Assembly (NCBI GenBank): GCA_041605955.1 | Contig: JBFIXI010000003.1 | Location: 22,988-86,987, forward strand | From: Acidimicrobiia bacterium | GTDB lineage: Bacteria; Actinomycetota; Acidimicrobiia; Spongiisociales; UBA5794 | DNA length: 64,000 bases | Reading direction: 5' to 3' | Shown here: one piece after another, positions 1 through 64,000 of the stretch | Position numbering within the stretch: the first letter of the stretch is position 1 | Layout: every line of letters starts with the position of its first letter | Program-made: the position numbers and the translations under genes | Notes under the pieces: generated by a model | The model's database searches: none | Seen by the model: only the letters and a program-made list of their open reading frames with translations | Told to the model about the DNA's origin: nothing

Positions 1-2
1 TG

Positions 3-1016
3 CTCGCAGTCGTGCTGGTCGGAACATGGCGCGTCGATCAAGGCCTCATGACCGAGGGCACCCTGGTCACCTTCGCCTACCTCTTCCGGCTCATCGCGCT
101 TCCGATGCGGGTGTTTGCGTGGCTCCTCGGGCAGCTGCCCACCGCGATAGTCGGTTGGGACCGCATCGAGACAGTCCTCCGTCAGCACGACACTGTTGAG
201 TACGGCTCGGCCGGGTTGGTCAACCACGGCGGCGCCACCGCCGAGGCGGCCACGATGGGCTATCTGTATCCGGAGACGGAGACGGCCGACCTGGCCGACC
301 GGGTGGGCCCACCGGTGCCCGGCAACCACGATGAGCGACGCGGCATCGACTCCGTCACTCTCGATGTGCCGCCGGGCCGAACGGTGGCGCTGGTAGGCCC
401 TACGGGATCCGGCAAGACGACCGTGGCTCACCTGCTCATCCGACTCTTCGATCCCGACGCGGGGGTCGTTCGCCTCGACGGGAAACTGTTGGTCGATCTC
501 GAGCGCAGCGAGCTCGCCGAGGCCGCCGCCCTGGTATTCCAGGAGGCCTTCTTGTTCGACGACACGATCGCCGCCAACATCACCCTGGATGCTCCTTTCA
601 GTGAGGAGGAAGTCCACGCCGCAGCCCAGTTGGCGCAGGCCCATGAGTTCATCGCAGCGCTTCCCGACGGCTACGAGACGCTGGTGGGAGAGCGCGGGGC
701 CACCCTGTCGGGAGGACAGCGGCAACGGATCGCCCTCGCCAGAGCCTTGATCCGCCGCCCCCGCTTGCTGGTGCTCGACGACGCCACCTCGGCGGTGGAC
801 CCAGGCGTAGAGCGAAACATCCTCGAGGGCCTCGCCGGGCTCGACACCACAGTTGTCATCGTGGCCTACCGGCGCTCCTCGATAATGCTGGCTGACGAGG
901 TCATCTTCATCGAATACGGCCGCATCATCGGCCGCGGCACTCACTCCCACCTCTACGCCACTTTGCCGGCGTACCGATCGTTGATCGACGCCTACGACAC
1001 GGAGTCGGTGCAGTGA
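3..1016 (+). CDS. ABC exporter, fused permease/ATPase (5' truncated by window)
   Basis: Walker A GPTGSGKT, signature LSGGQRQR, Walker B LLVLDD; TM tail at N-terminus; frame open to window edge. Confidence 0.92.
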   Translation, partial: LAVVLVGTWRVDQGLMTEGTLVTFAYLFRLIALPMRVFAWLLGQLPTAIVGWDRIETVLRQHDTVEYGSAGLVNHGGATAEAATMGYLYPETETADLADRVGPPVPGNHDERRGIDSVTLDVPPGRTVALVGPTGSGKTTVAHLLIRLFDPDAGVVRLDGKLLVDLERSELAEAAALVFQEAFLFDDTIAANITLDAPFSEEEVHAAAQLAQAHEFIAALPDGYETLVGERGATLSGGQRQRIALARALIRRPRLLVLDDATSAVDPGVERNILEGLAGLDTTVVIVAYRRSSIMLADEVIFIEYGRIIGRGTHSHLYATLPAYRSLIDAYDTESVQ

Positions 1017-2836
1017 CCTCGACGATGACTCGCACCACGATGGAGGAGGAGGCTGCCGCCCGTGCCGGGGCTATGCGGACGATCCGTCGCGGGCTGGCCT
1101 TGTCGCCGGAGCTGCGCCGCGGCCTGCCCGGCACCATTGCCCTCGCATTGCTGGCCACCGCCGGCAAGGTGATCATCCCCATCGTCATTCAGCAGGTGCT
1201 CGACTTCGGAGTGACCGCCGACGGGGTCGACATGAGCCACGTCATGCGCATGATCATGGTGGCCCTCGGCGCCGTGGCGATCACGGCCGGAGCAACCGGG
1301 TGGATGCACCTGCGCCTTGCCAAGGTGTCGGAAACCGCCTTGTCGGGGCTGAGGATCCGCGCCTTCCGCCACATCCATGACCTCTCCATGCTCCATCAGG
1401 CGTCGGAGCAGCGAGGGGCGCTGGTGGCCCGCGTCACCTCCGATGTGGATCAGATAAGCCGCTTCATGCAATGGGCCGGCCTGATGATCATCGTCAACTC
1501 CGGCCAAGCGCTGATGGCGATCGTCGTCATGCTGGTGTATTCGCTGCCGCTGGCGTTGACCGTCGTTGCGGCCATCCCGCTCATCGCCTTCACCGTTCGC
1601 TGGTTTCAGCGCCGGCTCGAGAAAGCCTTCCTGCTAGTACGCGAGAAGGTAGGCCGCATGCTGGCCACCCTCGCCGAGGTCGTGGTAGGTGCTCCCGTGA
1701 TCCGGGCATACGGGATCGAAAGCCGGGTGCGCCGCAAGCTGGGCGACGCTATCGAAGACCACCGCAGCACAGCCGTGCGGGCCGGAGCGCTGTCTGCCAG
1801 CTTCTCGGGGGCGGGCGAGATCCTGTCATCGCTCGTGATCGCAGCCGTGCTGGTGGTGGGGACCCTGCTCGCCGTCGGTGGATCCGAGACGATCGGCACC
1901 GTCGTAGCCTTCCTCTTCCTCGTCCAGCTGTTCGTCCAACCGATTCAGACGTTCGGCGAGGCCGTCAACGAGGCGCAGACGGCGGTGGCCGGCTGGCGCC
2001 GGGTGCTCGATGTGCTCGATATCGCCCCCGACGTTGCCGATCCCGGCCCCGACGGCGTCGACCTCCCCCATCAGGCGCTGCGCGTCGAGTTTCGCAACGT
2101 GGCCTTCCGCTACCCGAAGACCGGCGAGAACGCCCGGGACGCAACCGGCACCATGGCGTTGCGGCGCCTGTCCGTCAGGATCGAGCCGGAGACTCGGGTC
2201 GCCGTCGTGGGGGAAACCGGATCGGGGAAGACGACATTCGCCAAGCTCCTGACGCGGCTGATGGACCCATCCGAGGGCGAGATCCTGGTGGGAGGGGTCG
2301 ACCTGAAACGGGTGCGCTTCGACTCGTTGCGCGACCGGGTGGTGATGGTTCCCCAAGAGGGCATGTTGTTTCGGGGCACCATCGCCGACAACGTCTTGAT
2401 GGGACGACCCGGCGCCGGCGGCGACGAGCTGACCGCCACCTTTCGCCGGCTTGGGCTCGACGATTGGATCGGCGAGCTGGCCGCCGGCCTCGACACTCCA
2501 GTCGGCGAGCGCGGATCGGCTCTCTCGGTCGGCGAGCGCCAACTCGTGACGCTGGTCCGAGCTGCGATCGCTGACCCGGACTTGCTCGTCCTCGATGAGG
2601 CAACGTCGGCAGTCGACCCGGCCACCGAGGTGCGGATCTCGCGGGCCCTCAGCGAGTTGACGGCCGGCCGCACGGTAGTCACGATCGCGCATCGGCTCAG
2701 TACCGCCGAGGCGGCGGATCGGGTGCTGGTTTTCGATCGGGGGCAGCTGGTCCAGGACGGGTCTCATCAGGAGCTGATGGCCGCCGGCGGGGTCTACGGC
2801 CGGCTCTTCGCCTCCTGGCAAAAAGGCACCATGTAG
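1013..2836 (+). CDS. ABC exporter, fused permease/ATPase (heterodimer partner)
   Basis: Multi-TM N-terminal domain, GETGSGKT, LSVGERQ, LLVLDEATS, AHRLST; 4-nt overlap with upstream gene. Confidence 0.93.
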   Translation: MTSTMTRTTMEEEAAARAGAMRTIRRGLALSPELRRGLPGTIALALLATAGKVIIPIVIQQVLDFGVTADGVDMSHVMRMIMVALGAVAITAGATGWMHLRLAKVSETALSGLRIRAFRHIHDLSMLHQASEQRGALVARVTSDVDQISRFMQWAGLMIIVNSGQALMAIVVMLVYSLPLALTVVAAIPLIAFTVRWFQRRLEKAFLLVREKVGRMLATLAEVVVGAPVIRAYGIESRVRRKLGDAIEDHRSTAVRAGALSASFSGAGEILSSLVIAAVLVVGTLLAVGGSETIGTVVAFLFLVQLFVQPIQTFGEAVNEAQTAVAGWRRVLDVLDIAPDVADPGPDGVDLPHQALRVEFRNVAFRYPKTGENARDATGTMALRRLSVRIEPETRVAVVGETGSGKTTFAKLLTRLMDPSEGEILVGGVDLKRVRFDSLRDRVVMVPQEGMLFRGTIADNVLMGRPGAGGDELTATFRRLGLDDWIGELAAGLDTPVGERGSALSVGERQLVTLVRAAIADPDLLVLDEATSAVDPATEVRISRALSELTAGRTVVTIAHRLSTAEAADRVLVFDRGQLVQDGSHQELMAAGGVYGRLFASWQKGTM

Positions 2837-2929
2837 CGGCGTCGGTGCGCGGCCGACCGGAGACGATGCGGCTTCCACCTTTCAAGAATGGACCGGCGCT
2901 TGCCGATATGGGGCTAGAGTCAACGTGAA

Positions 2930-2983
2930 AGCGCCAGATTTGACTTGTCAGCTTGCGGGCGCTCTAGAAATGCAGCTAAAGCG
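2930..2983 (+). ncRNA. SAM-II (SAM-alpha)/SAM-V-like riboswitch aptamer
   Basis: P1 AGCGCC(2930-35)/GGCGCT(2958-63), loop GATTTGAC...TTGC, 3' tail AAATGCAGCTAAAG as in SAM-II; upstream of a homocysteine methyltransferase. Confidence 0.75.
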
Positions 2984-2992
2984 ACGTTGAGG

Positions 2993-3020
2993 ACCGCCTC
3001 CCCGTCGTGAGGCGGTTTTT
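2993..3020 (+). terminator. Intrinsic terminator (riboswitch expression platform)
   Basis: ACCGCCTC-N8-GAGGCGGT followed by TTTT, between aptamer and CDS. Confidence 0.7.
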
Positions 3021-3077
3021 CCGTCTCATACGCCCCGCAGGCCCGAGTCATCTCGGCACCCGAAGACGGAGCAGCGC

Positions 3078-3998
3078 ATGGCCGATCAAACCAACACCTT
3101 CTCGGAGCTACTGGCAACGAAGTCGCTTCTAGTGGCCGACGGGGCGATGGGGACCGCCCTCTTCGACGCCGGCCTGGAGCCGGGAGGCTCGCCGGAGCTG
3201 CTCAACGTTGACGACCCGGCGCTGATCGGGTCCATCCATGGCTCCTACATCGACGCCGGAGCCGACATCATCCTCACCAACACGTTCGGCGGCAACGGCC
3301 CTCGCCTCGAGCTGCATCACAGCGCAGAGCGGGTGGTCGAGCTCAACCGGGCTGCGGCCGAAGTGGCCCGCCGCGTCGCCGCCACCGCCGACCGCCGGGT
3401 AGCCGTGGCCGGCAGCATCGGACCTACCGGGGCACTGTTGGAGCCCTACGGTCTGCTCACGGTCTCCCAAGCAGACGCCGCCTTTGCCGAGCAGGTTTCC
3501 GGGCTGGTGGCGGGCGGAGTCGACGTCCTGTGGATCGAGACGATGTCGTCGTTGGAGGAGCTGCAGGCCGCGTTTGGCGCCGCCGCCGCCTCGGGGCTCC
3601 CAGTCGTGGCCACGATGAGCTTCGACAGCCACGGTCACACGATGATGGGCGTTCACCCGACTGCTTTCGGCACGTGGGCCGGCACCACTGCCGGTCTGAC
3701 GGCTGCCGGTGCCAACTGCGGCATCGGACCGGATGACATCATCGCGGCCGTGACCGGAATCAAAGATTCGGCTCCCGAGACGGTCGTCGTGGCCAAGGGC
3801 AACTGCGGGGTGCCGCTGTACTCGGGGCTCACCATGGAGTATCCGACCACAGCAGACGACATGGCCGGTTACGTGGATGGGGCAGTCGCAGAAGGTGCCC
3901 GCATCGTCGGCGCCTGTTGCGGATCTACGCCGGCTCATATTGCCGCCATCCGCACCCGGGTGGACCAGATCGCCTACGGAGAGCCTGCCGGGGTCTGA
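3078..3998 (+). CDS. Homocysteine S-methyltransferase family protein (Bmt/MetH N-terminal-domain-like)
   Basis: DGAMGT, TNTFG, GSIGPTG, IETM; Zn ligands GANC and GACCG. Confidence 0.9.
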   Translation: MADQTNTFSELLATKSLLVADGAMGTALFDAGLEPGGSPELLNVDDPALIGSIHGSYIDAGADIILTNTFGGNGPRLELHHSAERVVELNRAAAEVARRVAATADRRVAVAGSIGPTGALLEPYGLLTVSQADAAFAEQVSGLVAGGVDVLWIETMSSLEELQAAFGAAAASGLPVVATMSFDSHGHTMMGVHPTAFGTWAGTTAGLTAAGANCGIGPDDIIAAVTGIKDSAPETVVVAKGNCGVPLYSGLTMEYPTTADDMAGYVDGAVAEGARIVGACCGSTPAHIAAIRTRVDQIAYGEPAGV

Positions 3999-4387
3999 GC
4001 TCCGCGGTGGTCGAGGCCGTCATCGGGCGGCGCGCCGCCAGCCCGCAACTCCCTGATCTGCAGCGCGGCAAAGGCGACGACGACCACGCTCACGGCGAGC
4101 AACCCGAGCCGACCTGCCGATGTCATGGCCGAGGGGAATCCGATCAGCACGATGCCCGCGGCCAGCACCCAGCCCAGATCAAGCACGATGGCGACCCACC
4201 ATCCGGATGGCGTACCGGTCGCGGCCAGTCGCCACAGAGTCAGCCCGTATCCAATCAGCAGCACCCCGGTCGACATCAGAAACCAAGCTTCGAGGCCCGT
4301 TGCCCCGTCCAGTAACGTCGCCCCGGCCAGCAGCGCGGCCCCGCTGCTCGCCGAGAAGGCTCCGTTGGCCTGCAGCACCCGTTCCAT
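3974..4387 (-). CDS. Small multi-TM membrane protein
   Basis: About four hydrophobic helices; GGAGG before ATG 4387; divergent from XRE regulator. Confidence 0.7.
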   Translation of the reverse strand: MERVLQANGAFSASSGAALLAGATLLDGATGLEAWFLMSTGVLLIGYGLTLWRLAATGTPSGWWVAIVLDLGWVLAAGIVLIGFPSAMTSAGRLGLLAVSVVVVAFAALQIRELRAGGAPPDDGLDHRGAQTPAGSP

Positions 4388-4449
4388 TGCGAGAACCTCC
4401 AATCCGCCGGCCGCCCGCACAGTCGCCACCATGACACCAAGTGATAATC

Positions 4450-4482
4450 AAGTCGATTACCTGGCTAGTAATAGATCGACTT
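4450..4482. promoter_or_regulatory. Palindromic operator in divergent promoter
   Basis: ATTAC-N7-GTAAT (4456-4472) nested with AAGTCGAT/ATCGACTT inverted repeat; AT-rich patch. Confidence 0.5.
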
Positions 4483-4506
4483 ATGTCATCCATCTATCAT
4501 CGAGGC

Positions 4507-5331
4507 ATGGCGGTCACGTTCGGCGAGAAGCTGCGGGATTGGCGCACCACCCGCCACCTGTCGCAGCTGGCGCTGGCCACCGAGGCCGGCGTCTCGCAGC
4601 GCCACATCAGCTTTCTCGAAACCGGCCGCGCCAAGCCCTCCCGAGAGATGGTCATCCATCTGGCGGCGGCCCTCGATATTCCTCTCCGCCAACGTAACGA
4701 TCTCCTGGGCAGCGCCGGATTTGCCCCGGCTTACACCGAGCGCAGTCCCGACGACAGCCAGCTGGCGGAGATCCGGGATGTGCTCGATCGGCTCCTCCTC
4801 GCCCATGAGCCCTATCCCGCCTACATCGTCGATCGATTGTGGAACCTGGTCGCCAGCAATCGGGTAGCGGCCGTGCTCCTCATAGCGGCAATCCCGCCCG
4901 GCGTCGATCCAGCCGACTTCGACGGCAACTTGCTGCGGCTCATGCTGCACCCGGCGGGGGCCCGCGGCGCAGTAGCAAACTGGGATGCAGCCGCCGCCGT
5001 ACTGCTGCGTCGCCTGACGCGCGAGGTAGCGGAACGACCAGGCGACGCCGAGCTCGCCGCCCTGCTCGCCGAGGCCCAGCAGTACGCGTCCGATGCCGGC
5101 GTCGATCTCACCGAACGGACTCCGCGCGCCGATGAGCTGCTGGTGCCTCTGATACTGCGCACACCGCTCGGGGAGATCGAGACCTTCACCACGATTGCGA
5201 CGATCGGCGCGGCGCACGATGTCACCTTGGAGGAGCTCCGTATCGAGACGCTGCTGCCGGCCACGCGCCACGCCGCCACCCTGTTGCACAGGTTGGCAGA
5301 GACGCCCGGAGCGGAGTTGGCCCCGACCTAG
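4507..5331 (+). CDS. XRE-family HTH regulator with MmyB-like ligand-binding domain
   Basis: LSQLALATEAGVSQRHISFLETGRAKPSR HTH; HEPYPA..VDRLWN..N C-terminal domain; leaderless -10 TATCAT 6 nt upstream. Confidence 0.9.
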   Translation: MAVTFGEKLRDWRTTRHLSQLALATEAGVSQRHISFLETGRAKPSREMVIHLAAALDIPLRQRNDLLGSAGFAPAYTERSPDDSQLAEIRDVLDRLLLAHEPYPAYIVDRLWNLVASNRVAAVLLIAAIPPGVDPADFDGNLLRLMLHPAGARGAVANWDAAAAVLLRRLTREVAERPGDAELAALLAEAQQYASDAGVDLTERTPRADELLVPLILRTPLGEIETFTTIATIGAAHDVTLEELRIETLLPATRHAATLLHRLAETPGAELAPT

Positions 5332-6842
5332 CCGAGCCCGGCCGCGTCGACAACGGCCCCGGCGCCGACGAGCTCCGCGGCCGCCGCCAGGTCGGGAGCC
5401 AGCACTCGATCGGCCTCCAACCGCGGCACCACCTGGCGCAGCCGGGCTACCACCCGACCCGTCACCGGCCCCGTTGGCGCCTCCCGCAGCTCGAGCGCCT
5501 GAGCTGCGGTGACCAGCTCGATGGCGAGCAGCCGCCGCAGGTTGGCCACGGCGCGCCGCAGTTTGCGAGCTGCGCCCCAGGCCATCGATACATGGTCTTC
5601 CTGCATTGCCGAGGTTGGCAGCGAGTCGACGCTGGCCGGCGCCGCCAGCCGGCGGTTCTCGGCGGCGATCGACGCCGCTGTGTACTGCGCCAACATCAGG
5701 CCGGACGAAACGCCTGGGTCCGCGGTGAGAAAAGCGGGAAGGCCGTGGGATCTCGCCGGATCGAGCATCCGATCGACCCGGCGTTCGGCGATCGCTCCCA
5801 CCTCCGCGCATGCAATCGCCAACAAATCACACGCCAGGCCGAGCGGGGCGGCGTGGAAGTTGCCGACCGACTCGATGCGGCCGTCCGGCGTGACGACCGG
5901 ATTGTCGATAGCGGACCGCATCTCGTTCTCGGCCACCTGCACCGCATGCGCCCAAGCGTCGCGGCCCGCGCCGTGCACCTGAGGGGCACACCGCAGCGAG
6001 TAGGCATCCTGAACACGGGGATCATCGTGTCGATGGGAGGCAACGATCGGCGACCCTTCCAGGGCCGCATAGATCCGGGCGGCCGCCACGGCTTGGCCCG
6101 GCTGAGGCCGCATTCCCACGACGTCGGCGGCGAAAGCCCGGTTGGTCCCGAGCAATGCCTCGACGCTCATTGCCGCCGTGATGTCGGCAGTATCGAGCAG
6201 CCGCTCCATGTCGGCGAGCGCCAGCACCAGCATGCCGAGCACGCCGTCGGTGCCGTTGATCAGCGCCAGGCCCTCCTTGGCTTCGAGCTCCAGCGGCTCC
6301 CAACCGCGGGCGGCGAGCGCGTCCGCGGCCGCCACATCGTGCCCGTCGATCTCGACACTGCCCTCTCCGAGGAGCGCGAGAGCGGCATGGGCGAGTGGAG
6401 CCAGGTCCCCGGAGGCGCCCAACGAGCCGAACTCGTAGACCGCCGGTGTCACCCCGGCGTTGAGCAGGTCGAGCATGCGCTCGACCACTAGTGGTCGAAT
6501 CCCAGATGCCCCCATGGCGAGGGTGCGAGCGCGCAGCAAGATCATGGCCCGCACCACCTCACGTTCGACGCGCCCCCCCATTCCCGCGGCGTGCGAGCGG
6601 ATCAGATTGCGTTGCAGCTCGCGGCGGCGAACCTCCGGTATGAACTGCAGGGCGAGGGCACCAAACCCAGTCGAGACTCCGTATACCGGTTCTCCGGAGG
6701 CGGCGAGCCGCTCGACAACCCGTCGGGATCGCTCCATGACGTGGCGCGCCTCGTCGCTCAAGGCGACGGTGGCCGCGTCGCGGGCGACGGCAACCACGTC
6801 GGCGCGAGTCAAACCCGTCCCAGTGAGCAGTACGTCACTCAT
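5328..6842 (-). CDS. hutH: Histidine ammonia-lyase
   Basis: VYGVSTGFG, MIO motif GSLGASGDLAPLAH, QDAYSLRCAPQVHG, QEDHVSM. Confidence 0.96.
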   Translation of the reverse strand: MSDVLLTGTGLTRADVVAVARDAATVALSDEARHVMERSRRVVERLAASGEPVYGVSTGFGALALQFIPEVRRRELQRNLIRSHAAGMGGRVEREVVRAMILLRARTLAMGASGIRPLVVERMLDLLNAGVTPAVYEFGSLGASGDLAPLAHAALALLGEGSVEIDGHDVAAADALAARGWEPLELEAKEGLALINGTDGVLGMLVLALADMERLLDTADITAAMSVEALLGTNRAFAADVVGMRPQPGQAVAAARIYAALEGSPIVASHRHDDPRVQDAYSLRCAPQVHGAGRDAWAHAVQVAENEMRSAIDNPVVTPDGRIESVGNFHAAPLGLACDLLAIACAEVGAIAERRVDRMLDPARSHGLPAFLTADPGVSSGLMLAQYTAASIAAENRRLAAPASVDSLPTSAMQEDHVSMAWGAARKLRRAVANLRRLLAIELVTAAQALELREAPTGPVTGRVVARLRQVVPRLEADRVLAPDLAAAAELVGAGAVVDAAGLG

Positions 6843-7425
6843 GCGGGCCGACCTGTGGCTCGGTGCGGGCGATGACGTCGGCGATGCGCTTCAGGTAGGT
6901 CGTCATTCCGTGCCGGCTGAAGTTGTCCCACGTCGCCATCGAGGTGGAGTCTTCCATGCGGTCGACGATGAGCCTGCCATTGAGATGATCCACCTCGTGC
7001 TGCACGGTGCCCGCCGTCAGGCCGCGATAGACGGCGGTGAACGGCGTCCCGTCGCGATCCCACGCAGACACTTCGATGCTCATGTGGCGGTCGAGGTCGC
7101 CGCGCAGAGGGACGCTCAGACATCCCTCATTGTTGAGCCACATCTCATCATCGAGCAGCTCGATCACCGGATTCACCAGCACCGTGAGCGGGATGGGCGG
7201 CTTGTACGGATAGCGCTCGTTGTGGTCTACCCCAATCACACAGATAGCGAGCAAGACGCCTATCTGATTGGCCGCGATCCCGGCACCGTCGGCGGCCGCC
7301 ATCGTCTCGATCATGTCGTCGATGGCCCCTTGGACGCCCGGGTCCGCCAGCTCAGCGGCCGCCACCCGGCGGGTGGGCCGGCGTAGAACCGGATCCCCGA
7401 TCTGGAGTATCGGCCTAACCGCCAT
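6835..7425 (-). CDS. def: Peptide deformylase family protein (inside hut operon)
   Basis: All three PDF motifs: GAGIAANQIG, EGCLS, QHEVDHLNG; overlaps hutI and hutH. Confidence 0.93.
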   Translation of the reverse strand: MAVRPILQIGDPVLRRPTRRVAAAELADPGVQGAIDDMIETMAAADGAGIAANQIGVLLAICVIGVDHNERYPYKPPIPLTVLVNPVIELLDDEMWLNNEGCLSVPLRGDLDRHMSIEVSAWDRDGTPFTAVYRGLTAGTVQHEVDHLNGRLIVDRMEDSTSMATWDNFSRHGMTTYLKRIADVIARTEPQVGPHE

Positions 7426-8644
7426 CGGAGCCCACTCCAGCAACCTGAGTGCCGCCGATCCACAGCCCGGCTAGCAGCGGCGCGCCGAACCAATAGCTGA
7501 GCGCCGCCGGCGAGACAACGTCCCATAGAGCCAGGTCGGCCCGCATTCCAACCGCAATCTCCCCCCGATCGTGGAGTCCGAGCGCCGCCGCCGCATGGCG
7601 CGTTGCGCCGTGGAGCGTCTCGGCAGGGGTCAAACCGAACCGAGTCGCCGCCAGTGCCATGGCCAACTGCAACGAGCCCACCGGCGCCGATCCGGGGTTG
7701 AGGTCGGTGGCGACGGCGATCCTGACGCCGGCAGCCCGCATCGCCTCGACCGGCGGTCGCAACGGCTCGTCCAGGAACGTAGCTGCCCCGGGGATGAGCA
7801 CGGCAACCGTTCCGGCCGCCGCCATCGCCTCCAAGCCGGCAGGAGCGGCATGCTCGAGGTGATCGGCGGACAGCGCCCCATGTTCGGCGGCGAGGGCTGC
7901 CCCGCCGCCGTCCGATAGCTGGTCGGCGTGCAGCCGCACGGGCAAGCCGGCGGCAGCGGCGGCTGCGAAGACCCGCCGCACCTGGTCTGGCGTGAACGCG
8001 ATCTTCTCGCAGAAGGCATCGACCGAATCGGCCAGGCCTTCGGCGGCGACGGCCGGGATCATCTCGCGACAGATGTGGTCGACGTAGCGGTCGGGGTCGT
8101 CGCGCAGCTCGTTGGGCACCGCATGGGCGCCCAGCAGCGAGGTGTGCACCGCTACGGGAAGCTCCCGACCGACCCGCCTCGCCACTCGGAGCATGCGCAG
8201 CTCGGTTGCCGTATCGAGCCCATAACCCGACTTGATCTCCACCGTGGCCACACCACTGGCCATCAGCCATCTCACCCTGGCGGCGGCCAAAGCGAACAGC
8301 TCCTCCTCCGCAGCCGCCCTGGTGGCGGTGACCGTCCGCCGGATGCCGCCGCCGGCGGCGGCGATGTCGGCGTACGAGGCTCCGCAGAGACGGCGTTCGA
8401 AGTCGACGAGGCGCTCGCCGGCGAACACCAAGTGGGTATGGCAGTCGATCAGCGCCGGCGTCAGCAACCGTCCGGCGGCGCTCACCGTCGCCGCCGGCTC
8501 GATCTTTGAGGACGGAGGCCCTACATAGGCGATGCGCCCATCGGCGATGCCCACCACGCCACCATCGAGCAGGCCGTAATCACCGGCCACCCCGACCGTC
8601 GCCACCATGGCGTCGACGACCAGGGTGTCGACGGCGACCGTCAC
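7415..8644 (-). CDS. hutI: Imidazolonepropionase
   Basis: LIDCHTH, EIKSGYGL, DAFCE, HADQL, SADHLE, ATDLNPGS; GTG overlaps hutF stop. Confidence 0.95.
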   Translation of the reverse strand: MTVAVDTLVVDAMVATVGVAGDYGLLDGGVVGIADGRIAYVGPPSSKIEPAATVSAAGRLLTPALIDCHTHLVFAGERLVDFERRLCGASYADIAAAGGGIRRTVTATRAAAEEELFALAAARVRWLMASGVATVEIKSGYGLDTATELRMLRVARRVGRELPVAVHTSLLGAHAVPNELRDDPDRYVDHICREMIPAVAAEGLADSVDAFCEKIAFTPDQVRRVFAAAAAAGLPVRLHADQLSDGGGAALAAEHGALSADHLEHAAPAGLEAMAAAGTVAVLIPGAATFLDEPLRPPVEAMRAAGVRIAVATDLNPGSAPVGSLQLAMALAATRFGLTPAETLHGATRHAAAALGLHDRGEIAVGMRADLALWDVVSPAALSYWFGAPLLAGLWIGGTQVAGVGSDGG

Positions 8645-9978
8645 TCCAGCACCGCAGCCAGTCCCCCGCCCAACGCTCCGGGGTCCCATGCGCCGGCGTG
8701 GCGACCGTGCGCCACTATCTGCCGACCACCGACGAACACGTCGGCCACGTCGTCACGGGTGGCGGCGAATATCACCTCCGCCAGCGAGCTGTCCGGCCCG
8801 ATCCCGGCGAGTCGATACGAGCTCGTGTCGACCACGATGAAATCGGCCGGGGCCCCCGGTTCGAGCCTGCCCAGGCCGCTCCAGCCGAGCGCATCGCCAC
8901 CGTTGCGACCGGCCGCATCCACCAGACTTGCCGGGGCGTGAACCCCACGCGCCTGGGTGCGCAGCCGATCGTGCAGCTCGACACCCCTGGCTTCTTCGAA
9001 CATGTCGACTACGGCGTTGGAATCCGTGCCCAAGCTGAGAGGAACCCCAGCTCGGGCGAGCTCGGCTGCCGGCCCGAGGCCGTCTCCGAGATCCCGCTCT
9101 GTTGTCGGGCACAGACAGACGGCCGCGCCCGACGCGGCGAGCAGCTCGATGTCGCGTTCGCTGAGGTGGGTGGCGTGGATTGCCGTTGCCCCCGGGGCCA
9201 GCACCCCGGTGTCGACCAGCAGCTCAGTCGGCGTCACGCCATGCTCGGCGATGCACGCCTCGTTCTCGGCGGGCTGCTCGCTGACGTGTACGTGAACCGG
9301 CAAGCCGAGCTCGTCCGCCACCCGGCGAATCGTCCCCAGGTCCTTGGCGGGCACCGCGCGAACGCTGTGGGCGGCGACGGCGAGTTGCACCAGCGGCGCA
9401 TCGGCGACGTCGGCGGCCAGCACCCGCACCCGGTCGGCCCACGCCTCCACCGAGCCATCGCTGAAGCGCGCCTGAGGGGGCCGCAGCGGAGCACCGGCGA
9501 CGCTTCCAGTCAGATAGCAAGTGTCGATGAGGGTGAGGCGGATCCCCGCTTCTGCGGCCGCCTGCATCAGCGCATGGCCCATCGCGCTCGGATTCGGGTA
9601 CCGCTCGCCGCCGGCGGCGTGGTGGAGATAGTGGAACTCGCCCACCGCGGTGATGCCGCCACTGAGCATCTCGGCGAAGACACCGGCGGCGAGGCGGCGA
9701 TACGTGTCGGGATAGAGCTCGTCCGCCACGCGGTACATGAGATCGCGCCACGCCCAGAAGTCACCTCCTTGCTCGTGCGTTCTCCCCCGCAAGGCGCGGT
9801 GAAAGGCGTGCGAGTGGGTATTGACGAAGGCGGGCAGCACTATGCCGCGCAGGATCGGGGCGGCAAATGTGCTGTCGGTCCGCAAGGCGGAGAACTTGCC
9901 GTCCTCGATTTCGATCAGCACGTCGCGGGTGAGGCCGGGTCCGCCCAACCAGGCGGCCTGGGCGCGCAGCCGCCTCAC
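8641..9978 (-). CDS. hutF: Formimidoylglutamate deiminase
   Basis: [55 protein letters not shown]. Confidence 0.94.
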
Positions 9979-11639
9979 TGCTGCTCCATGGGCAAGTCGA
10001 TACCGCGGGCCGAAGCGACGCGCTTGGCGGCTTCGTAACCGGCGTCGGCGTGGCGCATGACACCCGTGCCCGGGTCCGAGGTGAGCACCCTGGACAGCTT
10101 GGCATCTGCCAACTCGCTTCCGTCCGCCACCGCAACCATGCCGGCGTGGATCGAGCGACCTATACCCACACCGCCTCCGTGGTGGAGGCTCACCCACGTC
10201 GCCCCGGCGGCTACGTTGACCATCGCATTCAGCAGGGGCCAATCGGCGATGGCGTCGGACCCGTCGGCCATGTCTTCGGTCTCCCGATATGGAGAGGCCA
10301 CCGAGCCCGAATCGAGGTGGTCGCGGCCGATGACGATGGGGGCGGACACTTCTCCGGTGCGCACCATCTCGTTGAATCGCAAACCCAACCGAGCTCGCTC
10401 TCCGTACCCCAGCCAGCAGATCCGGGCGGGCAAGCCTTGGAAGGCGACTCGTTCAGAAGCCAGCTTGATCCAGCGCGCCAACGCCTCGTCGTCGGGGAAC
10501 TCCTCGAGCACGGCTAGGTCGGTGGCGGCGATGTCGGCAGGGTCCCCGCTCAGGGCGACCCACCGAAACGGGCCTTTGCCTTCACAGAACAAAGGGCGTA
10601 CGTAGGCGGGGAGAAAGCCGGGATAGTCGAAGGCCCGCTCGAACCCACCGAGGCGGGCTTCGGTCCGCAGCGAGTTCCCGTAGTCGAATACCTCCGCTCC
10701 TCGGTCCATGAATCCGACCATGGCGGCACAGTGGCGTGCCATCGACACCCGCGCCCGACGAACCAGCTCCTCGGTGTTCTCCCCTCGCATCCTCTCGGCC
10801 GCCTCCGGAGTGAGGTCCACCGGCACATAGGTGAGCGGATCGTGCGCCGAGGTCTGATCGGTGACGATGTCGGCCGGGAACCCCATCTCGAGGAGACGAG
10901 GAACCACATCGGCTGCGTTGCCCACAACGCCGACGCTGAGGCCGTCGCCGGCGTCCCGCGCTTCGACACAGCGCGCCACCGCCGCGTCGAGGTCGACGGC
11001 GACCTCGTCGAGATAGCTGGTATCGAGCCGGCGCCGGACCCTCTCCGGGTCGACCTCGACGCACAGCGCCACTCCCCCGTTCATCGTGATCGCCAGTGGT
11101 TGGGCCCCTCCCATGCCGCCGAGCCCGGAGGTCAGCGTGATGGTGCCCGCCAAGCTGCCGCCGAATCGTTTGTGAGCAATCGCGGCAAATGTCTCGTACG
11201 TGCCCTGGAGAATGCCCTGGGTCCCGATGTAGATCCATGAGCCGGCAGTCATCTGGCCGTACATGGTCAGGCCGCGTCCCTCGAGCCGACGGAATTCCTC
11301 CCAAGTCGCCCACTCCGGCACCAGGTTCGAGTTGGCCAGCAACACCCGCGGCGCCCACTCGTTGGTGCGGAACACCCCGACCGGCTTGCCCGACTGGATC
11401 AGCAGCGTCTCGTCGTCGCCGAGGCGGCGCAGTGTGGCCACGATGGCATCGAAGGCATCCCACGACCTGGCTGCCTTCCCGGTGCCGCCGTAGACCACCA
11501 GGTCGTCGGGACGCTCGGCAACTTCCGGGTCGAGATTGTTCATCAGCATCCGCAAGGCAGCCTCTTGTGGCCACCCCCTGCAGGAGAGCTCACTCCCGCG
11601 CGGGGCCCGCACCAGACGTGGCGACCCTGATCCGCTCAT
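9975..11639 (-). CDS. hutU: Urocanate hydratase
   Basis: [51 protein letters not shown]. Confidence 0.97.
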
Positions 11640-11736
11640 GTCCCCATTGTGGCGCGGCGCCGCCCAATGTTCTCGTTGGGCCCAGCTCGGAGACACTCGC
11701 ACCCAACTATCACCGGCCGACGTTTACGGTAGTGAC

Positions 11737-12348
11737 ATGTCGGATTCCCATTCGGAAGGGCTCCTAGGGGCCGCGTCGGGCGACTTCGAGGAGCTCGTGG
11801 AGCGCGCCCGGCAGGGCTCAGGTGATGCGCTGCGGGCTCTTTACGACTCGCTGAGCACCGAAGTGGCCGGATTTCTCCGAGTGCGGGGCGCCGCTGATGT
11901 GGGCGCCGCCACCAACGAGGTCTTCCACCGGGCATTCACTGCGCTGCACCGCTTCTCCGGGACTGAGTCCGGCTTTCGCTCCTGGATATTCACCATCGCC
12001 AACAACCTCCTGATCGATGAGCACCGCAAACGGGTCCGCCGCCCCCAGCTGGGTGCCGGGCTCGACTCGGCGGGCCACGAGGTGGCCGGCGGAGACGTGG
12101 AGGACGAGGCGATGGCTCGCCTCACCCACGCCGACATCGGCCGGTTGCTCGATGGACTGACCCCCGGCCAGCGCGACGTGCTGCACCTGCGCCTCATCGC
12201 CGGCTTGACCTTGTCCGAGACTGCTGCGGTGCTGGGTCGTCCAGTTGGCGCCGTGAAGTCACTCCAGCATCGTGCCATCGCAGCGCTGCGCGACAAACTC
12301 GACGCCGGCGCGTATCCGTTGACCCCATCGTTACGTTCTCAGAGGTGA
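11737..12348 (+). CDS. ECF-type RNA polymerase sigma factor
   Basis: Region 2 FRSWIFTIANNLLIDEHR; region 4 QRDVLHLR...GAVKSLQHRA; -10 TACGGT 6 nt before ATG. Confidence 0.92.
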   Translation: MSDSHSEGLLGAASGDFEELVERARQGSGDALRALYDSLSTEVAGFLRVRGAADVGAATNEVFHRAFTALHRFSGTESGFRSWIFTIANNLLIDEHRKRVRRPQLGAGLDSAGHEVAGGDVEDEAMARLTHADIGRLLDGLTPGQRDVLHLRLIAGLTLSETAAVLGRPVGAVKSLQHRAIAALRDKLDAGAYPLTPSLRSQR

Positions 12349-12349
12349 T

Positions 12350-13690
12350 ATGAGCGACCACGCTTCCCCCCGCCGCCCCGGCTCCTCCCCTTCGGACGAC
12401 GCCGGCCAGCCCGAAGCCGAACGCGGAGCTTCTCCGTTCGAAGCATCCGACCGTGGCGCCGGCGACCAACGCGGCGACTTCCTCGACGAGCTGGTTGCGG
12501 CGGACCCGGCGAATCGACGCCTCGCCGGGATCTTGCGATCATGGCGGGGAGCGTCCGCCGCAGAGCGGGTCAGCCCCGATGCTCGCTTACAGGCGTTGTT
12601 CTCCGGCGGCCCGCCGCCCGCCGTCCGCCCGCGGTGGCGCCAATGGGTGCAGCGCCCGGCCGTCGCTTTCGCGGCCAGCTTCGCGGCCGTGCTGGCCATC
12701 GGAATCAGTGCGCTCGCCTTGGTGGCGCCGGATGGCGAGTCGGCGACGACCGTGGCCTCGCCGACGTCGTCGCTGGCCGCGGCCGACGTATCCGCCGGCG
12801 CGGCCCAGATCACGTTGCCGGAGGATCTCAGCGAACAGGCCGACTACGCCACGTGTGTCGTCGACCAGCTCCACGCTTGGTTCACATCTGGCCTCGACGC
12901 GGCGCAAGCACCTCAGCTGGTGGACAACTGCGGACTCCCGCCGATCCCCGACTTGGGCCCGGACGCGGCCGCATATCGTCAAGAGCTGCAGACCTGGGCC
13001 AGCTGTGTCGCCGAGGAGGCCGAGGCGCTGATGCCCCAGCTGGCCGACATGTTCCGCCGCCAGGACGGCGCCGATGAGCTCGATCCGGCGGGCACCATCG
13101 AGAGCGAATGCGGCAATCCTCCGGATCCGCGCGACTTCGGGATCGAGCTGCCGTCCATCGACTGGGAGGCCCTCGATCCCTCCGTCCTCGAGCTGGGACC
13201 GCTCTATCTCGGGCAGTGGCGCATCGAGGACTTCGACCTGGAAGGGCTCCTGGGCGAGCTGCCTCCCGGGCTGCTCCCCGAGGATTTCGACTTGGAGGAA
13301 TTCGAACGCAAGTTGGACCGGCTCGAGCTGGAGGACTGCGATCTGCCTGAGCCGCCGCCCGATATCGAGAGCCTCGAGGACCTCCACCAGCTGGAACTAG
13401 GGTCGCTGTTCGCCGGGTTTGCCGCATGCGGCCTCGATGAGCTGCTGCCCGGCCTGCTGGGGGATGGCGAGCTCGATCTCGACCAGCTACTCGGCCAGCT
13501 GGAGTCGATGATGGGGAGCCTGCAATTCGAGGGGTTGGCCGATCTCGAGGGGTTGGCCGATCTCGAAGGGTTGGCCGATCTCGAGGGGTTGGCCGATCTC
13601 GATCTCGAGCAGCTGCTGCAAAGGCTGCTCGAGGGGCACGACCTGGACCTGGAGTCACTCTTCGCGGACCGCGCCACGGGGGACTCCTGA
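12350..13690 (+). CDS. Single-pass membrane protein, putative anti-sigma, with Cys-containing acidic C-terminal domain
   Basis: 1 nt after sigma stop; one TM (AVAFAASFAAVLAIGISALALVA); repeated C...C-G-x-PP units; Asp/Glu/Leu-rich tail. Confidence 0.65.
   Translation: MSDHASPRRPGSSPSDDAGQPEAERGASPFEASDRGAGDQRGDFLDELVAADPANRRLAGILRSWRGASAAERVSPDARLQALFSGGPPPAVRPRWRQWVQRPAVAFAASFAAVLAIGISALALVAPDGESATTVASPTSSLAAADVSAGAAQITLPEDLSEQADYATCVVDQLHAWFTSGLDAAQAPQLVDNCGLPPIPDLGPDAAAYRQELQTWASCVAEEAEALMPQLADMFRRQDGADELDPAGTIESECGNPPDPRDFGIELPSIDWEALDPSVLELGPLYLGQWRIEDFDLEGLLGELPPGLLPEDFDLEEFERKLDRLELEDCDLPEPPPDIESLEDLHQLELGSLFAGFAACGLDELLPGLLGDGELDLDQLLGQLESMMGSLQFEGLADLEGLADLEGLADLEGLADLDLEQLLQRLLEGHDLDLESLFADRATGDS
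13527..13598 (+). repeat. In-frame 18-nt tandem repeat x4 (EGLADL)
   Basis: TCGAGGGGTTGGCCGATC x4, one copy with a G>A change. Confidence 0.95.
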
Positions 13691-13702
13691 GCCCCGAGCC
13701 GG

Positions 13703-15364
13703 CTACTGCTGGGGATCGCCGTAGATGAAGGAGCGGGTCGGTGGCTCCGGCCGTGGTTCCTCCTCCGCGTCCATCTCGTCGCTGCGGCCCAGCACCTCGC
13801 GCATTGCGGGGTAGTTGTAGCCGAACGCCACCAGGACGACGCCGGCTACGAAGAAGCTGATCGTCCTTCCGACTGCGTTGATCAGGATCAAGTCGGCGGT
13901 CAGGAGCTTGCCGACCGCGATGAGCACCGTCACCAGACCGGCTTGGATCGCCGGTCGCGAACCGATACGAAGCCCCAACGAAGCGGCGCCGGCTGCCATC
14001 AGTATCCAGCTGGCCGTGGTGAGCGCCGCCCCGTTCTGCACCCCGATGAATGCTTCGGCGAACCAGACGCCAGCGGCGGCGAACGCCACTCCACCCAGCA
14101 CACTGCGGACCTGCGGATGTTCGTCGAGCAAGGCGGTGGCCGCGATGAACCCTACGATGATCGCATGCGCTACCAGCTGAGAGGCTGTGACCCGGACATC
14201 GGCCGCAAACGCCTCGAACAGCTCGGCGGAGACCCATCCCAGCACGGGCAGGGCGATCAAACCGCCGACGGCGGTGAGCACAGGAGAGCCCGCGCGGCGT
14301 CCCGCCACCAAGGAGGCAAAGGCTTGACCGGCCAGCGCCAGCTGGCGAGCCGAGCCGTTGAGCAGCAGGACGGATGCAGTCGCCAATAGCGCCGAGGCGG
14401 CCACGAAATGCGTCAGCCCGAGGACGGCGTCGCTGCTCCTCACCGCCGAGCCGATGATCCCCACCGCCACGGCGGCGCCCAGGCTGACATATCCGATCTG
14501 CATCGGCAGCAAGTCCCAGATCGCAGCCGTGGCGACGACGGCGAGCCCGGGGACCCAGATGACGTTGCCCAGCTCAGCGCCGCGGAAGAAGCCGGCCCAG
14601 TGGTGATCAACCGAATGCCGCGACACCTGCACCGGACGACCCAGTTGCAGCCGCACCACAGGCACCAGCCAGAGCGCCAGCGCCACGATGGTCACGCCCA
14701 GCTGGACGATTAGCTGGGCCTCGTCGATGACTCGCATCCGGTCGATGATCGAGCCGTAGGTAGCGACGGCCAGCACGCCTGAGGTGACCAGCAGCGATCC
14801 CCAGCCATTGAAGAAGTACACGGCTAGTGCAGCCAACAGGAGCAGGGTGGCATAAATTGCGTAGGCGCTCAGCGAGTCGGCGGCCCCCCCGCCGGGGGCC
14901 CCGTCACCGAGAGACAGCACGAAGGGCGCCGCCAACCCGCCGATGAGCCCGATAGCGGCCAGCGCGGAATCGCCCCGCCGAGCCGCCAGCCAGAACGACA
15001 GCGCAGTGACGATGACCGTCGCGGCCATCGCAGTCTCCCACGTCAAGACGTCGAACACCTGATGGCCGGCGAATACGGAGAGGAAGATCACGGCGAGCCC
15101 GGCTCCCTGCAGGCTCTGGCCGAACACGGGCCGCCCCAGGTACGTGAACAAACCGAATGCAATCAGCCCGATGCCGACGAATATGCCGCCGGCCACGCGC
15201 AACGGGGGGGTGAACAGCCCGTGATCGATCGCGATGCCCATAGCGAACGCCACCGCCAGGAAGATCATCACGAGGCCACCCCACTTGAACGCAGTCTCCT
15301 CGAGACGGTCCATGAGGCTGACCGGGCCGGAAGGGGTCTGCTGCGAGTTCGGTTTGGTGCTCAT
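13703..15364 (-). CDS. DUF2339-like polytopic membrane protein
   Basis: Many TM helices; N-terminal pattern GG..IFLA...PPLRV..G...GQSLQGAG..VIF; -10 TACGTT 6 nt before ATG. Confidence 0.75.
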   Translation of the reverse strand: MSTKPNSQQTPSGPVSLMDRLEETAFKWGGLVMIFLAVAFAMGIAIDHGLFTPPLRVAGGIFVGIGLIAFGLFTYLGRPVFGQSLQGAGLAVIFLSVFAGHQVFDVLTWETAMAATVIVTALSFWLAARRGDSALAAIGLIGGLAAPFVLSLGDGAPGGGAADSLSAYAIYATLLLLAALAVYFFNGWGSLLVTSGVLAVATYGSIIDRMRVIDEAQLIVQLGVTIVALALWLVPVVRLQLGRPVQVSRHSVDHHWAGFFRGAELGNVIWVPGLAVVATAAIWDLLPMQIGYVSLGAAVAVGIIGSAVRSSDAVLGLTHFVAASALLATASVLLLNGSARQLALAGQAFASLVAGRRAGSPVLTAVGGLIALPVLGWVSAELFEAFAADVRVTASQLVAHAIIVGFIAATALLDEHPQVRSVLGGVAFAAAGVWFAEAFIGVQNGAALTTASWILMAAGAASLGLRIGSRPAIQAGLVTVLIAVGKLLTADLILINAVGRTISFFVAGVVLVAFGYNYPAMREVLGRSDEMDAEEEPRPEPPTRSFIYGDPQQ

Positions 15365-15507
15365 GCCAGCAACGTATGCGACCGCCGCCGCCACCGCCTC
15401 CGGGCGACTCCCTCATTGTCCGCTGGGGGGTCACCCAGCCAAGCCAGGGGACTTGGCGACGCCGCCCCGCCGGTAGATCTCGCCCCACCGAGATCTAGGC
15501 TCGAACC

Positions 15508-16989
15508 GTGGAGCTAGTCACGCCGAGTGTCGTCGTCCTGATCGGTCCCTCCGGGGCGGGGAAGTCGACATGGGCGGCACGTCGCTTCGAACCCGCCGAG
15601 ATCGTCTCGTCCGACGAGTTGCGGGCTGCCGTCGGCATCGACGAGTACGACCAGCGCGCCAGCACCGACGCCTTTGCGGTCCTACACGACATCGTGGCCC
15701 GGCGCATGCGCCGCAAGCTGACCACGGTGATCGACACGCTGGGGTTCAATCGGGACGATCGTTTGCGCTGGATACAACAGGCCGGTGAAGCCGGCTTGCC
15801 GGCATACGCAGTCGTATTCAATACCGAGCCCAAGGTGTGCCGAGCCCGCAACAGGGAGCGGGCCCGACCGGTTCCCGCCAAGGTGTTGACTTCGCAGATC
15901 ACCCGATACGCCGAGACATTGCCCGAGCTGGCTGGCGAGGGGTACATCGCAGTAGTCGAGGCCGGCGATCCGATACGCATCGTGAACCGGTCGATGGCCG
16001 GTGCCACGGCGGCGGCGGCTCGCCAGGCGGGGGCGCCGGTGCGACTCGATTTCGGGCTTCAGATCGGAGTGTTCAACTTCGCCGGCAGCCCACAAGCAAC
16101 CGGGAAGCGGCTGACCGAGATCGCGCACGCCGCCGAAGCTGCCGGGTTCTCGTCGCTGTGGGTGATGGACCACTTCATCCAGATCCCCCAGGTCGGCCCG
16201 GAATGGTGGGACATGCCGGAGGCCTACACCACGCTGGCGTTCCTGGCCGGCGTGACCCGCCGTATCAAGCTGGGGACCCTGGTCACCGGCGTCGGATACC
16301 GCAACCCGGCCCTCCTGGGGAAGATGATCGCCACCCTCGACGTCCTGAGCGGCGGTCGGGCGATGGCGGGCCTGGGGGCCGGCTGGTTCGAACGCGAGAC
16401 CCGCGCCTACGGCTGGGACGTTCCCACCACCAAGGAGCGCCTCGACCGGCTCGAAGACACCCTGCAACTGCTTCCGCTGATGTGGGGACCGGGCGCCCCC
16501 GCTTTCGCGGGCAAGACGTTCCGCGTGCCTGAAGCGATGTGTTACCCCCGCCCTCTCCAGGAGCGAATTCCGATACTCGTAGGCGGCAGTGGCGAGAAAC
16601 GCACGCTGCGGCTGGTGGCGCAGTACGCAGATGCCGCCAACTTCATGGGTGACCCCGCCACCGTGCGCCACAAGACCGAGGTGCTGCACAACCATTGCCG
16701 GGAGCTGGAACGCGATCCTTCCACGATTCGGATTACCCACCTCTCCCCGGCGCTGGTGGCGACCGACCCGAGCCAGCTCGAAGCTGCCGTCAACGCCCTG
16801 CGGCCGGCGGCAATGAGTGCGGCTCAGTTCGCCGCCTCGGTCAACGCCGGACTGGTCGCGGACCAAATCGGCCGCTTCCGGCAGCTTGCCGAAGCCGGCG
16901 TGCAGGAGGCGATCGTGTCGCTGGTAGGGGTCGAAGATGCGTCGGCAGTGACCCGATTCGGTTCAGTCATCGAAGCTTTCTCGGCGTGA
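15508..16989 (+). CDS. Fusion: AAA_33/Pnk-like P-loop kinase plus F420-type LLM oxidoreductase
   Basis: N-term LIGPSGAGKST, VSSDELR, TVIDT; C-term WVMDHF, GTLVT..YRNP, DVLSGGR, LGAGW, GGSGEKRTL. Confidence 0.88.
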   Translation: MELVTPSVVVLIGPSGAGKSTWAARRFEPAEIVSSDELRAAVGIDEYDQRASTDAFAVLHDIVARRMRRKLTTVIDTLGFNRDDRLRWIQQAGEAGLPAYAVVFNTEPKVCRARNRERARPVPAKVLTSQITRYAETLPELAGEGYIAVVEAGDPIRIVNRSMAGATAAAARQAGAPVRLDFGLQIGVFNFAGSPQATGKRLTEIAHAAEAAGFSSLWVMDHFIQIPQVGPEWWDMPEAYTTLAFLAGVTRRIKLGTLVTGVGYRNPALLGKMIATLDVLSGGRAMAGLGAGWFERETRAYGWDVPTTKERLDRLEDTLQLLPLMWGPGAPAFAGKTFRVPEAMCYPRPLQERIPILVGGSGEKRTLRLVAQYADAANFMGDPATVRHKTEVLHNHCRELERDPSTIRITHLSPALVATDPSQLEAAVNALRPAAMSAAQFAASVNAGLVADQIGRFRQLAEAGVQEAIVSLVGVEDASAVTRFGSVIEAFSA

Positions 16990-17018
16990 CCCCCGAATCC
17001 ATCCATTATCTTCATAGG

Positions 17019-17615
17019 GTGGACGCGGTTCAGATAGCTGCCGAGCAGCTCAGCCGAATGCGGGGAATGACGCGTTACTACCACGAACGCTTCTTCAGCG
17101 ACGTGAGAGTGACCACCCTGGCGAGCGCGGCCCTCTTCCTGGTGGGCTGGTGGGGGATCGGGGAAGCGTTCCTTCTCGTGCCGATCATGGCGCTGCTCGG
17201 CGCAACGTTGACCGCCTTCGACGCCTCGTACCTGATCTTTGCCCGCCACTATGCCGCCAAGCTGGAAGGCGACATCAACGAGCAGCTCGGCGGTGATGTG
17301 TTGCTGGCCGCCAAGCTGGAGAACTCCTACCTGTTCCCTCTGAACAAGGCCAAGATCGTCACCGCCGCCGCCTCCCCCTTCAGCTGGTTCGGCTTCATGA
17401 CGCTCTTCATAACCGGGCTGGGAGCAGCCAGCTTTGGGTTCGGACTGGCGTTGGGCTTGCCGACCTTGGCAGATCACGGGTCCATTTGGCTCGCCTGGTA
17501 CCTCACGCTGCTGGCCTTTGCCACGCTGGCGGCGCTGGTTGTCGGCTGGTGGTGGTTCGTCAGCGGTGTCGGAGAGAGTCGCCTGAGCGAGATTCTCGGC
17601 ACCGGAGAGCTGTGA
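17019..17615 (+). CDS. Hypothetical membrane protein
   Basis: About four TM segments; -10 TATCTT 6 nt before GTG. Confidence 0.7.
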   Translation: MDAVQIAAEQLSRMRGMTRYYHERFFSDVRVTTLASAALFLVGWWGIGEAFLLVPIMALLGATLTAFDASYLIFARHYAAKLEGDINEQLGGDVLLAAKLENSYLFPLNKAKIVTAAASPFSWFGFMTLFITGLGAASFGFGLALGLPTLADHGSIWLAWYLTLLAFATLAALVVGWWWFVSGVGESRLSEILGTGEL

Positions 17616-17616
17616 G

Positions 17617-18066
17617 TCACGCCCCCCACTTGTAGACCATCGCAACGACCGCCAGGAGCAGCACGGCGCCCTCGAGAAGCACGAGCGGACGCATGCGGGC
17701 TACTTCGGCTGCGCCCGCCACATCGTCATCGGCAGCAAAGGCCGCAGACGCCCGGGCTCCCCCCTTGCCGAACACGGCCATGCCGAGTCCCGCCCCCACG
17801 ATCACTGCGAGAAACCCCACCGACACGAAGGCGCTGCTGAACCCGTACAGCGCCGAATCGAGGACGAGGCCGACTCCGGTGGCCAGGATGACTATCGCCG
17901 CCGGCGTGTAGAGCGCTCTTCCCCAGAAGACCACCGTTTCCATCCAGGCGGCAGCCGTTGACCCCCCGCGAGCTACCAACCGGCGCGTCGTCATCACCTC
18001 GGCCAGGACGCCGCCGATCCAACCCGCAGCGGCGATTATGTGCACCACCAACAGCACTTCGCGCAT
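17617..18066 (-). CDS. DUF2269-like membrane protein
   Basis: LLVVHIIAAAGWIGG start, ..ILATG.., ..MVYK end; four TMs. Confidence 0.65.
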   Translation of the reverse strand: MREVLLVVHIIAAAGWIGGVLAEVMTTRRLVARGGSTAAAWMETVVFWGRALYTPAAIVILATGVGLVLDSALYGFSSAFVSVGFLAVIVGAGLGMAVFGKGGARASAAFAADDDVAGAAEVARMRPLVLLEGAVLLLAVVAMVYKWGA

Positions 18067-18138
18067 CACAACTCCACTCAGAGCCAACTCGGCCCCACCC
18101 TACTGAGAGCCTCCGGGCGCGCTGCGGTATGGTGCCGT

Positions 18139-19092
18139 ATGCTCACCGCCCTGGTGGCAGCCACGGCGCGTCTCGATCGTGAGCTGCGGCCCGAAATCCT
18201 CGAGACGCCCCTGCTGCGGCGACCCGAGTTCGATACCGCCGGGGCGACCGTGCTAGCCAATCTGGAGAACCTCCAGGCCACCGGATCGTTCAAGATCAGG
18301 GGCGCCGCCGCCAAGATCTCGTCCTTGCCTGAGGAGCTGCGTGCCCGCGGCGTGGTGGCGGCTTCGACAGGCAACCACGGAGCGGGAGTTGCTGATGCGG
18401 CCGCCCGGCGGGCGGTGTCAGCGGAGATCTTCGTGCCCACCAACGCCGACGCTGCCAAAGTCGCCAGGATCCGCGCATTGGGGGCCACCATCTCGACCGT
18501 GGAGGGCGACCCGGTGAACGCGGAGCTGGCGGGTCGGCGCGCCGCCGCTGCATCGGGTCGTCCTTACATCTCGCCATACAACGATCCGACCGTCGTCGCC
18601 GGACAGGGCACCATCGCCAGCGAGCTGCTGCGCCAGGACCCCACCTTGAGCACAGTGATCGTGGCCGTCGGCGGCGGCGGGCTCATGTCGGGAGTCGCCG
18701 CCACCCTCAAGCACCACAATCCGGCCATCCGAATCATCGCGGCCAGCGCTGCCAATTCGGCGGCGATGCACCACTCGGTGATGGCCGGCAGAGTGGTCGA
18801 GACCCCGCATCTGCCGACGCTCTCAGACGGCACTTCCGGGGGCATCGAGGCCGACACGATCACTTTCGAGATGTGTCGCTCGCTGGTCGACGACTGGCTG
18901 TTGATCGATGAGGATTCGATCGCGGCCGCGCTGCGCCGGTACACGGGCGCCAACGACGACCCCATAGAAGGCAGCGCCGCCCTGGCCCTGGCAGCCGTAG
19001 AGCCGGCCGCCCCGCGAGGACGGGTCGTGGTGATCGTCTGCGGCGGCAATATTTCTGCGGAATCGCTGGCGGCCGTGACCGCTCGAGGGTGA
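18139..19092 (+). CDS. PLP-dependent threonine/serine dehydratase family protein (no ACT domain)
   Basis: ENLQATGSFKIRGA, ASTGNHG, VGGGGL, CGGN. Confidence 0.9.
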   Translation: MLTALVAATARLDRELRPEILETPLLRRPEFDTAGATVLANLENLQATGSFKIRGAAAKISSLPEELRARGVVAASTGNHGAGVADAAARRAVSAEIFVPTNADAAKVARIRALGATISTVEGDPVNAELAGRRAAAASGRPYISPYNDPTVVAGQGTIASELLRQDPTLSTVIVAVGGGGLMSGVAATLKHHNPAIRIIAASAANSAAMHHSVMAGRVVETPHLPTLSDGTSGGIEADTITFEMCRSLVDDWLLIDEDSIAAALRRYTGANDDPIEGSAALALAAVEPAAPRGRVVVIVCGGNISAESLAAVTARG

Positions 19093-19269
19093 CCATCTGC
19101 GAACGGCTCAGCAACGGGATCGCGAAACTCCGGGGATAGGCGAGCGACCTCACCCGGCATATGATCTGCGCAAGTACCGGACCCGACGCCTCCCTGGGTC
19201 CGCATCTCACGTCCCTGCGGCCTGGAGCGCCGGGCTATCGCCGGCGACAGCCGGCAGGAGGTGAGAGAG

Positions 19270-19668
19270 ATGGCCGTAGCCACGGCGATCGACTTCAAGA
19301 CCGAGGTGAAGAAGCTCTTCAGCACCTTCGACCGCCTCGACTTCGACGCTCTCAAAGCAATGTTCACGGATGATGCCCAGGGGGTCGACGAGATCTCCCG
19401 CAAGTGGCTGCGGGGCAAGTCCGCCTTCGACGGCTATTTCGACCAAGTCAAGGCGATGGGCGTCGGCAACATCCACAGCAAACTATCCGACCTCAGATCC
19501 GAGCAATGGGACGACGTCGCCGTCGTGACCTGCTTGGCCGACCAGACCTACGAGGTGGGCGGGGAGAAGGTGTCGATCCTGGCTCCGACGACCGTGGTAT
19601 TCCGCTACAACAAGGGCGACTGGAAGATCGCCCTGGTACATGCGGTCCCGCTCCCAGAGGCTATGTAG
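19270..19668 (+). CDS. NTF2/SnoaL-like protein
   Basis: DFDALKAMFTDDA...TTVVFR...GDWKIALVH; GGAGG RBS. Confidence 0.8.
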   Translation: MAVATAIDFKTEVKKLFSTFDRLDFDALKAMFTDDAQGVDEISRKWLRGKSAFDGYFDQVKAMGVGNIHSKLSDLRSEQWDDVAVVTCLADQTYEVGGEKVSILAPTTVVFRYNKGDWKIALVHAVPLPEAM

Positions 19669-19673
19669 CTTCG

Positions 19674-19726
19674 TATCCCGTCGTGCTCGAGCGTGCCGGA
19701 ATCGCGGCACGCTCGAGCACGGGATA
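19674..19726. repeat. Long inverted repeat / stem-loop (terminator- or REP-like)
   Basis: Perfect 17-bp stem CGTGCTCGAGCGTGCCG(19682-98)/CGGCACGCTCGAGCACG(19705-21), extendable by TATCCC/GGGATA; no U-tract. Confidence 0.8.
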
Positions 19727-19786
19727 GGGCGTCGTCAGGCCATCAGGCATCCGGGCATTGGCGGCTGAGCCGCGTACGATGCCGCC

Positions 19787-20314
19787 ATGGCTTGGACCTC
19801 CGCCGCAGTCGAGAGCGTGATCGCCCGGGTCGACTTCCTCGCCGAGCGTGGCGCCGGCTTGATGAAACGAGCTGCGGTATTTGCCTGGCTCGGCGCCGCG
19901 GCCACCACCGTGGCGGCCCTGTCGCCGCTGGGCGCCCTTGGCTGGATCGCCGGGCTGATATGCACGATCCCGGGATGGATGTTGTGGCGGTACGGCCGCT
20001 CCCTGGCGGGTGCCTTCGACGTCGCCAAGATACGCGGTCAGGTCTCCAGCCTGGCGGGCTCGGCCAAGGCTCGGCTCACCGACGCAGTAGACGGTCTGCG
20101 CACCACCCGGAAACAACCGATCCTCGGCGGATTTCGGGTGCTGCGCAGCGTCTGGGGCCTCAAAGCCGATCTGGGCAACCTGGGCGTGGATGTGACCGGA
20201 ATCGCCGAGGTGGCGAACCCCGGAGCGATACTGCTGGCGGCTTTGAGCCTGGCGGCCGGGCTGGTGCTGTGGGCAGTGGCGCTGCTGGCGATCATCATTA
20301 GAACGCTGGTATGA
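19787..20314 (+). CDS. Hypothetical membrane protein
   Basis: Three hydrophobic segments; -10 TACGAT 6 nt before ATG. Confidence 0.7.
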   Translation: MAWTSAAVESVIARVDFLAERGAGLMKRAAVFAWLGAAATTVAALSPLGALGWIAGLICTIPGWMLWRYGRSLAGAFDVAKIRGQVSSLAGSAKARLTDAVDGLRTTRKQPILGGFRVLRSVWGLKADLGNLGVDVTGIAEVANPGAILLAALSLAAGLVLWAVALLAIIIRTLV

Positions 20315-20334
20315 CCGCAGCGTATGCTCGGGAC

Positions 20335-20859
20335 ATGAGCCATCTCCCCCCTCTCCAGCAGCCCGACATCGATCCCAGTGCCTTCATCGCGGATACGGCT
20401 CGGGTGTTCGGCAATGTGACCATCGCCACCGAGGCCTCGGTCTGGTTCGGTGCATCGATTCGCGCCGAAGTATCTCCGGTAACGGTGGGAACCGGCACGA
20501 ACATCCAAGACAACGCCGTGATCCACACCGATGCCGGATATCCGGTGGCAATAGGGGCCAATGTGACGATCGGCCACGGCGCCATCGTCCACGGCGCTGC
20601 GGTCGAGGACGGAGCCCTGGTGGGCATGCGTGCCGTGTTGCTCAACGGGGCCCGAGTGGAGGAGGGCGCATTGGTGGCCGCCGGCTCCGTGGTGCCTCCC
20701 GGAGCCATCGTCCCTGCTGGGATGCTGGCCGTTGGTAGCCCGATGCGCGTCATCCGCCCCGTCAACGAGGCGGAGAACGCCAGCACCGCCAACGGACTGC
20801 ACCACTACCGCCATTACGCAGCCGTCTACGCTGCCGTCGCGAAGGGAGAATCCGAATGA
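20335..20859 (+). CDS. Gamma-carbonic anhydrase-like hexapeptide-repeat protein
   Basis: TNIQDNAVIH, TIGHGAIVHG (three Zn His), hexapeptide repeats. Confidence 0.92.
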   Translation: MSHLPPLQQPDIDPSAFIADTARVFGNVTIATEASVWFGASIRAEVSPVTVGTGTNIQDNAVIHTDAGYPVAIGANVTIGHGAIVHGAAVEDGALVGMRAVLLNGARVEEGALVAAGSVVPPGAIVPAGMLAVGSPMRVIRPVNEAENASTANGLHHYRHYAAVYAAVAKGESE

Positions 20860-21092
20860 GCCTCTGGGATCGTCTCGTCGCGATCTTCAAGCGAGAGGCA
20901 GCCGATCTCAAGGAAGGCCTGACGCGTGCGGGGGACACCCTCAGCGAGGAGTTGGACCGCAAGCAGCGCGAGCTCGACGCCGAGCCCCACGAGCGTGTCG
21001 ACATGATCCTCGACGAGATCGATGCCGAGGACCAGCGGTTCGACGAGCTAGAGCAGCGGGTACGCGACCACACGGCCGACGAGGACAGCTGA
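20856..21092 (+). CDS. Small acidic hypothetical protein
   Basis: ATGA overlap with upstream gene, GGAG RBS, helical pattern. Confidence 0.7.
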   Translation: MSLWDRLVAIFKREAADLKEGLTRAGDTLSEELDRKQRELDAEPHERVDMILDEIDAEDQRFDELEQRVRDHTADEDS

Positions 21093-21117
21093 TCGCCTCA
21101 ACGGCGGGCGCCGCCGG

Positions 21118-22590
21118 CTACTCGCACGACTGGAACTCGTCGTTGCCGGGACCGCCGTAGCAAACGTCCTGTCCGGCCCCGGCAAGCAAGACGTCGCTTC
21201 CGGCCCCGCCTATCAGGACGTCGTCGCCCTTGGCGCCGGCGATGTAGTCCGCTCCCCCCTCGCCGTACAGGCGGTCGGCTCCCTTGTCTCCCAGGATGAA
21301 GTCGTCGCCGTACCCGCCGTTGATCATGTCGTGACCATCGTTGCCCATGAGCTTGTCCTTGCCGATGCCACCGTAGATGCGGTCGCGGCCCGGACCGCCG
21401 CACAGGTAATCCCCCTTCTCCTTGCCGATGAGTAAGTCGTTGCCGCCGAGTCCCACAATGACGTCCACCCCGTCGGTGCCGACCAATACATCGTCGCCGT
21501 CCGTGCCGACGATCGTCGCCGCTCTCCCCCCACAGGTTGGGCCTCCGGGTGGGGGCGGCGGCGGGGGCGGCGGCGGAACCGCTCCGTCGTAATCCAGACC
21601 CACCTGCCACACCGGGGCCCCCACCCTCTCGGTAACGGTTATGTAGGCGCCGCCGTCGGGCAAGATGGCGATGGCCTCTCCCGGAGTCTTCGGAGCAATG
21701 CAGGCGCTCACCGGGTGGGCGGCCAAGGCGGCGAAGACCGACCCGGCGGGATCGCGCAACCAGGCCCAGGTCTCGGCGCCGTTCTTGGCGATGACCACCT
21801 TGCCGTCCAGCGAGATGTCGGCGCCGGTGATCGGTGAGTACCTGTTTTCGTAACGCTGCTTGACCGCAGTCCGGGGCCGGGCGGTGATGGTCCTGCCCTC
21901 GACGAGGTCTTCCTGGTCGATCTTGTAGACCCAACCCATGTCCGGTTCGCCATCGATGGTCTGCACTTGCTTCTCGAAGATGACGAGGTCATCGGTTATC
22001 GGGTCGACGATGAGTCCCTCGGCGTTGCGCCGCCAATGGGTTCCGGGTTGGTTGGGATTCTCGTAGGCATAGACGAATGTCTCGATCTGGCCATCGGGAA
22101 TCGTGATCGTGTTCCCGGCCCCCGGAGGGGTGGGCTCGGCGATCCGGTAGATGCGGACGGTGGCTCGACCGTGCCCGTTGTTGCCTATGTCGGCAATGTA
22201 GAGATAGTCGAGATTGGCGTTGGGGCCCGGGCCGATGGCGATGTCTTCGAAGTCGCTGGCGGGCCGGTTCCCGAGCACCACGGTTCCCCGATCGGCGCCG
22301 GCTTGGGTCATGGCGAAGATGCGGGCGCTGTCCCCGCTGTCGTTGTGGAGCCAGAAGCGATTGTTGTGTTGGCGCGAGGCGACCAAGCCCGACGCCTCGT
22401 TGATCGCGTTGCGCTGCAGGTTGCCGATGATGGCGGCATTGGGGAATTCAGGGCAGCTTTGGGCGGCTGCCTGGCTCGGCGCGGCGCTCCCTACCGCTAC
22501 CAGTGAGGTCAGCAGTGCGAATGCGAGCGCGCCGGCACGAATCCGGGTTTGGCGTCTAGTAACGATGAAAGGTCGGTGTGGAGCGTTCAA
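21118..22590 (-). CDS. Secreted protein: propeller-like domain, poly-Pro linker, hemolysin-type Ca-binding repeats
   Basis: Signal peptide; EASGL..S, HNDSGD, DFEDIA, ADIGNN motifs; many GGxGxD repeats. Confidence 0.8.
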   Translation of the reverse strand: MNAPHRPFIVTRRQTRIRAGALAFALLTSLVAVGSAAPSQAAAQSCPEFPNAAIIGNLQRNAINEASGLVASRQHNNRFWLHNDSGDSARIFAMTQAGADRGTVVLGNRPASDFEDIAIGPGPNANLDYLYIADIGNNGHGRATVRIYRIAEPTPPGAGNTITIPDGQIETFVYAYENPNQPGTHWRRNAEGLIVDPITDDLVIFEKQVQTIDGEPDMGWVYKIDQEDLVEGRTITARPRTAVKQRYENRYSPITGADISLDGKVVIAKNGAETWAWLRDPAGSVFAALAAHPVSACIAPKTPGEAIAILPDGGAYITVTERVGAPVWQVGLDYDGAVPPPPPPPPPPGGPTCGGRAATIVGTDGDDVLVGTDGVDVIVGLGGNDLLIGKEKGDYLCGGPGRDRIYGGIGKDKLMGNDGHDMINGGYGDDFILGDKGADRLYGEGGADYIAGAKGDDVLIGGAGSDVLLAGAGQDVCYGGPGNDEFQSCE

Positions 22591-22759
22591 TCGGGTTTTC
22601 CTCCGGGATTGAACGCCGCCCTACCTCTGCTTGCCCAAAGCGGCTACGCAATGTAGCGGCTGACACCCATGGCGCAAAATCGGTCAATCGGCGCTCGTCG
22701 GATCGGGCACCTGCCACGGTGTAACCTTCGGAGCGCTACCTACGGAGACACTGCAGCCA

Positions 22760-25456
22760 GTGATCGGCGACGACTTCACCCACCAGCTTCCGGACACTCA
22801 CCCAGACGAGACGGTGGAGTGGCTCGAGTCGCTGGACAACGTCATCGACGTCGACGGAGTGCCCCGCGCCCGCTATCTGATCGCCAAGCTCCTGCAGCAC
22901 GCCAACGATCGCAACGTCGGAGTGCCGCAGACGGTCAGCACGCCCTACATCAACACCATCCCCCCCGACTTCGAGGTGCCCTTCCCCGGCAATATCCCAC
23001 TCGAGCAGCGGCTGCGCCGCATCATCCAGTGGAATGCCGCTGTGATGGTCACGAGGGCGAACAAGGCGGTAGATGGCATCGGGGGCCACCTCTCCACGTT
23101 CGCTTCCTCCGCCATGCTCTACGACGTGGGCTTCAACCACTTCTTTCGGGGCCACAACGACGGCCCCGGCGACCACGTCTACATCCAAGGCCATGCGTCT
23201 CCCGGCATCTACTCCCGGGCCTACGTGGCCGGACGTCTCGGTGAGGAGGATCTCGATCGATTCCGCCGTGAAATCGGTGGTGGTCTGTCGAGCTATCCCC
23301 ATCCGCGACTGATGCCCGACTTCTGGGAGTACCCCACTGTTTCGATGGGGCTCGGTCCGATCAACTCCATATATCAGGCGCGCTTTCTCCGCTACATGCA
23401 GCACCGCGGCATCGAGGACACGTCACGGTCTCGAGTGTGGTGCTTCATCGGCGACGGGGAGACCGATGAGCCGGAGACCCTGGGTTCGATCTCGCTGGGC
23501 GGCCGGGAAAAGCTCGACAACCTCACGTGGGTCATCAACTGCAATTTGCAGCGCCTCGACGGCCCGGTGCGCGGCAATGGGAAGATCATCCAGGAGCTCG
23601 AGGCGATGTTCCGCGGCGCCGGCTGGAACGTGATCAAGGTCATCTGGGGATCGAACTGGGATCCGCTGCTCGCCAAGGACGGCGGTGGCTTCCTGGTGCG
23701 ACGCATGAACGAGTCGATCGACGGGGAATACCAGCGCTACAAGGCGCGCGACGGAGCCTTCGTCAAACAGCACTTCTTCGGTCCCGGCCCGGAGTTGCAG
23801 GCTCTTGTCGCCGACATGACCGACGAGGAGGTGTGGGCGCTGCGGCGAGGGGGCCACGACTACCAGAAGCTCTACACGGCCTACAAGACCGCCACCGAGC
23901 TCACCAACGGACCGACGGTGATCCTCGCCAAGACCATCAAGGGCTTCATGCTCGGTGAGGGCGTTCAGGGCGGCAATACCACCCACCAGATAAAGAGCCT
24001 GACCCCGGAGCAGCTGATCGTGTTGCGCGATCGGTTGGAGCTGACGAGCGACATCCCCGACGAGGCGATCCTCGCCGACCGGGATCATCCGCCTTACTTC
24101 CGTCCCGACCGGGACGCACCCGAGGTCCGCTACATGCTGGAGCGGCGCGAGGAACTCGGCGGGCCGTTGCCGCAGCGCAAGATCGAGATCACTTCTCCGC
24201 TGACGTTGCCACCCCACGAGCCGTTTGCCGAGTTCGAGGCGGGATCCGGCTCGATCGAGGTGTCGACGACCGGTGTGTTCACGCGGATGTTGCGCAGCCT
24301 GGCCCGCGCCACCGGATTTGGCCCCCGGGTGGTGCCCATCATTCCCGACGAGGGACGCACCTTCGGGATGGACGCCCTCTTCAAGGAGCTCGAGATCTAC
24401 GCGTCGCAGGGTCAGCTCTACGAGCCGGTAGACGCCCACCTGCTGCTGTCTTACAAGGAGTCACAGGCCGGCCAGATTCTGGAGGAGGGCATCACCGAGG
24501 CCGGCGCGATGGCGAGCTGGATAGCCGCGGCTACCGCCTATGCAACCCGCGGCGTGCCCATGGTGCCCTTCTACACGTTCTACTCGATGTTCGGCTTCCA
24601 GCGGGTGGGTGACCTGATCTGGTCCGCAGCTGATTCGCGAGCCAGGGGTTTCCTGCTGGGAGCCACCGCCGGCCGCACCACCTTGCTGGGAGAGGGCCTT
24701 CAACATCAGGACGGCCACTCGCTACTAGTGGCGTCGACGGTGCCGGTCTGTCAGGCGTACGACCCGGCCTTCGCTTACGAGCTCGGGGTCATCGTCGAGG
24801 ACGGATTACACCGCATGTACGGCAACGGCGAGGACATCTTCTACTACGTCACGCTCTACAACGAGGCGTATCAACATCCGCCGCAGCCGGAAGGAAGCCG
24901 CGACGGCATCGTCCGCGGGCTCTACAAGTGGGGTGACGCTCCCGCTGAACATGATCACAAGGTGGCCATCCTCTTCTCCGGCTCCTCGCAGGGTGCGGCC
25001 CGGGCGGCCCAAAACGCGCTTGCCGAGCACTACCGGGTGGGTGCCGAGCTGTGGAGCGCAACGTCGTACAAGTGCCTGCGCGAGGAAGCGATGGAGGTGG
25101 AGCGCTGGAACCGGCTCCATCCCGACCTCGAGCCGCGCGTACCGTATGTCACGACACAACTCCAGAACGTCGGCGGCCCGGTGGTTGCAGTCACCGACTA
25201 CATGAAGGCGGTTCCCGATCAGGTTGCCCGCTGGGTGCCGGGTACGTTCTCCCCCCTGGGTACCGACGGCTTCGGCCGCAGCGACAGCCGCGAAGCGCTC
25301 CGCCGCTTCTTCGAGATCGACGAAGGCCACGTCGTTGCCACCGCACTCGCCGCCCTGGTCCGGGAGGAGAAGCTGGAGCCCAAGGCGGTGCTCGACGCGA
25401 TCGAGCGGTACGAGATCGACCCGGATTCAGTTCCTCCGGAACAGAACCACCTCTAG
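22760..25456 (+). CDS. aceE: Pyruvate dehydrogenase E1, homodimeric type
   Basis: GGHLST, QGHASPG, TVSMGLG, TPP motif GDGE..E, LEEGITEAG, YSMFGFQR, LGTDGFGRSD. Confidence 0.97.
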   Translation: MIGDDFTHQLPDTHPDETVEWLESLDNVIDVDGVPRARYLIAKLLQHANDRNVGVPQTVSTPYINTIPPDFEVPFPGNIPLEQRLRRIIQWNAAVMVTRANKAVDGIGGHLSTFASSAMLYDVGFNHFFRGHNDGPGDHVYIQGHASPGIYSRAYVAGRLGEEDLDRFRREIGGGLSSYPHPRLMPDFWEYPTVSMGLGPINSIYQARFLRYMQHRGIEDTSRSRVWCFIGDGETDEPETLGSISLGGREKLDNLTWVINCNLQRLDGPVRGNGKIIQELEAMFRGAGWNVIKVIWGSNWDPLLAKDGGGFLVRRMNESIDGEYQRYKARDGAFVKQHFFGPGPELQALVADMTDEEVWALRRGGHDYQKLYTAYKTATELTNGPTVILAKTIKGFMLGEGVQGGNTTHQIKSLTPEQLIVLRDRLELTSDIPDEAILADRDHPPYFRPDRDAPEVRYMLERREELGGPLPQRKIEITSPLTLPPHEPFAEFEAGSGSIEVSTTGVFTRMLRSLARATGFGPRVVPIIPDEGRTFGMDALFKELEIYASQGQLYEPVDAHLLLSYKESQAGQILEEGITEAGAMASWIAAATAYATRGVPMVPFYTFYSMFGFQRVGDLIWSAADSRARGFLLGATAGRTTLLGEGLQHQDGHSLLVASTVPVCQAYDPAFAYELGVIVEDGLHRMYGNGEDIFYYVTLYNEAYQHPPQPEGSRDGIVRGLYKWGDAPAEHDHKVAILFSGSSQGAARAAQNALAEHYRVGAELWSATSYKCLREEAMEVERWNRLHPDLEPRVPYVTTQLQNVGGPVVAVTDYMKAVPDQVARWVPGTFSPLGTDGFGRSDSREALRRFFEIDEGHVVATALAALVREEKLEPKAVLDAIERYEIDPDSVPPEQNHL

Positions 25457-25508
25457 CCGAGGCGGTGGATCGAGCGTCCAGGGCTTACCGCGGCGAGCGT
25501 TCGCTCAC

Positions 25509-25967
25509 CTAGACGAGGGTCCAGGCCGTCTGCACGACCGCGCCGTCCTCGAGTTCCAGTTTGAGCCTGATCGGGCCGAGCGGTACGTCGTCGAATGAGA
25601 AGCGCCCCAGGGAGTCCGCCTCGGTTGTCTTCGAGTCGTCCCCGTAGCAGAGCTCGACCCTACCGGGGCGGGCCGGTACCACTTGTCCGACCAAACGCCG
25701 CGCTCCATCCGAGATGATGGCCACTTCGATCTCGAAACCGGGTGCCTGGAAGGTGACCTGGCGGGTGCCGTCGACTCCACGTACTCCCACCAGCCCCGCC
25801 TCGGCGGAATCGAACACCAGCTCGGCAAGCTCGGTGTCGATCGTCCGCCAAGTAAAGGATGCCTTGGCGGCTTCGATGAACCGTTCGGGAATCGGATCGA
25901 CGGCGTCCAGCGCCGCCGCCAGCTCCGCCAACAAACGGTCGTCGGGTTCGTGTGTGGTCGGGTTCAT
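25509..25967 (-). CDS. Soluble protein with N-terminal helix and C-terminal beta-sandwich; putative anti-sigma
   Basis: 4-nt overlap with sigma stop; no TM; ADSLGRFSFDDVPLGP resembles carboxypeptidase-regulatory-like beta-sandwiches. Confidence 0.7.
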   Translation of the reverse strand: MNPTTHEPDDRLLAELAAALDAVDPIPERFIEAAKASFTWRTIDTELAELVFDSAEAGLVGVRGVDGTRQVTFQAPGFEIEVAIISDGARRLVGQVVPARPGRVELCYGDDSKTTEADSLGRFSFDDVPLGPIRLKLELEDGAVVQTAWTLV

Positions 25968-26605
25968 GGCGTGCTCTCTCTTCCTCGGTCTGCCTCCCCA
26001 ACTCCGGCTTGGAGCGACTCCAAAGCCCGGCGCAGCTTCTCAAGGCATCTGGCCCTCGTCGGACCGATACTTCCAATCGGTCGATCTAACAGGTCGGCGA
26101 TGGTCTCGTAATCCATCGGGGGATCGGCGGTGACGGCCCGCAATAGCTGCTGGCAATCATCGCCGAGCGTGGCGAATGCCTCCGCCACTTCAGCATCTCT
26201 CTCCGTGGCCAGCAGGGCGGCATCCACCGGAGGGTCGGCATCGACGAGCTGGAACTCCACGGCCGTCGGCACGGTGCGTTCGTAGATCCGCTTGATGCGG
26301 ATCGCCTCGTTGCGAGCGGTGGTAGCAAGCCATGAGGCCAGCCGTTCCGGATCGCGAATCCGCTCCAGGTGTTCTACCAGGCGCAGCCATACGGTCTGGC
26401 TTACATCGCCGGCGGTCGCCTCGTCGAAACGAAAGCCCCGGATGATCGACCAGACCAGCCGGGCATAGCGGTCGACCAACGTGTCCCAGGCATCGCTGCT
26501 CCCCGCCCTGGCAGCAGCCACCAAATCCCCTGTTGTGCCCTCCCTCATGGCCGCCAACCATACCGGGCCATCCACCGTCGTCGGGCGCACCGCCGCGTCG
26601 TTCAT
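25964..26605 (-). CDS. ECF-type RNA polymerase sigma factor (CHAT/S8-associated)
   Basis: AWDTLVDRY, DVSQTVWLRL, LASWLATTARNEA; region 4 YETIADLLDRPIGSIGPTRARCL; AAAGGTG RBS. Confidence 0.93.
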   Translation of the reverse strand: MNDAAVRPTTVDGPVWLAAMREGTTGDLVAAARAGSSDAWDTLVDRYARLVWSIIRGFRFDEATAGDVSQTVWLRLVEHLERIRDPERLASWLATTARNEAIRIKRIYERTVPTAVEFQLVDADPPVDAALLATERDAEVAEAFATLGDDCQQLLRAVTADPPMDYETIADLLDRPIGSIGPTRARCLEKLRRALESLQAGVGEADRGRESTP

Positions 26606-26628
26606 CGCCCACCTTTCATACAGCAATG

Positions 26629-26658
26629 AGAGCCGCTCCCTGCGCCGCTGATACATGA
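26629..26658 (-). promoter_or_regulatory. Putative autoregulatory ECF promoter
   Basis: TCATGTATC-N17-CTCT; same layout at 30804-30833 and partly at 29387-29415. Confidence 0.55.
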
Positions 26659-26676
26659 AACGAGCCAACCCCGGCG

Positions 26677-29283
26677 TCAGGCCCCAAAGGTTACGAAGGC
26701 TCTGCAGGCGACGGCTTCCGGATCGTCGTAGTCCAGCGCAGGAAATGCGCCCGCTAACGCAGCCGGGACCGAGTCTCCGATGCGGAGTCGCTCGTGCACG
26801 CCGACCATGAGATCGATGGTGGTCAGCTGGTCGGGAACCAGCCCGACGTTGGCAACAACCGAGCGAGTGCCCTGCCCGAGCAGGGACGTGGCCAGACCCA
26901 TGACCTCGTGACCCCCGGTGGTGCTGTTGGCCCCGGCGTCGCATGCAGAAAACACCATTACTCCCGGAGCCATCTGGAGCGCTTCCAGGTCGTACACGGT
27001 TAGCGGGCCGTCGCTCATCTCCAACGAAGAGAACAGTGGGTTGTCGGCCCGGAAGCTGCCGTGGCAGGCGACGTGGGCGATCACCGCACCGTCGATGGCC
27101 CGGGCGGCGGCATCGGCGCTGGGCTCGACCAGCTCGACCGAGCGGGCGTACACCGCAGCCACCCGCCGCACCTCCTCAATCGAATGGTCGAGGCGGGGAC
27201 CGGCGATCACGCTGGCGGCAGAGTCGCGTCCGGCGGAGAAGGGTTCTCGGGCCCGGCGCGCCCACAGCGCGGCCGAAGGAGACACCACCACGCGAGCCTG
27301 AGCCAGCGACGGCAAGAGCGACCACGGCAGCGCGTACAGCGGGCCGACCGGCACCACCACCAAGTGCTGGCTGCGCAACCGAAGTGGAGCAATCAGCATC
27401 TCGTCGAGGCGGGCGGTGGCGGCGGCAACCACCATTAGGGCCGCCGCCTGCGACTCGGCGGAGCCGGCGCCGGCGGCGATACGCCGCAGGGCCGCCGTCA
27501 CGGAGTCCAACTCGTGACGGACGGCGGCGATGGGTCCCAGCGTGAACTTGTGAGCTCGACCGCCGCTGAGCCGCACCGCCACCAGCTCGTGTCCTTCCAC
27601 CTCACCGAACTCGATCAGGGCGGCGTCACCGAGCAGATCGAGAATCTCGCCCGCCGACGACACCCCGATGCGGCCGGCCGTGGAGCCCGGGGCCCGCAAC
27701 GCCACATCGCGTACCTTCTCTTGCAGCCGCCATCGGCGCGTCGACAATGCGTGGGTAGGGGCGCCATTGAGCGTCGCCCGACGCAGTTCTGCGTCGGCCT
27801 CGCGAAACTGCATCAGATGAGAGGCCAAGGCCTCGTCGCCGGTGGGGCCCTGCGGCTGGCTGCGCATCGCTCCGGCCCGGGTCAGCTCCATCCAGTAGAA
27901 GAGCCGGCGCGCCGAGCCGGACTCGCCGGCCAGGCGGAGGCCGATCTTGGCAAGCTCGGTTCCGTAGCCGGACACATGAAGGCGCGCCATCGTGCCTCCC
28001 AGCGTCGCCTGGTAATGGTCCAGCACTCGCAGCCCAGCTCGGGCGGCTGCCGCCGCCCCCTTCTTGTCTTCCTCATGGAGCCGCAGCCGCGCAACGGCCA
28101 CCCAACCCTGGGCTCGCAGCTCTACCGGGCCGGCTTGGCGCCCCATCGCCGCCTCCTCGAGATACGTGCGACACGCCTCGAAGTCGCCGGCTTCGGTGGC
28201 GATGGTTGCCGCCAGCAGGCGGGCATGGAACGCTTCTGTCTGCAAGCCGGATCGATCCAATGCTTCGACCACACGCCTGATGGCGGGCAGATCAGCCCGC
28301 TCGAGCTCCCCGACCGCGGCCCGCGCTCGCATCTCGAGGTAGTCCGCAAACGCCTCCCATCCGAAGCGGCCCTGCTCAGCCATGAGCCTGCGGGCGGCGC
28401 GGGCGGTCTCCGCCGCGGTCGCTGCATCGTTGGCGAGGAGCGACGCCTGCGCCGCCTGCAGCAGGGCATCGGCGTAGCTGGCCTGCAGGCCTTTGGCCCG
28501 CAGCTCATGGGCAGCCTTGAGCGCCACCTGCTTGGCGTCCGCCGCCATGTGCGCCGCCAGCAATGCCTCCGCCCGGTCACACCACAGCTGTCCCAGTGAC
28601 ATGCCCAACTCGGCGAACGCCGCTTCGGCCTCATCGAGGTAGTTCAGCGCTGCCGGGAAGTCGCCGCCGCGCAGCGCCAGCCATCCGAGGTTCTGATCGG
28701 CGTGCGCCATCGCAGTCCGATGCGCCAGCGATCCGTAGCCTGACTTGGCCGCTTGCAGGTCGGAGCGAGCGGCCCCGACGTCTCCCTCATACGCGTTGAG
28801 CAGTCCCCGGTTCGTCATGGCATGCGCCCACCACATCACCTCGCCGGCGGCGTCGAGCGCAGTGATGGCCTCATCGAGATCGGCCCGAGCCAAGGCGAAG
28901 TTCCCCAACCGATAATGAATACCGCCCCGTTGCGCTTGGGCCATTGCCCGCTTGGCCCCGGTCAGCGAGTCAAAGGCGACATCGATTGCTTCGAGCGAGG
29001 CGGCTTGCTCTCCACTCCACGCCAGGATGCCCGCCAGAGTCATCTGCGTCTCCCCGATCACCTCGACCTCAGCGGATTGCACAGCGGCCTCGAGCGCCGC
29101 TTCGAGGTCGGCGCGGGCCGCGCGCAGATTGCCGAGATTCGCTTGCGCCAGGCCGGTGACCCGCATGGCTCGCGCCCGGTCGGCCGTCGCAAGCTCGCCC
29201 GTCAGTATCGACTCCGCCCGCTCCACGGCGGCGACAGGCTCCGAGCTGGCCAGTGCCAGCAACTCGTCGAATACCTCTTCCAT
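26677..29283 (-). CDS. TPR-CHAT (caspase-HetF-associated) protease
   Basis: Long TPR-like helical N-terminus; CHAT motifs LVVVPVGPLYALPWSLL, catalytic His HVACHG, catalytic Cys FSACD, AFVTFG end. Confidence 0.92.
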   Translation of the reverse strand: MEEVFDELLALASSEPVAAVERAESILTGELATADRARAMRVTGLAQANLGNLRAARADLEAALEAAVQSAEVEVIGETQMTLAGILAWSGEQAASLEAIDVAFDSLTGAKRAMAQAQRGGIHYRLGNFALARADLDEAITALDAAGEVMWWAHAMTNRGLLNAYEGDVGAARSDLQAAKSGYGSLAHRTAMAHADQNLGWLALRGGDFPAALNYLDEAEAAFAELGMSLGQLWCDRAEALLAAHMAADAKQVALKAAHELRAKGLQASYADALLQAAQASLLANDAATAAETARAARRLMAEQGRFGWEAFADYLEMRARAAVGELERADLPAIRRVVEALDRSGLQTEAFHARLLAATIATEAGDFEACRTYLEEAAMGRQAGPVELRAQGWVAVARLRLHEEDKKGAAAAARAGLRVLDHYQATLGGTMARLHVSGYGTELAKIGLRLAGESGSARRLFYWMELTRAGAMRSQPQGPTGDEALASHLMQFREADAELRRATLNGAPTHALSTRRWRLQEKVRDVALRAPGSTAGRIGVSSAGEILDLLGDAALIEFGEVEGHELVAVRLSGGRAHKFTLGPIAAVRHELDSVTAALRRIAAGAGSAESQAAALMVVAAATARLDEMLIAPLRLRSQHLVVVPVGPLYALPWSLLPSLAQARVVVSPSAALWARRAREPFSAGRDSAASVIAGPRLDHSIEEVRRVAAVYARSVELVEPSADAAARAIDGAVIAHVACHGSFRADNPLFSSLEMSDGPLTVYDLEALQMAPGVMVFSACDAGANSTTGGHEVMGLATSLLGQGTRSVVANVGLVPDQLTTIDLMVGVHERLRIGDSVPAALAGAFPALDYDDPEAVACRAFVTFGA

Positions 29284-29386
29284 ACACTCGCCCCTGCGTG
29301 AGCCGCCTCCGATTCTCACAGACCGTGGAGCCCACCGTCGACAGCCGAAGCCGCCTTCCGGCTAGTTTGATGAGGCCCGGGAAGCG

Positions 29387-29415
29387 TCACGTATCTTGGA
29401 ACCCGGCCTCGCATC
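29387..29415 (+). promoter_or_regulatory. Putative ECF promoter upstream of S8 peptidase
   Basis: TCACGTATC then N17-ATC; -10 is a weaker match. Confidence 0.4.
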
Positions 29416-29445
29416 GGGTACCCAAGAAGCCGAGGAGGGGAACCG

Positions 29446-30765
29446 ATGGCGAAGCAGGACTCTTACAGCAGCCAAGGCGATGGCGAGGTGACCGACAGCA
29501 CCGAGGCCGGAAAGGTCAGAGCTCGGCTCGAGGACATCAAGCGTCGCGGTGGGCGGGCCGAGTACGCGTTCACTCCTGGCGACGAGCTGACCGGGCGACC
29601 CCCCGTCTTCTACGTGCCGGATCAGCTGGTGACCACGCTGGAGCACGCCAACCTGGTGCATCGGCTGCTGGAGGAATGGCACGGCAAGTGTGGAGGCCCC
29701 CGACCGCTGGTGGAGTACGACAACGAACTGGTCGCGTTCACCGTCGAGGGCGACTCGCTGCATGTGGCCACCGCGATCAAGCAGGCTGCGGCCAAGCTCC
29801 CCGATGCCCCTCGGGAGCTCCCCGTGGGCCCGCTTCACATCTTGACCCCGGCACCTCAGCCGAAGATCGGTCCCGGGGACGATCCGGCCCCGGCATCGGC
29901 TCGGGAACGACTGAGGACCGGGCCCGCGGTCGGTGCGGCTGCCCCAGTTGCCGTGGTCGACACTGGACTATGGCTGGATCCCCGCCACGGCCTCACGGCA
30001 ACCGTCGCTCCCGGCGGTGAGGAGCGCATCGACGACAATCCCCAGGACGGGTTCGTCGACTTCTACGGCTCGGGCCACGGCGGCTTCATCGCCGGGGTCG
30101 TCGAGAACAATGCGCCGGGCGCTGCGGTGATTGTCCGCAACGCGTTTGGCCCGAGCGGGATCACGGAACAGACCGTGATCAACGAGGTCGACGCCGCCTT
30201 GGCCACCAGCGATATGGTGGTGGTGAATCTGTCCTTGGGCAGCTACGAGAAAGACGATGGCTGCGATCGCGTTGAGTTGGTGGCGCTGCGGACCGCCATG
30301 CGTCGATGGCGGGATAAGCGGCCCGGGTGTCTGCTGGTGGCCGCCGCCGGTAACGACGCCACCCCACACCCGTTCTTTCCGGCGGGATTCGCCGCCGAGC
30401 CCGAGTTCGCCGCAATGGTGGTGAGCGTGGGTGCGTTAGGCCGCCCTGCGGACAAGGTGGGAATCCACAGCGCAGCGGCCGCGTTCAGCAACTTTGGGCC
30501 TTGGGTCACCGCCTGGGCACCGGGTGAGCACATCGTCAGCGAGTATCCGGACGACATGAAGTTCGCCTACATGGATGGAGGCGGCAACGTCGCCGGCACC
30601 GCCACGTTCACCGACGGCTTGGCTCGCTGGTCCGGGACGTCGTTCGCTGCGCCGTTCGTCGCCGCCGAGATCATCCGCGAGATGCGCAACGGCGAATCTC
30701 CCCGGGAGACCTGGCAACGTATCCGTGGCTCCAGCCCATTCGTGATCTTCTGGCCTAGCTGGTAA
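29446..30765 (+). CDS. S8 subtilisin-like serine peptidase, no signal peptide
   Basis: Triad VVDTG / GHGGFIAG / SGTSFAAP; VNLSLG; oxyanion AAAGN; hydrophilic N-terminus; GAGGAGG RBS. Confidence 0.93.
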   Translation: MAKQDSYSSQGDGEVTDSTEAGKVRARLEDIKRRGGRAEYAFTPGDELTGRPPVFYVPDQLVTTLEHANLVHRLLEEWHGKCGGPRPLVEYDNELVAFTVEGDSLHVATAIKQAAAKLPDAPRELPVGPLHILTPAPQPKIGPGDDPAPASARERLRTGPAVGAAAPVAVVDTGLWLDPRHGLTATVAPGGEERIDDNPQDGFVDFYGSGHGGFIAGVVENNAPGAAVIVRNAFGPSGITEQTVINEVDAALATSDMVVVNLSLGSYEKDDGCDRVELVALRTAMRRWRDKRPGCLLVAAAGNDATPHPFFPAGFAAEPEFAAMVVSVGALGRPADKVGIHSAAAAFSNFGPWVTAWAPGEHIVSEYPDDMKFAYMDGGGNVAGTATFTDGLARWSGTSFAAPFVAAEIIREMRNGESPRETWQRIRGSSPFVIFWPSW

Positions 30766-30803
30766 CGGCCCAGAACAACGAGGCTGCCGCGCGGTCGGCG
30801 AAT

Positions 30804-30833
30804 TCGCGTATCAGGCCCAGTGCCCGGCCCTCT
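30804..30833 (+). promoter_or_regulatory. Putative ECF promoter upstream of fasciclin-OmpA gene
   Basis: TCGCGTATC-N17-CTCT, same spacing as motif upstream of the sigma gene. Confidence 0.5.
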
Positions 30834-30967
30834 TGTGAGCGAGAGACGACCCAGCGCGGGCCTGAGGGGTGGGCGTCATCACAGGGGGTGTGCAGGAGGG
30901 CCATCTCAGGCCCTCCTGCACGCGCGCTATCTTGCGGCCGTACTCGACCGAAAGTGGCCGCCCCCTC

Positions 30968-32386
30968 ATGCTGGAACGTTGGAGAGATTGGCTGAGCGAA
31001 TCCGCTCCGGCCGACCAGCCAGCAGAAGACAGCGAGCGCGGTTGGGGGCTGTCGCTGTGGTGGGGAGCCGTCATCGTGGCCCTCTTCACCGTGGCGATCA
31101 CCCTGTGCAACGACCCGGGCGACCTCGACGATGCGCTGGCGGCGCCGACTACGACCGGCGTCACCCCGACGCCGACGGTGGCTCCCGATGCGCCCACCCT
31201 TCCCGACTTGATCGCCGCCCAGCCGGAGCTGTTCTTCTTCCGCTCTCTGATCGACACGGCGGGGATCGCGGAGATACTCGCCACCGGAGGCGAGTTCACG
31301 TTCTTCGCACCAACCGATGCGGCCTTTGCGGAGCTGCCCGATGACATCCTCGAGCGGTTGATAGCGGATGCAGACCTGGCGAATCAGGTACTGCAGCGGC
31401 ATGCCACGTTCGGCCGCCGCCCCGCTGCCGACCTGATCGCTGCCGCGACTGCCTCCACAGTCAGCGGACAGCCCGTGACAATCACCCAAGCCGACGGCAC
31501 TGTCTTCATCGACGACGTCGCGGTCATCGAGGCCGACATCTTGGCCATGAACGGCGTGCTCCACATCATCGACGGGTTGCTCGGGGCGCCCACCACCGAT
31601 CCGAGCGACCAGCCCCCGCTCCTCCCGGCGCTGGGCGAGATCCTGCAGTCCCGTGGCGACCTGTCGACGCTGCGGCAAGCGCTAGGCGCAGTCGAGGGAG
31701 ACCTGTTCGGTGCACCCGACGCCCAATTCACGGTGTTCGCTCCTACCGACACCGCCTTTGCGGCCTTGCCCGCAGGAACGTTGGAGGTGTTGGTCGCCAC
31801 CGAAGGCAGGATGTTCGAAGTGCTGGGCTACCACATCGTGGCGGACACGATCTTGGCGGCCGATCTCGCAGACGGCGACGTGCTGGTGACAACGACCGGC
31901 GCAGAGCTTCCGGTCGCGATTGCGGACGGCGAGATCACCGTGGGCGGCGTGGTGGTGCGCGAGGCCGACCTGATTGGAGCCAACGGGGCGATCCACATCG
32001 TTGACGAAGTGCTCCTCCCACCGGGCTTCGAAATCCCGACGATCAATGAAGCGCTCGATCTAGCGCCGATCACTTTCGAAACCGGAAGTGCGGTCATCAC
32101 CGCCGCCGGGGTCGAGGTGCTCCGGGACGCAGTCGATTTCCTCGCTGCCAACCCCCAGATCCGAGTTGCCGTCGAAGGCCACACCGACTCGCAGGGCGGC
32201 GAGGCGGCCAATCAGGCGCTGAGTGAGTCGCGGGCGGAGTCGGTGCTCGCCTTCCTGGTGGCGGAGGGCATCGCCGCCGATCGGCTGGAGACGATCGGCT
32301 TCGGCGAGACCCGGCCGATTGCCGACAACGCCACCGCAGAGGGCAGGGCCCAGAATCGCCGCATCGAGTTCCGGCTGCTGGGCTAA
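30968..32386 (+). CDS. Membrane-anchored 2x fasciclin (FAS1) plus OmpA-like peptidoglycan-binding domain protein
   Basis: TM anchor; two FT(F/V)FAPTD.AF...NG..HI.D..L domains; EGHTDSQG...NQALSESRA...NRRIEF. Confidence 0.9.
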   Translation: MLERWRDWLSESAPADQPAEDSERGWGLSLWWGAVIVALFTVAITLCNDPGDLDDALAAPTTTGVTPTPTVAPDAPTLPDLIAAQPELFFFRSLIDTAGIAEILATGGEFTFFAPTDAAFAELPDDILERLIADADLANQVLQRHATFGRRPAADLIAAATASTVSGQPVTITQADGTVFIDDVAVIEADILAMNGVLHIIDGLLGAPTTDPSDQPPLLPALGEILQSRGDLSTLRQALGAVEGDLFGAPDAQFTVFAPTDTAFAALPAGTLEVLVATEGRMFEVLGYHIVADTILAADLADGDVLVTTTGAELPVAIADGEITVGGVVVREADLIGANGAIHIVDEVLLPPGFEIPTINEALDLAPITFETGSAVITAAGVEVLRDAVDFLAANPQIRVAVEGHTDSQGGEAANQALSESRAESVLAFLVAEGIAADRLETIGFGETRPIADNATAEGRAQNRRIEFRLLG

Positions 32387-32400
32387 GCCGCGGCCGGCCC

Positions 32401-34044
32401 CTAGGAATTCGGCACCAACACGTCAATCAGAACTCCCAGATCGACGTCGAACCGCAACACTGCGACCTCGCGATCGCCGCCCGTCTCGCCGGTCTCCACG
32501 AGCGCCAGCAGGCTCGGCCCGGCGGGTGCGAATTCCGTGTCGTATATCGAAGCCCGGGGCACATCGGCGCCACTCAGCAGCGGGTTGGCGGGGTGGCGGG
32601 CCCATTCGAGGCCGTTGCGGGACACGGCCAGGCCACGGCGGCTCGGCGTGGCGGCCGCGAAGAACATGGCGAATCCGTTGGGGGCGGCCACTAGGTCGAC
32701 CGAGCTGACGCCCCCCCGCTCCCACTCGTCGGCTGCCACCAACACGGGGCCGGGACGCACTTGCCAGGAGGCGCCGGAGCTCGACTGGGCCAAGCCCACG
32801 GCGCCACCCTCTTGATCGCCATGGCCGACGAAGACCATCACCAGGCCTTCGTCGGTGGCTATGACCGCCGGCGACACGACACGTCTCGACATCCACGGAA
32901 GTCCGGGCTCGGGCCGCAAGATCGGCTCCGCATCGAATACCCAGACGCCTTCGGGATCGCTCGCTACTGCTCGCCCGATGCTGCTGCGCGCCTCGTCCGT
33001 TGCCCGGTCGAGCCACGAGATCTCGAAGAACAGCTGCCACCTTCCCTCGCGATCGACTATCAAGCTGCGCGGCACGGCCTGATCGAGCTCGCGGGGCGCC
33101 CAAGGAGCCTCAGCCAAATCGAGCACGGGTTGCGCCGCCCCCTGCCTCCACACCACTCCGTCGTCGGACACTGCGTACGCCACATTGGCGACCGCATCCC
33201 CGTAGGCAGCGGACAGCATGTGGAACCGATTCTCGTGAACCGTCACGCCGCCCGGGCCGGCGTAGCGATGCCGGTCGGGAAACGTCTCGGGGGTGATTGC
33301 CCGGGGGTTGAGCAACTCCGCAGACAGCGGCGGCACCGGCGCCCGACTCGTCGAGATTGCTGGTTCGCCGGGGGGAACAGTCGTTGGGGTACGGCTTCCC
33401 AGCCCGGCCAACCCGGCGACGAGAACCAGAGCGCTGATCACTGCCGCCGCCGCCACCCAGGGCGGTCGCGGCGGGCGCGTCGCCACGGTGTCGGCATTGG
33501 GCGTGAGCTCGGATAGGTCAGGGGCAGCCGCATCCAGGACTTCGGCGTAGGCCGCCAATTGATCGCCAACTGAGCGCCCCGGAACAGCTTCGTCGCCGAG
33601 GCCCGACCCGAGCTGCGCCAATACCTGGTCGAGCAGCGGTGGCATCGCGGCGGCTTCGATGCCCAGCAGTGCCGCTACTTCGCTGTCGGCCCACCGGTAC
33701 CCGGCCCCCAGGATTACGGCTACGCGCTGCTTGCGGGACAGGCTCTCGAGTACGCTCGGCAGCGCCGGCTCGATCCACGGCGCCGCCGCCGGCGGCACCT
33801 CAGGGAGCCTCAGCCGACGGCGGCGACGCCGCCGAGACTTGCGTATCCCCAACCGATACAGCGCCGGGGTGGGAGCGGACATCGAGCTAATCCGATGGGA
33901 ACGCTCCAGCGCGTGCGTCAGAGCAGCGGCGGTCGCCGCGGCGCCGATCTCGGGCCCAAGGGCGGCGATCAGTGCCCGCCGCAGCCGTTCGCCCACTTGG
34001 GTTCCGAACCTGTTGGCGGTGCCGTCCGGCGTGGGTCCCGTCAC
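32401..34044 (-). CDS. Fusion: degenerate ECF-sigma-like N-terminus, TM, beta-propeller glycosidase-like domain
   Basis: RLRRALIAA.G, LYRLG, LSRKQRVAVIL...SEVAALLGI; TM WVAAAAVISALVLVAGLAGLG; repeated A.S.DG..W....P.L blades. Confidence 0.7.
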   Translation of the reverse strand: MTGPTPDGTANRFGTQVGERLRRALIAALGPEIGAAATAAALTHALERSHRISSMSAPTPALYRLGIRKSRRRRRRRLRLPEVPPAAAPWIEPALPSVLESLSRKQRVAVILGAGYRWADSEVAALLGIEAAAMPPLLDQVLAQLGSGLGDEAVPGRSVGDQLAAYAEVLDAAAPDLSELTPNADTVATRPPRPPWVAAAAVISALVLVAGLAGLGSRTPTTVPPGEPAISTSRAPVPPLSAELLNPRAITPETFPDRHRYAGPGGVTVHENRFHMLSAAYGDAVANVAYAVSDDGVVWRQGAAQPVLDLAEAPWAPRELDQAVPRSLIVDREGRWQLFFEISWLDRATDEARSSIGRAVASDPEGVWVFDAEPILRPEPGLPWMSRRVVSPAVIATDEGLVMVFVGHGDQEGGAVGLAQSSSGASWQVRPGPVLVAADEWERGGVSSVDLVAAPNGFAMFFAAATPSRRGLAVSRNGLEWARHPANPLLSGADVPRASIYDTEFAPAGPSLLALVETGETGGDREVAVLRFDVDLGVLIDVLVPNS

Positions 34045-34117
34045 AGGTCGTCACCCCAGACGGCGGCGGGACGCACTGCGCTCCCGCTGGACGAGGAAGC
34101 CTCCGGGCCGTGGCCGC

Positions 34118-35632
34118 TCAGCTTCCGATGCCTACAGCCGACCACAGCAGCGTGTCGGGATGGAACTGCGACCAAGCGAACCAGAAGGCCTCATGCGAAG
34201 CCAGCGGCGTTCCATCGCTCAGGAAAGCCACGAATCCGCCGGCGTCAGGGAATATCGTCACCCCGCCATATTCGACCGTGTCGGCGAAGGCGAGGACACT
34301 GCGCAGGTCGTCGACGGGAAAGGCCACCGGGACTCCGTCGGGAGTGATGACGCCGACCACCGCGGACTGGACGGGTAGGCGGGGATCGACATTGCCGATG
34401 GGAAAGATCGGGCCGGCATCGTCCCGGCCGCGGAGGGGATCGAGGCTATACACGCGTCCGATGCCACCATCCTCGGCCACGATGGTGGTGTCCGGATGAG
34501 CCGCCTTCCACTCGCCCCAAGTGCTCGTGATCACCGTCGCCTGCTCCAGAACGATCCCCGCTTCGCGCAGCGGGCCGCTCACCGCGGCGCCGGTGAAGGT
34601 GTCGAAGATGCTGAAAGTGTTGAGGTCGTACATGACCTTGTTCGAGCGAGTCAGCAGACCCGAGGTGCGGAGCACTGGAATCGCCACGTCGGCCGACACC
34701 GAATCGGTGAAGTAGACCTGCGCCGAGCCGCACAGCGTGCAGTACGGAATCCCCAACCGGCGTCCCCCCAGGGTGTCGTTGACCATCTCATGGACCTCCA
34801 TGTGATGTTTGGGATAGGCCCGGGCTTCCCCGTTGATCACGACGCCGAACACGATCCGCTCATCCGGATACCAGCTGCCGCCGGCGGCGTCGGTCACGGC
34901 GGGATCGTCGAGGGCGGGGATACATCCGCGTGGGCAGCGGAGCTGGTCGCCGAGGGACCGATCGTCGATGAGGACCCCTCCCCACGACATATGCCGCCAG
35001 TCGATGTCGGCTTCCAGATCGTCGAAGAACGGCTGCCAGGCCGGCTCGATGATCGTGAACAGCTCGCCTTTGTACTGCTGATAGCCGGGATGGGCGGGGA
35101 GGTCCCAGGCGATCAGGTGGTCGGTCACCGACTGCCACGGGCTGCGCTGCGCCACCGGGTCGGTGCCGAGGTCGGCCCCGGTGAGCATCGCGAAGCTCTG
35201 CAACAGGCCGAGATTGACCGGGCCCGTCTGAATGAAACGCAGCAAGTCGGCCAACAGCCACCCCAAGCGGGGGTCACCGCTGCCGCCCAGCGCCTCGATG
35301 GCCGCGACGTCGATCGAGGTGGCGGTGAGGCTGGCCCACAGCGCATCTAGATCGATCCTCACTTCGGGTGCCAGCTCCCCGGTGTTGGCAACGGCCGGCG
35401 CCGCCGGAAACACGTAGCCGAGCTGGTTGCGTAGTTGGCCGTCGCTGGGAGGCAGTGTGGATGCCACCGGCGTCGTCGGGTCCACGGTGGTCGCGGTGGT
35501 GGCCGGAGCCGCGCTGCTCGTGCCGGCGCCGGGACTATCCGTCGCAGGGGAAGTCGTGGTGTCTTCGCTCGTGGTGGTGCATGCCGTCGCGACGAGGGCC
35601 AAGAGCAGCGCCACCCGAACCGCAACATGCAT
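34118..35632 (-). CDS. DUF3179-like lipoprotein
   Basis: Lipobox LVATAC, Thr/Ser linker, IPALDDP, RAYP..HEMVND.LGG, YCTLCGS, TSGLL.RSNKVMYD, FWFAW..FHPDT. Confidence 0.8.
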   Translation of the reverse strand: MHVAVRVALLLALVATACTTTSEDTTTSPATDSPGAGTSSAAPATTATTVDPTTPVASTLPPSDGQLRNQLGYVFPAAPAVANTGELAPEVRIDLDALWASLTATSIDVAAIEALGGSGDPRLGWLLADLLRFIQTGPVNLGLLQSFAMLTGADLGTDPVAQRSPWQSVTDHLIAWDLPAHPGYQQYKGELFTIIEPAWQPFFDDLEADIDWRHMSWGGVLIDDRSLGDQLRCPRGCIPALDDPAVTDAAGGSWYPDERIVFGVVINGEARAYPKHHMEVHEMVNDTLGGRRLGIPYCTLCGSAQVYFTDSVSADVAIPVLRTSGLLTRSNKVMYDLNTFSIFDTFTGAAVSGPLREAGIVLEQATVITSTWGEWKAAHPDTTIVAEDGGIGRVYSLDPLRGRDDAGPIFPIGNVDPRLPVQSAVVGVITPDGVPVAFPVDDLRSVLAFADTVEYGGVTIFPDAGGFVAFLSDGTPLASHEAFWFAWSQFHPDTLLWSAVGIGS

Positions 35633-35830
35633 AACGCCAGCCTAAGCCGCCAACGGAATAGGAGCGACGGCCAGCCCGGGGTGGGGTTATTCGGAGCGCG
35701 GGGGCACAGGTCTCAAGCTGTGATTTGGATCTGGTCACCTCGGCCGAGTTCCTCCACAGCGCGGTCGCCCAACGCGTGTCCGTCGCGCCGGCCGCGTAGC
35801 TGAGATCGCTGAGGTGGGACGGCGGGGCGC

Positions 35831-36280
35831 TCACTGTTTGGCGGAGTGAGCGGCGACGGCCTCAGCGACGAAGTCGTCGACCGGCAAGGCGGCGACAGCG
35901 TCGCCGATCACATCGAATGGCACGTCGTCGAGTTTGCGAAACCGGACACAAGATTGTCCGACGTCGAGGCGTTTCCCGGTTGCCTTGTAGGCATCGAGGA
36001 ATCCTTCTCTCCTTCCTGAGTCTTGATAGATCCCACTCAAATAGACCGCGAAATGGTTCTTCTGCGACGCCAGGGCGGCGTACATCAGCGGCTTCCCGTT
36101 GTAGGTGTCGGCATAGGTCTCGAGAGGAACCTCGTACGTGATCATCCCGAAGTTCATGCCTTCCTCATAGCCGTCCGGGAGACGCTCGAGGATCAACTTG
36201 CGCAACTCGCTGAGCGCCTCGAATCGATCCTCGGGTAGCTGGGCTAGATATTCCTCCGGCGTCGTTGCATCGCTTCTCAT
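35831..36280 (-). CDS. DUF1801-like protein
   Basis: EEYLAQLPEDR, LPDGYEEGM.FGMI.Y.VP, LASQKN, GQSCVRF. Confidence 0.82.
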   Translation of the reverse strand: MRSDATTPEEYLAQLPEDRFEALSELRKLILERLPDGYEEGMNFGMITYEVPLETYADTYNGKPLMYAALASQKNHFAVYLSGIYQDSGRREGFLDAYKATGKRLDVGQSCVRFRKLDDVPFDVIGDAVAALPVDDFVAEAVAAHSAKQ

Positions 36281-36340
36281 ATTGTCCTCCACCCCGCATG
36301 CGCGATTGGCTTACGCTGCCGATCCCCCGATCGTAGATAG

Positions 36341-36393
36341 CCCAGCCACACACAACCCAGCCACACACAACCCAGCCACAGACAACCCAGCCA
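36341..36393. repeat. 15-nt tandem repeat x3.5 in divergent intergenic region
   Basis: CCCAGCCACACACAA x2, CCCAGCCACAGACAA, CCCAGCCA; ends just before AGGAGG RBS. Confidence 0.95.
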
Positions 36394-36407
36394 TCAGGAG
36401 GACGACC

Positions 36408-37055
36408 TTGCCACTCATCGACCTCAGCCACGAGATCCATGACGGGCTCGTCACCTATCCGGGTCTGGCGCCGCCATCGATCACTCCGGAGATGTCCTTC
36501 GACGCCAGCCGAGCCAGCTACGCCGAGGGGTACGAGTTCCAGATCGATCGCATCGACATGATCGCCAACACCGGCACGTACCTCGACACCCCGGCGCATC
36601 GCTTCCGTGACGGCTGGGACCTGGCAGGTTTGAAGCTCGAGCAGGTGGCCGGCGTCCCGCTCGTAGTCATCGCGGTCACAGCCACCACCATCGGCGAAGC
36701 CACACTGACCGGAATCGATGTTGCCGGCAAGGCCGTCCTCTTCCATACGGGTTGGAGCCGGCACTGGGCCACCCCCGGCTACGGCGTGGGTCATCCCCAC
36801 CTCGCCGTAGCCACCGCAGAGGCGCTGGTTGCGAAGGGCGTGGTGCTCGTCGGCATCGATTCGCTCAATGTCGACTCCACCGTCGACGGCACCCGCCCAA
36901 TCCACACGATGTTGCTCCAGGCCGGCATCCCAGTCCTGGAACACCTCACCAATCTCGAGCAGGTGCCGGCATTGGGTGCCCGGCTGTTTGCCGTCCCTCC
37001 CCGGGTCCGCGGCATGGGATCGTTCCCGGTCCGGGCTTTCTGCCTCGTGGAGTGA
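36408..37055 (+). CDS. Cyclase / kynurenine formamidase-like protein
   Basis: IDLSH, NTGTYLDTPAH, VLFHTGW, VGIDS, EHLTNL, SFPVRA; TTG start after AGGAGG. Confidence 0.88.
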   Translation: MPLIDLSHEIHDGLVTYPGLAPPSITPEMSFDASRASYAEGYEFQIDRIDMIANTGTYLDTPAHRFRDGWDLAGLKLEQVAGVPLVVIAVTATTIGEATLTGIDVAGKAVLFHTGWSRHWATPGYGVGHPHLAVATAEALVAKGVVLVGIDSLNVDSTVDGTRPIHTMLLQAGIPVLEHLTNLEQVPALGARLFAVPPRVRGMGSFPVRAFCLVE

Positions 37056-37077
37056 CTCGCCCGCCGGTCCGTATGGC

Positions 37078-39639
37078 CTACTCGTAGGCGATCGCCTCGA
37101 GAATGTTGAGTCGGGCGGCCTTGCGGGCCGGCAGGATCGCCGCCAGCAGCCCGGCAATGGCCCCAAAGATCACCAAGCCGACGATCTGGAGCGCCGGGAT
37201 GGAGAGCACCTTGATGCCCTGGCTGGCCAGCGCCGACGTGACTGCGACGCCGAAGAACATTCCGACAACGATGCCCAAGAGTGAACCGATGATGGCCACG
37301 ATCACGGCCTCCCAGCGCACCATGCGCCGCACTTGGCGCCGGCTCATGCCGACGGCACGGAGCAGCCCGATCTCGCGGGTCCGCTCGAACACGGAAAGGG
37401 CAAGTGTGTTGGTGATGCCGAACATCGCAATGATCACTGCCAGCACCAGCAATGCGTTGAACATCACCAGCAGCGTGTTCACTTGCTCCTCCTGCGACTG
37501 GCGATACTCCACTTGGTCCCGCACCGTCACGTTGGCGTACTCGGCGGCAGCGCCTTCGACGACGGCGCGGCTGGTGTCGGCGGCTACTCCGTCCGCGGCT
37601 TTTACGGCGAGCACAAAATCGACGTCGGTGCCGAAACCGCTGAAGTTGTCCGCATAGAAGTCCTGGCCGACCAGGAAGTTCGACTGCACCACGTTGGACT
37701 CGCCGTAGATGCCAACTACCTCCACCTGCTTCAGACCGGTGGCCGCGAACCCCATCGGGATGGTGTCGCCGAGCATCCACCCCTCCTCCTCGGCGGTGTC
37801 GGCGAACACGAACACTCCGCCCTCACCGAGCGCGGCAATGCTCCCGGCTTGGACATCGAGGAAGATCGTCTTGTCGATCGTGTCCGTGGTCACTGCCATC
37901 ACGAACTCGTCGGATCCACTGCGGTCCCAGAATCCGAACCGCAGCGACGTTACCGCCTCGATCTCGGGCTTGGTGGCGAGCTCTTCGCCGAGGGCCGGGC
38001 TGAAACCCCCACCGAATCCCTCGACGCTGACGACGTAGTCGGCTCGCAGACCCTCTTCGATGGCCGCCCCGGCAGATGCCTTGATCGAGTCCCCCAAGAT
38101 GAAGAAGAAGGCGACCAGGGCCAGGCCGATCATGAGCGCCGATGCCGTCGTGGCGGTCCGGCGGGGCTTACGCACCGAGTTCTCGGTCGCCAGCGTGCCG
38201 GTGAGCTGGTCCAGCTTCGGCAGCGGCCATCCCAGGAACCGCGCCACCGGCTTGACGATGAGCGAGCTCAGGACGCTGACGCCGAGGAACACGAACAGCG
38301 CCCCGAGGCCGATGGCGATCAGCCCGTTGATCGGTCCCAGCTGGAACCCGTCGATGAACAACCCGCCGCCAATGAGGGCGATGCCAACCGCCAAACCCAC
38401 CGCGCCGGCAATGGTCCGCTTGCGGTCCGACATGCGCAGCGTCACCTCGGTGTCCTGCATGGCCGCCACCGGTGGAATCCGAGACGCCCGGAAGGCCGGC
38501 AGCAGCGCCGACAGCACCGTGACTATGACGCCGACGGTCACCGCGACGATGATCGTCCGGGTGGCGAGAGGGGCGGTAGTCGACGGAAGATCGAACCCGA
38601 GGGCGTCCATGACGCTGGTCAGCCCGCCGGCCACGAGAAAGCCGAACAGCAGGCCGAGCACCGACGCGACGATGCCGACGACCAGCGCTTCGATCACCAC
38701 CAGCCAGATGACCTGAGTGCCCGTGGCCCCTACCGCCCGCATGAGCGCGAGCTCGCGTTGCCGTTGCCGGACGATAATGCGAAAAGTGTTCTGGATTATG
38801 AAGGTCGCCACGAACACGGCGACCAACGCGAACACGAGCAGCGCCGTCTGTAGAAAGCCGAGGCTCTCGGAGAGGGCCTCCGACTGCGCCGCTGCCTCGT
38901 CGGCGGCAGTAACCGCCTCGATTCCCTCCGGAAGCGCCTGCGCGATGCTGTTGCGGAGGAGATCGGGGGTGACTCCGTCCTCGGCCACGACGGCAATCGT
39001 GCTGAACTTGCCCTCGAGGTCGAACAGGGCCTGAGCCGTGGGCAGATCGAAGCCGGCGAACGTGGCCCCGGCCAGGTTGTCCGCCTCGCCGAAGCCCACC
39101 ACGCCGACGATCTCGAACTCACTGACTCCGGCAGGGGTCTGAATCTGGACGACGTCGCCCACCGCCAGCTCATTGTCATCCGCCGTGGCGGCGTCGACGG
39201 TGACCTCGTCTGGGCCTGCGGGAGGCCGCCCGTTGCGCACGTTGATGTTGCCGGCGAGGCGCTGATCCTCTACCCACGAGCCGCCAATCGTGGGCGGCCC
39301 GGCCGGCACGATGGCCTCTCCGGCCTTGTCGTAGATAACGGCAAAGCCGCCGACACTTCCCTCGGCGGCAGCAACCCCGGGAACGGCCCGAACGATTGCG
39401 AGTATGTCGTCCTCGATCGGCGGCGGGCCGCTGAACCCCACGTCGAACTCGGTCTCGGCTTGGACAATGACGTCCTGGCCGGCGAAGACGTCCTCGAAGA
39501 GATCGTTGAAGGTGCGATCGATCGTGTCGGTGAAGATGTAGGTCCCTGCGATGAAGCCGACACCCAGCACTACCGACATGGCGGTGAGCGTCAGTCGGAG
39601 CTTGTGCGCAAAGACCGTCTTGAGCGCGGTGCGAATCAC
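37078..39639 (-). CDS. ABC transporter permease, duplicated FtsX/MacB type
   Basis: Two RQRELALMRAVGA / RTREIGLLRAVG motifs, large extracytoplasmic loops. Confidence 0.93.
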   Translation of the reverse strand: MIRTALKTVFAHKLRLTLTAMSVVLGVGFIAGTYIFTDTIDRTFNDLFEDVFAGQDVIVQAETEFDVGFSGPPPIEDDILAIVRAVPGVAAAEGSVGGFAVIYDKAGEAIVPAGPPTIGGSWVEDQRLAGNINVRNGRPPAGPDEVTVDAATADDNELAVGDVVQIQTPAGVSEFEIVGVVGFGEADNLAGATFAGFDLPTAQALFDLEGKFSTIAVVAEDGVTPDLLRNSIAQALPEGIEAVTAADEAAAQSEALSESLGFLQTALLVFALVAVFVATFIIQNTFRIIVRQRQRELALMRAVGATGTQVIWLVVIEALVVGIVASVLGLLFGFLVAGGLTSVMDALGFDLPSTTAPLATRTIIVAVTVGVIVTVLSALLPAFRASRIPPVAAMQDTEVTLRMSDRKRTIAGAVGLAVGIALIGGGLFIDGFQLGPINGLIAIGLGALFVFLGVSVLSSLIVKPVARFLGWPLPKLDQLTGTLATENSVRKPRRTATTASALMIGLALVAFFFILGDSIKASAGAAIEEGLRADYVVSVEGFGGGFSPALGEELATKPEIEAVTSLRFGFWDRSGSDEFVMAVTTDTIDKTIFLDVQAGSIAALGEGGVFVFADTAEEEGWMLGDTIPMGFAATGLKQVEVVGIYGESNVVQSNFLVGQDFYADNFSGFGTDVDFVLAVKAADGVAADTSRAVVEGAAAEYANVTVRDQVEYRQSQEEQVNTLLVMFNALLVLAVIIAMFGITNTLALSVFERTREIGLLRAVGMSRRQVRRMVRWEAVIVAIIGSLLGIVVGMFFGVAVTSALASQGIKVLSIPALQIVGLVIFGAIAGLLAAILPARKAARLNILEAIAYE

Positions 39640-39643
39640 GAGA

Positions 39644-40393
39644 TCAGGCTCCGTACGATTTCATCCGGTCGATGATCGAATCCGTGGTCGGATCCATCAG
39701 CTCGCCGCTGGTGCGGCCGTCTTCCAGGAAGACGACCCGATCGGCATAGGACGCCGCCACCGGATCATGGGTGACCATCACGATGGTCTGGCCGAACTCG
39801 CTCACGGCTCGGCGGAGGAACTCGAGCAGCTCGGCTGCAGACTTCGAGTCGAGGTTGCCGCTCGGCTCGTCGGCGAAGATGATCTCCGGCCGTGCCACCA
39901 GCGCCCGGGCGGCGGCGACACGCTGCTGCTGCCCTCCCGACAGCTCCGAGGGTCGGTGGGTCAGCCGGTCACTCAAACCGAGGATATCGACAACCTGATC
40001 GAACCAGGGATCCTTGCGGTCACCCCCGGCAATGAGGAGCGGGAGCAGGATGTTCTCCCGCGCGTTGAGCGTCGGGATCAGGTTGTATGCCTGGAAGACG
40101 AAGCCGACCTTCTCGCGCCGCAGCAGGGTGAGGTCCTTGTCGTTGAGGGTGTTGAGCTCGGTGTCGCCGATGAACACTCGCCCGCTCGTCAGCGTGTCGA
40201 GACCGGCAATGCAGTGCAGCAGAGTCGACTTCCCGCTCCCCGAGGGGCCCATGATGGCCGTGAACCGGCCTCGCTCGAATGCCACGTCGATTTCGTCCAG
40301 TGCCCGCACTTCGGCGGCGCCCGATCCGTAGACCTTGACTCCCTGCTCCATTCGAGCCGCAGCCAGATCGACCGGGATGGTGGTCGTAGTCAT
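39644..40393 (-). CDS. ABC transporter ATP-binding protein (LolD/MacB-like)
   Basis: GPSGSGKST, FVFQAYNL, LSGGQQQRV, ADEPSGNLD, VTHD. Confidence 0.95.
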   Translation of the reverse strand: MTTTTIPVDLAAARMEQGVKVYGSGAAEVRALDEIDVAFERGRFTAIMGPSGSGKSTLLHCIAGLDTLTSGRVFIGDTELNTLNDKDLTLLRREKVGFVFQAYNLIPTLNARENILLPLLIAGGDRKDPWFDQVVDILGLSDRLTHRPSELSGGQQQRVAAARALVARPEIIFADEPSGNLDSKSAAELLEFLRRAVSEFGQTIVMVTHDPVAASYADRVVFLEDGRTSGELMDPTTDSIIDRMKSYGA

Positions 40394-40580
40394 GATGAGT
40401 CGGGCTCCCCTCTCCCAAGGTGCGCACGCATCGTCAGCGGTCGTGCGCCCAGTACAGATTGCACCAGTGCGGCGGTGGCCCATGCTCGCCGATAACCACT
40501 CTGCTGTCACTTTCGCCCGCGGGCACGAGATGTCTTGCCGTCGCCCCGGCGGGAGTAACGCCCGGGTAACCTCGGCGGCG

Positions 40581-41861
40581 ATGTACGACTTCGAGACTTT
40601 GAGCCTGCACGGCGGCCAAGCTCCCGACACCGACTTCGGGGCCAGGGCCGTTCCGATCTATCAGACCACGTCTTACCTCTTTCGCGACGTTGAGCACGCC
40701 GCCGGCTTGTTCAACCTGGAGCGCCAGGGACACCTGTACACCCGGCTGTCCAACCCCACGGTGGCGGTGTTCGAGGAGCGGATGGCCGCCCTAGAAGGCG
40801 GTGTCGGCGGCGTTGCCACCGCATCGGGGCAGGCAGCGTTGTGGCTGGTGCTGGCCACCCTCGCCAGTGCCGGCGACCACATCGTGCTGTCGAAGAACGT
40901 CTACGGCGGCACCAACAACCTGCTGACCCAGACGATGCCTCGCTTCGGCATCGAGGCCACGCTGGTATCGCCGCGTGACCCCGACGAGATCCGCGCCGCC
41001 ATCCGCCCCAACACCAAACTGATTCACGGTGAGTCGCTGGGGAATCCCGGCCTCGAGATCATGGACATCGCCAAGGTCTCCGAGATCGCCCACCAGGCGG
41101 GCATTCCCTTGCTCATCGACAACACGTTCGCCTCGCCCTATCTCTTCCGCCCTTTCGAATGGGGCGCCGACCTGGTGTTTCATTCGGCCACCAAGTTCAT
41201 CGGGGGACATGGCGTCGCCCTGGGCGGCATCGTGGTCGATTCCGGCCGATTCGACTGGGAGGGCGCGGGCAAGCATCCGACCATGATCGAGCCGTATCCC
41301 AGCTACCACGGACTCGCCTTCGCCGAGGAGTTCGGGACGATGGCCTTCCTCACCCGAGCCCGGGTGGAGGGGCTGCGTGATTTCGGCGCCGCCCTGAGTC
41401 CGCAGAATGCCTTCTATCTGCTCCAGGGGCTGGAGACGCTGCCCCTCCGGATGGAGCGCCATGTGGCCAATGCGCGCCGGATCGTGGACTTCCTGTCCGC
41501 CGCCGAGGAGGTGGCGTGGGTGAAGTACCCCGAGCTCGAGAGCCACCCCGACCACGAGTTGGCCAAGAAGATGTTCCCCGAGGGAGTGGGCTCGATCTTC
41601 AGCTTCGGCATCAAGGGAGGACGCGACGCCGGACGCAAGTTCATCGAGAAGCTCAGCATCTTCTCCCATCTCGCCAATGTCGGTGACGCCAAATCGCTGG
41701 TGATCCATCCCGCCTCGACCACCCACGCCACGATGAGCGCCTCGCAGCTGGAAGCCGCCGGCGTGAGCGAAGATCTGGTGAGGCTCTCCGTCGGGCTGGA
41801 GTCGGCCGACGACCTCATCGCCGATCTCCGCCGCGGCCTTGCCGCCTCGCAGCGGGACTGA
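40581..41861 (+). CDS. metY: O-acetylhomoserine aminocarboxypropyltransferase (sulfhydrylase)
   Basis: PIYQTTSY, YTRLSNPT, PLP lysine SATKFIGGHG, HLANVGDAKSLVIHPASTTH. Confidence 0.9.
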   Translation: MYDFETLSLHGGQAPDTDFGARAVPIYQTTSYLFRDVEHAAGLFNLERQGHLYTRLSNPTVAVFEERMAALEGGVGGVATASGQAALWLVLATLASAGDHIVLSKNVYGGTNNLLTQTMPRFGIEATLVSPRDPDEIRAAIRPNTKLIHGESLGNPGLEIMDIAKVSEIAHQAGIPLLIDNTFASPYLFRPFEWGADLVFHSATKFIGGHGVALGGIVVDSGRFDWEGAGKHPTMIEPYPSYHGLAFAEEFGTMAFLTRARVEGLRDFGAALSPQNAFYLLQGLETLPLRMERHVANARRIVDFLSAAEEVAWVKYPELESHPDHELAKKMFPEGVGSIFSFGIKGGRDAGRKFIEKLSIFSHLANVGDAKSLVIHPASTTHATMSASQLEAAGVSEDLVRLSVGLESADDLIADLRRGLAASQRD

Positions 41862-41863
41862 CC

Positions 41864-42658
41864 TTGCGGCTCACGGTCGGCGGACACGAGATACGCGCCA
41901 CTACCGGCGGCCGGCCGCTGGACCCGTCGCAGCCGCTGCTGCTGTTCCTTCACGGTGCGTCGCAGGACCGCACCTTGTGGGCTCTGCAACAGCGCTACTT
42001 CTCACATCACGGCTGGTCGGTGCTCGCTCCCGATCTACCGGCCCATGGCCTCAGCGAGGGAAAGCTGCTGGAATCGATCGACGACATGGCCGCGTGGGTC
42101 GCCGAGGTGATCGCAGTCGCCGGCTTCGAGACCGCCTCCGTTGTCGGTCATTCGATGGGTTCCTTGATTGGGCTGGAGCTGGCCGCCCAACGGCCCGAAA
42201 TGATCATCAAGCTGGCGCTCACCGGCACCACCGCTGCGATGCGGGTCCACGATGCCCTGCAATCCGCCGCCGACGCCAACGAGCGCCGGGCCCACGAGAT
42301 GGTGACGGGCTGGTCACTGGGATCCCAATCCGGGCTGGGCGGCCATCCGACACCCGGCCTGTGGATGCATGGCCACGTGTTGCAGACATCGCTCAACGCC
42401 GGCGATCAGGTGCTCGCTACGGACCTGCAAGCGTGCCACCGCTACGAAGGGGCGCTGGCCGCAGCGGCTTCGATCCAGTGCCCGGTTCTCATCATCATGG
42501 GCGCCGAGGATCGGATGGTGCACCCGCGCGGCGTCGATGACCTCGTTGCGGCGTTGGGTGCCAATGCCACCGTGGTCCGTATCCCATCGGCGGGCCACGC
42601 CACGATGGTCGAGCAACCCGACGCAGTACTCGACGCACTGATCGAGTTCCTCCGATAG
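41864..42658 (+). CDS. Alpha/beta hydrolase
   Basis: FLHGA, DLPAHGLS, nucleophile GHSMG, GAEDRM, AGH. Confidence 0.9.
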   Translation: MRLTVGGHEIRATTGGRPLDPSQPLLLFLHGASQDRTLWALQQRYFSHHGWSVLAPDLPAHGLSEGKLLESIDDMAAWVAEVIAVAGFETASVVGHSMGSLIGLELAAQRPEMIIKLALTGTTAAMRVHDALQSAADANERRAHEMVTGWSLGSQSGLGGHPTPGLWMHGHVLQTSLNAGDQVLATDLQACHRYEGALAAAASIQCPVLIIMGAEDRMVHPRGVDDLVAALGANATVVRIPSAGHATMVEQPDAVLDALIEFLR

Positions 42659-42660
42659 CT

Positions 42661-42711
42661 CCTCCCCCAGCACGCCCCGAGTGCGAGAGATGGGGCGAGC
42701 GTTGGGGAGGG
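42661..42711. terminator. GC-rich imperfect stem-loop between convergent genes
   Basis: CCTCCCC..CGCCCC / GGGGCG..GGGGAGG arms immediately after stop codon. Confidence 0.35.
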
Positions 42712-42856
42712 GAGGGCGGAAGCTGTGCCTCCGGCTCGAAGGGGGGAGAATTCGCAGGTCTTCCAAACGGGACGGCCGGTCCGCATGATCGTGGCATGCC
42801 GAGACTATGACGACTTCATCGATGGTCTGAGATCACGCATCGAGGATCTGGCTTCA

Positions 42857-43624
42857 TCAGCCGGCGGTCAGGCCGCCGTCGACGGGGAGAGCGGCGCCGG
42901 TGATGAAGCCGGCGTCCTCGGAAGCCAAGAAGAGGACGGCGGCCGCGATCTCATCGGGTGAGGCGATTCGGCCGATGGGGTGCTTCTCCTCGAACAAGTG
43001 GCGGACGGCCCTTTCGCCCCCCATCTCTTCCATCTCCCCGCGCAGCATCGGCGTGTCGACGCTGCCGGCGCACACGCAATTGATGCGGATGCCGTCGCGG
43101 GCGTGGTCGAGCGCCATGGCTTTGGTGAGCAGCACCACCGCCCCCTTCGAGGCGCTGTATGCGGCCGCGCCCCGGCCGCCGACCAGACCGAAGTAGGAGG
43201 CGTTGTTGACGACGGCGCCGCCGCCCCGGGCCACCATCACCGCCACCGCGGCCCGTGACATGAGGAATGTGCCGGTGGCGTTGACCGCCATCGTCTGTTC
43301 CCATTGTTCGTCCGTGGTGTCGAGCGCCGATTTCTCCCGAAAGATGATCCCGGCGTTGTTGAACAGGACATCGAGGCCGCCATAGCGTTCCAAACAGGCT
43401 TCGACGGCGGCATCGCAATCGGCCGCCTTGGTCACGTCGCATGCGACCGCGTGCGCTTGGCCGCCTGCAGACTCGATCTCGGTGACCACGGCCCGGGATG
43501 CCTCGAGATTGCGGGCTGCGATTACGACCTGCGCCCCGGCGGCGGCAAATCGCAGCGCCGCGGCCCGGCCAATGCCCGAGTTGCCCCCGGTTATCAAGAC
43601 CACCTTCCCGGTGAAATCGCTCAT
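42857..43624 (-). CDS. SDR family oxidoreductase
   Basis: TGGNSGIG, NNAG, YSASKG. Confidence 0.93.
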   Translation of the reverse strand: MSDFTGKVVLITGGNSGIGRAAALRFAAAGAQVVIAARNLEASRAVVTEIESAGGQAHAVACDVTKAADCDAAVEACLERYGGLDVLFNNAGIIFREKSALDTTDEQWEQTMAVNATGTFLMSRAAVAVMVARGGGAVVNNASYFGLVGGRGAAAYSASKGAVVLLTKAMALDHARDGIRINCVCAGSVDTPMLRGEMEEMGGERAVRHLFEEKHPIGRIASPDEIAAAVLFLASEDAGFITGAALPVDGGLTAG

Positions 43625-44367
43625 CGGGCCGTGTAACCCCCGTCAACGGTGACCAACGTACCGGTCAGATAGCTCGCCGCGTCCGAGGCCAAGAAAGCGA
43701 CCACCTCGGCCACCTCCTTGGGGTCCCCTAAACGCCCCATCGGAACCACCCGCTCGGCCAACTCGTGCAAGTCGTCCTCGGTGGGGGGACGCTCGCGTTC
43801 TGCCGAGAGCATCGGCGTTCGTATCTCCCCGGGCACAACGGCGTTGATGCGCACCCCATCGCGGGCATGCTCGAGCGCCATCGACTTGGTGATCTGATGC
43901 ACCGCACCCTTGGTGGCGGCATATGCGGTGTGCCCCGTGCCGCCTACGTCGCCCCATACCGAGCCGAAGTTGATGATCGAGCCGCGGCGGCGAACCACCA
44001 TGCCGCGAACGGCCGCCCGCGACATGTAGAACAGGCCATCCACGTTCACGCTGAATATGCGTCGCCAATCGTCGTCCGAGGTGTCGGCCCCGTAGGCACG
44101 CACGATCGTGCCGGCGGCGTTCACGAGCACATCGACGGACCCGTACTCCTCCTCAGCGGCGGCCACCACGCGGTCGCAGAACCCGGACTCGGCCACGGAT
44201 CCCACGTGGGCTCGGGCATCGATCTCGACGGCGAACGGCTCGACGCTCGGGTTCACGTCGACGAGCACGACCCGAGCTCCCCGCTCGGCGAGCAGCACCG
44301 CCGACGCGTTACCCATTCCGGAGGCGGCGCCGGTGATGATGGCCACGCTGCCGGAGAGATCGCTCAC
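43621..44367 (-). CDS. SDR family oxidoreductase
   Basis: TGAASGMG, NAAG, YAATKG; -10 TACACT 6 nt before GTG. Confidence 0.93.
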   Translation of the reverse strand: MSDLSGSVAIITGAASGMGNASAVLLAERGARVVLVDVNPSVEPFAVEIDARAHVGSVAESGFCDRVVAAAEEEYGSVDVLVNAAGTIVRAYGADTSDDDWRRIFSVNVDGLFYMSRAAVRGMVVRRRGSIINFGSVWGDVGGTGHTAYAATKGAVHQITKSMALEHARDGVRINAVVPGEIRTPMLSAERERPPTEDDLHELAERVVPMGRLGDPKEVAEVVAFLASDAASYLTGTLVTVDGGYTAR

Positions 44368-44417
44368 GGGCGAAGTGTAGGAGCGCATGCAAGCCGCGGA
44401 CGGCACCTGCTGCGGCT

Positions 44418-44879
44418 CTACAGCTGCAGCTCCATGAACCGGGCGCATCGCAGCGGATTGCCTCGATGGCGGGGGATCTCGACGAAGCCCAGGCTGTCGT
44501 ACAGCCGGTTGGCGGCCACCATCGACTCGAGATCGGAGTCGAGCCGGACGGTGCGGTAACCCGCCGCCCGCGCAAAGTTGATCGCCTCCTCGGCGAGCCG
44601 GCGACCCAAACCGCGTCCCCGCTCGGATTCTCTGACGTACATGCGCTTCAATTCGGCAATGCCGGACCCGTTCTGCCTGATACCCACCACACCTACCGGG
44701 TTGTCGGCGACATAGGCCAAGAAGACCGCCCCGAGCGGAGCGGCATAATGCCGCGAGATGTCTGCCAGCTCTGTCTCGTGATCCTGGAAATCGAGCTCGA
44801 AGGGAAGCCAGTCGATGTATTCCGCCATCAGGTCGGTAGCGGCGGCGAACTCATCGTCAGAGGCTGCCTTCCGGATCAC
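44418..44879 (-). CDS. GNAT family N-acetyltransferase
   Basis: ELKRMYV..SERGRGLG, LYDSLGF; GTGA overlap with upstream gene. Confidence 0.9.
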   Translation of the reverse strand: MIRKAASDDEFAAATDLMAEYIDWLPFELDFQDHETELADISRHYAAPLGAVFLAYVADNPVGVVGIRQNGSGIAELKRMYVRESERGRGLGRRLAEEAINFARAAGYRTVRLDSDLESMVAANRLYDSLGFVEIPRHRGNPLRCARFMELQL

Positions 44880-45448
44880 TCGACCTCCGGGTCGACGACT
44901 TTCCAGTCCTCTGCCATGCGCAAGATCGTCTCGCTCACTTCCCGGGAGCGGTCGAGCACCTCGCACAGCTTCTCTCGGCCGAACATCACGTCGATGAGCG
45001 GAACCTCGAACTTGCCCACGAGGCTGAGGCGACGCGACGGCTCGTCGGCAAGCGTCTCGAACGAGTCGACTGCCGACACCTCGATTGGTAGATCGAGGCC
45101 GGCCACTCCCGACAGCTCGGCCGACAGCACGACCAGATCGGGCGGCGAGCCCAGCGGCGGCAGCGACCAGTTGAACAAGAGTGGCACGTTGAACCGGCCC
45201 TCGGGATCTTCGATCTCGTCGTGATCGCGCGCCGCGTCCTCCAGCGCCAGCAGCGTTCGCGGCTCGACGTCGAACGCCAGATTCAGATCCAGGGGCCCGT
45301 CGCACGCGAAATCCGGGTGCATGTCGACCTCCCACGCCTGGCGTAGCGAGTAGCTCTCGATGAAGTGGCGCTCGTCGTGCACGTGGAAGCCATGCTCCAC
45401 GGCGTGGTCTTTGAGATAGGTGATGAACCCGGCCAGGTCGACTGCCAT
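44876..45448 (-). CDS. Hypothetical protein (acidic)
   Basis: Protein-like composition; leaderless -10 TAGCAT; coupled to GNAT. Confidence 0.75.
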   Translation of the reverse strand: MAVDLAGFITYLKDHAVEHGFHVHDERHFIESYSLRQAWEVDMHPDFACDGPLDLNLAFDVEPRTLLALEDAARDHDEIEDPEGRFNVPLLFNWSLPPLGSPPDLVVLSAELSGVAGLDLPIEVSAVDSFETLADEPSRRLSLVGKFEVPLIDVMFGREKLCEVLDRSREVSETILRMAEDWKVVDPEVE

Positions 45449-45491
45449 GGAGCAATGCTATACGGACCGGTAATTGTGGGAAACAGGCCCG

Positions 45492-46289
45492 TCACCGGAT
45501 CCGGCCGGCGTCGGTATACACGTTGCACGAATTGTCCCGCAGAAACCCAACAACGGTCATGCCCAACTCCTCGCCGAGCTCCACGGCCAGCGAAGAGGCG
45601 GCCGAGACTCCGGCGAGAAAGGGAATGCCGGCAACGGCCGCCTTCTGCACCATCTCGAAGCTGACCCGGCCCGAAACCAACAGAACGGTCTCGCCGATTG
45701 GCCAGCGCGAGCGGGCGACGTGGCCGACGACCTTGTCCACGGCGTTGTGACGGCCGATGTCCTCCCGCAGCGCAATCAGCTCGCCGTCGGCCGTGAACAG
45801 GGCGGCAGCATGAACCCCTCCGGTGGCGCTGAAGCCGGGCTGCGCAGCCCGCATGGCTTCGGGAAGAGCGAACAGCGTCGCCGCGGAAACCTCCGGCCCG
45901 GGCGGAGGGCGACGGGCCGCAACCCGGACAGCATCGATCGAGGCCTTGCCGCACACTCCACACGACGACGTCGTATAGAGGTTGCGCCGGAACTGCTCCG
46001 GATCGACCACAACGCCGGGGGCCAACACCACCTGCCACCGATCCCCTTCCCCGCTGCCGGTCGACTCGATGGCGGCGATCTCATCGGGGCCCAACACGAT
46101 GCCTTCGGTGATGGCGAAGCCGAGTCCCAGCTCGGCGTCGTGTCCCGGCGTGCGCATCAGCACTGCCAACGGAACCCCATCCAGCCGGAACTCGACGGGG
46201 CCCTCGGTGACCAGGACGTCGCTGGCTTCGTTGACATCGCCGGATCGGGTGAGCCGGGTGAGCCGGTGCGGAGTGGTGGGACCCTGCAT
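45492..46289 (-). CDS. fdhD: Formate dehydrogenase accessory sulfurtransferase
   Basis: MRTPG.D.EL..GF, SSCGVCG, TGGVHAA, REDIGRHNAVDK, SGRVSFEMVQK. Confidence 0.94.
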   Translation of the reverse strand: MQGPTTPHRLTRLTRSGDVNEASDVLVTEGPVEFRLDGVPLAVLMRTPGHDAELGLGFAITEGIVLGPDEIAAIESTGSGEGDRWQVVLAPGVVVDPEQFRRNLYTTSSCGVCGKASIDAVRVAARRPPPGPEVSAATLFALPEAMRAAQPGFSATGGVHAAALFTADGELIALREDIGRHNAVDKVVGHVARSRWPIGETVLLVSGRVSFEMVQKAAVAGIPFLAGVSAASSLAVELGEELGMTVVGFLRDNSCNVYTDAGRIR

Positions 46290-46324
46290 AGCGTGAGGTT
46301 AGGCCCCCGGTGGCTGCCGGCCCG

Positions 46325-47563
46325 CTAGAACTTCCTGATCACGAGCCCCGTCGGCACCTTGGGGCTGAACCAGGTCGACTTGGGTGGCATCACTTCGCCG
46401 CGATCCGCGATCGCCATGACGTCGGCAACCGACGCCGGATACAGCGCAAAGCTGGCAGCTGCCTCACGACGTTCCAGCTCCGCCAACCCGGCAGGACCGG
46501 GGATGTAATGGAGACGGTTGTCGGCCCGGGCGTCGGTGATGCCGAATATGGGGCCCAAGATGAGGTCCTGGAGGAGCACGGCGTCGAGTGAGCCGCGGGG
46601 ATCGTCCGGTATGTTCTCCTCACGGAAGGTGAGGCGATACCAGCGTCCTCCCATCCGCATCGCCACCACGCCACGCCTGCGCGGACGGGCGTCCGCCGCC
46701 CAGGCGACGGAGATCTCCTCCAGCTCGGCGACTGCCTTGATCCGCTCCAGCGCGGCAGCCACGTCGAGCCCGGCGAGGTCCGTTACCGCCCGGTTGAAGC
46801 CATGGAGCGTCAGCTGGGTCTCCGCAAAGAGCACGGTGAGGATGTAGTTGTACGGCTCGTCGCCGCGATGGTTCGGATTCTCAGCCCGGCGCAACTGGCG
46901 GAGCCGAGACGCGGCGGCCGTCCGATGGTGGCCGTCGGTGATGTAAACGGCGGGGACGGCTACCAACGATTCTTCGAGCTTCCCCATAGCTTCATCTCCC
47001 GTTGCCGCCCAGAGCGTGAGCCGCGAGCCGTCGTCGGTCGTGAAGCTGCGGACTGGCTGCTGACTGCCGATCGTGGCCTTGATTGCCGTCTCGATCTCGG
47101 GCTGCGATCGGTAGGTCATCGCCACCGGGTCGGTGTGGGCACGTACCGTTCTCAGGTGGTCGAGCACCAGCTCTTCGGTTTCGGACCGGGTGTGCTCGTG
47201 GCGTTTCAGGCGTCCCGCCGCTTCCGCTTCGGTGTTGACTTCGCAGACGATGCCGGCCGCAGACACCTCCCCCGTTTCGATCATGAGCACGTAGAACGCC
47301 TGCGGCTGCGGCTCGAACACCCCGGCGTCGATCATCTCTTCGAGACGAGCGGCGGCTTGTTGATCGAACAGCGCCGGGTCGGGCCCGCCGGCGCCGGTGT
47401 CGATGGCCGACCCCACCAGGTGAAGGATGCTGGTGGGGTTGTCGGCCACGAGTTGCTGATAGCGGTCGGCGGTGATGCTCGAGACCGGAGGTGCCACCAC
47501 CTCCGCGATCAGGTCGGACCGCGGAATGTAACCGGTGAAGGGTCTGATCAGCGGACCGCTCAT
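46325..47563 (-). CDS. DUF1015 family protein
   Basis: IRPF.G, KRHEHT, YITDGHHR, MPPKSTWFSPK..TGL. Confidence 0.88.
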   Translation of the reverse strand: MSGPLIRPFTGYIPRSDLIAEVVAPPVSSITADRYQQLVADNPTSILHLVGSAIDTGAGGPDPALFDQQAAARLEEMIDAGVFEPQPQAFYVLMIETGEVSAAGIVCEVNTEAEAAGRLKRHEHTRSETEELVLDHLRTVRAHTDPVAMTYRSQPEIETAIKATIGSQQPVRSFTTDDGSRLTLWAATGDEAMGKLEESLVAVPAVYITDGHHRTAAASRLRQLRRAENPNHRGDEPYNYILTVLFAETQLTLHGFNRAVTDLAGLDVAAALERIKAVAELEEISVAWAADARPRRRGVVAMRMGGRWYRLTFREENIPDDPRGSLDAVLLQDLILGPIFGITDARADNRLHYIPGPAGLAELERREAAASFALYPASVADVMAIADRGEVMPPKSTWFSPKVPTGLVIRKF

Positions 47564-48522
47564 CCGATCACCTGGTTGCGGACAGCGCCGGCCGCGAAGG
47601 CCGTGATGATTGCTACCACCTCATCGGCTACCGCCTGCTGCGCCTGCTCGGTGGAAGCCCCGATGTGATGGGTTCCGTAGACCCGCGGGTGTTGGGCGAA
47701 CGCCGAGACGAAGGCACTGTCTGCCACGCTGGGTTCGTTGCGATAGACGTCGGTGCCAATCCTGAGATCCTTCTCGTCGATCACTTCGAGCAGCGCCGCT
47801 TCATCGACCAGTTCACCGCGTGAAGTGTTGATGATGATGGTTCCGGGCTGGACGTAGGCGAGCAGCTCCTTGCCGATCATCCCGGTGGTGCCCGCCACGG
47901 AGGGCACGTGGAGACTGATGACGTCCACCGCGCTGAAGAGCTCTTCGAGATTGCGGACGGTGGTCACATCGAGGCGAGCCATGTACTCCAAGGCCCGCTC
48001 GCTACGTCCCGATCGGTCGACGGTGTGTACCGCCATTCCGAACGCAGCCGCCCGCTTGGCAACCTCGGTTCCGATCTCGCCGAATCCGACGATGCCGAGA
48101 CTGCGCCCCTGGAGGCCCCGGGCCGCCGCGTAGCGCGTCTTGTTCCACAAACCGGCGCGCAGGTCGGCCACGTTGTCGGGAATCTTGCGGTCGATGGCGA
48201 TGATGAGCCCCATGACCAGCTCAGCCACGGCCACCGCGTTTCTTCCTGGGGTGTTGCATACCGTCACCGAGTTGGCGGCGGCAGCTCTCAGGTCGATCGT
48301 GTTCGTGCCGGCTCCCGCCCGCACCACCAGCCGCAGCTGATGGGCCGCTTCGAGAACGGGGGCCGTCACCAGCGTGCTGCGGACCACCAGAACGTCACGG
48401 TCGGCTGCGGCTGATCCGAGCGCTGCCGTCGTCAGCTCCGGCCGGTAGTCGACCTCGTGCCCCGCGGTTGACAGCTGCTCGATTGCATCGTCGGAGAACT
48501 TGTCGGCAACGAGAATGCGCAC
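47560..48522 (-). CDS. D-2-hydroxyacid dehydrogenase (SerA-like, no ACT domain)
   Basis: VVRS, RAGAGTNTID, GFGEIG, INTSRG, DVY.NEP, HIGAST.QAQ. Confidence 0.9.
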   Translation of the reverse strand: MRILVADKFSDDAIEQLSTAGHEVDYRPELTTAALGSAAADRDVLVVRSTLVTAPVLEAAHQLRLVVRAGAGTNTIDLRAAAANSVTVCNTPGRNAVAVAELVMGLIIAIDRKIPDNVADLRAGLWNKTRYAAARGLQGRSLGIVGFGEIGTEVAKRAAAFGMAVHTVDRSGRSERALEYMARLDVTTVRNLEELFSAVDVISLHVPSVAGTTGMIGKELLAYVQPGTIIINTSRGELVDEAALLEVIDEKDLRIGTDVYRNEPSVADSAFVSAFAQHPRVYGTHHIGASTEQAQQAVADEVVAIITAFAAGAVRNQVIG

Positions 48523-48624
48523 GCGTCCCTGCTCCCTCGGGTCGCTGATCATGGACGGCGGCATTATGCCCGGCTCACTCTCCCTCTCCCAGCCCGGGGA
48601 ATTGTCGAACCTCCGTCAATCCGC

Positions 48625-48650
48625 GGAATGGCTTCCGGTGCGATTGCGTT
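48625..48650 (+). promoter_or_regulatory. SigR/SigH-type promoter
   Basis: GGAAT-N18-GTT about 40 nt upstream of DUF427 gene. Confidence 0.55.
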
Positions 48651-48692
48651 GCGGCTTCGAACACCCCTCACCAATGGCACAGGGAGTTGATG

Positions 48693-49451
48693 ATGGCCGA
48701 GACCAAGAGACGCGGCAGGGTACGGGTCGAGCCCGCACAGAAGCGGATTCGGGCGGTAATCGCCGGCCAGACGGTGGCCGAGTCCGACAACACAGTCCTG
48801 GTTTGGGAGAAGCCCTACTACCCGACCTACTACTTCCCGGCCACCGACGTCGACACCTCGTTGCTGGCCCCGTCGGGCGAGACCAAGCGGTCGCCCAGCC
48901 GCGGCGAAGCGGATCTCCACAACATCAAGGTCGGAGACGAGCAGCGCGAGAACGCCGCTTCGTGGTTCAAGGACTCCCCTGTCGCAGAGATCGTCGATCA
49001 CATCCGCCTCGATTGGCCCTCGATGGACGCTTGGTTCGAGGAAGAGGAAGAGGTGTATGTGCACGCCCGCGATCCGTATACCCGGATCGACATTCTCCCC
49101 AGCTCTAGGCACATCCGGGTCGAGGTCGACGGTGTGACCGTGGCTGAAAGCACCCAACCCCGGTTGCTCTTCGAGACGGGGCTGCCCACCCGCTACTACT
49201 TGCCAAAAGGCGATGTGGCGATGGAGCTGCTGACAGCTTCCGAGCTCGTCACGTCGTGTCCCTACAAAGGTGACGCCCACTACTACCACGTGACCGTGAA
49301 CGGCACGACCCGTGAGAACATCGTCTGGTGGTATCCCTTCCCGGTTGAAGAGAGCAGCCGCGTCGCCGGCTACGTGAGCTTCTACAACGAGAAGGTCGAC
49401 ATCTACGTGGACGGCCAGCTCGAAGCCAAACCGAAGACGGTCTTCTCCTAA
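48693..49451 (+). CDS. Tandem DUF427 protein
   Basis: Two repeats VAES....E...P..YY.P..DV; second with TSCPYKGDAHY. Confidence 0.88.
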   Translation: MAETKRRGRVRVEPAQKRIRAVIAGQTVAESDNTVLVWEKPYYPTYYFPATDVDTSLLAPSGETKRSPSRGEADLHNIKVGDEQRENAASWFKDSPVAEIVDHIRLDWPSMDAWFEEEEEVYVHARDPYTRIDILPSSRHIRVEVDGVTVAESTQPRLLFETGLPTRYYLPKGDVAMELLTASELVTSCPYKGDAHYYHVTVNGTTRENIVWWYPFPVEESSRVAGYVSFYNEKVDIYVDGQLEAKPKTVFS

Positions 49452-49567
49452 GGACCGACCCGCCCGGCACCGCGTCCAAGACGAGTACGTGCGGGTGGCG
49501 GGGATCGCCCCGGCGCCCCGCGGACGGCTCCCGCTAGATTTGCGGCAGCCGATTCGGGGTGCCTCCA

Positions 49568-51241
49568 ATGGCTCAATCGCATCCGATCTTCGCCCTCAGC
49601 GACCAGCTCGTCGATGAGATCGCCACCCTCGATCCGATCCTGGCGACCTATGCGGGAATCTCGGGCTACGACGATCGGTGGCCGGATCTCAGCCCCGCCG
49701 GTCACCAGGCAACGCAGACGGCCTACGTCGAGATGATGCATCGCCTCGAAGCGCTGCCACCGCCGGGGTCCAAGTGGGATCGGCTGGCAGTGGCCGCCGC
49801 CGCGACGCTGGTTCAAGAAGAGATGGACTACTACGAGCACGGCGATCACCTCATCGATCTCGACTCGATCGCGTGCCCGGCGCAGGCGATCGTCGAGACC
49901 TTCGACCACATGGATCAGAGCCGCGAAACGGGGTGGGAGGACATCTGCTCCCGCCTCGAGACGATGTCCACCGTCCTCGAGGGGTTCACCGCCACGCTGG
50001 CGATCGGAGTCGGCGCCGGTCGTAGCGTTGCGCAACGCCAGGTCGAGGCCGTCGTGACGCAGAGCCGGGCGGCAGCCTCCACCGACTCGGGTCTTGTAGC
50101 CCTGCTCGAAGAGTTCGATGCCGCCGGCACCTATCCGGCAGAGCTGGCAGCTCGGCTCCGCGCCGGGGTGTCGGCAGCCCAAGCCGCCCAATCCTCATTC
50201 GCCGACTGGCTCACCGCCCACTACCTGCCACATGCCGTCGAGAGGGACGCCGTCGGCGAGGAGCGTTATCGGCGCGCCGCTCGCAAGTACCTCGGCATGG
50301 ACATCGACCCGGAGGCCACGTATGCGTGGGGATGGACCGAAGTCGCCCGACTTCGGGAACGGATGGAGCAGGTGGCAGCGGAGATCGAGCCGGACGCCTC
50401 GATCTCGCGGGCACTCGAGATCCTCAAGTCCGATCCGGAGCGCGCCGCAGCGAGTCGCGAAGAGTTCATCGCCTTCATGGAGGCGCGCATCGCCGCAGCG
50501 CTGGCGCGCCTCGAAGGCAGCCACTTCGACGTGCCGCCTGCGATCCGCCACGTCGAAGTGAAGCTGGCCACCCCGGGGGGACCGCTGGGCGCCTATTACG
50601 TCGGACCCAGCGAAGACTTCACTCGGCCCGGCGCAGTGTGGTGGAACTTCGGGAGCAGCCCGGGCCCCTTCCCCCTGTACGACGAGGTGTCCACGCTGTA
50701 TCACGAAGGCTTCCCCGGCCACCACCTCCAGGTGGGGCTGCAGCTGACACGCGCCGCCAGGCTATCGCGCCTGCATCGGCTGCTCGTCTGGGTCGCCGGG
50801 CTCGGCGAAGGGTGGGCGCTCTACGCCGAAGGGTTGATGGACCGGCTCGGCCTCCTCGACGAGCCGGACTACGTCTTCGGGTACCTATCCGCCCAGATGT
50901 TGCGCGCCTGTCGCGTCGTCATCGACATCGGCTCCCATCTCGAGCTGCCGATCCCCGCCGATCAGCCCTTCCGCCCCGGCGAGAGCTGGACGTTCGATGT
51001 GGCCGTGGCCATGCTGGAGGAATACGCCACCCTGGAGAAGCCATACGCCGAGTCGGAGGTGACTCGATATCTCGGATGGCCGGGACAGGCCATCTCCTAC
51101 AAGGTCGGCGAGCGAGAGATCCTCGATATCCGGGCCGCGCTGGAGCAGCGAGTTGGCTTCGACGAGAAACGGTTCCACGCAGATCTCCTCGAGGTCGGCC
51201 CCGTAGGGCTCGACCTGGTTCGCGAGTTGTTGCTGGGGTGA
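49568..51241 (+). CDS. DUF885 family protein (HExxPGHH metallopeptidase-like)
   Basis: YHEGFPGHHLQ, EGWALYAE, RACRVVIDIG.H, PGQAISYKVG. Confidence 0.9.
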   Translation: MAQSHPIFALSDQLVDEIATLDPILATYAGISGYDDRWPDLSPAGHQATQTAYVEMMHRLEALPPPGSKWDRLAVAAAATLVQEEMDYYEHGDHLIDLDSIACPAQAIVETFDHMDQSRETGWEDICSRLETMSTVLEGFTATLAIGVGAGRSVAQRQVEAVVTQSRAAASTDSGLVALLEEFDAAGTYPAELAARLRAGVSAAQAAQSSFADWLTAHYLPHAVERDAVGEERYRRAARKYLGMDIDPEATYAWGWTEVARLRERMEQVAAEIEPDASISRALEILKSDPERAAASREEFIAFMEARIAAALARLEGSHFDVPPAIRHVEVKLATPGGPLGAYYVGPSEDFTRPGAVWWNFGSSPGPFPLYDEVSTLYHEGFPGHHLQVGLQLTRAARLSRLHRLLVWVAGLGEGWALYAEGLMDRLGLLDEPDYVFGYLSAQMLRACRVVIDIGSHLELPIPADQPFRPGESWTFDVAVAMLEEYATLEKPYAESEVTRYLGWPGQAISYKVGEREILDIRAALEQRVGFDEKRFHADLLEVGPVGLDLVRELLLG

Positions 51242-51266
51242 GCCCCGGCTCTTGAGGAGTGCCGGA

Positions 51267-51310
51267 CGGTTGCGATCACTGCAACCGCGCCGGCCGCCGC
51301 GGGGTTTCTA
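51267..51310 (+). promoter_or_regulatory. Palindrome / putative ECF promoter upstream of sigma-ogt operon
   Basis: CGGTTGC-N7-GCAACCG; GCAACC-N17-GTTTCTA ending 5 nt before ATG. Confidence 0.35.
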
Positions 51311-51315
51311 CAGAC

Positions 51316-51891
51316 ATGCCGACGATCACTGCCACAGGAGGAGGGTTGGCCACCACCGGGCTCACCGAACGGCTGGCAACGGACCTCGACGCGGCGTTCC
51401 CGGAGCTGGTCCTCACCTTCCAGCACCGTATCTACTCCGGCGTCCGCTCATTCGTGGGCGGGGTCGATGCCGAGGATGTGACCCAGGAGGCCTTCATCCG
51501 CGCTCATCGGGCCCTCCATTCGTACGACCGGGACCGCATCACCGCCCTCCGCTTGAGCCCGTGGCTGTGGACGATCGCCCTCAACCTGTGTCGCAACTGG
51601 GCGCGTTCCCGGTCGCGCCGGCCACAGACGGTCGAGCTCCACGTCGATCGAGCTGGGGCAGACAGCGCTGAGGATGCCGCCGTCGAGGCCGCCATGCTGG
51701 CGAGCTGGCGCCGCCGGCTGGAAGCGCTCAGCGAGGCCCAGCGCACTGCGGTCGTGCTGCGTCACGTGGTCGGCATGAGCTATCAGGACATCGCCCAAGC
51801 CACCAACCGACCGCTGGGTACCGTCAAAGCCGATGTGAGCCGCGGCCTGCGGGCGCTGCGCACCATCATCGACCAGGAGGGTTCGCCATGA
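51316..51891 (+). CDS. ECF-type RNA polymerase sigma factor
   Basis: DAEDVTQEAFIRA, WLWTIALNLCRN, YQDIA...PLGTVKADVSRG. Confidence 0.93.
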   Translation: MPTITATGGGLATTGLTERLATDLDAAFPELVLTFQHRIYSGVRSFVGGVDAEDVTQEAFIRAHRALHSYDRDRITALRLSPWLWTIALNLCRNWARSRSRRPQTVELHVDRAGADSAEDAAVEAAMLASWRRRLEALSEAQRTAVVLRHVVGMSYQDIAQATNRPLGTVKADVSRGLRALRTIIDQEGSP

Positions 51892-52652
51892 CCGACATCA
51901 GTGACCAGCTCAACGAGCTGGCTACTACAGCCCCGCCGGGCCTGGCGGAGAAGGTGCTGGTCGCCACCGGTGCCGGCCGGTTCTACGACACCGTCGCCGG
52001 CCCCACCGGCGACCTGGTAGTGGGATGGAGCCGTCGCGGCGTCTACGGCTTGGCTCCCGCCGATGAGCTCGACGACTTCGTCGCCCGCCACCCCAGGGCG
52101 GCTCCGCCCGTTCATGCCGAGCTGCCTCCCCAACTCCGTTCCCGCCTCGAGCGCGCCTTCGCATCCGGCAAGCTGGGATCGCTTCGGGTCGATCTGAGCG
52201 AGCTCACCGATTTCCAGCAGGCGGTGCTCCGCAAGGCGACGGAGATCCCGCCGGGCCAGCTCCGCCCTTACGGGTGGATCGCCCGGGAGATAGGCAAGCC
52301 GGGCGCCACCCGCGCTGTCGGGACGGCGCTGAACAAGAACCCGGTACCGGTTCTGATTCCGTGCCACCGCGTCGGGCGCAGCGACGGCAGTGTCGGCCGA
52401 TACGCGTACGGCGAGGAGATGAAACGAGACCTGCTGCGCCATGAAGGGCTCGACCCCGATTCCGTGGACGAGGCGGCCCAACGCGGAGTGCGCTACATCG
52501 GCAGCGCCACGACGAACATCTTCTGCCATCCGACGTGCCATCACGCCAGACGGATTCAGGAAGAGAACCGGGTCGAGCTGTCCAGCGCGGCGTCCGCCGC
52601 GGCCGCCGGATTCCGTGCCTGTCGGGCTTGTCGGCCGCCCGTGGCGGCCTAA
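51888..52652 (+). CDS. ogt: Methylated-DNA--protein-cysteine methyltransferase with C-terminal Ada-type Zn domain
   Basis: TDFQQAV, RAVG, IPCHRV active site; C-term IFCHPTC...GFRACRACRP. Confidence 0.9.
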   Translation: MTDISDQLNELATTAPPGLAEKVLVATGAGRFYDTVAGPTGDLVVGWSRRGVYGLAPADELDDFVARHPRAAPPVHAELPPQLRSRLERAFASGKLGSLRVDLSELTDFQQAVLRKATEIPPGQLRPYGWIAREIGKPGATRAVGTALNKNPVPVLIPCHRVGRSDGSVGRYAYGEEMKRDLLRHEGLDPDSVDEAAQRGVRYIGSATTNIFCHPTCHHARRIQEENRVELSSAASAAAAGFRACRACRPPVAA

Positions 52653-52713
52653 GCGCTTGAGTGGCGATTTCGGATGCCGATAGCTAGAGAAGCGATCGCC
52701 ACCCCAGGGAACC

Positions 52714-53460
52714 ATGGTTCTCAAGCCACGAACCCAGCCGCGGCTCACCCTCACCGAGGCCTACCACGCCACCCAGCGATGGCTGGATCACATCGGCTTG
52801 CGCACCGTGAATATCAAGGAACCGGCCGACGGAGTCGTCGAGCTGTGGAGCAACACGCATGTCGCTCGTATCCGCATCAACACCGGGCCGGTCAGCCAGG
52901 GCGCGGTGCTAGCGCTAATGCGAGCTGCCCAGCAGGACGGCCTCACCCCTTTGCTGTTCTCGGCGACCGGCTTCAGCAATGGCGCCGTCGGGTTCGGCGC
53001 CAGCCAGAACATCGGCCTCTTCGATCTCGGAGAGGACGGCGACATCCTGCCCATGAACACGGTGGCCCAGCAGCTCATGCCGGAGGAGCCACTCGAACCG
53101 GCTTTCGCCACGCCCATCGAGGCGGTGGAGGCCGAAGGCCCGATCAGCTACTTCGAGGTGCCCAGCATCGATGAAACGGGCGGCGAGGTACCCCCGGTCG
53201 AGAGTGAGGTGCCGGCGGGGTGGCGGCAGTGCCCCAGCTGCGGCTCCACTCACCACCCCAGCACGCGGCTGTGTGCGTCATGCGGAATGGACCTGACGGC
53301 GCGTGCGGGTGGCGGCCAGCTGCTGGGACCCAGCGGACATCCCGCCGTGATACCCAGGCCGGCCTCGGCTGCTGGGCGCGCCGGCTCTGCGCCGGCCCCG
53401 GTCACGCTGATATGCCGCAGCTGCGGCAGCTACGACATCGAACTCGTCCGGGACGCCTGA
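52714..53460 (+). CDS. Degenerate Mrr-like nuclease-fold protein with zinc ribbons
   Basis: PV.Q.AV.AL..AA...LLFSATGFS..A..F....IGLF pattern; CPSC..CASC and CRSC. Confidence 0.55.
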   Translation: MVLKPRTQPRLTLTEAYHATQRWLDHIGLRTVNIKEPADGVVELWSNTHVARIRINTGPVSQGAVLALMRAAQQDGLTPLLFSATGFSNGAVGFGASQNIGLFDLGEDGDILPMNTVAQQLMPEEPLEPAFATPIEAVEAEGPISYFEVPSIDETGGEVPPVESEVPAGWRQCPSCGSTHHPSTRLCASCGMDLTARAGGGQLLGPSGHPAVIPRPASAAGRAGSAPAPVTLICRSCGSYDIELVRDA

Positions 53461-53526
53461 GGGCGGGCGGAGCGCGACATGAGCGGCTGGCGTAACCCAC
53501 CAGAACCTGCCACTGTGATAGCCGCC

Positions 53527-54309
53527 ATGACGTCAACCGCCGTGTGGGACCCCGAGCAGTACTACATCTACGCCGATCTACGGCTGCGCCCGGCGCTGGA
53601 GCTGTTGAGCCGGGTCGCCGCCGAGGCTCCCGTCCTCGTTCACGACATCGGCACCGGGGCCGGCGAGATGGCCCGTCTGATGGCCAAGCGGTGGCCGGAT
53701 GCGCGCGTGATCGGCTCCGACTCTTCCGAGGAGATGCTGACCAAAGCCAAAGAGGTCGAGTCTCGGGTCGAGTGGATGCTGCTCGATCTGAATGAATGGC
53801 AACCGGAGCCGGAGCACGACCTCATATACGGCAACGCCGTGCTGCACTGGTTACCCGACCACGAGGACGTCTTCCCCCGGCTCATTGCCGGATTGCGCCC
53901 CAAGGGGGAGCTGGCCATTCAGATGCCGATGAGTTGGTGGCAGCCGATGCACGAGACCATCCGTACCACCCTCTCCCAGCTGGGGACTCCGCAGGGAGAC
54001 CGCCTCGCTCAGACGATGTCGACCCCGAACGTGGGCCAACCGACGGACTACTACAAGATTCTGCGACCCATCGTTTCCGAGCTCGACATCTGGGAGACGA
54101 CGTATCTGCAGATGCTCAGCGGGGAGGACCCGGTATTCGAATGGGTCAGCGGCAGCATCCTGCGCCCCGTATTCAGTCAGCTGCCCCCGCCCGATGTCGA
54201 GCGGTTCGTGGCCGAGTGCAAGCTCAGACTGCGCGCCGCCTACCCCCGGCAGCCCGACGGGACCACCCTGTTCAGCTTCCGGCGACTCTTCATCGTGGCC
54301 CGGCGGTGA
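53527..54309 (+). CDS. tam: Trans-aconitate 2-methyltransferase-like
   Basis: WDPEQY...RLRPALELL, DIGTGAG, NAVLHWLPDH, LAIQMP, DIWETTY, FRRLFIVA. Confidence 0.88.
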   Translation: MTSTAVWDPEQYYIYADLRLRPALELLSRVAAEAPVLVHDIGTGAGEMARLMAKRWPDARVIGSDSSEEMLTKAKEVESRVEWMLLDLNEWQPEPEHDLIYGNAVLHWLPDHEDVFPRLIAGLRPKGELAIQMPMSWWQPMHETIRTTLSQLGTPQGDRLAQTMSTPNVGQPTDYYKILRPIVSELDIWETTYLQMLSGEDPVFEWVSGSILRPVFSQLPPPDVERFVAECKLRLRAAYPRQPDGTTLFSFRRLFIVARR

Positions 54310-55172
54310 GGTTTCCGCTGGCGCCGAACGTCGCCACGGATTCCATCGGCGATGCGCTGCGCCTCGCCCTGCCAACGCGCCGAATATTGGCCCGCCGCCG
54401 CATCCGCAAGCTGGCAGCGGCCGACAGCCACTCGGCACGCGATCGATTGCTGCGCACTTGGAGTGACGAGGTGGTGCGTGCCCTCGACATTCGTGTCGAG
54501 TCGAGGGGCCGAGAACACGTCGATGCAAGTCGCCCCCACCTAGTGGTGGCACTGCACGAGAGCCTGGTCGACGTACCGTTGCTGCTGAGCTCGCTGCCCC
54601 TCCCGATGACGTTCGTCGCTCGCACCGAGCTGGCGGACGAGCCCCCGAGCGCCGGCCTACTAGCCGCGAGCCGACAGATCCTGATCAGCCCTGAAGCGCC
54701 CAGCTCGCTGCGCACCGTGATCCGCGAGACGGCGTTGCTGGCCGCGCAGGGCCGGTCGGTCGTGATGTTTCCCCAGGGCTCCGTGCTCGGCATCGAGACT
54801 GCGTTTCAACCGGGAACGGCGGCGATCGCCCAGAAGCTGGACCTGCCCGTCCTGCCGGTGGTCATCGCCGGGAGCCACCGGGTGTGGGAGCACCCGTTCA
54901 GCCCGCTGGTGCGGCGCGGGGTACGGGTGTATCTCGAGGTGTTGCCGCCGCGCCATATCGAGCCGGACGACTGGGGTGGGCTCGAGGCGGCGATGAAGCA
55001 ACGGGCGCTCGCCAACGAGTGGGCCGAGCCGCGGCACTTCGTTCCGGAGCGCGACGGCTACTGGCCCGGCTATCGCTTCGACATCGATCCCAGCTATCCC
55101 GAGCTGGCGGACGCCGTCGCCCAGTGGCGCAGGCGCGCGTCCACGGGAACGGCCGTCAGGCCGTCCCCGTAG
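54306..55172 (+). CDS. Lysophospholipid acyltransferase (PlsC-like)
   Basis: HESLVD (HxxxxD), FVAR.EL, FPQG, PVLPV; GTGA overlap with tam. Confidence 0.85.
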   Translation: MRFPLAPNVATDSIGDALRLALPTRRILARRRIRKLAAADSHSARDRLLRTWSDEVVRALDIRVESRGREHVDASRPHLVVALHESLVDVPLLLSSLPLPMTFVARTELADEPPSAGLLAASRQILISPEAPSSLRTVIRETALLAAQGRSVVMFPQGSVLGIETAFQPGTAAIAQKLDLPVLPVVIAGSHRVWEHPFSPLVRRGVRVYLEVLPPRHIEPDDWGGLEAAMKQRALANEWAEPRHFVPERDGYWPGYRFDIDPSYPELADAVAQWRRRASTGTAVRPSP

Positions 55173-55208
55173 ACGGGTCCCGTCCGGAGAGGAACCAGGA
55201 GCGCATCG

Positions 55209-55355
55209 TCACTTGACGTTGAGCGCTCTGCGTGCCTCGTCCAGCTGGGCGATCTGGCCCGCCTGGGCCTCTTCGATCCAGCGCGGGCTGCGGCGCTGGT
55301 GAACGCCGGCTAGCTCGAGAATGCGCCGGATGCGATTGATTGGCGTGTGCTGCAT
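55209..55355 (-). CDS. Small protein (48 aa)
   Basis: Strong RBS GAAAGGAGG ahead of ATG; MQHTPINRIRRILELAG... Confidence 0.5.
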   Translation of the reverse strand: MQHTPINRIRRILELAGVHQRRSPRWIEEAQAGQIAQLDEARRALNVK

Positions 55356-55405
55356 GGCTCCCCTCCTTTCTCGGTTTTGTTGTGGAGCGCTGTGGCGGTA
55401 AGCGC

Positions 55406-55668
55406 CCGGGACGGGCAAAAGCCGTGTATGTGGCCCATCCCGGATGCTCACCGTCGCGGAACGGTGGGTGATCGAAACCCGCCCCTCCCCTGCGGAAAGT
55501 GTCTGCCGGAGGTCCGTTCCGCCCGGGTGGCTGTCCCTGGTAGTGGAGGAAAGGCGATGAATACACGCCAATCCCTGCGTGTGAAAGGGAAGAGCCGCCC
55601 GGTGGGCGACTTCTCTACCGATTGCCTGCGGGACTGTGGGCTACCGGGCTGAGGTGCAGCCGTCCCGG
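55406..55668. ncRNA. Candidate structured RNA of unknown class
   Basis: Nested helices closed by CCGGGACGG(55406-14)/CCGTCCCGG(55660-68); see finding. Confidence 0.45.
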
Positions 55669-55781
55669 ACTCGGCGAGAAGCCGGAAGATCGAATACGGC
55701 GAGCGCATCGAGGCCACCCGGCGTGTGGTCGGACCACGGATAGGACCGGCCGTCGATCTTCATGGTGCTGCAGTGCATCAT
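55641..55781 (-). CDS. Small ORF (46 aa), possible leader peptide
   Basis: RBS GAAAGGAGG (55790-98) before ATG ATG; MMHCSTMKIDGRSYPW... Confidence 0.35.
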   Translation of the reverse strand: MMHCSTMKIDGRSYPWSDHTPGGLDALAVFDLPASRRVRDGCTSAR

Positions 55782-56074
55782 GTTGCGGTCCTCCTTTCGC
55801 CTGGTGCGCCCCTGCGCTGTGCGAGCTGCGCTGCGGGGTCGCCGCTTCAATGAGATGCTCTCATCGAGGCTCAAATACAGCTCAAATGCAAATGCCGCAA
55901 CTGCCCGAAGGGCTGTCACGGCTGGCCACGAGTGTCGCACGGATCGCGCTGGAGGTCAAGGGTCAGATGGGATCGCCGCGTCTTCCGCTTTGCCGGCCGC
56001 CCGTCGTGCTCTAGGTTGGGACGAACCGAGGGGGTGCGTGGGGCACCACCGATGCACGGAAGGGGAAGGGGGAC

Positions 56075-56521
56075 GTGGTGACCCTCCGCAAAGTATCGAT
56101 GGCGGCGGTCGTGGCGTTGGTGTTGGGAGCTTTGCTGGCTCCGGCTGCATTAGCCGACCAGCCCAACAAGCCGGTTCCGCTGAGCGGCGATTTCGCCGGA
56201 GCGGGTGCTGAGTTCTCCGGAAACTTCTCGCACCTTGGCCTCTTCGACGGCTTGGCCGACCTGGCAGCATTCACTGCGACGTGGACGGCAGCCAACGGCG
56301 ACACCGTCACCAACCAGACGACCAGCTTCGTGATCGATTTCGATGACGAGGTGGCGCCCGGCGTGTACAGCTACGAGCAGACCATCGTGATCACCGGCGG
56401 TACCGGCAGGTTCCAAGACGCCACCGGCGCAGCCTCCATCGTGGGCACTATCGACCCGATCGGCTTCGTCTACGACGGTCACCTCGAGGGGACCATCTCG
56501 CAGCCCGGCCCCAACAGCTGA
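56075..56521 (+). CDS. Secreted beta-rich hypothetical protein
   Basis: Signal peptide ending ALA; ITGGTGRFQDATG motif. Confidence 0.78.
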   Translation: MVTLRKVSMAAVVALVLGALLAPAALADQPNKPVPLSGDFAGAGAEFSGNFSHLGLFDGLADLAAFTATWTAANGDTVTNQTTSFVIDFDDEVAPGVYSYEQTIVITGGTGRFQDATGAASIVGTIDPIGFVYDGHLEGTISQPGPNS

Positions 56522-56616
56522 GCGACCTCGCCGGGGCGGGTACCGGTACAGACGCGGCACTTGGCCTCTGGCGTGTGGCTCGACTCGCGTTCACAGTGAG
56601 GATGGGAGGTGAGTAG

Positions 56617-56931
56617 GTGAGTCTCTACACATCCTTGTGGGTGGGCTTGTTGGCGGTGGTGCTGCTGGCACAGGTGCTGACGATGCTGAAGGGCACCCTC
56701 GGTTTCGTGCGGGCCTTGGCACGAGAGACGTGGCAACGCCGGGGTGAGCAGTGGGTTCAGTACGCGTTGGTGGAGCCGATCCTCTTCATCCCCTTCGCCT
56801 TCTTCAGCTCGGCGCTGCGCCTGGCGCATCCCGATTCAGCGTGGGCGCGCTGGTCCTATGGAGAGCGCAAGACGGCGCGAGCTCAGGAGCGCTACGACGC
56901 CGAGTCGGCGCCGACAGTGCTGACCGGCTGA
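56617..56931 (+). CDS. Small membrane protein
   Basis: GGAGG RBS; two hydrophobic segments. Confidence 0.55.
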   Translation: MSLYTSLWVGLLAVVLLAQVLTMLKGTLGFVRALARETWQRRGEQWVQYALVEPILFIPFAFFSSALRLAHPDSAWARWSYGERKTARAQERYDAESAPTVLTG

Positions 56932-56948
56932 CTGCCCGCCGGCCGCGC

Positions 56949-57845
56949 TCAGTGTCCCCACGCGGCCAGGGCCGCCCGTGCCACCTGGTCCCCCCATTCC
57001 TGGAGGAAGTGACCGCCTTCGGCTACCTCCAGCGGCGGCGGGCAACCGCGGATGATGGCGTGCACCTTGTTCATCACCTCCGGCCCCAACACCGGGTCCT
57101 GCATGCCGATCGCCATGAACGAGTGGCCGTCGAACTGCTCGGACCACCATTGGATCGCCCGGCGAGACACCTCCACGCCGTCCATCGACTTGTCCGTCGG
57201 CACCAGCGCCGGGAAGGTACGCACCCCCGCTTTGTACTCCACGGACGGGAACGGCGCCTCGTAAGCCGCCGCCTCTTCGGGCGTCAGGTGCTCGCAGCTA
57301 CGCGCCATGAGCCGATCCGCCGCCAGGTCGGGGGTGTGGGCCACGTAGTCGCGCCAGGCCAGGAACCCTGCGGACGGCACGCTGCCGGCACCGAAGCCGG
57401 TGTTCATGATCAACAGACCGGCAATCCGCTCGGGCATCGTGACCGGCACCGTCAAGCCGAGCAGCCCGCCCCAGTCCTGCACGACCAGAGTGATGTCCCG
57501 CAGGTCGAGCCGCTCGATGAACGCCAGCAGCGAGTTGCGGTGAAAGTCCCACGAGTAGACGGCGTCGTCGACCGGCTTGTCGGACCGGCCGAAGCCGTAG
57601 AAGTCGGGCGCCACCGCCCGGTACCCGCTCTCGAGGAAGACCGGGATCATCCTGCGGTAGAGATACGCCCACGTGGGCTCGCCGTGGAGGCACAGCATCA
57701 CCGCGCCGTCGGGGGGACCCTCGTCGACGTAGTGCATCCGCAGCCCCTCGTACCCGGGGAGATCATCGAGATACTTCGGTTCGTATGGCCAATCGGGGAG
57801 GTCACTGAATCGGGCGTCGTCGGTGCGGACGGCTTCGATAATCAT
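56949..57845 (-). CDS. Haloalkane dehalogenase
   Basis: LHGEPTWAYLYR, GFGRSDKP, nucleophile QDWGG, GHFLQE. Confidence 0.92.
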   Translation of the reverse strand: MIIEAVRTDDARFSDLPDWPYEPKYLDDLPGYEGLRMHYVDEGPPDGAVMLCLHGEPTWAYLYRRMIPVFLESGYRAVAPDFYGFGRSDKPVDDAVYSWDFHRNSLLAFIERLDLRDITLVVQDWGGLLGLTVPVTMPERIAGLLIMNTGFGAGSVPSAGFLAWRDYVAHTPDLAADRLMARSCEHLTPEEAAAYEAPFPSVEYKAGVRTFPALVPTDKSMDGVEVSRRAIQWWSEQFDGHSFMAIGMQDPVLGPEVMNKVHAIIRGCPPPLEVAEGGHFLQEWGDQVARAALAAWGH

Positions 57846-57854
57846 GCCGGGACC

Positions 57855-59666
57855 CTACTGGCTCGACGATTGGTGGTCCTCGGCGCCTGGATCCGACGCC
57901 GCCTCAACGGGCGGCGGCCCGCGGCGCCCGTCGACCGGGTCGATCCAGCTGATCCCCGTTGCCGCCAGATAGCCGTCCACCGCGGACCCCAAAGTGGCGA
58001 ACATCCGGTCGTCGCCGATCTTGTCGTAGATGCCGTAGCTGTGCAGCCGATCCTTCACCGGCCCCTTCAACTCCGCGAACGCCAGCGTTGCGCCCTGCTG
58101 TTCGAGCTCGTCGATCACCTCGCCCAGGACCTCGGCTCCCGTGGTGTCGATGTCGGTGATCGGCTCGGCGGCGATCACCACCCAGCGGACGGGCGACTCG
58201 GCCTCGGCGAGGAGCTGCTCGAGGCGGCGCCCGAAGTGCTCGGCGTTGGCAAAGAAGAGGGGGGCATCGAACCGATAGATGATGAGCCCCGGCAGGATGC
58301 TGGCTTCTGGATGGCGGTAGAGATCGTGATATCCCCTGCGGTCGCCCAACCTCCCTAGCTGGGCGTCGTGGGGTCGCCACGCGCGGCGCACGAAAACGGC
58401 GAGGGACAAAACGATCGCAATGACGATGCCCTCCAGGACCCCCACGAAGACAACGCCGAGCACCGCGGCCGTGCTCAGCCAGAACTCGCTGCGCCGCACC
58501 TTCCACAGCCAGACGACCTGGCCGATGTCGAACAGGGTGAACCCGGCGGCGATCACGATGGCCGCCAGCGATGCCGTGGGCATGCTGGCGGTGAGGTCGT
58601 TGGCACCGATGAGGAGCACGATGATCGTGATGGCCCCGACCACGCCGACCAGCTGGGTGTTGGCGCCGGCGGTCTTGGCGACGGCGGTGCGCGACGAGCT
58701 GGCACTGAGGGGGAAGCCTTGGAAGAAGCCGCACGCCACGTTGGCGACGCCGAGCGCCACGATCTCCTGATTCGGGTCGACGTCGTCGCCCGCATCTTCG
58801 GCAAACGCCCGCGACAGGGCGGAGGTGTCGGCCAGGGTGACGAACGCCAGGCCGAGGGCGGCGAGAAACAGCCGGCGGACGTCGTCGATCGAGAACGACG
58901 GAAGGGAAGGCTGGGGAAACCCTTGCGGCACCGAGCCCACCAGCGACAGGCCCGTATCGGCGAGATCGAACCAGATGACCGCCAGCGTCGCCCCGACAAC
59001 GGCGAGCAAGACGCCCGGGATGCGAGGACGCTTCCAGCGGACGGCGACTATCAACGCCAAGCTGACGACCCCAATGGTGAGCGCCGTCCCGTTGGTTGCA
59101 CCGTCGGCGACATTGCCCAAGAAGCTGCGGAACTCTCCAACCACGGTCGTACCCTCGGCGCTGAAGCCGAAGAGCTTGGGGAGCTGACTGGCTACCACCA
59201 CGATTCCGATGCCGTTGAGATACCCGATCCGCACCGGCTTCGACAGCAGCTCGGCGACCGTTCCCATCTTGGCCACGCCGGCGGCGATGCATATGGCTCC
59301 CATGAGCAGGGCAAGGACTCCGGCGAGGGCGACCGCCTTGACCGGATCGCCGCCGGCGCCGACCAGCGGAAGGATCGTGGCGGCAATCAGCGGTCCCAGC
59401 GACGAGTCGGGGCCCAGCACCAGGATGCGCGACGGCCCGACCAGCGCGTAGGCGAGCAGCGACAGCACGGTCGTGTAGAGGCCGGTGACGGCGGGCAGGC
59501 CCGCCAGCTCGGCATAGGCCATGCCTTGCGGGACCAGCAGCGCGCTCAACGCCAACCCCGCCGCCAGGTCGCCGCCGAGCCAACGTCGCCGGTAGTGAGT
59601 GGCGACCTCCACCCCCGGCAGCCAATTGAGGATCGAGCTCCTAACCGAACTCACTCTGCTCGCCAT
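57855..59666 (-). CDS. SulP family anion permease with STAS domain
   Basis: PQGMAYA.LAGLP..GLY, NQE.VALG.AN, S.SRT, YRFDAPLFFAN, DIDTTG. Confidence 0.94.
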   Translation of the reverse strand: MASRVSSVRSSILNWLPGVEVATHYRRRWLGGDLAAGLALSALLVPQGMAYAELAGLPAVTGLYTTVLSLLAYALVGPSRILVLGPDSSLGPLIAATILPLVGAGGDPVKAVALAGVLALLMGAICIAAGVAKMGTVAELLSKPVRIGYLNGIGIVVVASQLPKLFGFSAEGTTVVGEFRSFLGNVADGATNGTALTIGVVSLALIVAVRWKRPRIPGVLLAVVGATLAVIWFDLADTGLSLVGSVPQGFPQPSLPSFSIDDVRRLFLAALGLAFVTLADTSALSRAFAEDAGDDVDPNQEIVALGVANVACGFFQGFPLSASSSRTAVAKTAGANTQLVGVVGAITIIVLLIGANDLTASMPTASLAAIVIAAGFTLFDIGQVVWLWKVRRSEFWLSTAAVLGVVFVGVLEGIVIAIVLSLAVFVRRAWRPHDAQLGRLGDRRGYHDLYRHPEASILPGLIIYRFDAPLFFANAEHFGRRLEQLLAEAESPVRWVVIAAEPITDIDTTGAEVLGEVIDELEQQGATLAFAELKGPVKDRLHSYGIYDKIGDDRMFATLGSAVDGYLAATGISWIDPVDGRRGPPPVEAASDPGAEDHQSSSQ

Positions 59667-59846
59667 CGGTCCTTCCAGCCGTTAACCGCCGCCACCCTCC
59701 GGTGCCCGCATTCGGATCGGGGCACCGGCACGACCCAACCATGGCCGGCAGGCTAGATCGGCACGCCCGCCCGGTCACCGGCGGGAGCGACTCACGGATC
59801 GTCATGAGTTGGCGGACCCTCGACGCTCCGTCGGCCGGGTTCGCGG

Positions 59847-59966
59847 GTGTTTCGGGTCCGGGCCGATTTCCGGCCGCGGTATCGAATGTTCGCCTTGTCC
59901 TTCGAACCCGGCGACTTCCTGTTCATGCGCAAGCAAATGCTCGGTATCAAGCAGCGGGCCGAACGG
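59847..59966 (+). pseudogene. C-terminal gene remnant (SRPBCC-associated-like tail)
   Basis: RVRADFRP...EPGDFLFMRKQMLGIKQRAE with no intact upstream ORF. Confidence 0.4.
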
Positions 59967-59980
59967 TCGGCCGGCGGGGC

Positions 59981-61228
59981 TCAGGGCGCCGTTGCCGCCC
60001 GTGGTTGCTCTCCCACCCACTCGCCGCCCTTCATGACCAGGTCGACGGTCTCCAGCAGCGTGATGTCCTCGAGCGGATTGCCACGAACCGCAATGAGATC
60101 GGCATGGGCACCGGGCGCCAAAGAACCCACCCGGTCCTCCCAACCCAGCAGCTCGGCCGCCCAACGGGTGGCACTCTGCATCGCCTGCGCAGGAGTCAGG
60201 CCGTGCTCGACGTAGAGCCCGAACTGGCGACCTTGGACACCGTGCGGGATCACGGCGGCATCGCTGCCGAAAGCGAGGCGCACTCCGGCCCGGATCGCCT
60301 GGGTGAACCCTCGGCGCTGAACGTCGGTGGTCTCGCGGGCCTTGCGCATGACCTCGTCCGCATAACCCATGGCAGGGCCGTTCTCCAGGATGTAGTCCCC
60401 GTCGTACAGATCTGCCACCAGGTACGTTCCCCGCTCGACCATCAGCCCGATCGCCTCATCGTCGAGCATCGAGCCATGCTCGATAGAGCGCACCCCGGCG
60501 CGCACCGCCCGCTTGATGCCCTCCGTCCCGTGGGCGTGGGCGGCCACATAGCTGCCGGCGTCCTGCGCAGTCTCGACGGCGGCTCGCAGCTCCTCCTCGG
60601 TGAATTCCGGGGCGCCGGGGCGGGTGCCCGAGGTGAGCACCGCCCCGGTGGCCAGGACCTTGATGAAGTCGGCGCCGTAGCGGAGGATCTGGCGCACGAC
60701 GGACCGCATGTGGTCGACCCCGGAGACAACTCCGAAGCGCAGCTCGCGGGGAACAAACTCGTCGATGTCGACAGCCAACCCGGTGATGTCGCCGCCACCG
60801 CCCGGGCAGGTCACGAAGGCTCCGGCGCACGACATGCGAGGCCCGGCCACCCACCCGGCGTCGATGGCGTCACGCAAGGCGACATCGGTGAAGGCTCGCC
60901 AGGGACCGATGTCGCGCACTGTGGTGAAACCGGCGGCCAGGGTCTCGGCGGCGTGTTTGACGCCGATCAGGGCATCCTGGGCGGCGTTGCGCTGCACCAG
61001 CGCGGCGAAGCCCTGGCCCGTGTCGAGCGGGGTCGCCAGGTGGGTGTGCACATCTATGAGGCCCGGCAGGATCGTGTAGCCGGGGAGATCGGTCGTCTCT
61101 CCTGTCACTGACTCCGCTGGGGCGACCGCGGCGACGCCCTCGCCTTCGATCACGACCGCGTGTTCCTGCCACATCCCGCCGCCGACCGAATCGAACACTC
61201 GGTCGGGGACCAGGACATGGCGCTGCAT
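59981..61228 (-). CDS. Metal-dependent amidohydrolase (prolidase-like subgroup)
   Basis: PGLIDVHTH, GFTTVRD, FIKV, HAHG, IEHG, GSDA. Confidence 0.92.
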   Translation of the reverse strand: MQRHVLVPDRVFDSVGGGMWQEHAVVIEGEGVAAVAPAESVTGETTDLPGYTILPGLIDVHTHLATPLDTGQGFAALVQRNAAQDALIGVKHAAETLAAGFTTVRDIGPWRAFTDVALRDAIDAGWVAGPRMSCAGAFVTCPGGGGDITGLAVDIDEFVPRELRFGVVSGVDHMRSVVRQILRYGADFIKVLATGAVLTSGTRPGAPEFTEEELRAAVETAQDAGSYVAAHAHGTEGIKRAVRAGVRSIEHGSMLDDEAIGLMVERGTYLVADLYDGDYILENGPAMGYADEVMRKARETTDVQRRGFTQAIRAGVRLAFGSDAAVIPHGVQGRQFGLYVEHGLTPAQAMQSATRWAAELLGWEDRVGSLAPGAHADLIAVRGNPLEDITLLETVDLVMKGGEWVGEQPRAATAP

Positions 61229-61262
61229 GACCCGAAACTACCGCCTTCGATCTCTCGGAAGC

Positions 61263-61569
61263 GATCTGGCCGGGTACGGGTCGGTGATCGCCAACATCGC
61301 CCGCCGGTGCGCCGAGCAGCAACTCCGGGCACCCTGGGGGTTCACGGTCACCGATCCGAACACGGAGAGGTAGTCGCCACCGGCACCACGAAGCGAGCCG
61401 TGGGTGGAGACCGGTGTCACCGACGTGGCCGATCTCGGCCCGTGTTGCCGGCACGACCACATGATCCGCCACGACCACGGCTGGGCCTATTGCTACCTAC
61501 CAGACGGCCGTATCGAATGGACAACGCGGCTCGGCCGCAAGTACACAACACGACCGACCCCGGACGCGC
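61263..61569 (+). pseudogene. DUF222/HNH endonuclease remnant
   Basis: LAGYGSVIANIARR...FTVTDP, frameshift to GEVVATGTTKR, then PWVETGVTDVADLGPCCRHDH..RH..GW...PDG..EWTT.LG.KY. Confidence 0.65.
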
Positions 61570-62769
61570 TCAGCCGGCGTTGGGCTGAGCCGCGCTCGGA
61601 TCATCGAGGCGCAGCCAGCCGATCACCGCCACCCACCAGACCGCCGACAAAATCGCGAACAGCGCCAGCGCCAATGCCCATGGCGCCGGCCGCCACCAGC
61701 CGATCAGCAAAGCGGCGCCGGCGCCCATGAGCAGCGCGGTCGTCAGCGGGCGGTAGATCGAGGCCAGGCGGCCGTAGTCGGCGAGCGTGCTCATGATGTA
61801 GGTGAGCGCAGCCAGGGCCACCGCCACCGATGCGCTGAGCACCCACGCCGCCGCGGTCGGGCTACGACCTTCGCCGGCGTGTTCGACCAGGCTCACCAGG
61901 GCAGCGCCGGAGGCGGCGATCGCCATCACCACCGGGAGATGGCTCAACATCCAGCGCACGGTGCGCCCGCCGCTCTGGGGCATGCGCCTCCCCACGAAGT
62001 CGAAGTACGTCCACCAGATACCGAACCCGATCGCGAGACCGATCAGGCCGGTAGCGATCGTGCGGAAGTCGCGGGTCGCCTCGGACAATCCGGTAACGAC
62101 ACCAACAACTACCTCGCCCAGCACGATGATCGTGAATAGCCCGAAGCGCTCCACCGTTGAATCCGTCGCCCGAAAGGCGAGCTCCTCGTCCATGGCGCCC
62201 TCGAGCGTCCTTGCGCTGACCACCCACCCCGCCACGAAGAACCCCCAGATGGTCAGCCGTGCCCCGGCCGGCACAAAACCGCTGACGAGGATCACCACGA
62301 CCGAGGCCAACATGGCGGTCAGATACCGGGCCGTCATCGCCATGTACTCGGCTGCGTCGCGGCGCCGCACCGTGAACCACATCCAAGTGAGGACCAGCAG
62401 GAATGCCGTATACACCAGGGCGAACCCCTGGCCCGACTCACCCGCCGCATCTGCGGTATAGACCGCCAGCACGGCGAGGATTCCCATCTGGAGGAAGATG
62501 AACGTGCGGCTCCTGCCGTCCTCCCGGCCGTGCAGGTCCTGATAGAGCGAGCCGTTGAGCCACGCCAGCCAGATCATGCCGAAGATGACGGCGAACTCAC
62601 CCACGCCTCGCCAACTCAAATGCTCCGCCAGGTGATGGGCAGCCCGGGCGATCACAACGACATATACGAGGTCGTAGAACAGCTCGATGAACCCGACGGA
62701 GCGGTCCTCTTCGACCTCCCCGTGCGCTCGCGGCGGCCGCCAGAATCGGGAACGGAACTCTCGAAGCAT
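61570..62769 (-). CDS. Low temperature requirement protein A (LtrA) family
   Basis: ELFYDLVYVV, ERFGLFTIIVLGE, WWTYFD; many TMs. Confidence 0.9.
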   Translation of the reverse strand: MLREFRSRFWRPPRAHGEVEEDRSVGFIELFYDLVYVVVIARAAHHLAEHLSWRGVGEFAVIFGMIWLAWLNGSLYQDLHGREDGRSRTFIFLQMGILAVLAVYTADAAGESGQGFALVYTAFLLVLTWMWFTVRRRDAAEYMAMTARYLTAMLASVVVILVSGFVPAGARLTIWGFFVAGWVVSARTLEGAMDEELAFRATDSTVERFGLFTIIVLGEVVVGVVTGLSEATRDFRTIATGLIGLAIGFGIWWTYFDFVGRRMPQSGGRTVRWMLSHLPVVMAIAASGAALVSLVEHAGEGRSPTAAAWVLSASVAVALAALTYIMSTLADYGRLASIYRPLTTALLMGAGAALLIGWWRPAPWALALALFAILSAVWWVAVIGWLRLDDPSAAQPNAG

Positions 62770-62839
62770 CAGCTCGACCTGCCTTCGATCAATCGCGGTA
62801 TCAGTAACAACCGATGCTGGAACCCGCCCAACACTCGCC

Positions 62840-63607
62840 TCAACGTCCGAACTGCTCGCGCAGCACGCGTTCGTTGTAGCCGATGTCCTTGTCGAACAAC
62901 AACCGGGCCTGCCGAGACGACTCACGCACGTCGACGGCTCGTACGTTGCGAATCTCGGTGGAGTCCGCAACGGCGGACACCGGCCGCTTGTGGGGATCGA
63001 GCACGTCGATTCGCACTTGCGAAGACGAGTGCAACAGGGCTCCCGGCCAGCGGGCCGGACGGAAGGGGCTGATTGGAGTCAATGCCAGGATGTTGGCCTG
63101 CAGCGGGATGATCGGCCCCCCGGCGGAGACGTTGTAGGCGGTGCTGCCGGCGGGGGTGGCTACCAGGACCCCGTCGGCGATCAGCTCGGGGATCCGCACG
63201 ACGCCGTTTACCGAGATCGCCAGCTTGGCGCTCTGATGAGTCTGGCGCAGCATCGACACCTCGTTGAGGGCGTAGGCGTCGATCTCGGCGCCCGACTCGG
63301 TGTGAGCCCGCATCGCCAGCGGGTGGATGATGATCTCCTGAGCGTCGGCGATGCGCTGCTCCAAGTCCTCGACGCGGTATTCGTTGAGGAGGAAGCCGAC
63401 GGAGCCGCAGTTCATGCCGAACACGGAGACGTCGCCTTCCAGATGGCGATGCAGGGTGCGCAGCATCTGGCCGTCGCCGCCGAGCGCCACCACGACAGTC
63501 GCCTCGTCCGATGGGGCCGCCGGATAGACCTCGGTCAGCTCGGCGAGCGCCGCTTGCGCCTCCGGGGTATCCGAGGCGGCAAAGGCGATTGCCATCGAGT
63601 CCGTCAT
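62840..63607 (-). CDS. nadK: NAD kinase
   Basis: GGDG, G.VGFL, LNE, DG..VATPAGSTAY..SAGGP. Confidence 0.94.
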   Translation of the reverse strand: MTDSMAIAFAASDTPEAQAALAELTEVYPAAPSDEATVVVALGGDGQMLRTLHRHLEGDVSVFGMNCGSVGFLLNEYRVEDLEQRIADAQEIIIHPLAMRAHTESGAEIDAYALNEVSMLRQTHQSAKLAISVNGVVRIPELIADGVLVATPAGSTAYNVSAGGPIIPLQANILALTPISPFRPARWPGALLHSSSQVRIDVLDPHKRPVSAVADSTEIRNVRAVDVRESSRQARLLFDKDIGYNERVLREQFGR

Positions 63608-64000
63608 GCGGGCTGCAGGTTACGGCGCAGCGGCACCCGGTAGCGACCAGTGAACACTTGGGCCGCCTCCGGGCGGCCCAGGCGCCGGTAGACCTCCCCG
63701 GGAATCCCGATATCGGCGAGGATCAACTCCCCGGCCTGGTCGGCGCACAGCCCGGGCTTGGGCAGCGCCAGCGTCATCGTCACCGCGGCGGTTATGGCGG
63801 CGCCGGGCGCCTGCCCGGTCGTGGCATCCACCCCGGAGGGCACGTCCAACGACAAAACGGGAGCCGGGGCCGCATTGGCCCAGTCGATGAGCGCGCGGGC
63901 GCTTCCTCGCGGCGGCCCGAGCAGGCTGTATCCAATGATGGCGTCGATGATGAGGGCCGCCTTTTCGGGGGGCATGGCCACCACGGTGCCGCCTGCATAG
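63604..64000 (-). CDS. nnrE: NAD(P)H-hydrate epimerase (YjeF_N), 5' truncated by window
   Basis: IIDAIIGYSL, SLDVPSG, T.TLALPK.GL, LADIGIP. Confidence 0.88.
   Translation of the reverse strand, partial: YAGGTVVAMPPEKAALIIDAIIGYSLLGPPRGSARALIDWANAAPAPVLSLDVPSGVDATTGQAPGAAITAAVTMTLALPKPGLCADQAGELILADIGIPGEVYRRLGRPEAAQVFTGRYRVPLRRNLQPA

Follow-up and report, generated by a model that had tools for sequence, protein, structure and literature searches.

A peptide deformylase paralog encoded in HutF-type hut operons is a probable N-formylglutamate deformylase

Which enzyme releases glutamate from the product of HutF in bacteria whose hut operon contains no HutG? HutF converts formimidoylglutamate to N-formyl-L-glutamate and ammonia, and the question is raised by a hut operon of an Acidimicrobiia bacterium (assembly GCA_041605955.1), which lies in the window analyzed here, a stretch of 64,000 nucleotides of contig JBFIXI010000003.1. 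Between positions 5328 and 11639, five consecutive ORFs on the minus strand encode hutU-hutF-hutI-def-hutH, with exact coordinates from the ORF list and from NCBIfam and Pfam matches. Together with the flanking genes, the region reads as follows:

4441..5331, plus strand, MmyB-like HTH regulator (PF17765 MLTR_LBD, 97.4 bits; PF01381 HTH_3, 44 bits)
5328..6842, minus strand, hutH, histidine ammonia-lyase, at the end of the operon (NF006871, 666 bits versus a cut-off of 524; TIGR01225, 630 versus 539)
6835..7425, minus strand, def, hut-linked peptide deformylase (PDF) paralog of 196 amino acids, candidate N-formylglutamate deformylase (PF01327, 140.6 bits; NF001159, 144.5 versus 125)
7415..8644, minus strand, hutI, imidazolonepropionase (TIGR01224, 435.4 bits versus 298)
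8641..9978, minus strand, hutF, formimidoylglutamate deiminase (NF006681, 576.3 bits versus 362; TIGR02022, 460.6 versus 413)
9975..11639, minus strand, hutU, urocanate hydratase, at the head of the operon (TIGR01228, 920.9 bits versus 375; three urocanase Pfam domains)
11737..12348, plus strand, ECF sigma factor (TIGR02937, 76.3 bits versus 42.9; Sigma70_r2 and r4; start at Met68 read from the translation)

The hutU ORF is open up to a GTG at 11702, and because the profile match begins only at residue 31 of this long ORF, the gene probably starts at Met22 (position 11639). Both hutF and hutI start with a GTG placed over the stop codon of the preceding gene (4 nt overlap, GTGA, at either junction), hutI and def share 11 nt (ATGGCGGTTAG), and def and hutH share 8 nt (ATGAGTGA). 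The gene order and the overlaps of 4, 4, 11 and 8 nt that a previous sequence-only reading of this DNA had described are thereby borne out by ORFs, profiles and junction DNA. With hutH, hutU, hutI and hutF co-oriented, all above their equivalog cut-offs and with overlapping junctions, the locus is a five-step (HutF-type) hut operon, and the best explanation is that translational coupling joins the five genes into a single operon serving the five-step breakdown of histidine. The MmyB-like HTH ORF is convergent with hutH (tail-to-tail overlap of 4 nt) and is a possible local regulator; the ECF sigma factor gene is divergent from hutU, with about 97 bp between them. A scan for promoters and terminators between 4300 and 12500 returned no site of either kind, which says little for an actinobacterium with 68% G+C.

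The same reading had stated that the operon encodes no deformylase of the HutG kind, and indeed no FGase, M20 or arginase-type gene is present within it. Profile searches of the whole genome for hutG, FGase and M20 homologs also returned no canonical type: there was no match to PF05013 (FGase) or to TIGR01879 (M20 hydantoinase/carbamoylase-type amidase), and no formimidoylglutamase was found, the best arginase-family protein being an agmatinase that scores below the formimidoylglutamase cut-off. As the genome is 95.65% complete, the absence of a known N-formylglutamate deformylase (FGase) is probable. A separate def near fmt, which the earlier reading had suggested looking for, is present: this genome contains two PDF genes, and the other def, located on contig C4, overlaps fmt by 4 nt. 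Its product shows only 31-40% identity to members of the clade formed by the hut-linked PDF and its relatives (hut-PDFs). The fmt-overlapping def is the housekeeping enzyme, and the hut-linked PDF is a paralog. At least two PDF matches were likewise found in all 31 other Acidimicrobiia genomes with a hut-type PDF and in five of five further genomes.

By family membership, the hut-linked protein is a PDF, a family classified under EC 3.5.1.88 and known for its action on N-formylmethionyl peptides as the essential partner of Fmt. It exceeds the cut-offs of PF01327 (140.6 versus 22.8), NF001159 (144.5 versus 125) and TIGR00079 (110.4 versus 103.95), and it matches PDF models only, not those of the FGase family (PF05013, TIGR02017). 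The three motifs GxGxAAxQ, EGCLS and HExDH, previously noted as intact, are confirmed by translation and alignment (G47-A-G-I-A-A-N-Q54, E100-G-C-L-S104 and H143-E-V-D-H147); G47, G49, A51, A52, Q54, E100-S104, H143, E144 and H147, each conserved in at least 95% of 81 PDFs, are all present, and all catalytic and metal-binding residues are invariant in a 38-sequence alignment of the hut-PDF family. In a Foldseek search with an AlphaFold2 model of the protein (pLDDT 93.5, pTM 0.90), all 46 chains among the matches listed were PDFs with a probability of 1.00, and the top matches had target TM scores of 0.90-0.95, rmsd values of 1.0-2.4 A and 40-43% identity. A complex prediction for HutF and the PDF gave a score of 0.00, which carries no weight either way.

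Among PDFs of known structure, those with an enlarged CD loop were used for comparison, namely Leptospira interrogans LiPDF (1SV2, 1Y6H), a Burkholderia xenovorans enzyme (5KOB), the class I type b PDF of P. aeruginosa (6JFC) and Xanthomonas oryzae Xoo1075 (4NT8). The hut-PDF shares with them the fold (TM 0.90-0.95), the three motifs (sequence E-value 7e-34) and the same RYP-containing insertion between strands. In contrast to the hut-PDF clade, however, these enzymes carry D/E/Q-A in place of Y74-K75, F-H-A-R-V instead of L-T-A-G-T before QHE, and Trp at the position of N99, and they lack the T165-W166 pair; they act on fMet-peptides, whereas N-formylglutamate is the proposed substrate of the hut-PDF. 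The clade, which comprises hut-linked and Myxococcota PDFs, is well delimited (support of 100 with FastTree, SH-aLRT of 99.9 with IQ-TREE), and Y74, K/R75, T140, T165, W166 and F169 occur in at least 85% of its members and in at most 15% of 60 other PDFs. Y74, K75, T140, T165 and W166 are predicted to lie at or near the substrate pocket; Y74, K75 and W166 were placed there by alignment and, in part, from known structures, so that we take their position to be presumptive. The S1' pocket residues of E. coli PDF, Ile44, Ile86, Leu125, Ile128 and Cys129, correspond by alignment to A48, N98, L136, G139 and T140 of the hut-PDF, with N98 being Ile in other clade members, and these equivalents appear smaller or more polar than a hydrophobic pocket suited to methionine. 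In the portions of PMC12690207 and PMC3101196 that deal with the pocket, positions 86 and 125 (E. coli numbering) are described as lining the hydrophobic P1' pocket of PDF, and Ile42 and Ile130 of AtPDF1B as shaping it.

Association with hut genes extends well beyond this genome. Across 80 PDF loci, 15 are hut-linked, all of them among the 21 with at least 49% identity (15/21, versus 0/59 below); PDFs adjoining fmt were found at six of the 80 loci, all of lower identity. The hut-linked loci belong to Acidimicrobiia, Solirubrobacterales and one gammaproteobacterial MAG and show five gene orders: hutU-F-I-def-H, hutH-U-def-F-I, hutH-U-F-I-def, hutF-def and hutF-hutH-def. In a sample of 301 Acidimicrobiia genomes, in which hut-type PDFs were called at E <= 1e-35, hutF exceeded the cut-off in 40 genomes (plus one split copy) and a hut-type PDF was detected in 32; hutF was present in 31 of these 32 carriers, while only one of 260 hutF-negative genomes encodes a hut-type PDF, counts that overstate independence because the compared genomes are related to each other. 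In 29 of the 31 genomes, the two genes share a contig and lie no more than 5 kb apart; in 18 of these 29, hutF immediately adjoins the PDF gene. The synteny of hut and def is therefore widespread among relatives and survives rearrangement, and uniqueness to this genome, which would have spoken against the earlier proposal, does not apply.

The association is not without exceptions. Ten of 41 hutF genomes have no hut-type PDF, and nine of these ten show no adjacent candidate deformylase; hutF is found in a hut context in five of the nine. A linked deformylase is thus not obligatory, and the need of the pathway for a deformylase, which the sequence-only reading had taken as given, is a weaker argument than assumed there. 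The remaining genome (G047), which has no hut-type PDF either, is the only hutF genome in which an M20 amidohydrolase gene adjoins hutF. Like the hut-PDF gene, this 'allantoate amidohydrolase'-type gene (NF006770) adjoins hutF within a hut cluster that contains no FGase, but its product has another fold and belongs to another family, and its role in hut is putative as well; in Streptomyces hut clusters, M20 genes next to hutF presumably encode an actinobacterial substitute for HutG. FGase-family genes occur elsewhere in the genome in seven of the 31 Acidimicrobiia genomes with a hut-PDF and also in the gammaproteobacterial MAG. A mutual exclusion of hut-PDF and FGase was rejected at the Pfam level (7/31 versus 2/10); the FGase-family genes of these genomes all lie apart from hut genes and score below the HutG equivalog cut-off, and TIGR02017 did not exceed its cut-off in any of 11 related or compared genomes carrying an FGase-family gene. 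One further genome (G094) shows the order hutH-hutU-def-hutI, and no hutF was found in it.

The six Myxococcota members of the clade share the signature residues, and no hut gene is located within 6 kb of them. Five of the six carrier genomes were searched: hutU was found in all five, hutF was not found in two, and an FGase-family gene is present in four. For one of these Myxococcota FGase-family genes, the Pfam model gives 214.7 bits but the HutG equivalog only 149.8, with a cut-off of 278.75. No recurring neighbour was seen around four unlinked Myxococcota members (L009, L012, L018, L024) or two loci outside the clade (L026, L028), where wrong frames are possible in ORF picking at high G+C.

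HutF is also the partner of the PDF domain in natural fusions. PDF-HutF fusions with an intact PDF domain of this clade are P0154 and P0157, the latter from a transcriptome of the chrysophyte Paraphysomonas, and HutF-PDF fusions are represented by the P0148 cluster (five members, three full length) and the P0158 cluster (three members). All four fused PDF domains fall inside the hut-PDF clade (SH-aLRT of 100, IQ-TREE); PDFs fused to Fmt show only 28-42% identity to the hut-PDF query. Other apparent fusions were rejected and look like frameshifts in assemblies: in P0121 and P0124 (HutU-PDF) the HutU match breaks off at 422-424 of the 545 profile positions, with some 130 residues after it that match nothing, in P0142 (PDF-HutF-HutI) the C-terminal PDF helix is replaced by an Arg/Ala/Gly-rich sequence, and P0144 has no EGCLS motif.

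Taken together, operon position, co-occurrence with hutF and the fusions point to activity on N-formylglutamate, and the hut-PDF probably takes the place of HutG as an N-formylglutamate deformylase with a PDF fold. Non-orthologous replacement of HutG by a PDF, as originally proposed, is thus supported, and none of the computational checks refuted it; the catalytic activity itself is what we infer. PDFs act specifically on N-formyl amides, and the HutF product is such an amide. The pathway would then proceed through HutH, HutU, HutI and HutF to the hut-PDF, which would most likely split the N-formyl amide of N-formyl-L-glutamate hydrolytically into formate and glutamate. For this step, it would rely on the standard PDF machinery, in which Cys102, His143 and His147 would hold the metal, Glu144 would act as general base, and Gly49, Gln54 and Leu103 would recognize the formyl group. 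Compared with true PDFs, the pocket appears remodelled, with the small or polar residues A48, G139 and T140 at the equivalents of E. coli Ile44, Ile128 and Cys129, a conserved Tyr-Lys pair (Y74, K75) in the enlarged CD loop and a conserved Thr-Trp pair (T165, W166) where the C-terminal helix begins; these residues would admit a free dicarboxylic amino acid instead of an fMet peptide. What the enzyme acts on and what the clade-specific residues do are deduced from comparative genomics. HutG of the Pseudomonas-type five-step pathway (PF05013, TIGR02017, EC 3.5.1.68) would catalyze the same reaction at the same place, directly after HutF, but the two belong to unrelated families, and PF05013 has no match in this genome.

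We further lean, if with reserve, towards a wider view of the clade as a third class of N-formylglutamate deformylases, unrelated in structure and built on the PDF fold, and as the first PDF-family enzyme with a free metabolite as physiological substrate. Members of such a class would be spread over Acidimicrobiia, Thermoleophilia, Myxococcota and some Gammaproteobacteria; the HutF-fused form of chrysophyte-like eukaryotes would be bifunctional and convert formimidoylglutamate to glutamate, and the Tyr-Lys pair of the CD loop and the Thr-Trp pair of the C-terminal helix would represent the switch from peptide to amino acid specificity.

It might be argued that the hut-linked protein is an ordinary accessory PDF acting on nascent fMet-peptides, a back-up or inhibitor-tolerant copy co-transcribed with hut genes by happenstance. 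Its catalytic motifs and metal ligands are all intact, including the updated motifs given in section 6 of PMC12690207, it exceeds the NCBIfam PDF cut-offs, and its closest structures (40-43% identity) are active, genuine PDFs, so that ordinary PDF activity is conceivable. According to section 7 of the same paper, def adjoins fmt in only 58% of species, and in the Myxococcota part of the clade the PDF gene lies apart from hut genes. Like the hut-PDF, Def2 of Vibrio cholerae is a second PDF copy which is not linked to fmt and shows pocket substitutions; in section 13 of PMC12690207, it is described as active and as reducing susceptibility to actinonin via an Arg97-to-Tyr exchange. The hut-PDF, in contrast, keeps this Arg (R108, invariant in the 38-sequence alignment), and its gene belongs to a catabolic operon and not to integrons or plasmids. 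Chance or hitch-hiking would leave unexplained why hutF is present in 31 of 32 carriers and the PDF in only one of 260 hutF-negative genomes, why adjacency was kept through at least four gene orders in two actinobacterial classes, why HutF fusions exist in both domain orders, and why pocket positions are systematically substituted. We therefore consider an ordinary accessory PDF rather unlikely.

A deformylase or amidohydrolase for another small molecule of histidine breakdown, either a deformylase accepting a broad range of N-formyl amino acids or an enzyme with formimidoylglutamate or formylisoglutamine as substrate, would agree with the data insofar as it is the association with hut that was observed and the substrate that is deduced. 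The hutH-hutU-def-hutI locus of G094 and the Myxococcota carriers (hutU in all five, hutF not found in two) would fit such an enzyme. Yet HutF is the tightest partner: its gene is the immediate neighbour in 18 of 29 Acidimicrobiia genomes with linkage, it is the partner in the fusions, and its product is exactly of the type for which PDF chemistry is specific, which makes another substrate improbable. The HutF fusions could also mean physical association, as expected for a non-catalytic binding or regulatory subunit of Hut enzymes, but invariant catalytic and metal-binding residues in all 38 aligned sequences would be unexpected for a non-enzymatic subunit, and we give this explanation hardly any credence.

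If the assignment of the hut-PDF as N-formylglutamate deformylase is correct, it fills a hole in the pathway: many Actinomycetota hut operons have HutF without HutG, and automatic reconstructions consequently mark histidine catabolism as incomplete or miss the step yielding glutamate and formate. It would also mean that the PDF scaffold, which to our knowledge has been studied almost only as an antibiotic target, was recruited to intermediary metabolism. A search of the openly accessible literature found no paper that ties a PDF-family protein to N-formylglutamate or hut genes, and the terms hut, urocan and formylglutamate do not occur in the text and one supplementary file of PMC12690207. Because databases currently label all hut-type PDFs 'peptide deformylase', surveys of accessory PDFs list them among translation enzymes; the signature residues of the clade would provide a simple rule for their re-annotation.

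The minus strand of the window carries, at 5328-11639, five consecutive genes that were all named above curated cut-offs (NCBIfam, Pfam); they are listed here together with two plus-strand genes named by NCBIfam/Pfam:

9975-11639, minus strand, hutU, urocanate hydratase
8641-9978, minus strand, hutF, formimidoylglutamate deiminase
7415-8644, minus strand, hutI, imidazolonepropionase
6835-7425, minus strand, def, peptide deformylase
5328-6842, minus strand, hutH, histidine ammonia-lyase
4441-5331, plus strand, MmyB-like regulator, convergent with hutH (tail-to-tail overlap of 4 nt)
plus strand, ECF sigma gene, divergent from hutU

The junction DNA agrees exactly with the overlaps claimed in the sequence-only reading, namely 4 nt (GTGA) at both hutU/hutF and hutF/hutI, 11 nt (ATGGCGGTTAG) at hutI/def and 8 nt (ATGAGTGA) at def/hutH. 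The peptide deformylase (PDF) motifs, which that reading had described as intact, are indeed so in the 196-aa def product (hut-PDF, whose residue numbers are used below): G47-A-G-I-A-A-N-Q54, E100-G-C-L-S104 and H143-E-V-D-H147. No GntR-type HutC is encoded close to the operon in the window, and a consensus scan around the operon, weakly informative at the 68% G+C of the window DNA, revealed no promoter or terminator. Directly 3' of the ECF sigma gene, 12350-13690 (plus strand) encodes a highly acidic 446-aa protein with LADLEG repeats and without Pfam match, possibly the anti-sigma partner of the sigma factor.

HutF produces N-formyl-L-glutamate, and PDFs hydrolyse N-formyl amides. It had been suggested from the sequence to look elsewhere in the genome for a separate def near fmt and for hutG, FGase or M20 homologs. 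The assembly (4.16 Mb, 149 contigs, 95.65% complete) contains two PDF genes, the hut copy and def1 on contig C4, whose stop overlaps the fmt start by 4 nt; this is the classical housekeeping arrangement, which makes the hut copy an extra paralog. In the same 95.65%-complete genome there were no matches to PF05013, the FGase family of HutG (N-formylglutamate deformylase), or to the M20 hydantoinase/carbamoylase-type amidase TIGR01879. The better of two arginase-family genes is an agmatinase (TIGR01230, 208 bits versus a cut-off of 174), which scored only 151.5 bits with the formimidoylglutamase model (cut-off 229). Thus, no known enzyme for the step after HutF emerged from the genome search.

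A protein search yielded thousands of PDFs, the best 120 of which are 57-100% identical to the hut-PDF and about 190 aa long; the majority of these 120 carry no source name, and the named ones, chiefly from Acidimicrobiia, are called only 'peptide deformylase'. When 80 genomic loci were searched with the window's Hut proteins, def1 and Fmt, hut genes adjoined the PDF in 15. These all belong to the 21 loci whose PDF is at least 49% identical, and the 59 loci below 49% include none; fmt adjoined the PDF in six loci, all of lower identity. The hut-def synteny, which was to be checked in relatives, is therefore not unique to this genome, and it occurs in five gene orders:

Gene orders around the hut-linked PDF in the 80 fetched loci (L numbers)
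hutU-hutF-hutI-def-hutH: window, L007
hutH-hutU-def-hutF-hutI: L010, L014, L017, L019, L022, L023 and others
hutH-hutU-hutF-hutI-def: L021
hutF-def: L006, L008
hutF-hutH-def: L013, a gammaproteobacterial MAG

Besides this MAG, the carriers are Acidimicrobiia, Solirubrobacterales and unclassified Actinomycetota. The four Solirubrobacterales carriers searched each have at least two PDFs, and none has an FGase or exceeds the cut-off of NF006770, an M20 'allantoate amidohydrolase' type. At one Solirubrobacterales hut-def locus (L062), hutU, def and hutF were each matched in several broken pieces; either the operon is decaying or this is a long-read contig with many indels.

Among 301 sampled Acidimicrobiia genomes (including the unpublished G254, G275 and G212, all three negative), 40 had hutF above the cut-off and one further genome (G038) had it as a split copy; the hut-type PDF was detected in 32 (E <= 1e-35, 47-100% identity), 31 of which contain hutF. 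According to the coordinates in these 31 genomes, the PDF is located immediately downstream of hutF in 8, immediately upstream in 10; a single gene separates the two in 7, and they lie about 3 kb apart in 4. In the remaining 2 genomes, the PDF and hutF are on different contigs, and one or the other lies at a contig end. In G094, the one carrier whose 96%-complete assembly yielded no hutF, the cluster is hutH-hutU-def-hutI (L095, 6272-11311), and a true hutI (TIGR01224, 345 bits) comes directly after the PDF. L095 also contains a second, weaker hutI-like gene with a ClpX-type zinc finger (13309-14685). All 31 carriers besides the source genome show at least two PDF matches, so that the hut copy is never the sole PDF.

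Ten hutF genomes lack a hut-type PDF. In G047, an M20 'allantoate amidohydrolase' gene lies directly upstream of hutF (NF006770, 507 bits versus 372); the remaining nine, five of them with hutF in a hut context, showed no candidate deformylase beside hutF. Clusters of hut genes including hutF but without a PDF, FGase or M20 neighbour are L086, L088, L090, L091 and L093 (G214, G082, G295, G186 and G262, respectively); L088 has a winged-HTH plus methyltransferase gene (8454-9503) between hutI and hutF. FGase-family genes occur in 9 of 41 hutF genomes (7 with and 2 without hut-PDF), none near hut genes and none reaching the HutG equivalog cut-off (TIGR02017; 21-46 bits versus 278.75).

PDF domains 41-57% identical to the hut-PDF are also contained in longer proteins with urocanase or amidohydrolase domains, the amidohydrolase part being HutF (NCBIfam), whereas Fmt-fused PDFs are only 28-42% identical. 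Intact fusions, with a complete PDF domain and a plausible linker, are the search records P0154 and P0157 (PDF-HutF; P0157 from a transcriptome of the chrysophyte Paraphysomonas) and P0148 and P0158 (HutF-PDF; clusters with 5 and 3 members, respectively, from several contigs). Y74, K75, G139 and T140 are kept in all but P0158, which has Ala at G139, and W166 is retained in three of the four. Their PDF domains form one subclade within the hut-PDF clade (SH-aLRT 100); the four fusions count as a single lineage in which both domain orders occur, rather than as four separate events. P0121, P0124, P0142 and P0144 resemble frameshifted assemblies and were set aside on inspection. Four predicted proteins of 385-447 aa (P0123, P0128, P0131, P0132) combine a hut-type-clade PDF domain (53-55% identical; RYPYKP, GLTAGT, TW), starting with Val, with a PhyH dioxygenase domain (PF05721); ORF calling may have joined two separate genes here, or the clade may also occur in a second genomic setting.

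In a FastTree phylogeny of 81 PDFs, the 15 hut-linked and six unlinked Myxococcota proteins form one clade (support 100; SH-aLRT 99.9 in IQ-TREE, 51 rows). Its signature, defined as residues that at least 85% of the clade share but no more than 15% of the other 60 PDFs have, comprises Y74, K/R75, T140, T165, W166 and F169, plus L26. A family alignment of 38 sequences shows no variation at Y74, R108, T165 and F169, and at least 90% conservation of A48, K75, G139, T140 and W166. In LiPDF, the RYP motif contributes the Tyr that gates the pocket. By alignment to E. coli numbering, A48 corresponds to Ile44, N98/N99 to 86/87, R108 to Arg97, L136 to Leu125, G139 to Ile128 and T140 to Cys129. A 2025 survey of accessory PDFs (PMC12690207) places positions 86 and 125 in the lining of the hydrophobic P1' pocket and describes Arg97 as the residue that binds the inhibitor backbone; for a plant PDF, PMC3101196 describes a pocket shaped by Ile42 (E. 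coli Ile44) and Ile130, and a CD loop involved in closure. The AlphaFold2 model of the hut-PDF is predicted with confidence (pLDDT 93.5, pTM 0.90), and its best structural matches, with which a PDB sequence search agrees, are PDFs of Burkholderia, Leptospira, P. aeruginosa (type 1b) and Xanthomonas and plant/human mitochondrial PDF1A (target TM 0.80-0.95, 36-43% identity).

Judged from sequence and gene context, the hut-PDF is probably a PDF-fold N-formylglutamate deformylase, because it is a paralog whose catalytic centre is intact while its pocket appears remodelled by alignment, its linkage to hutF is tight and rearrangement-proof, its co-occurrence with hutF is near-perfect, PDF domains of its clade are fused to HutF, and FGase and M20 candidates were not found in the genome. 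However, it has the motifs of a functional PDF, and accessory PDFs are common (PMC12690207). In addition, nine related hutF genomes are without any candidate, and the Myxococcota clade members are unlinked to hut genes; in the five of six Myxococcota genomes searched, hutU is present in all five, an FGase-family gene in four, and hutF was not found in two. A search of the openly accessible literature found no link between a PDF-family protein and N-formylglutamate or hut genes, and hut, urocanate or formylglutamate are mentioned neither in the text nor in the one supplement searched of the 2025 survey. An N-formylglutamate deformylase of this type would be a known enzyme fold acting on a new substrate, a metabolite, in place of a non-homologous enzyme.

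Elsewhere in the window, 25-35 kb from the operon and not hut-linked, are a PF04199 'putative cyclase' gene (36198-37055, plus strand), of a family in which kynurenine formamidases are included, and an FdhD gene (45492-46289, minus strand), a formate-dehydrogenase accessory gene. An RTX-repeat protein is encoded at 21118-22590, and an 880-aa CHAT-domain protein (26677-29319, minus strand) is divergent from a subtilase gene (29446-30765, plus strand).
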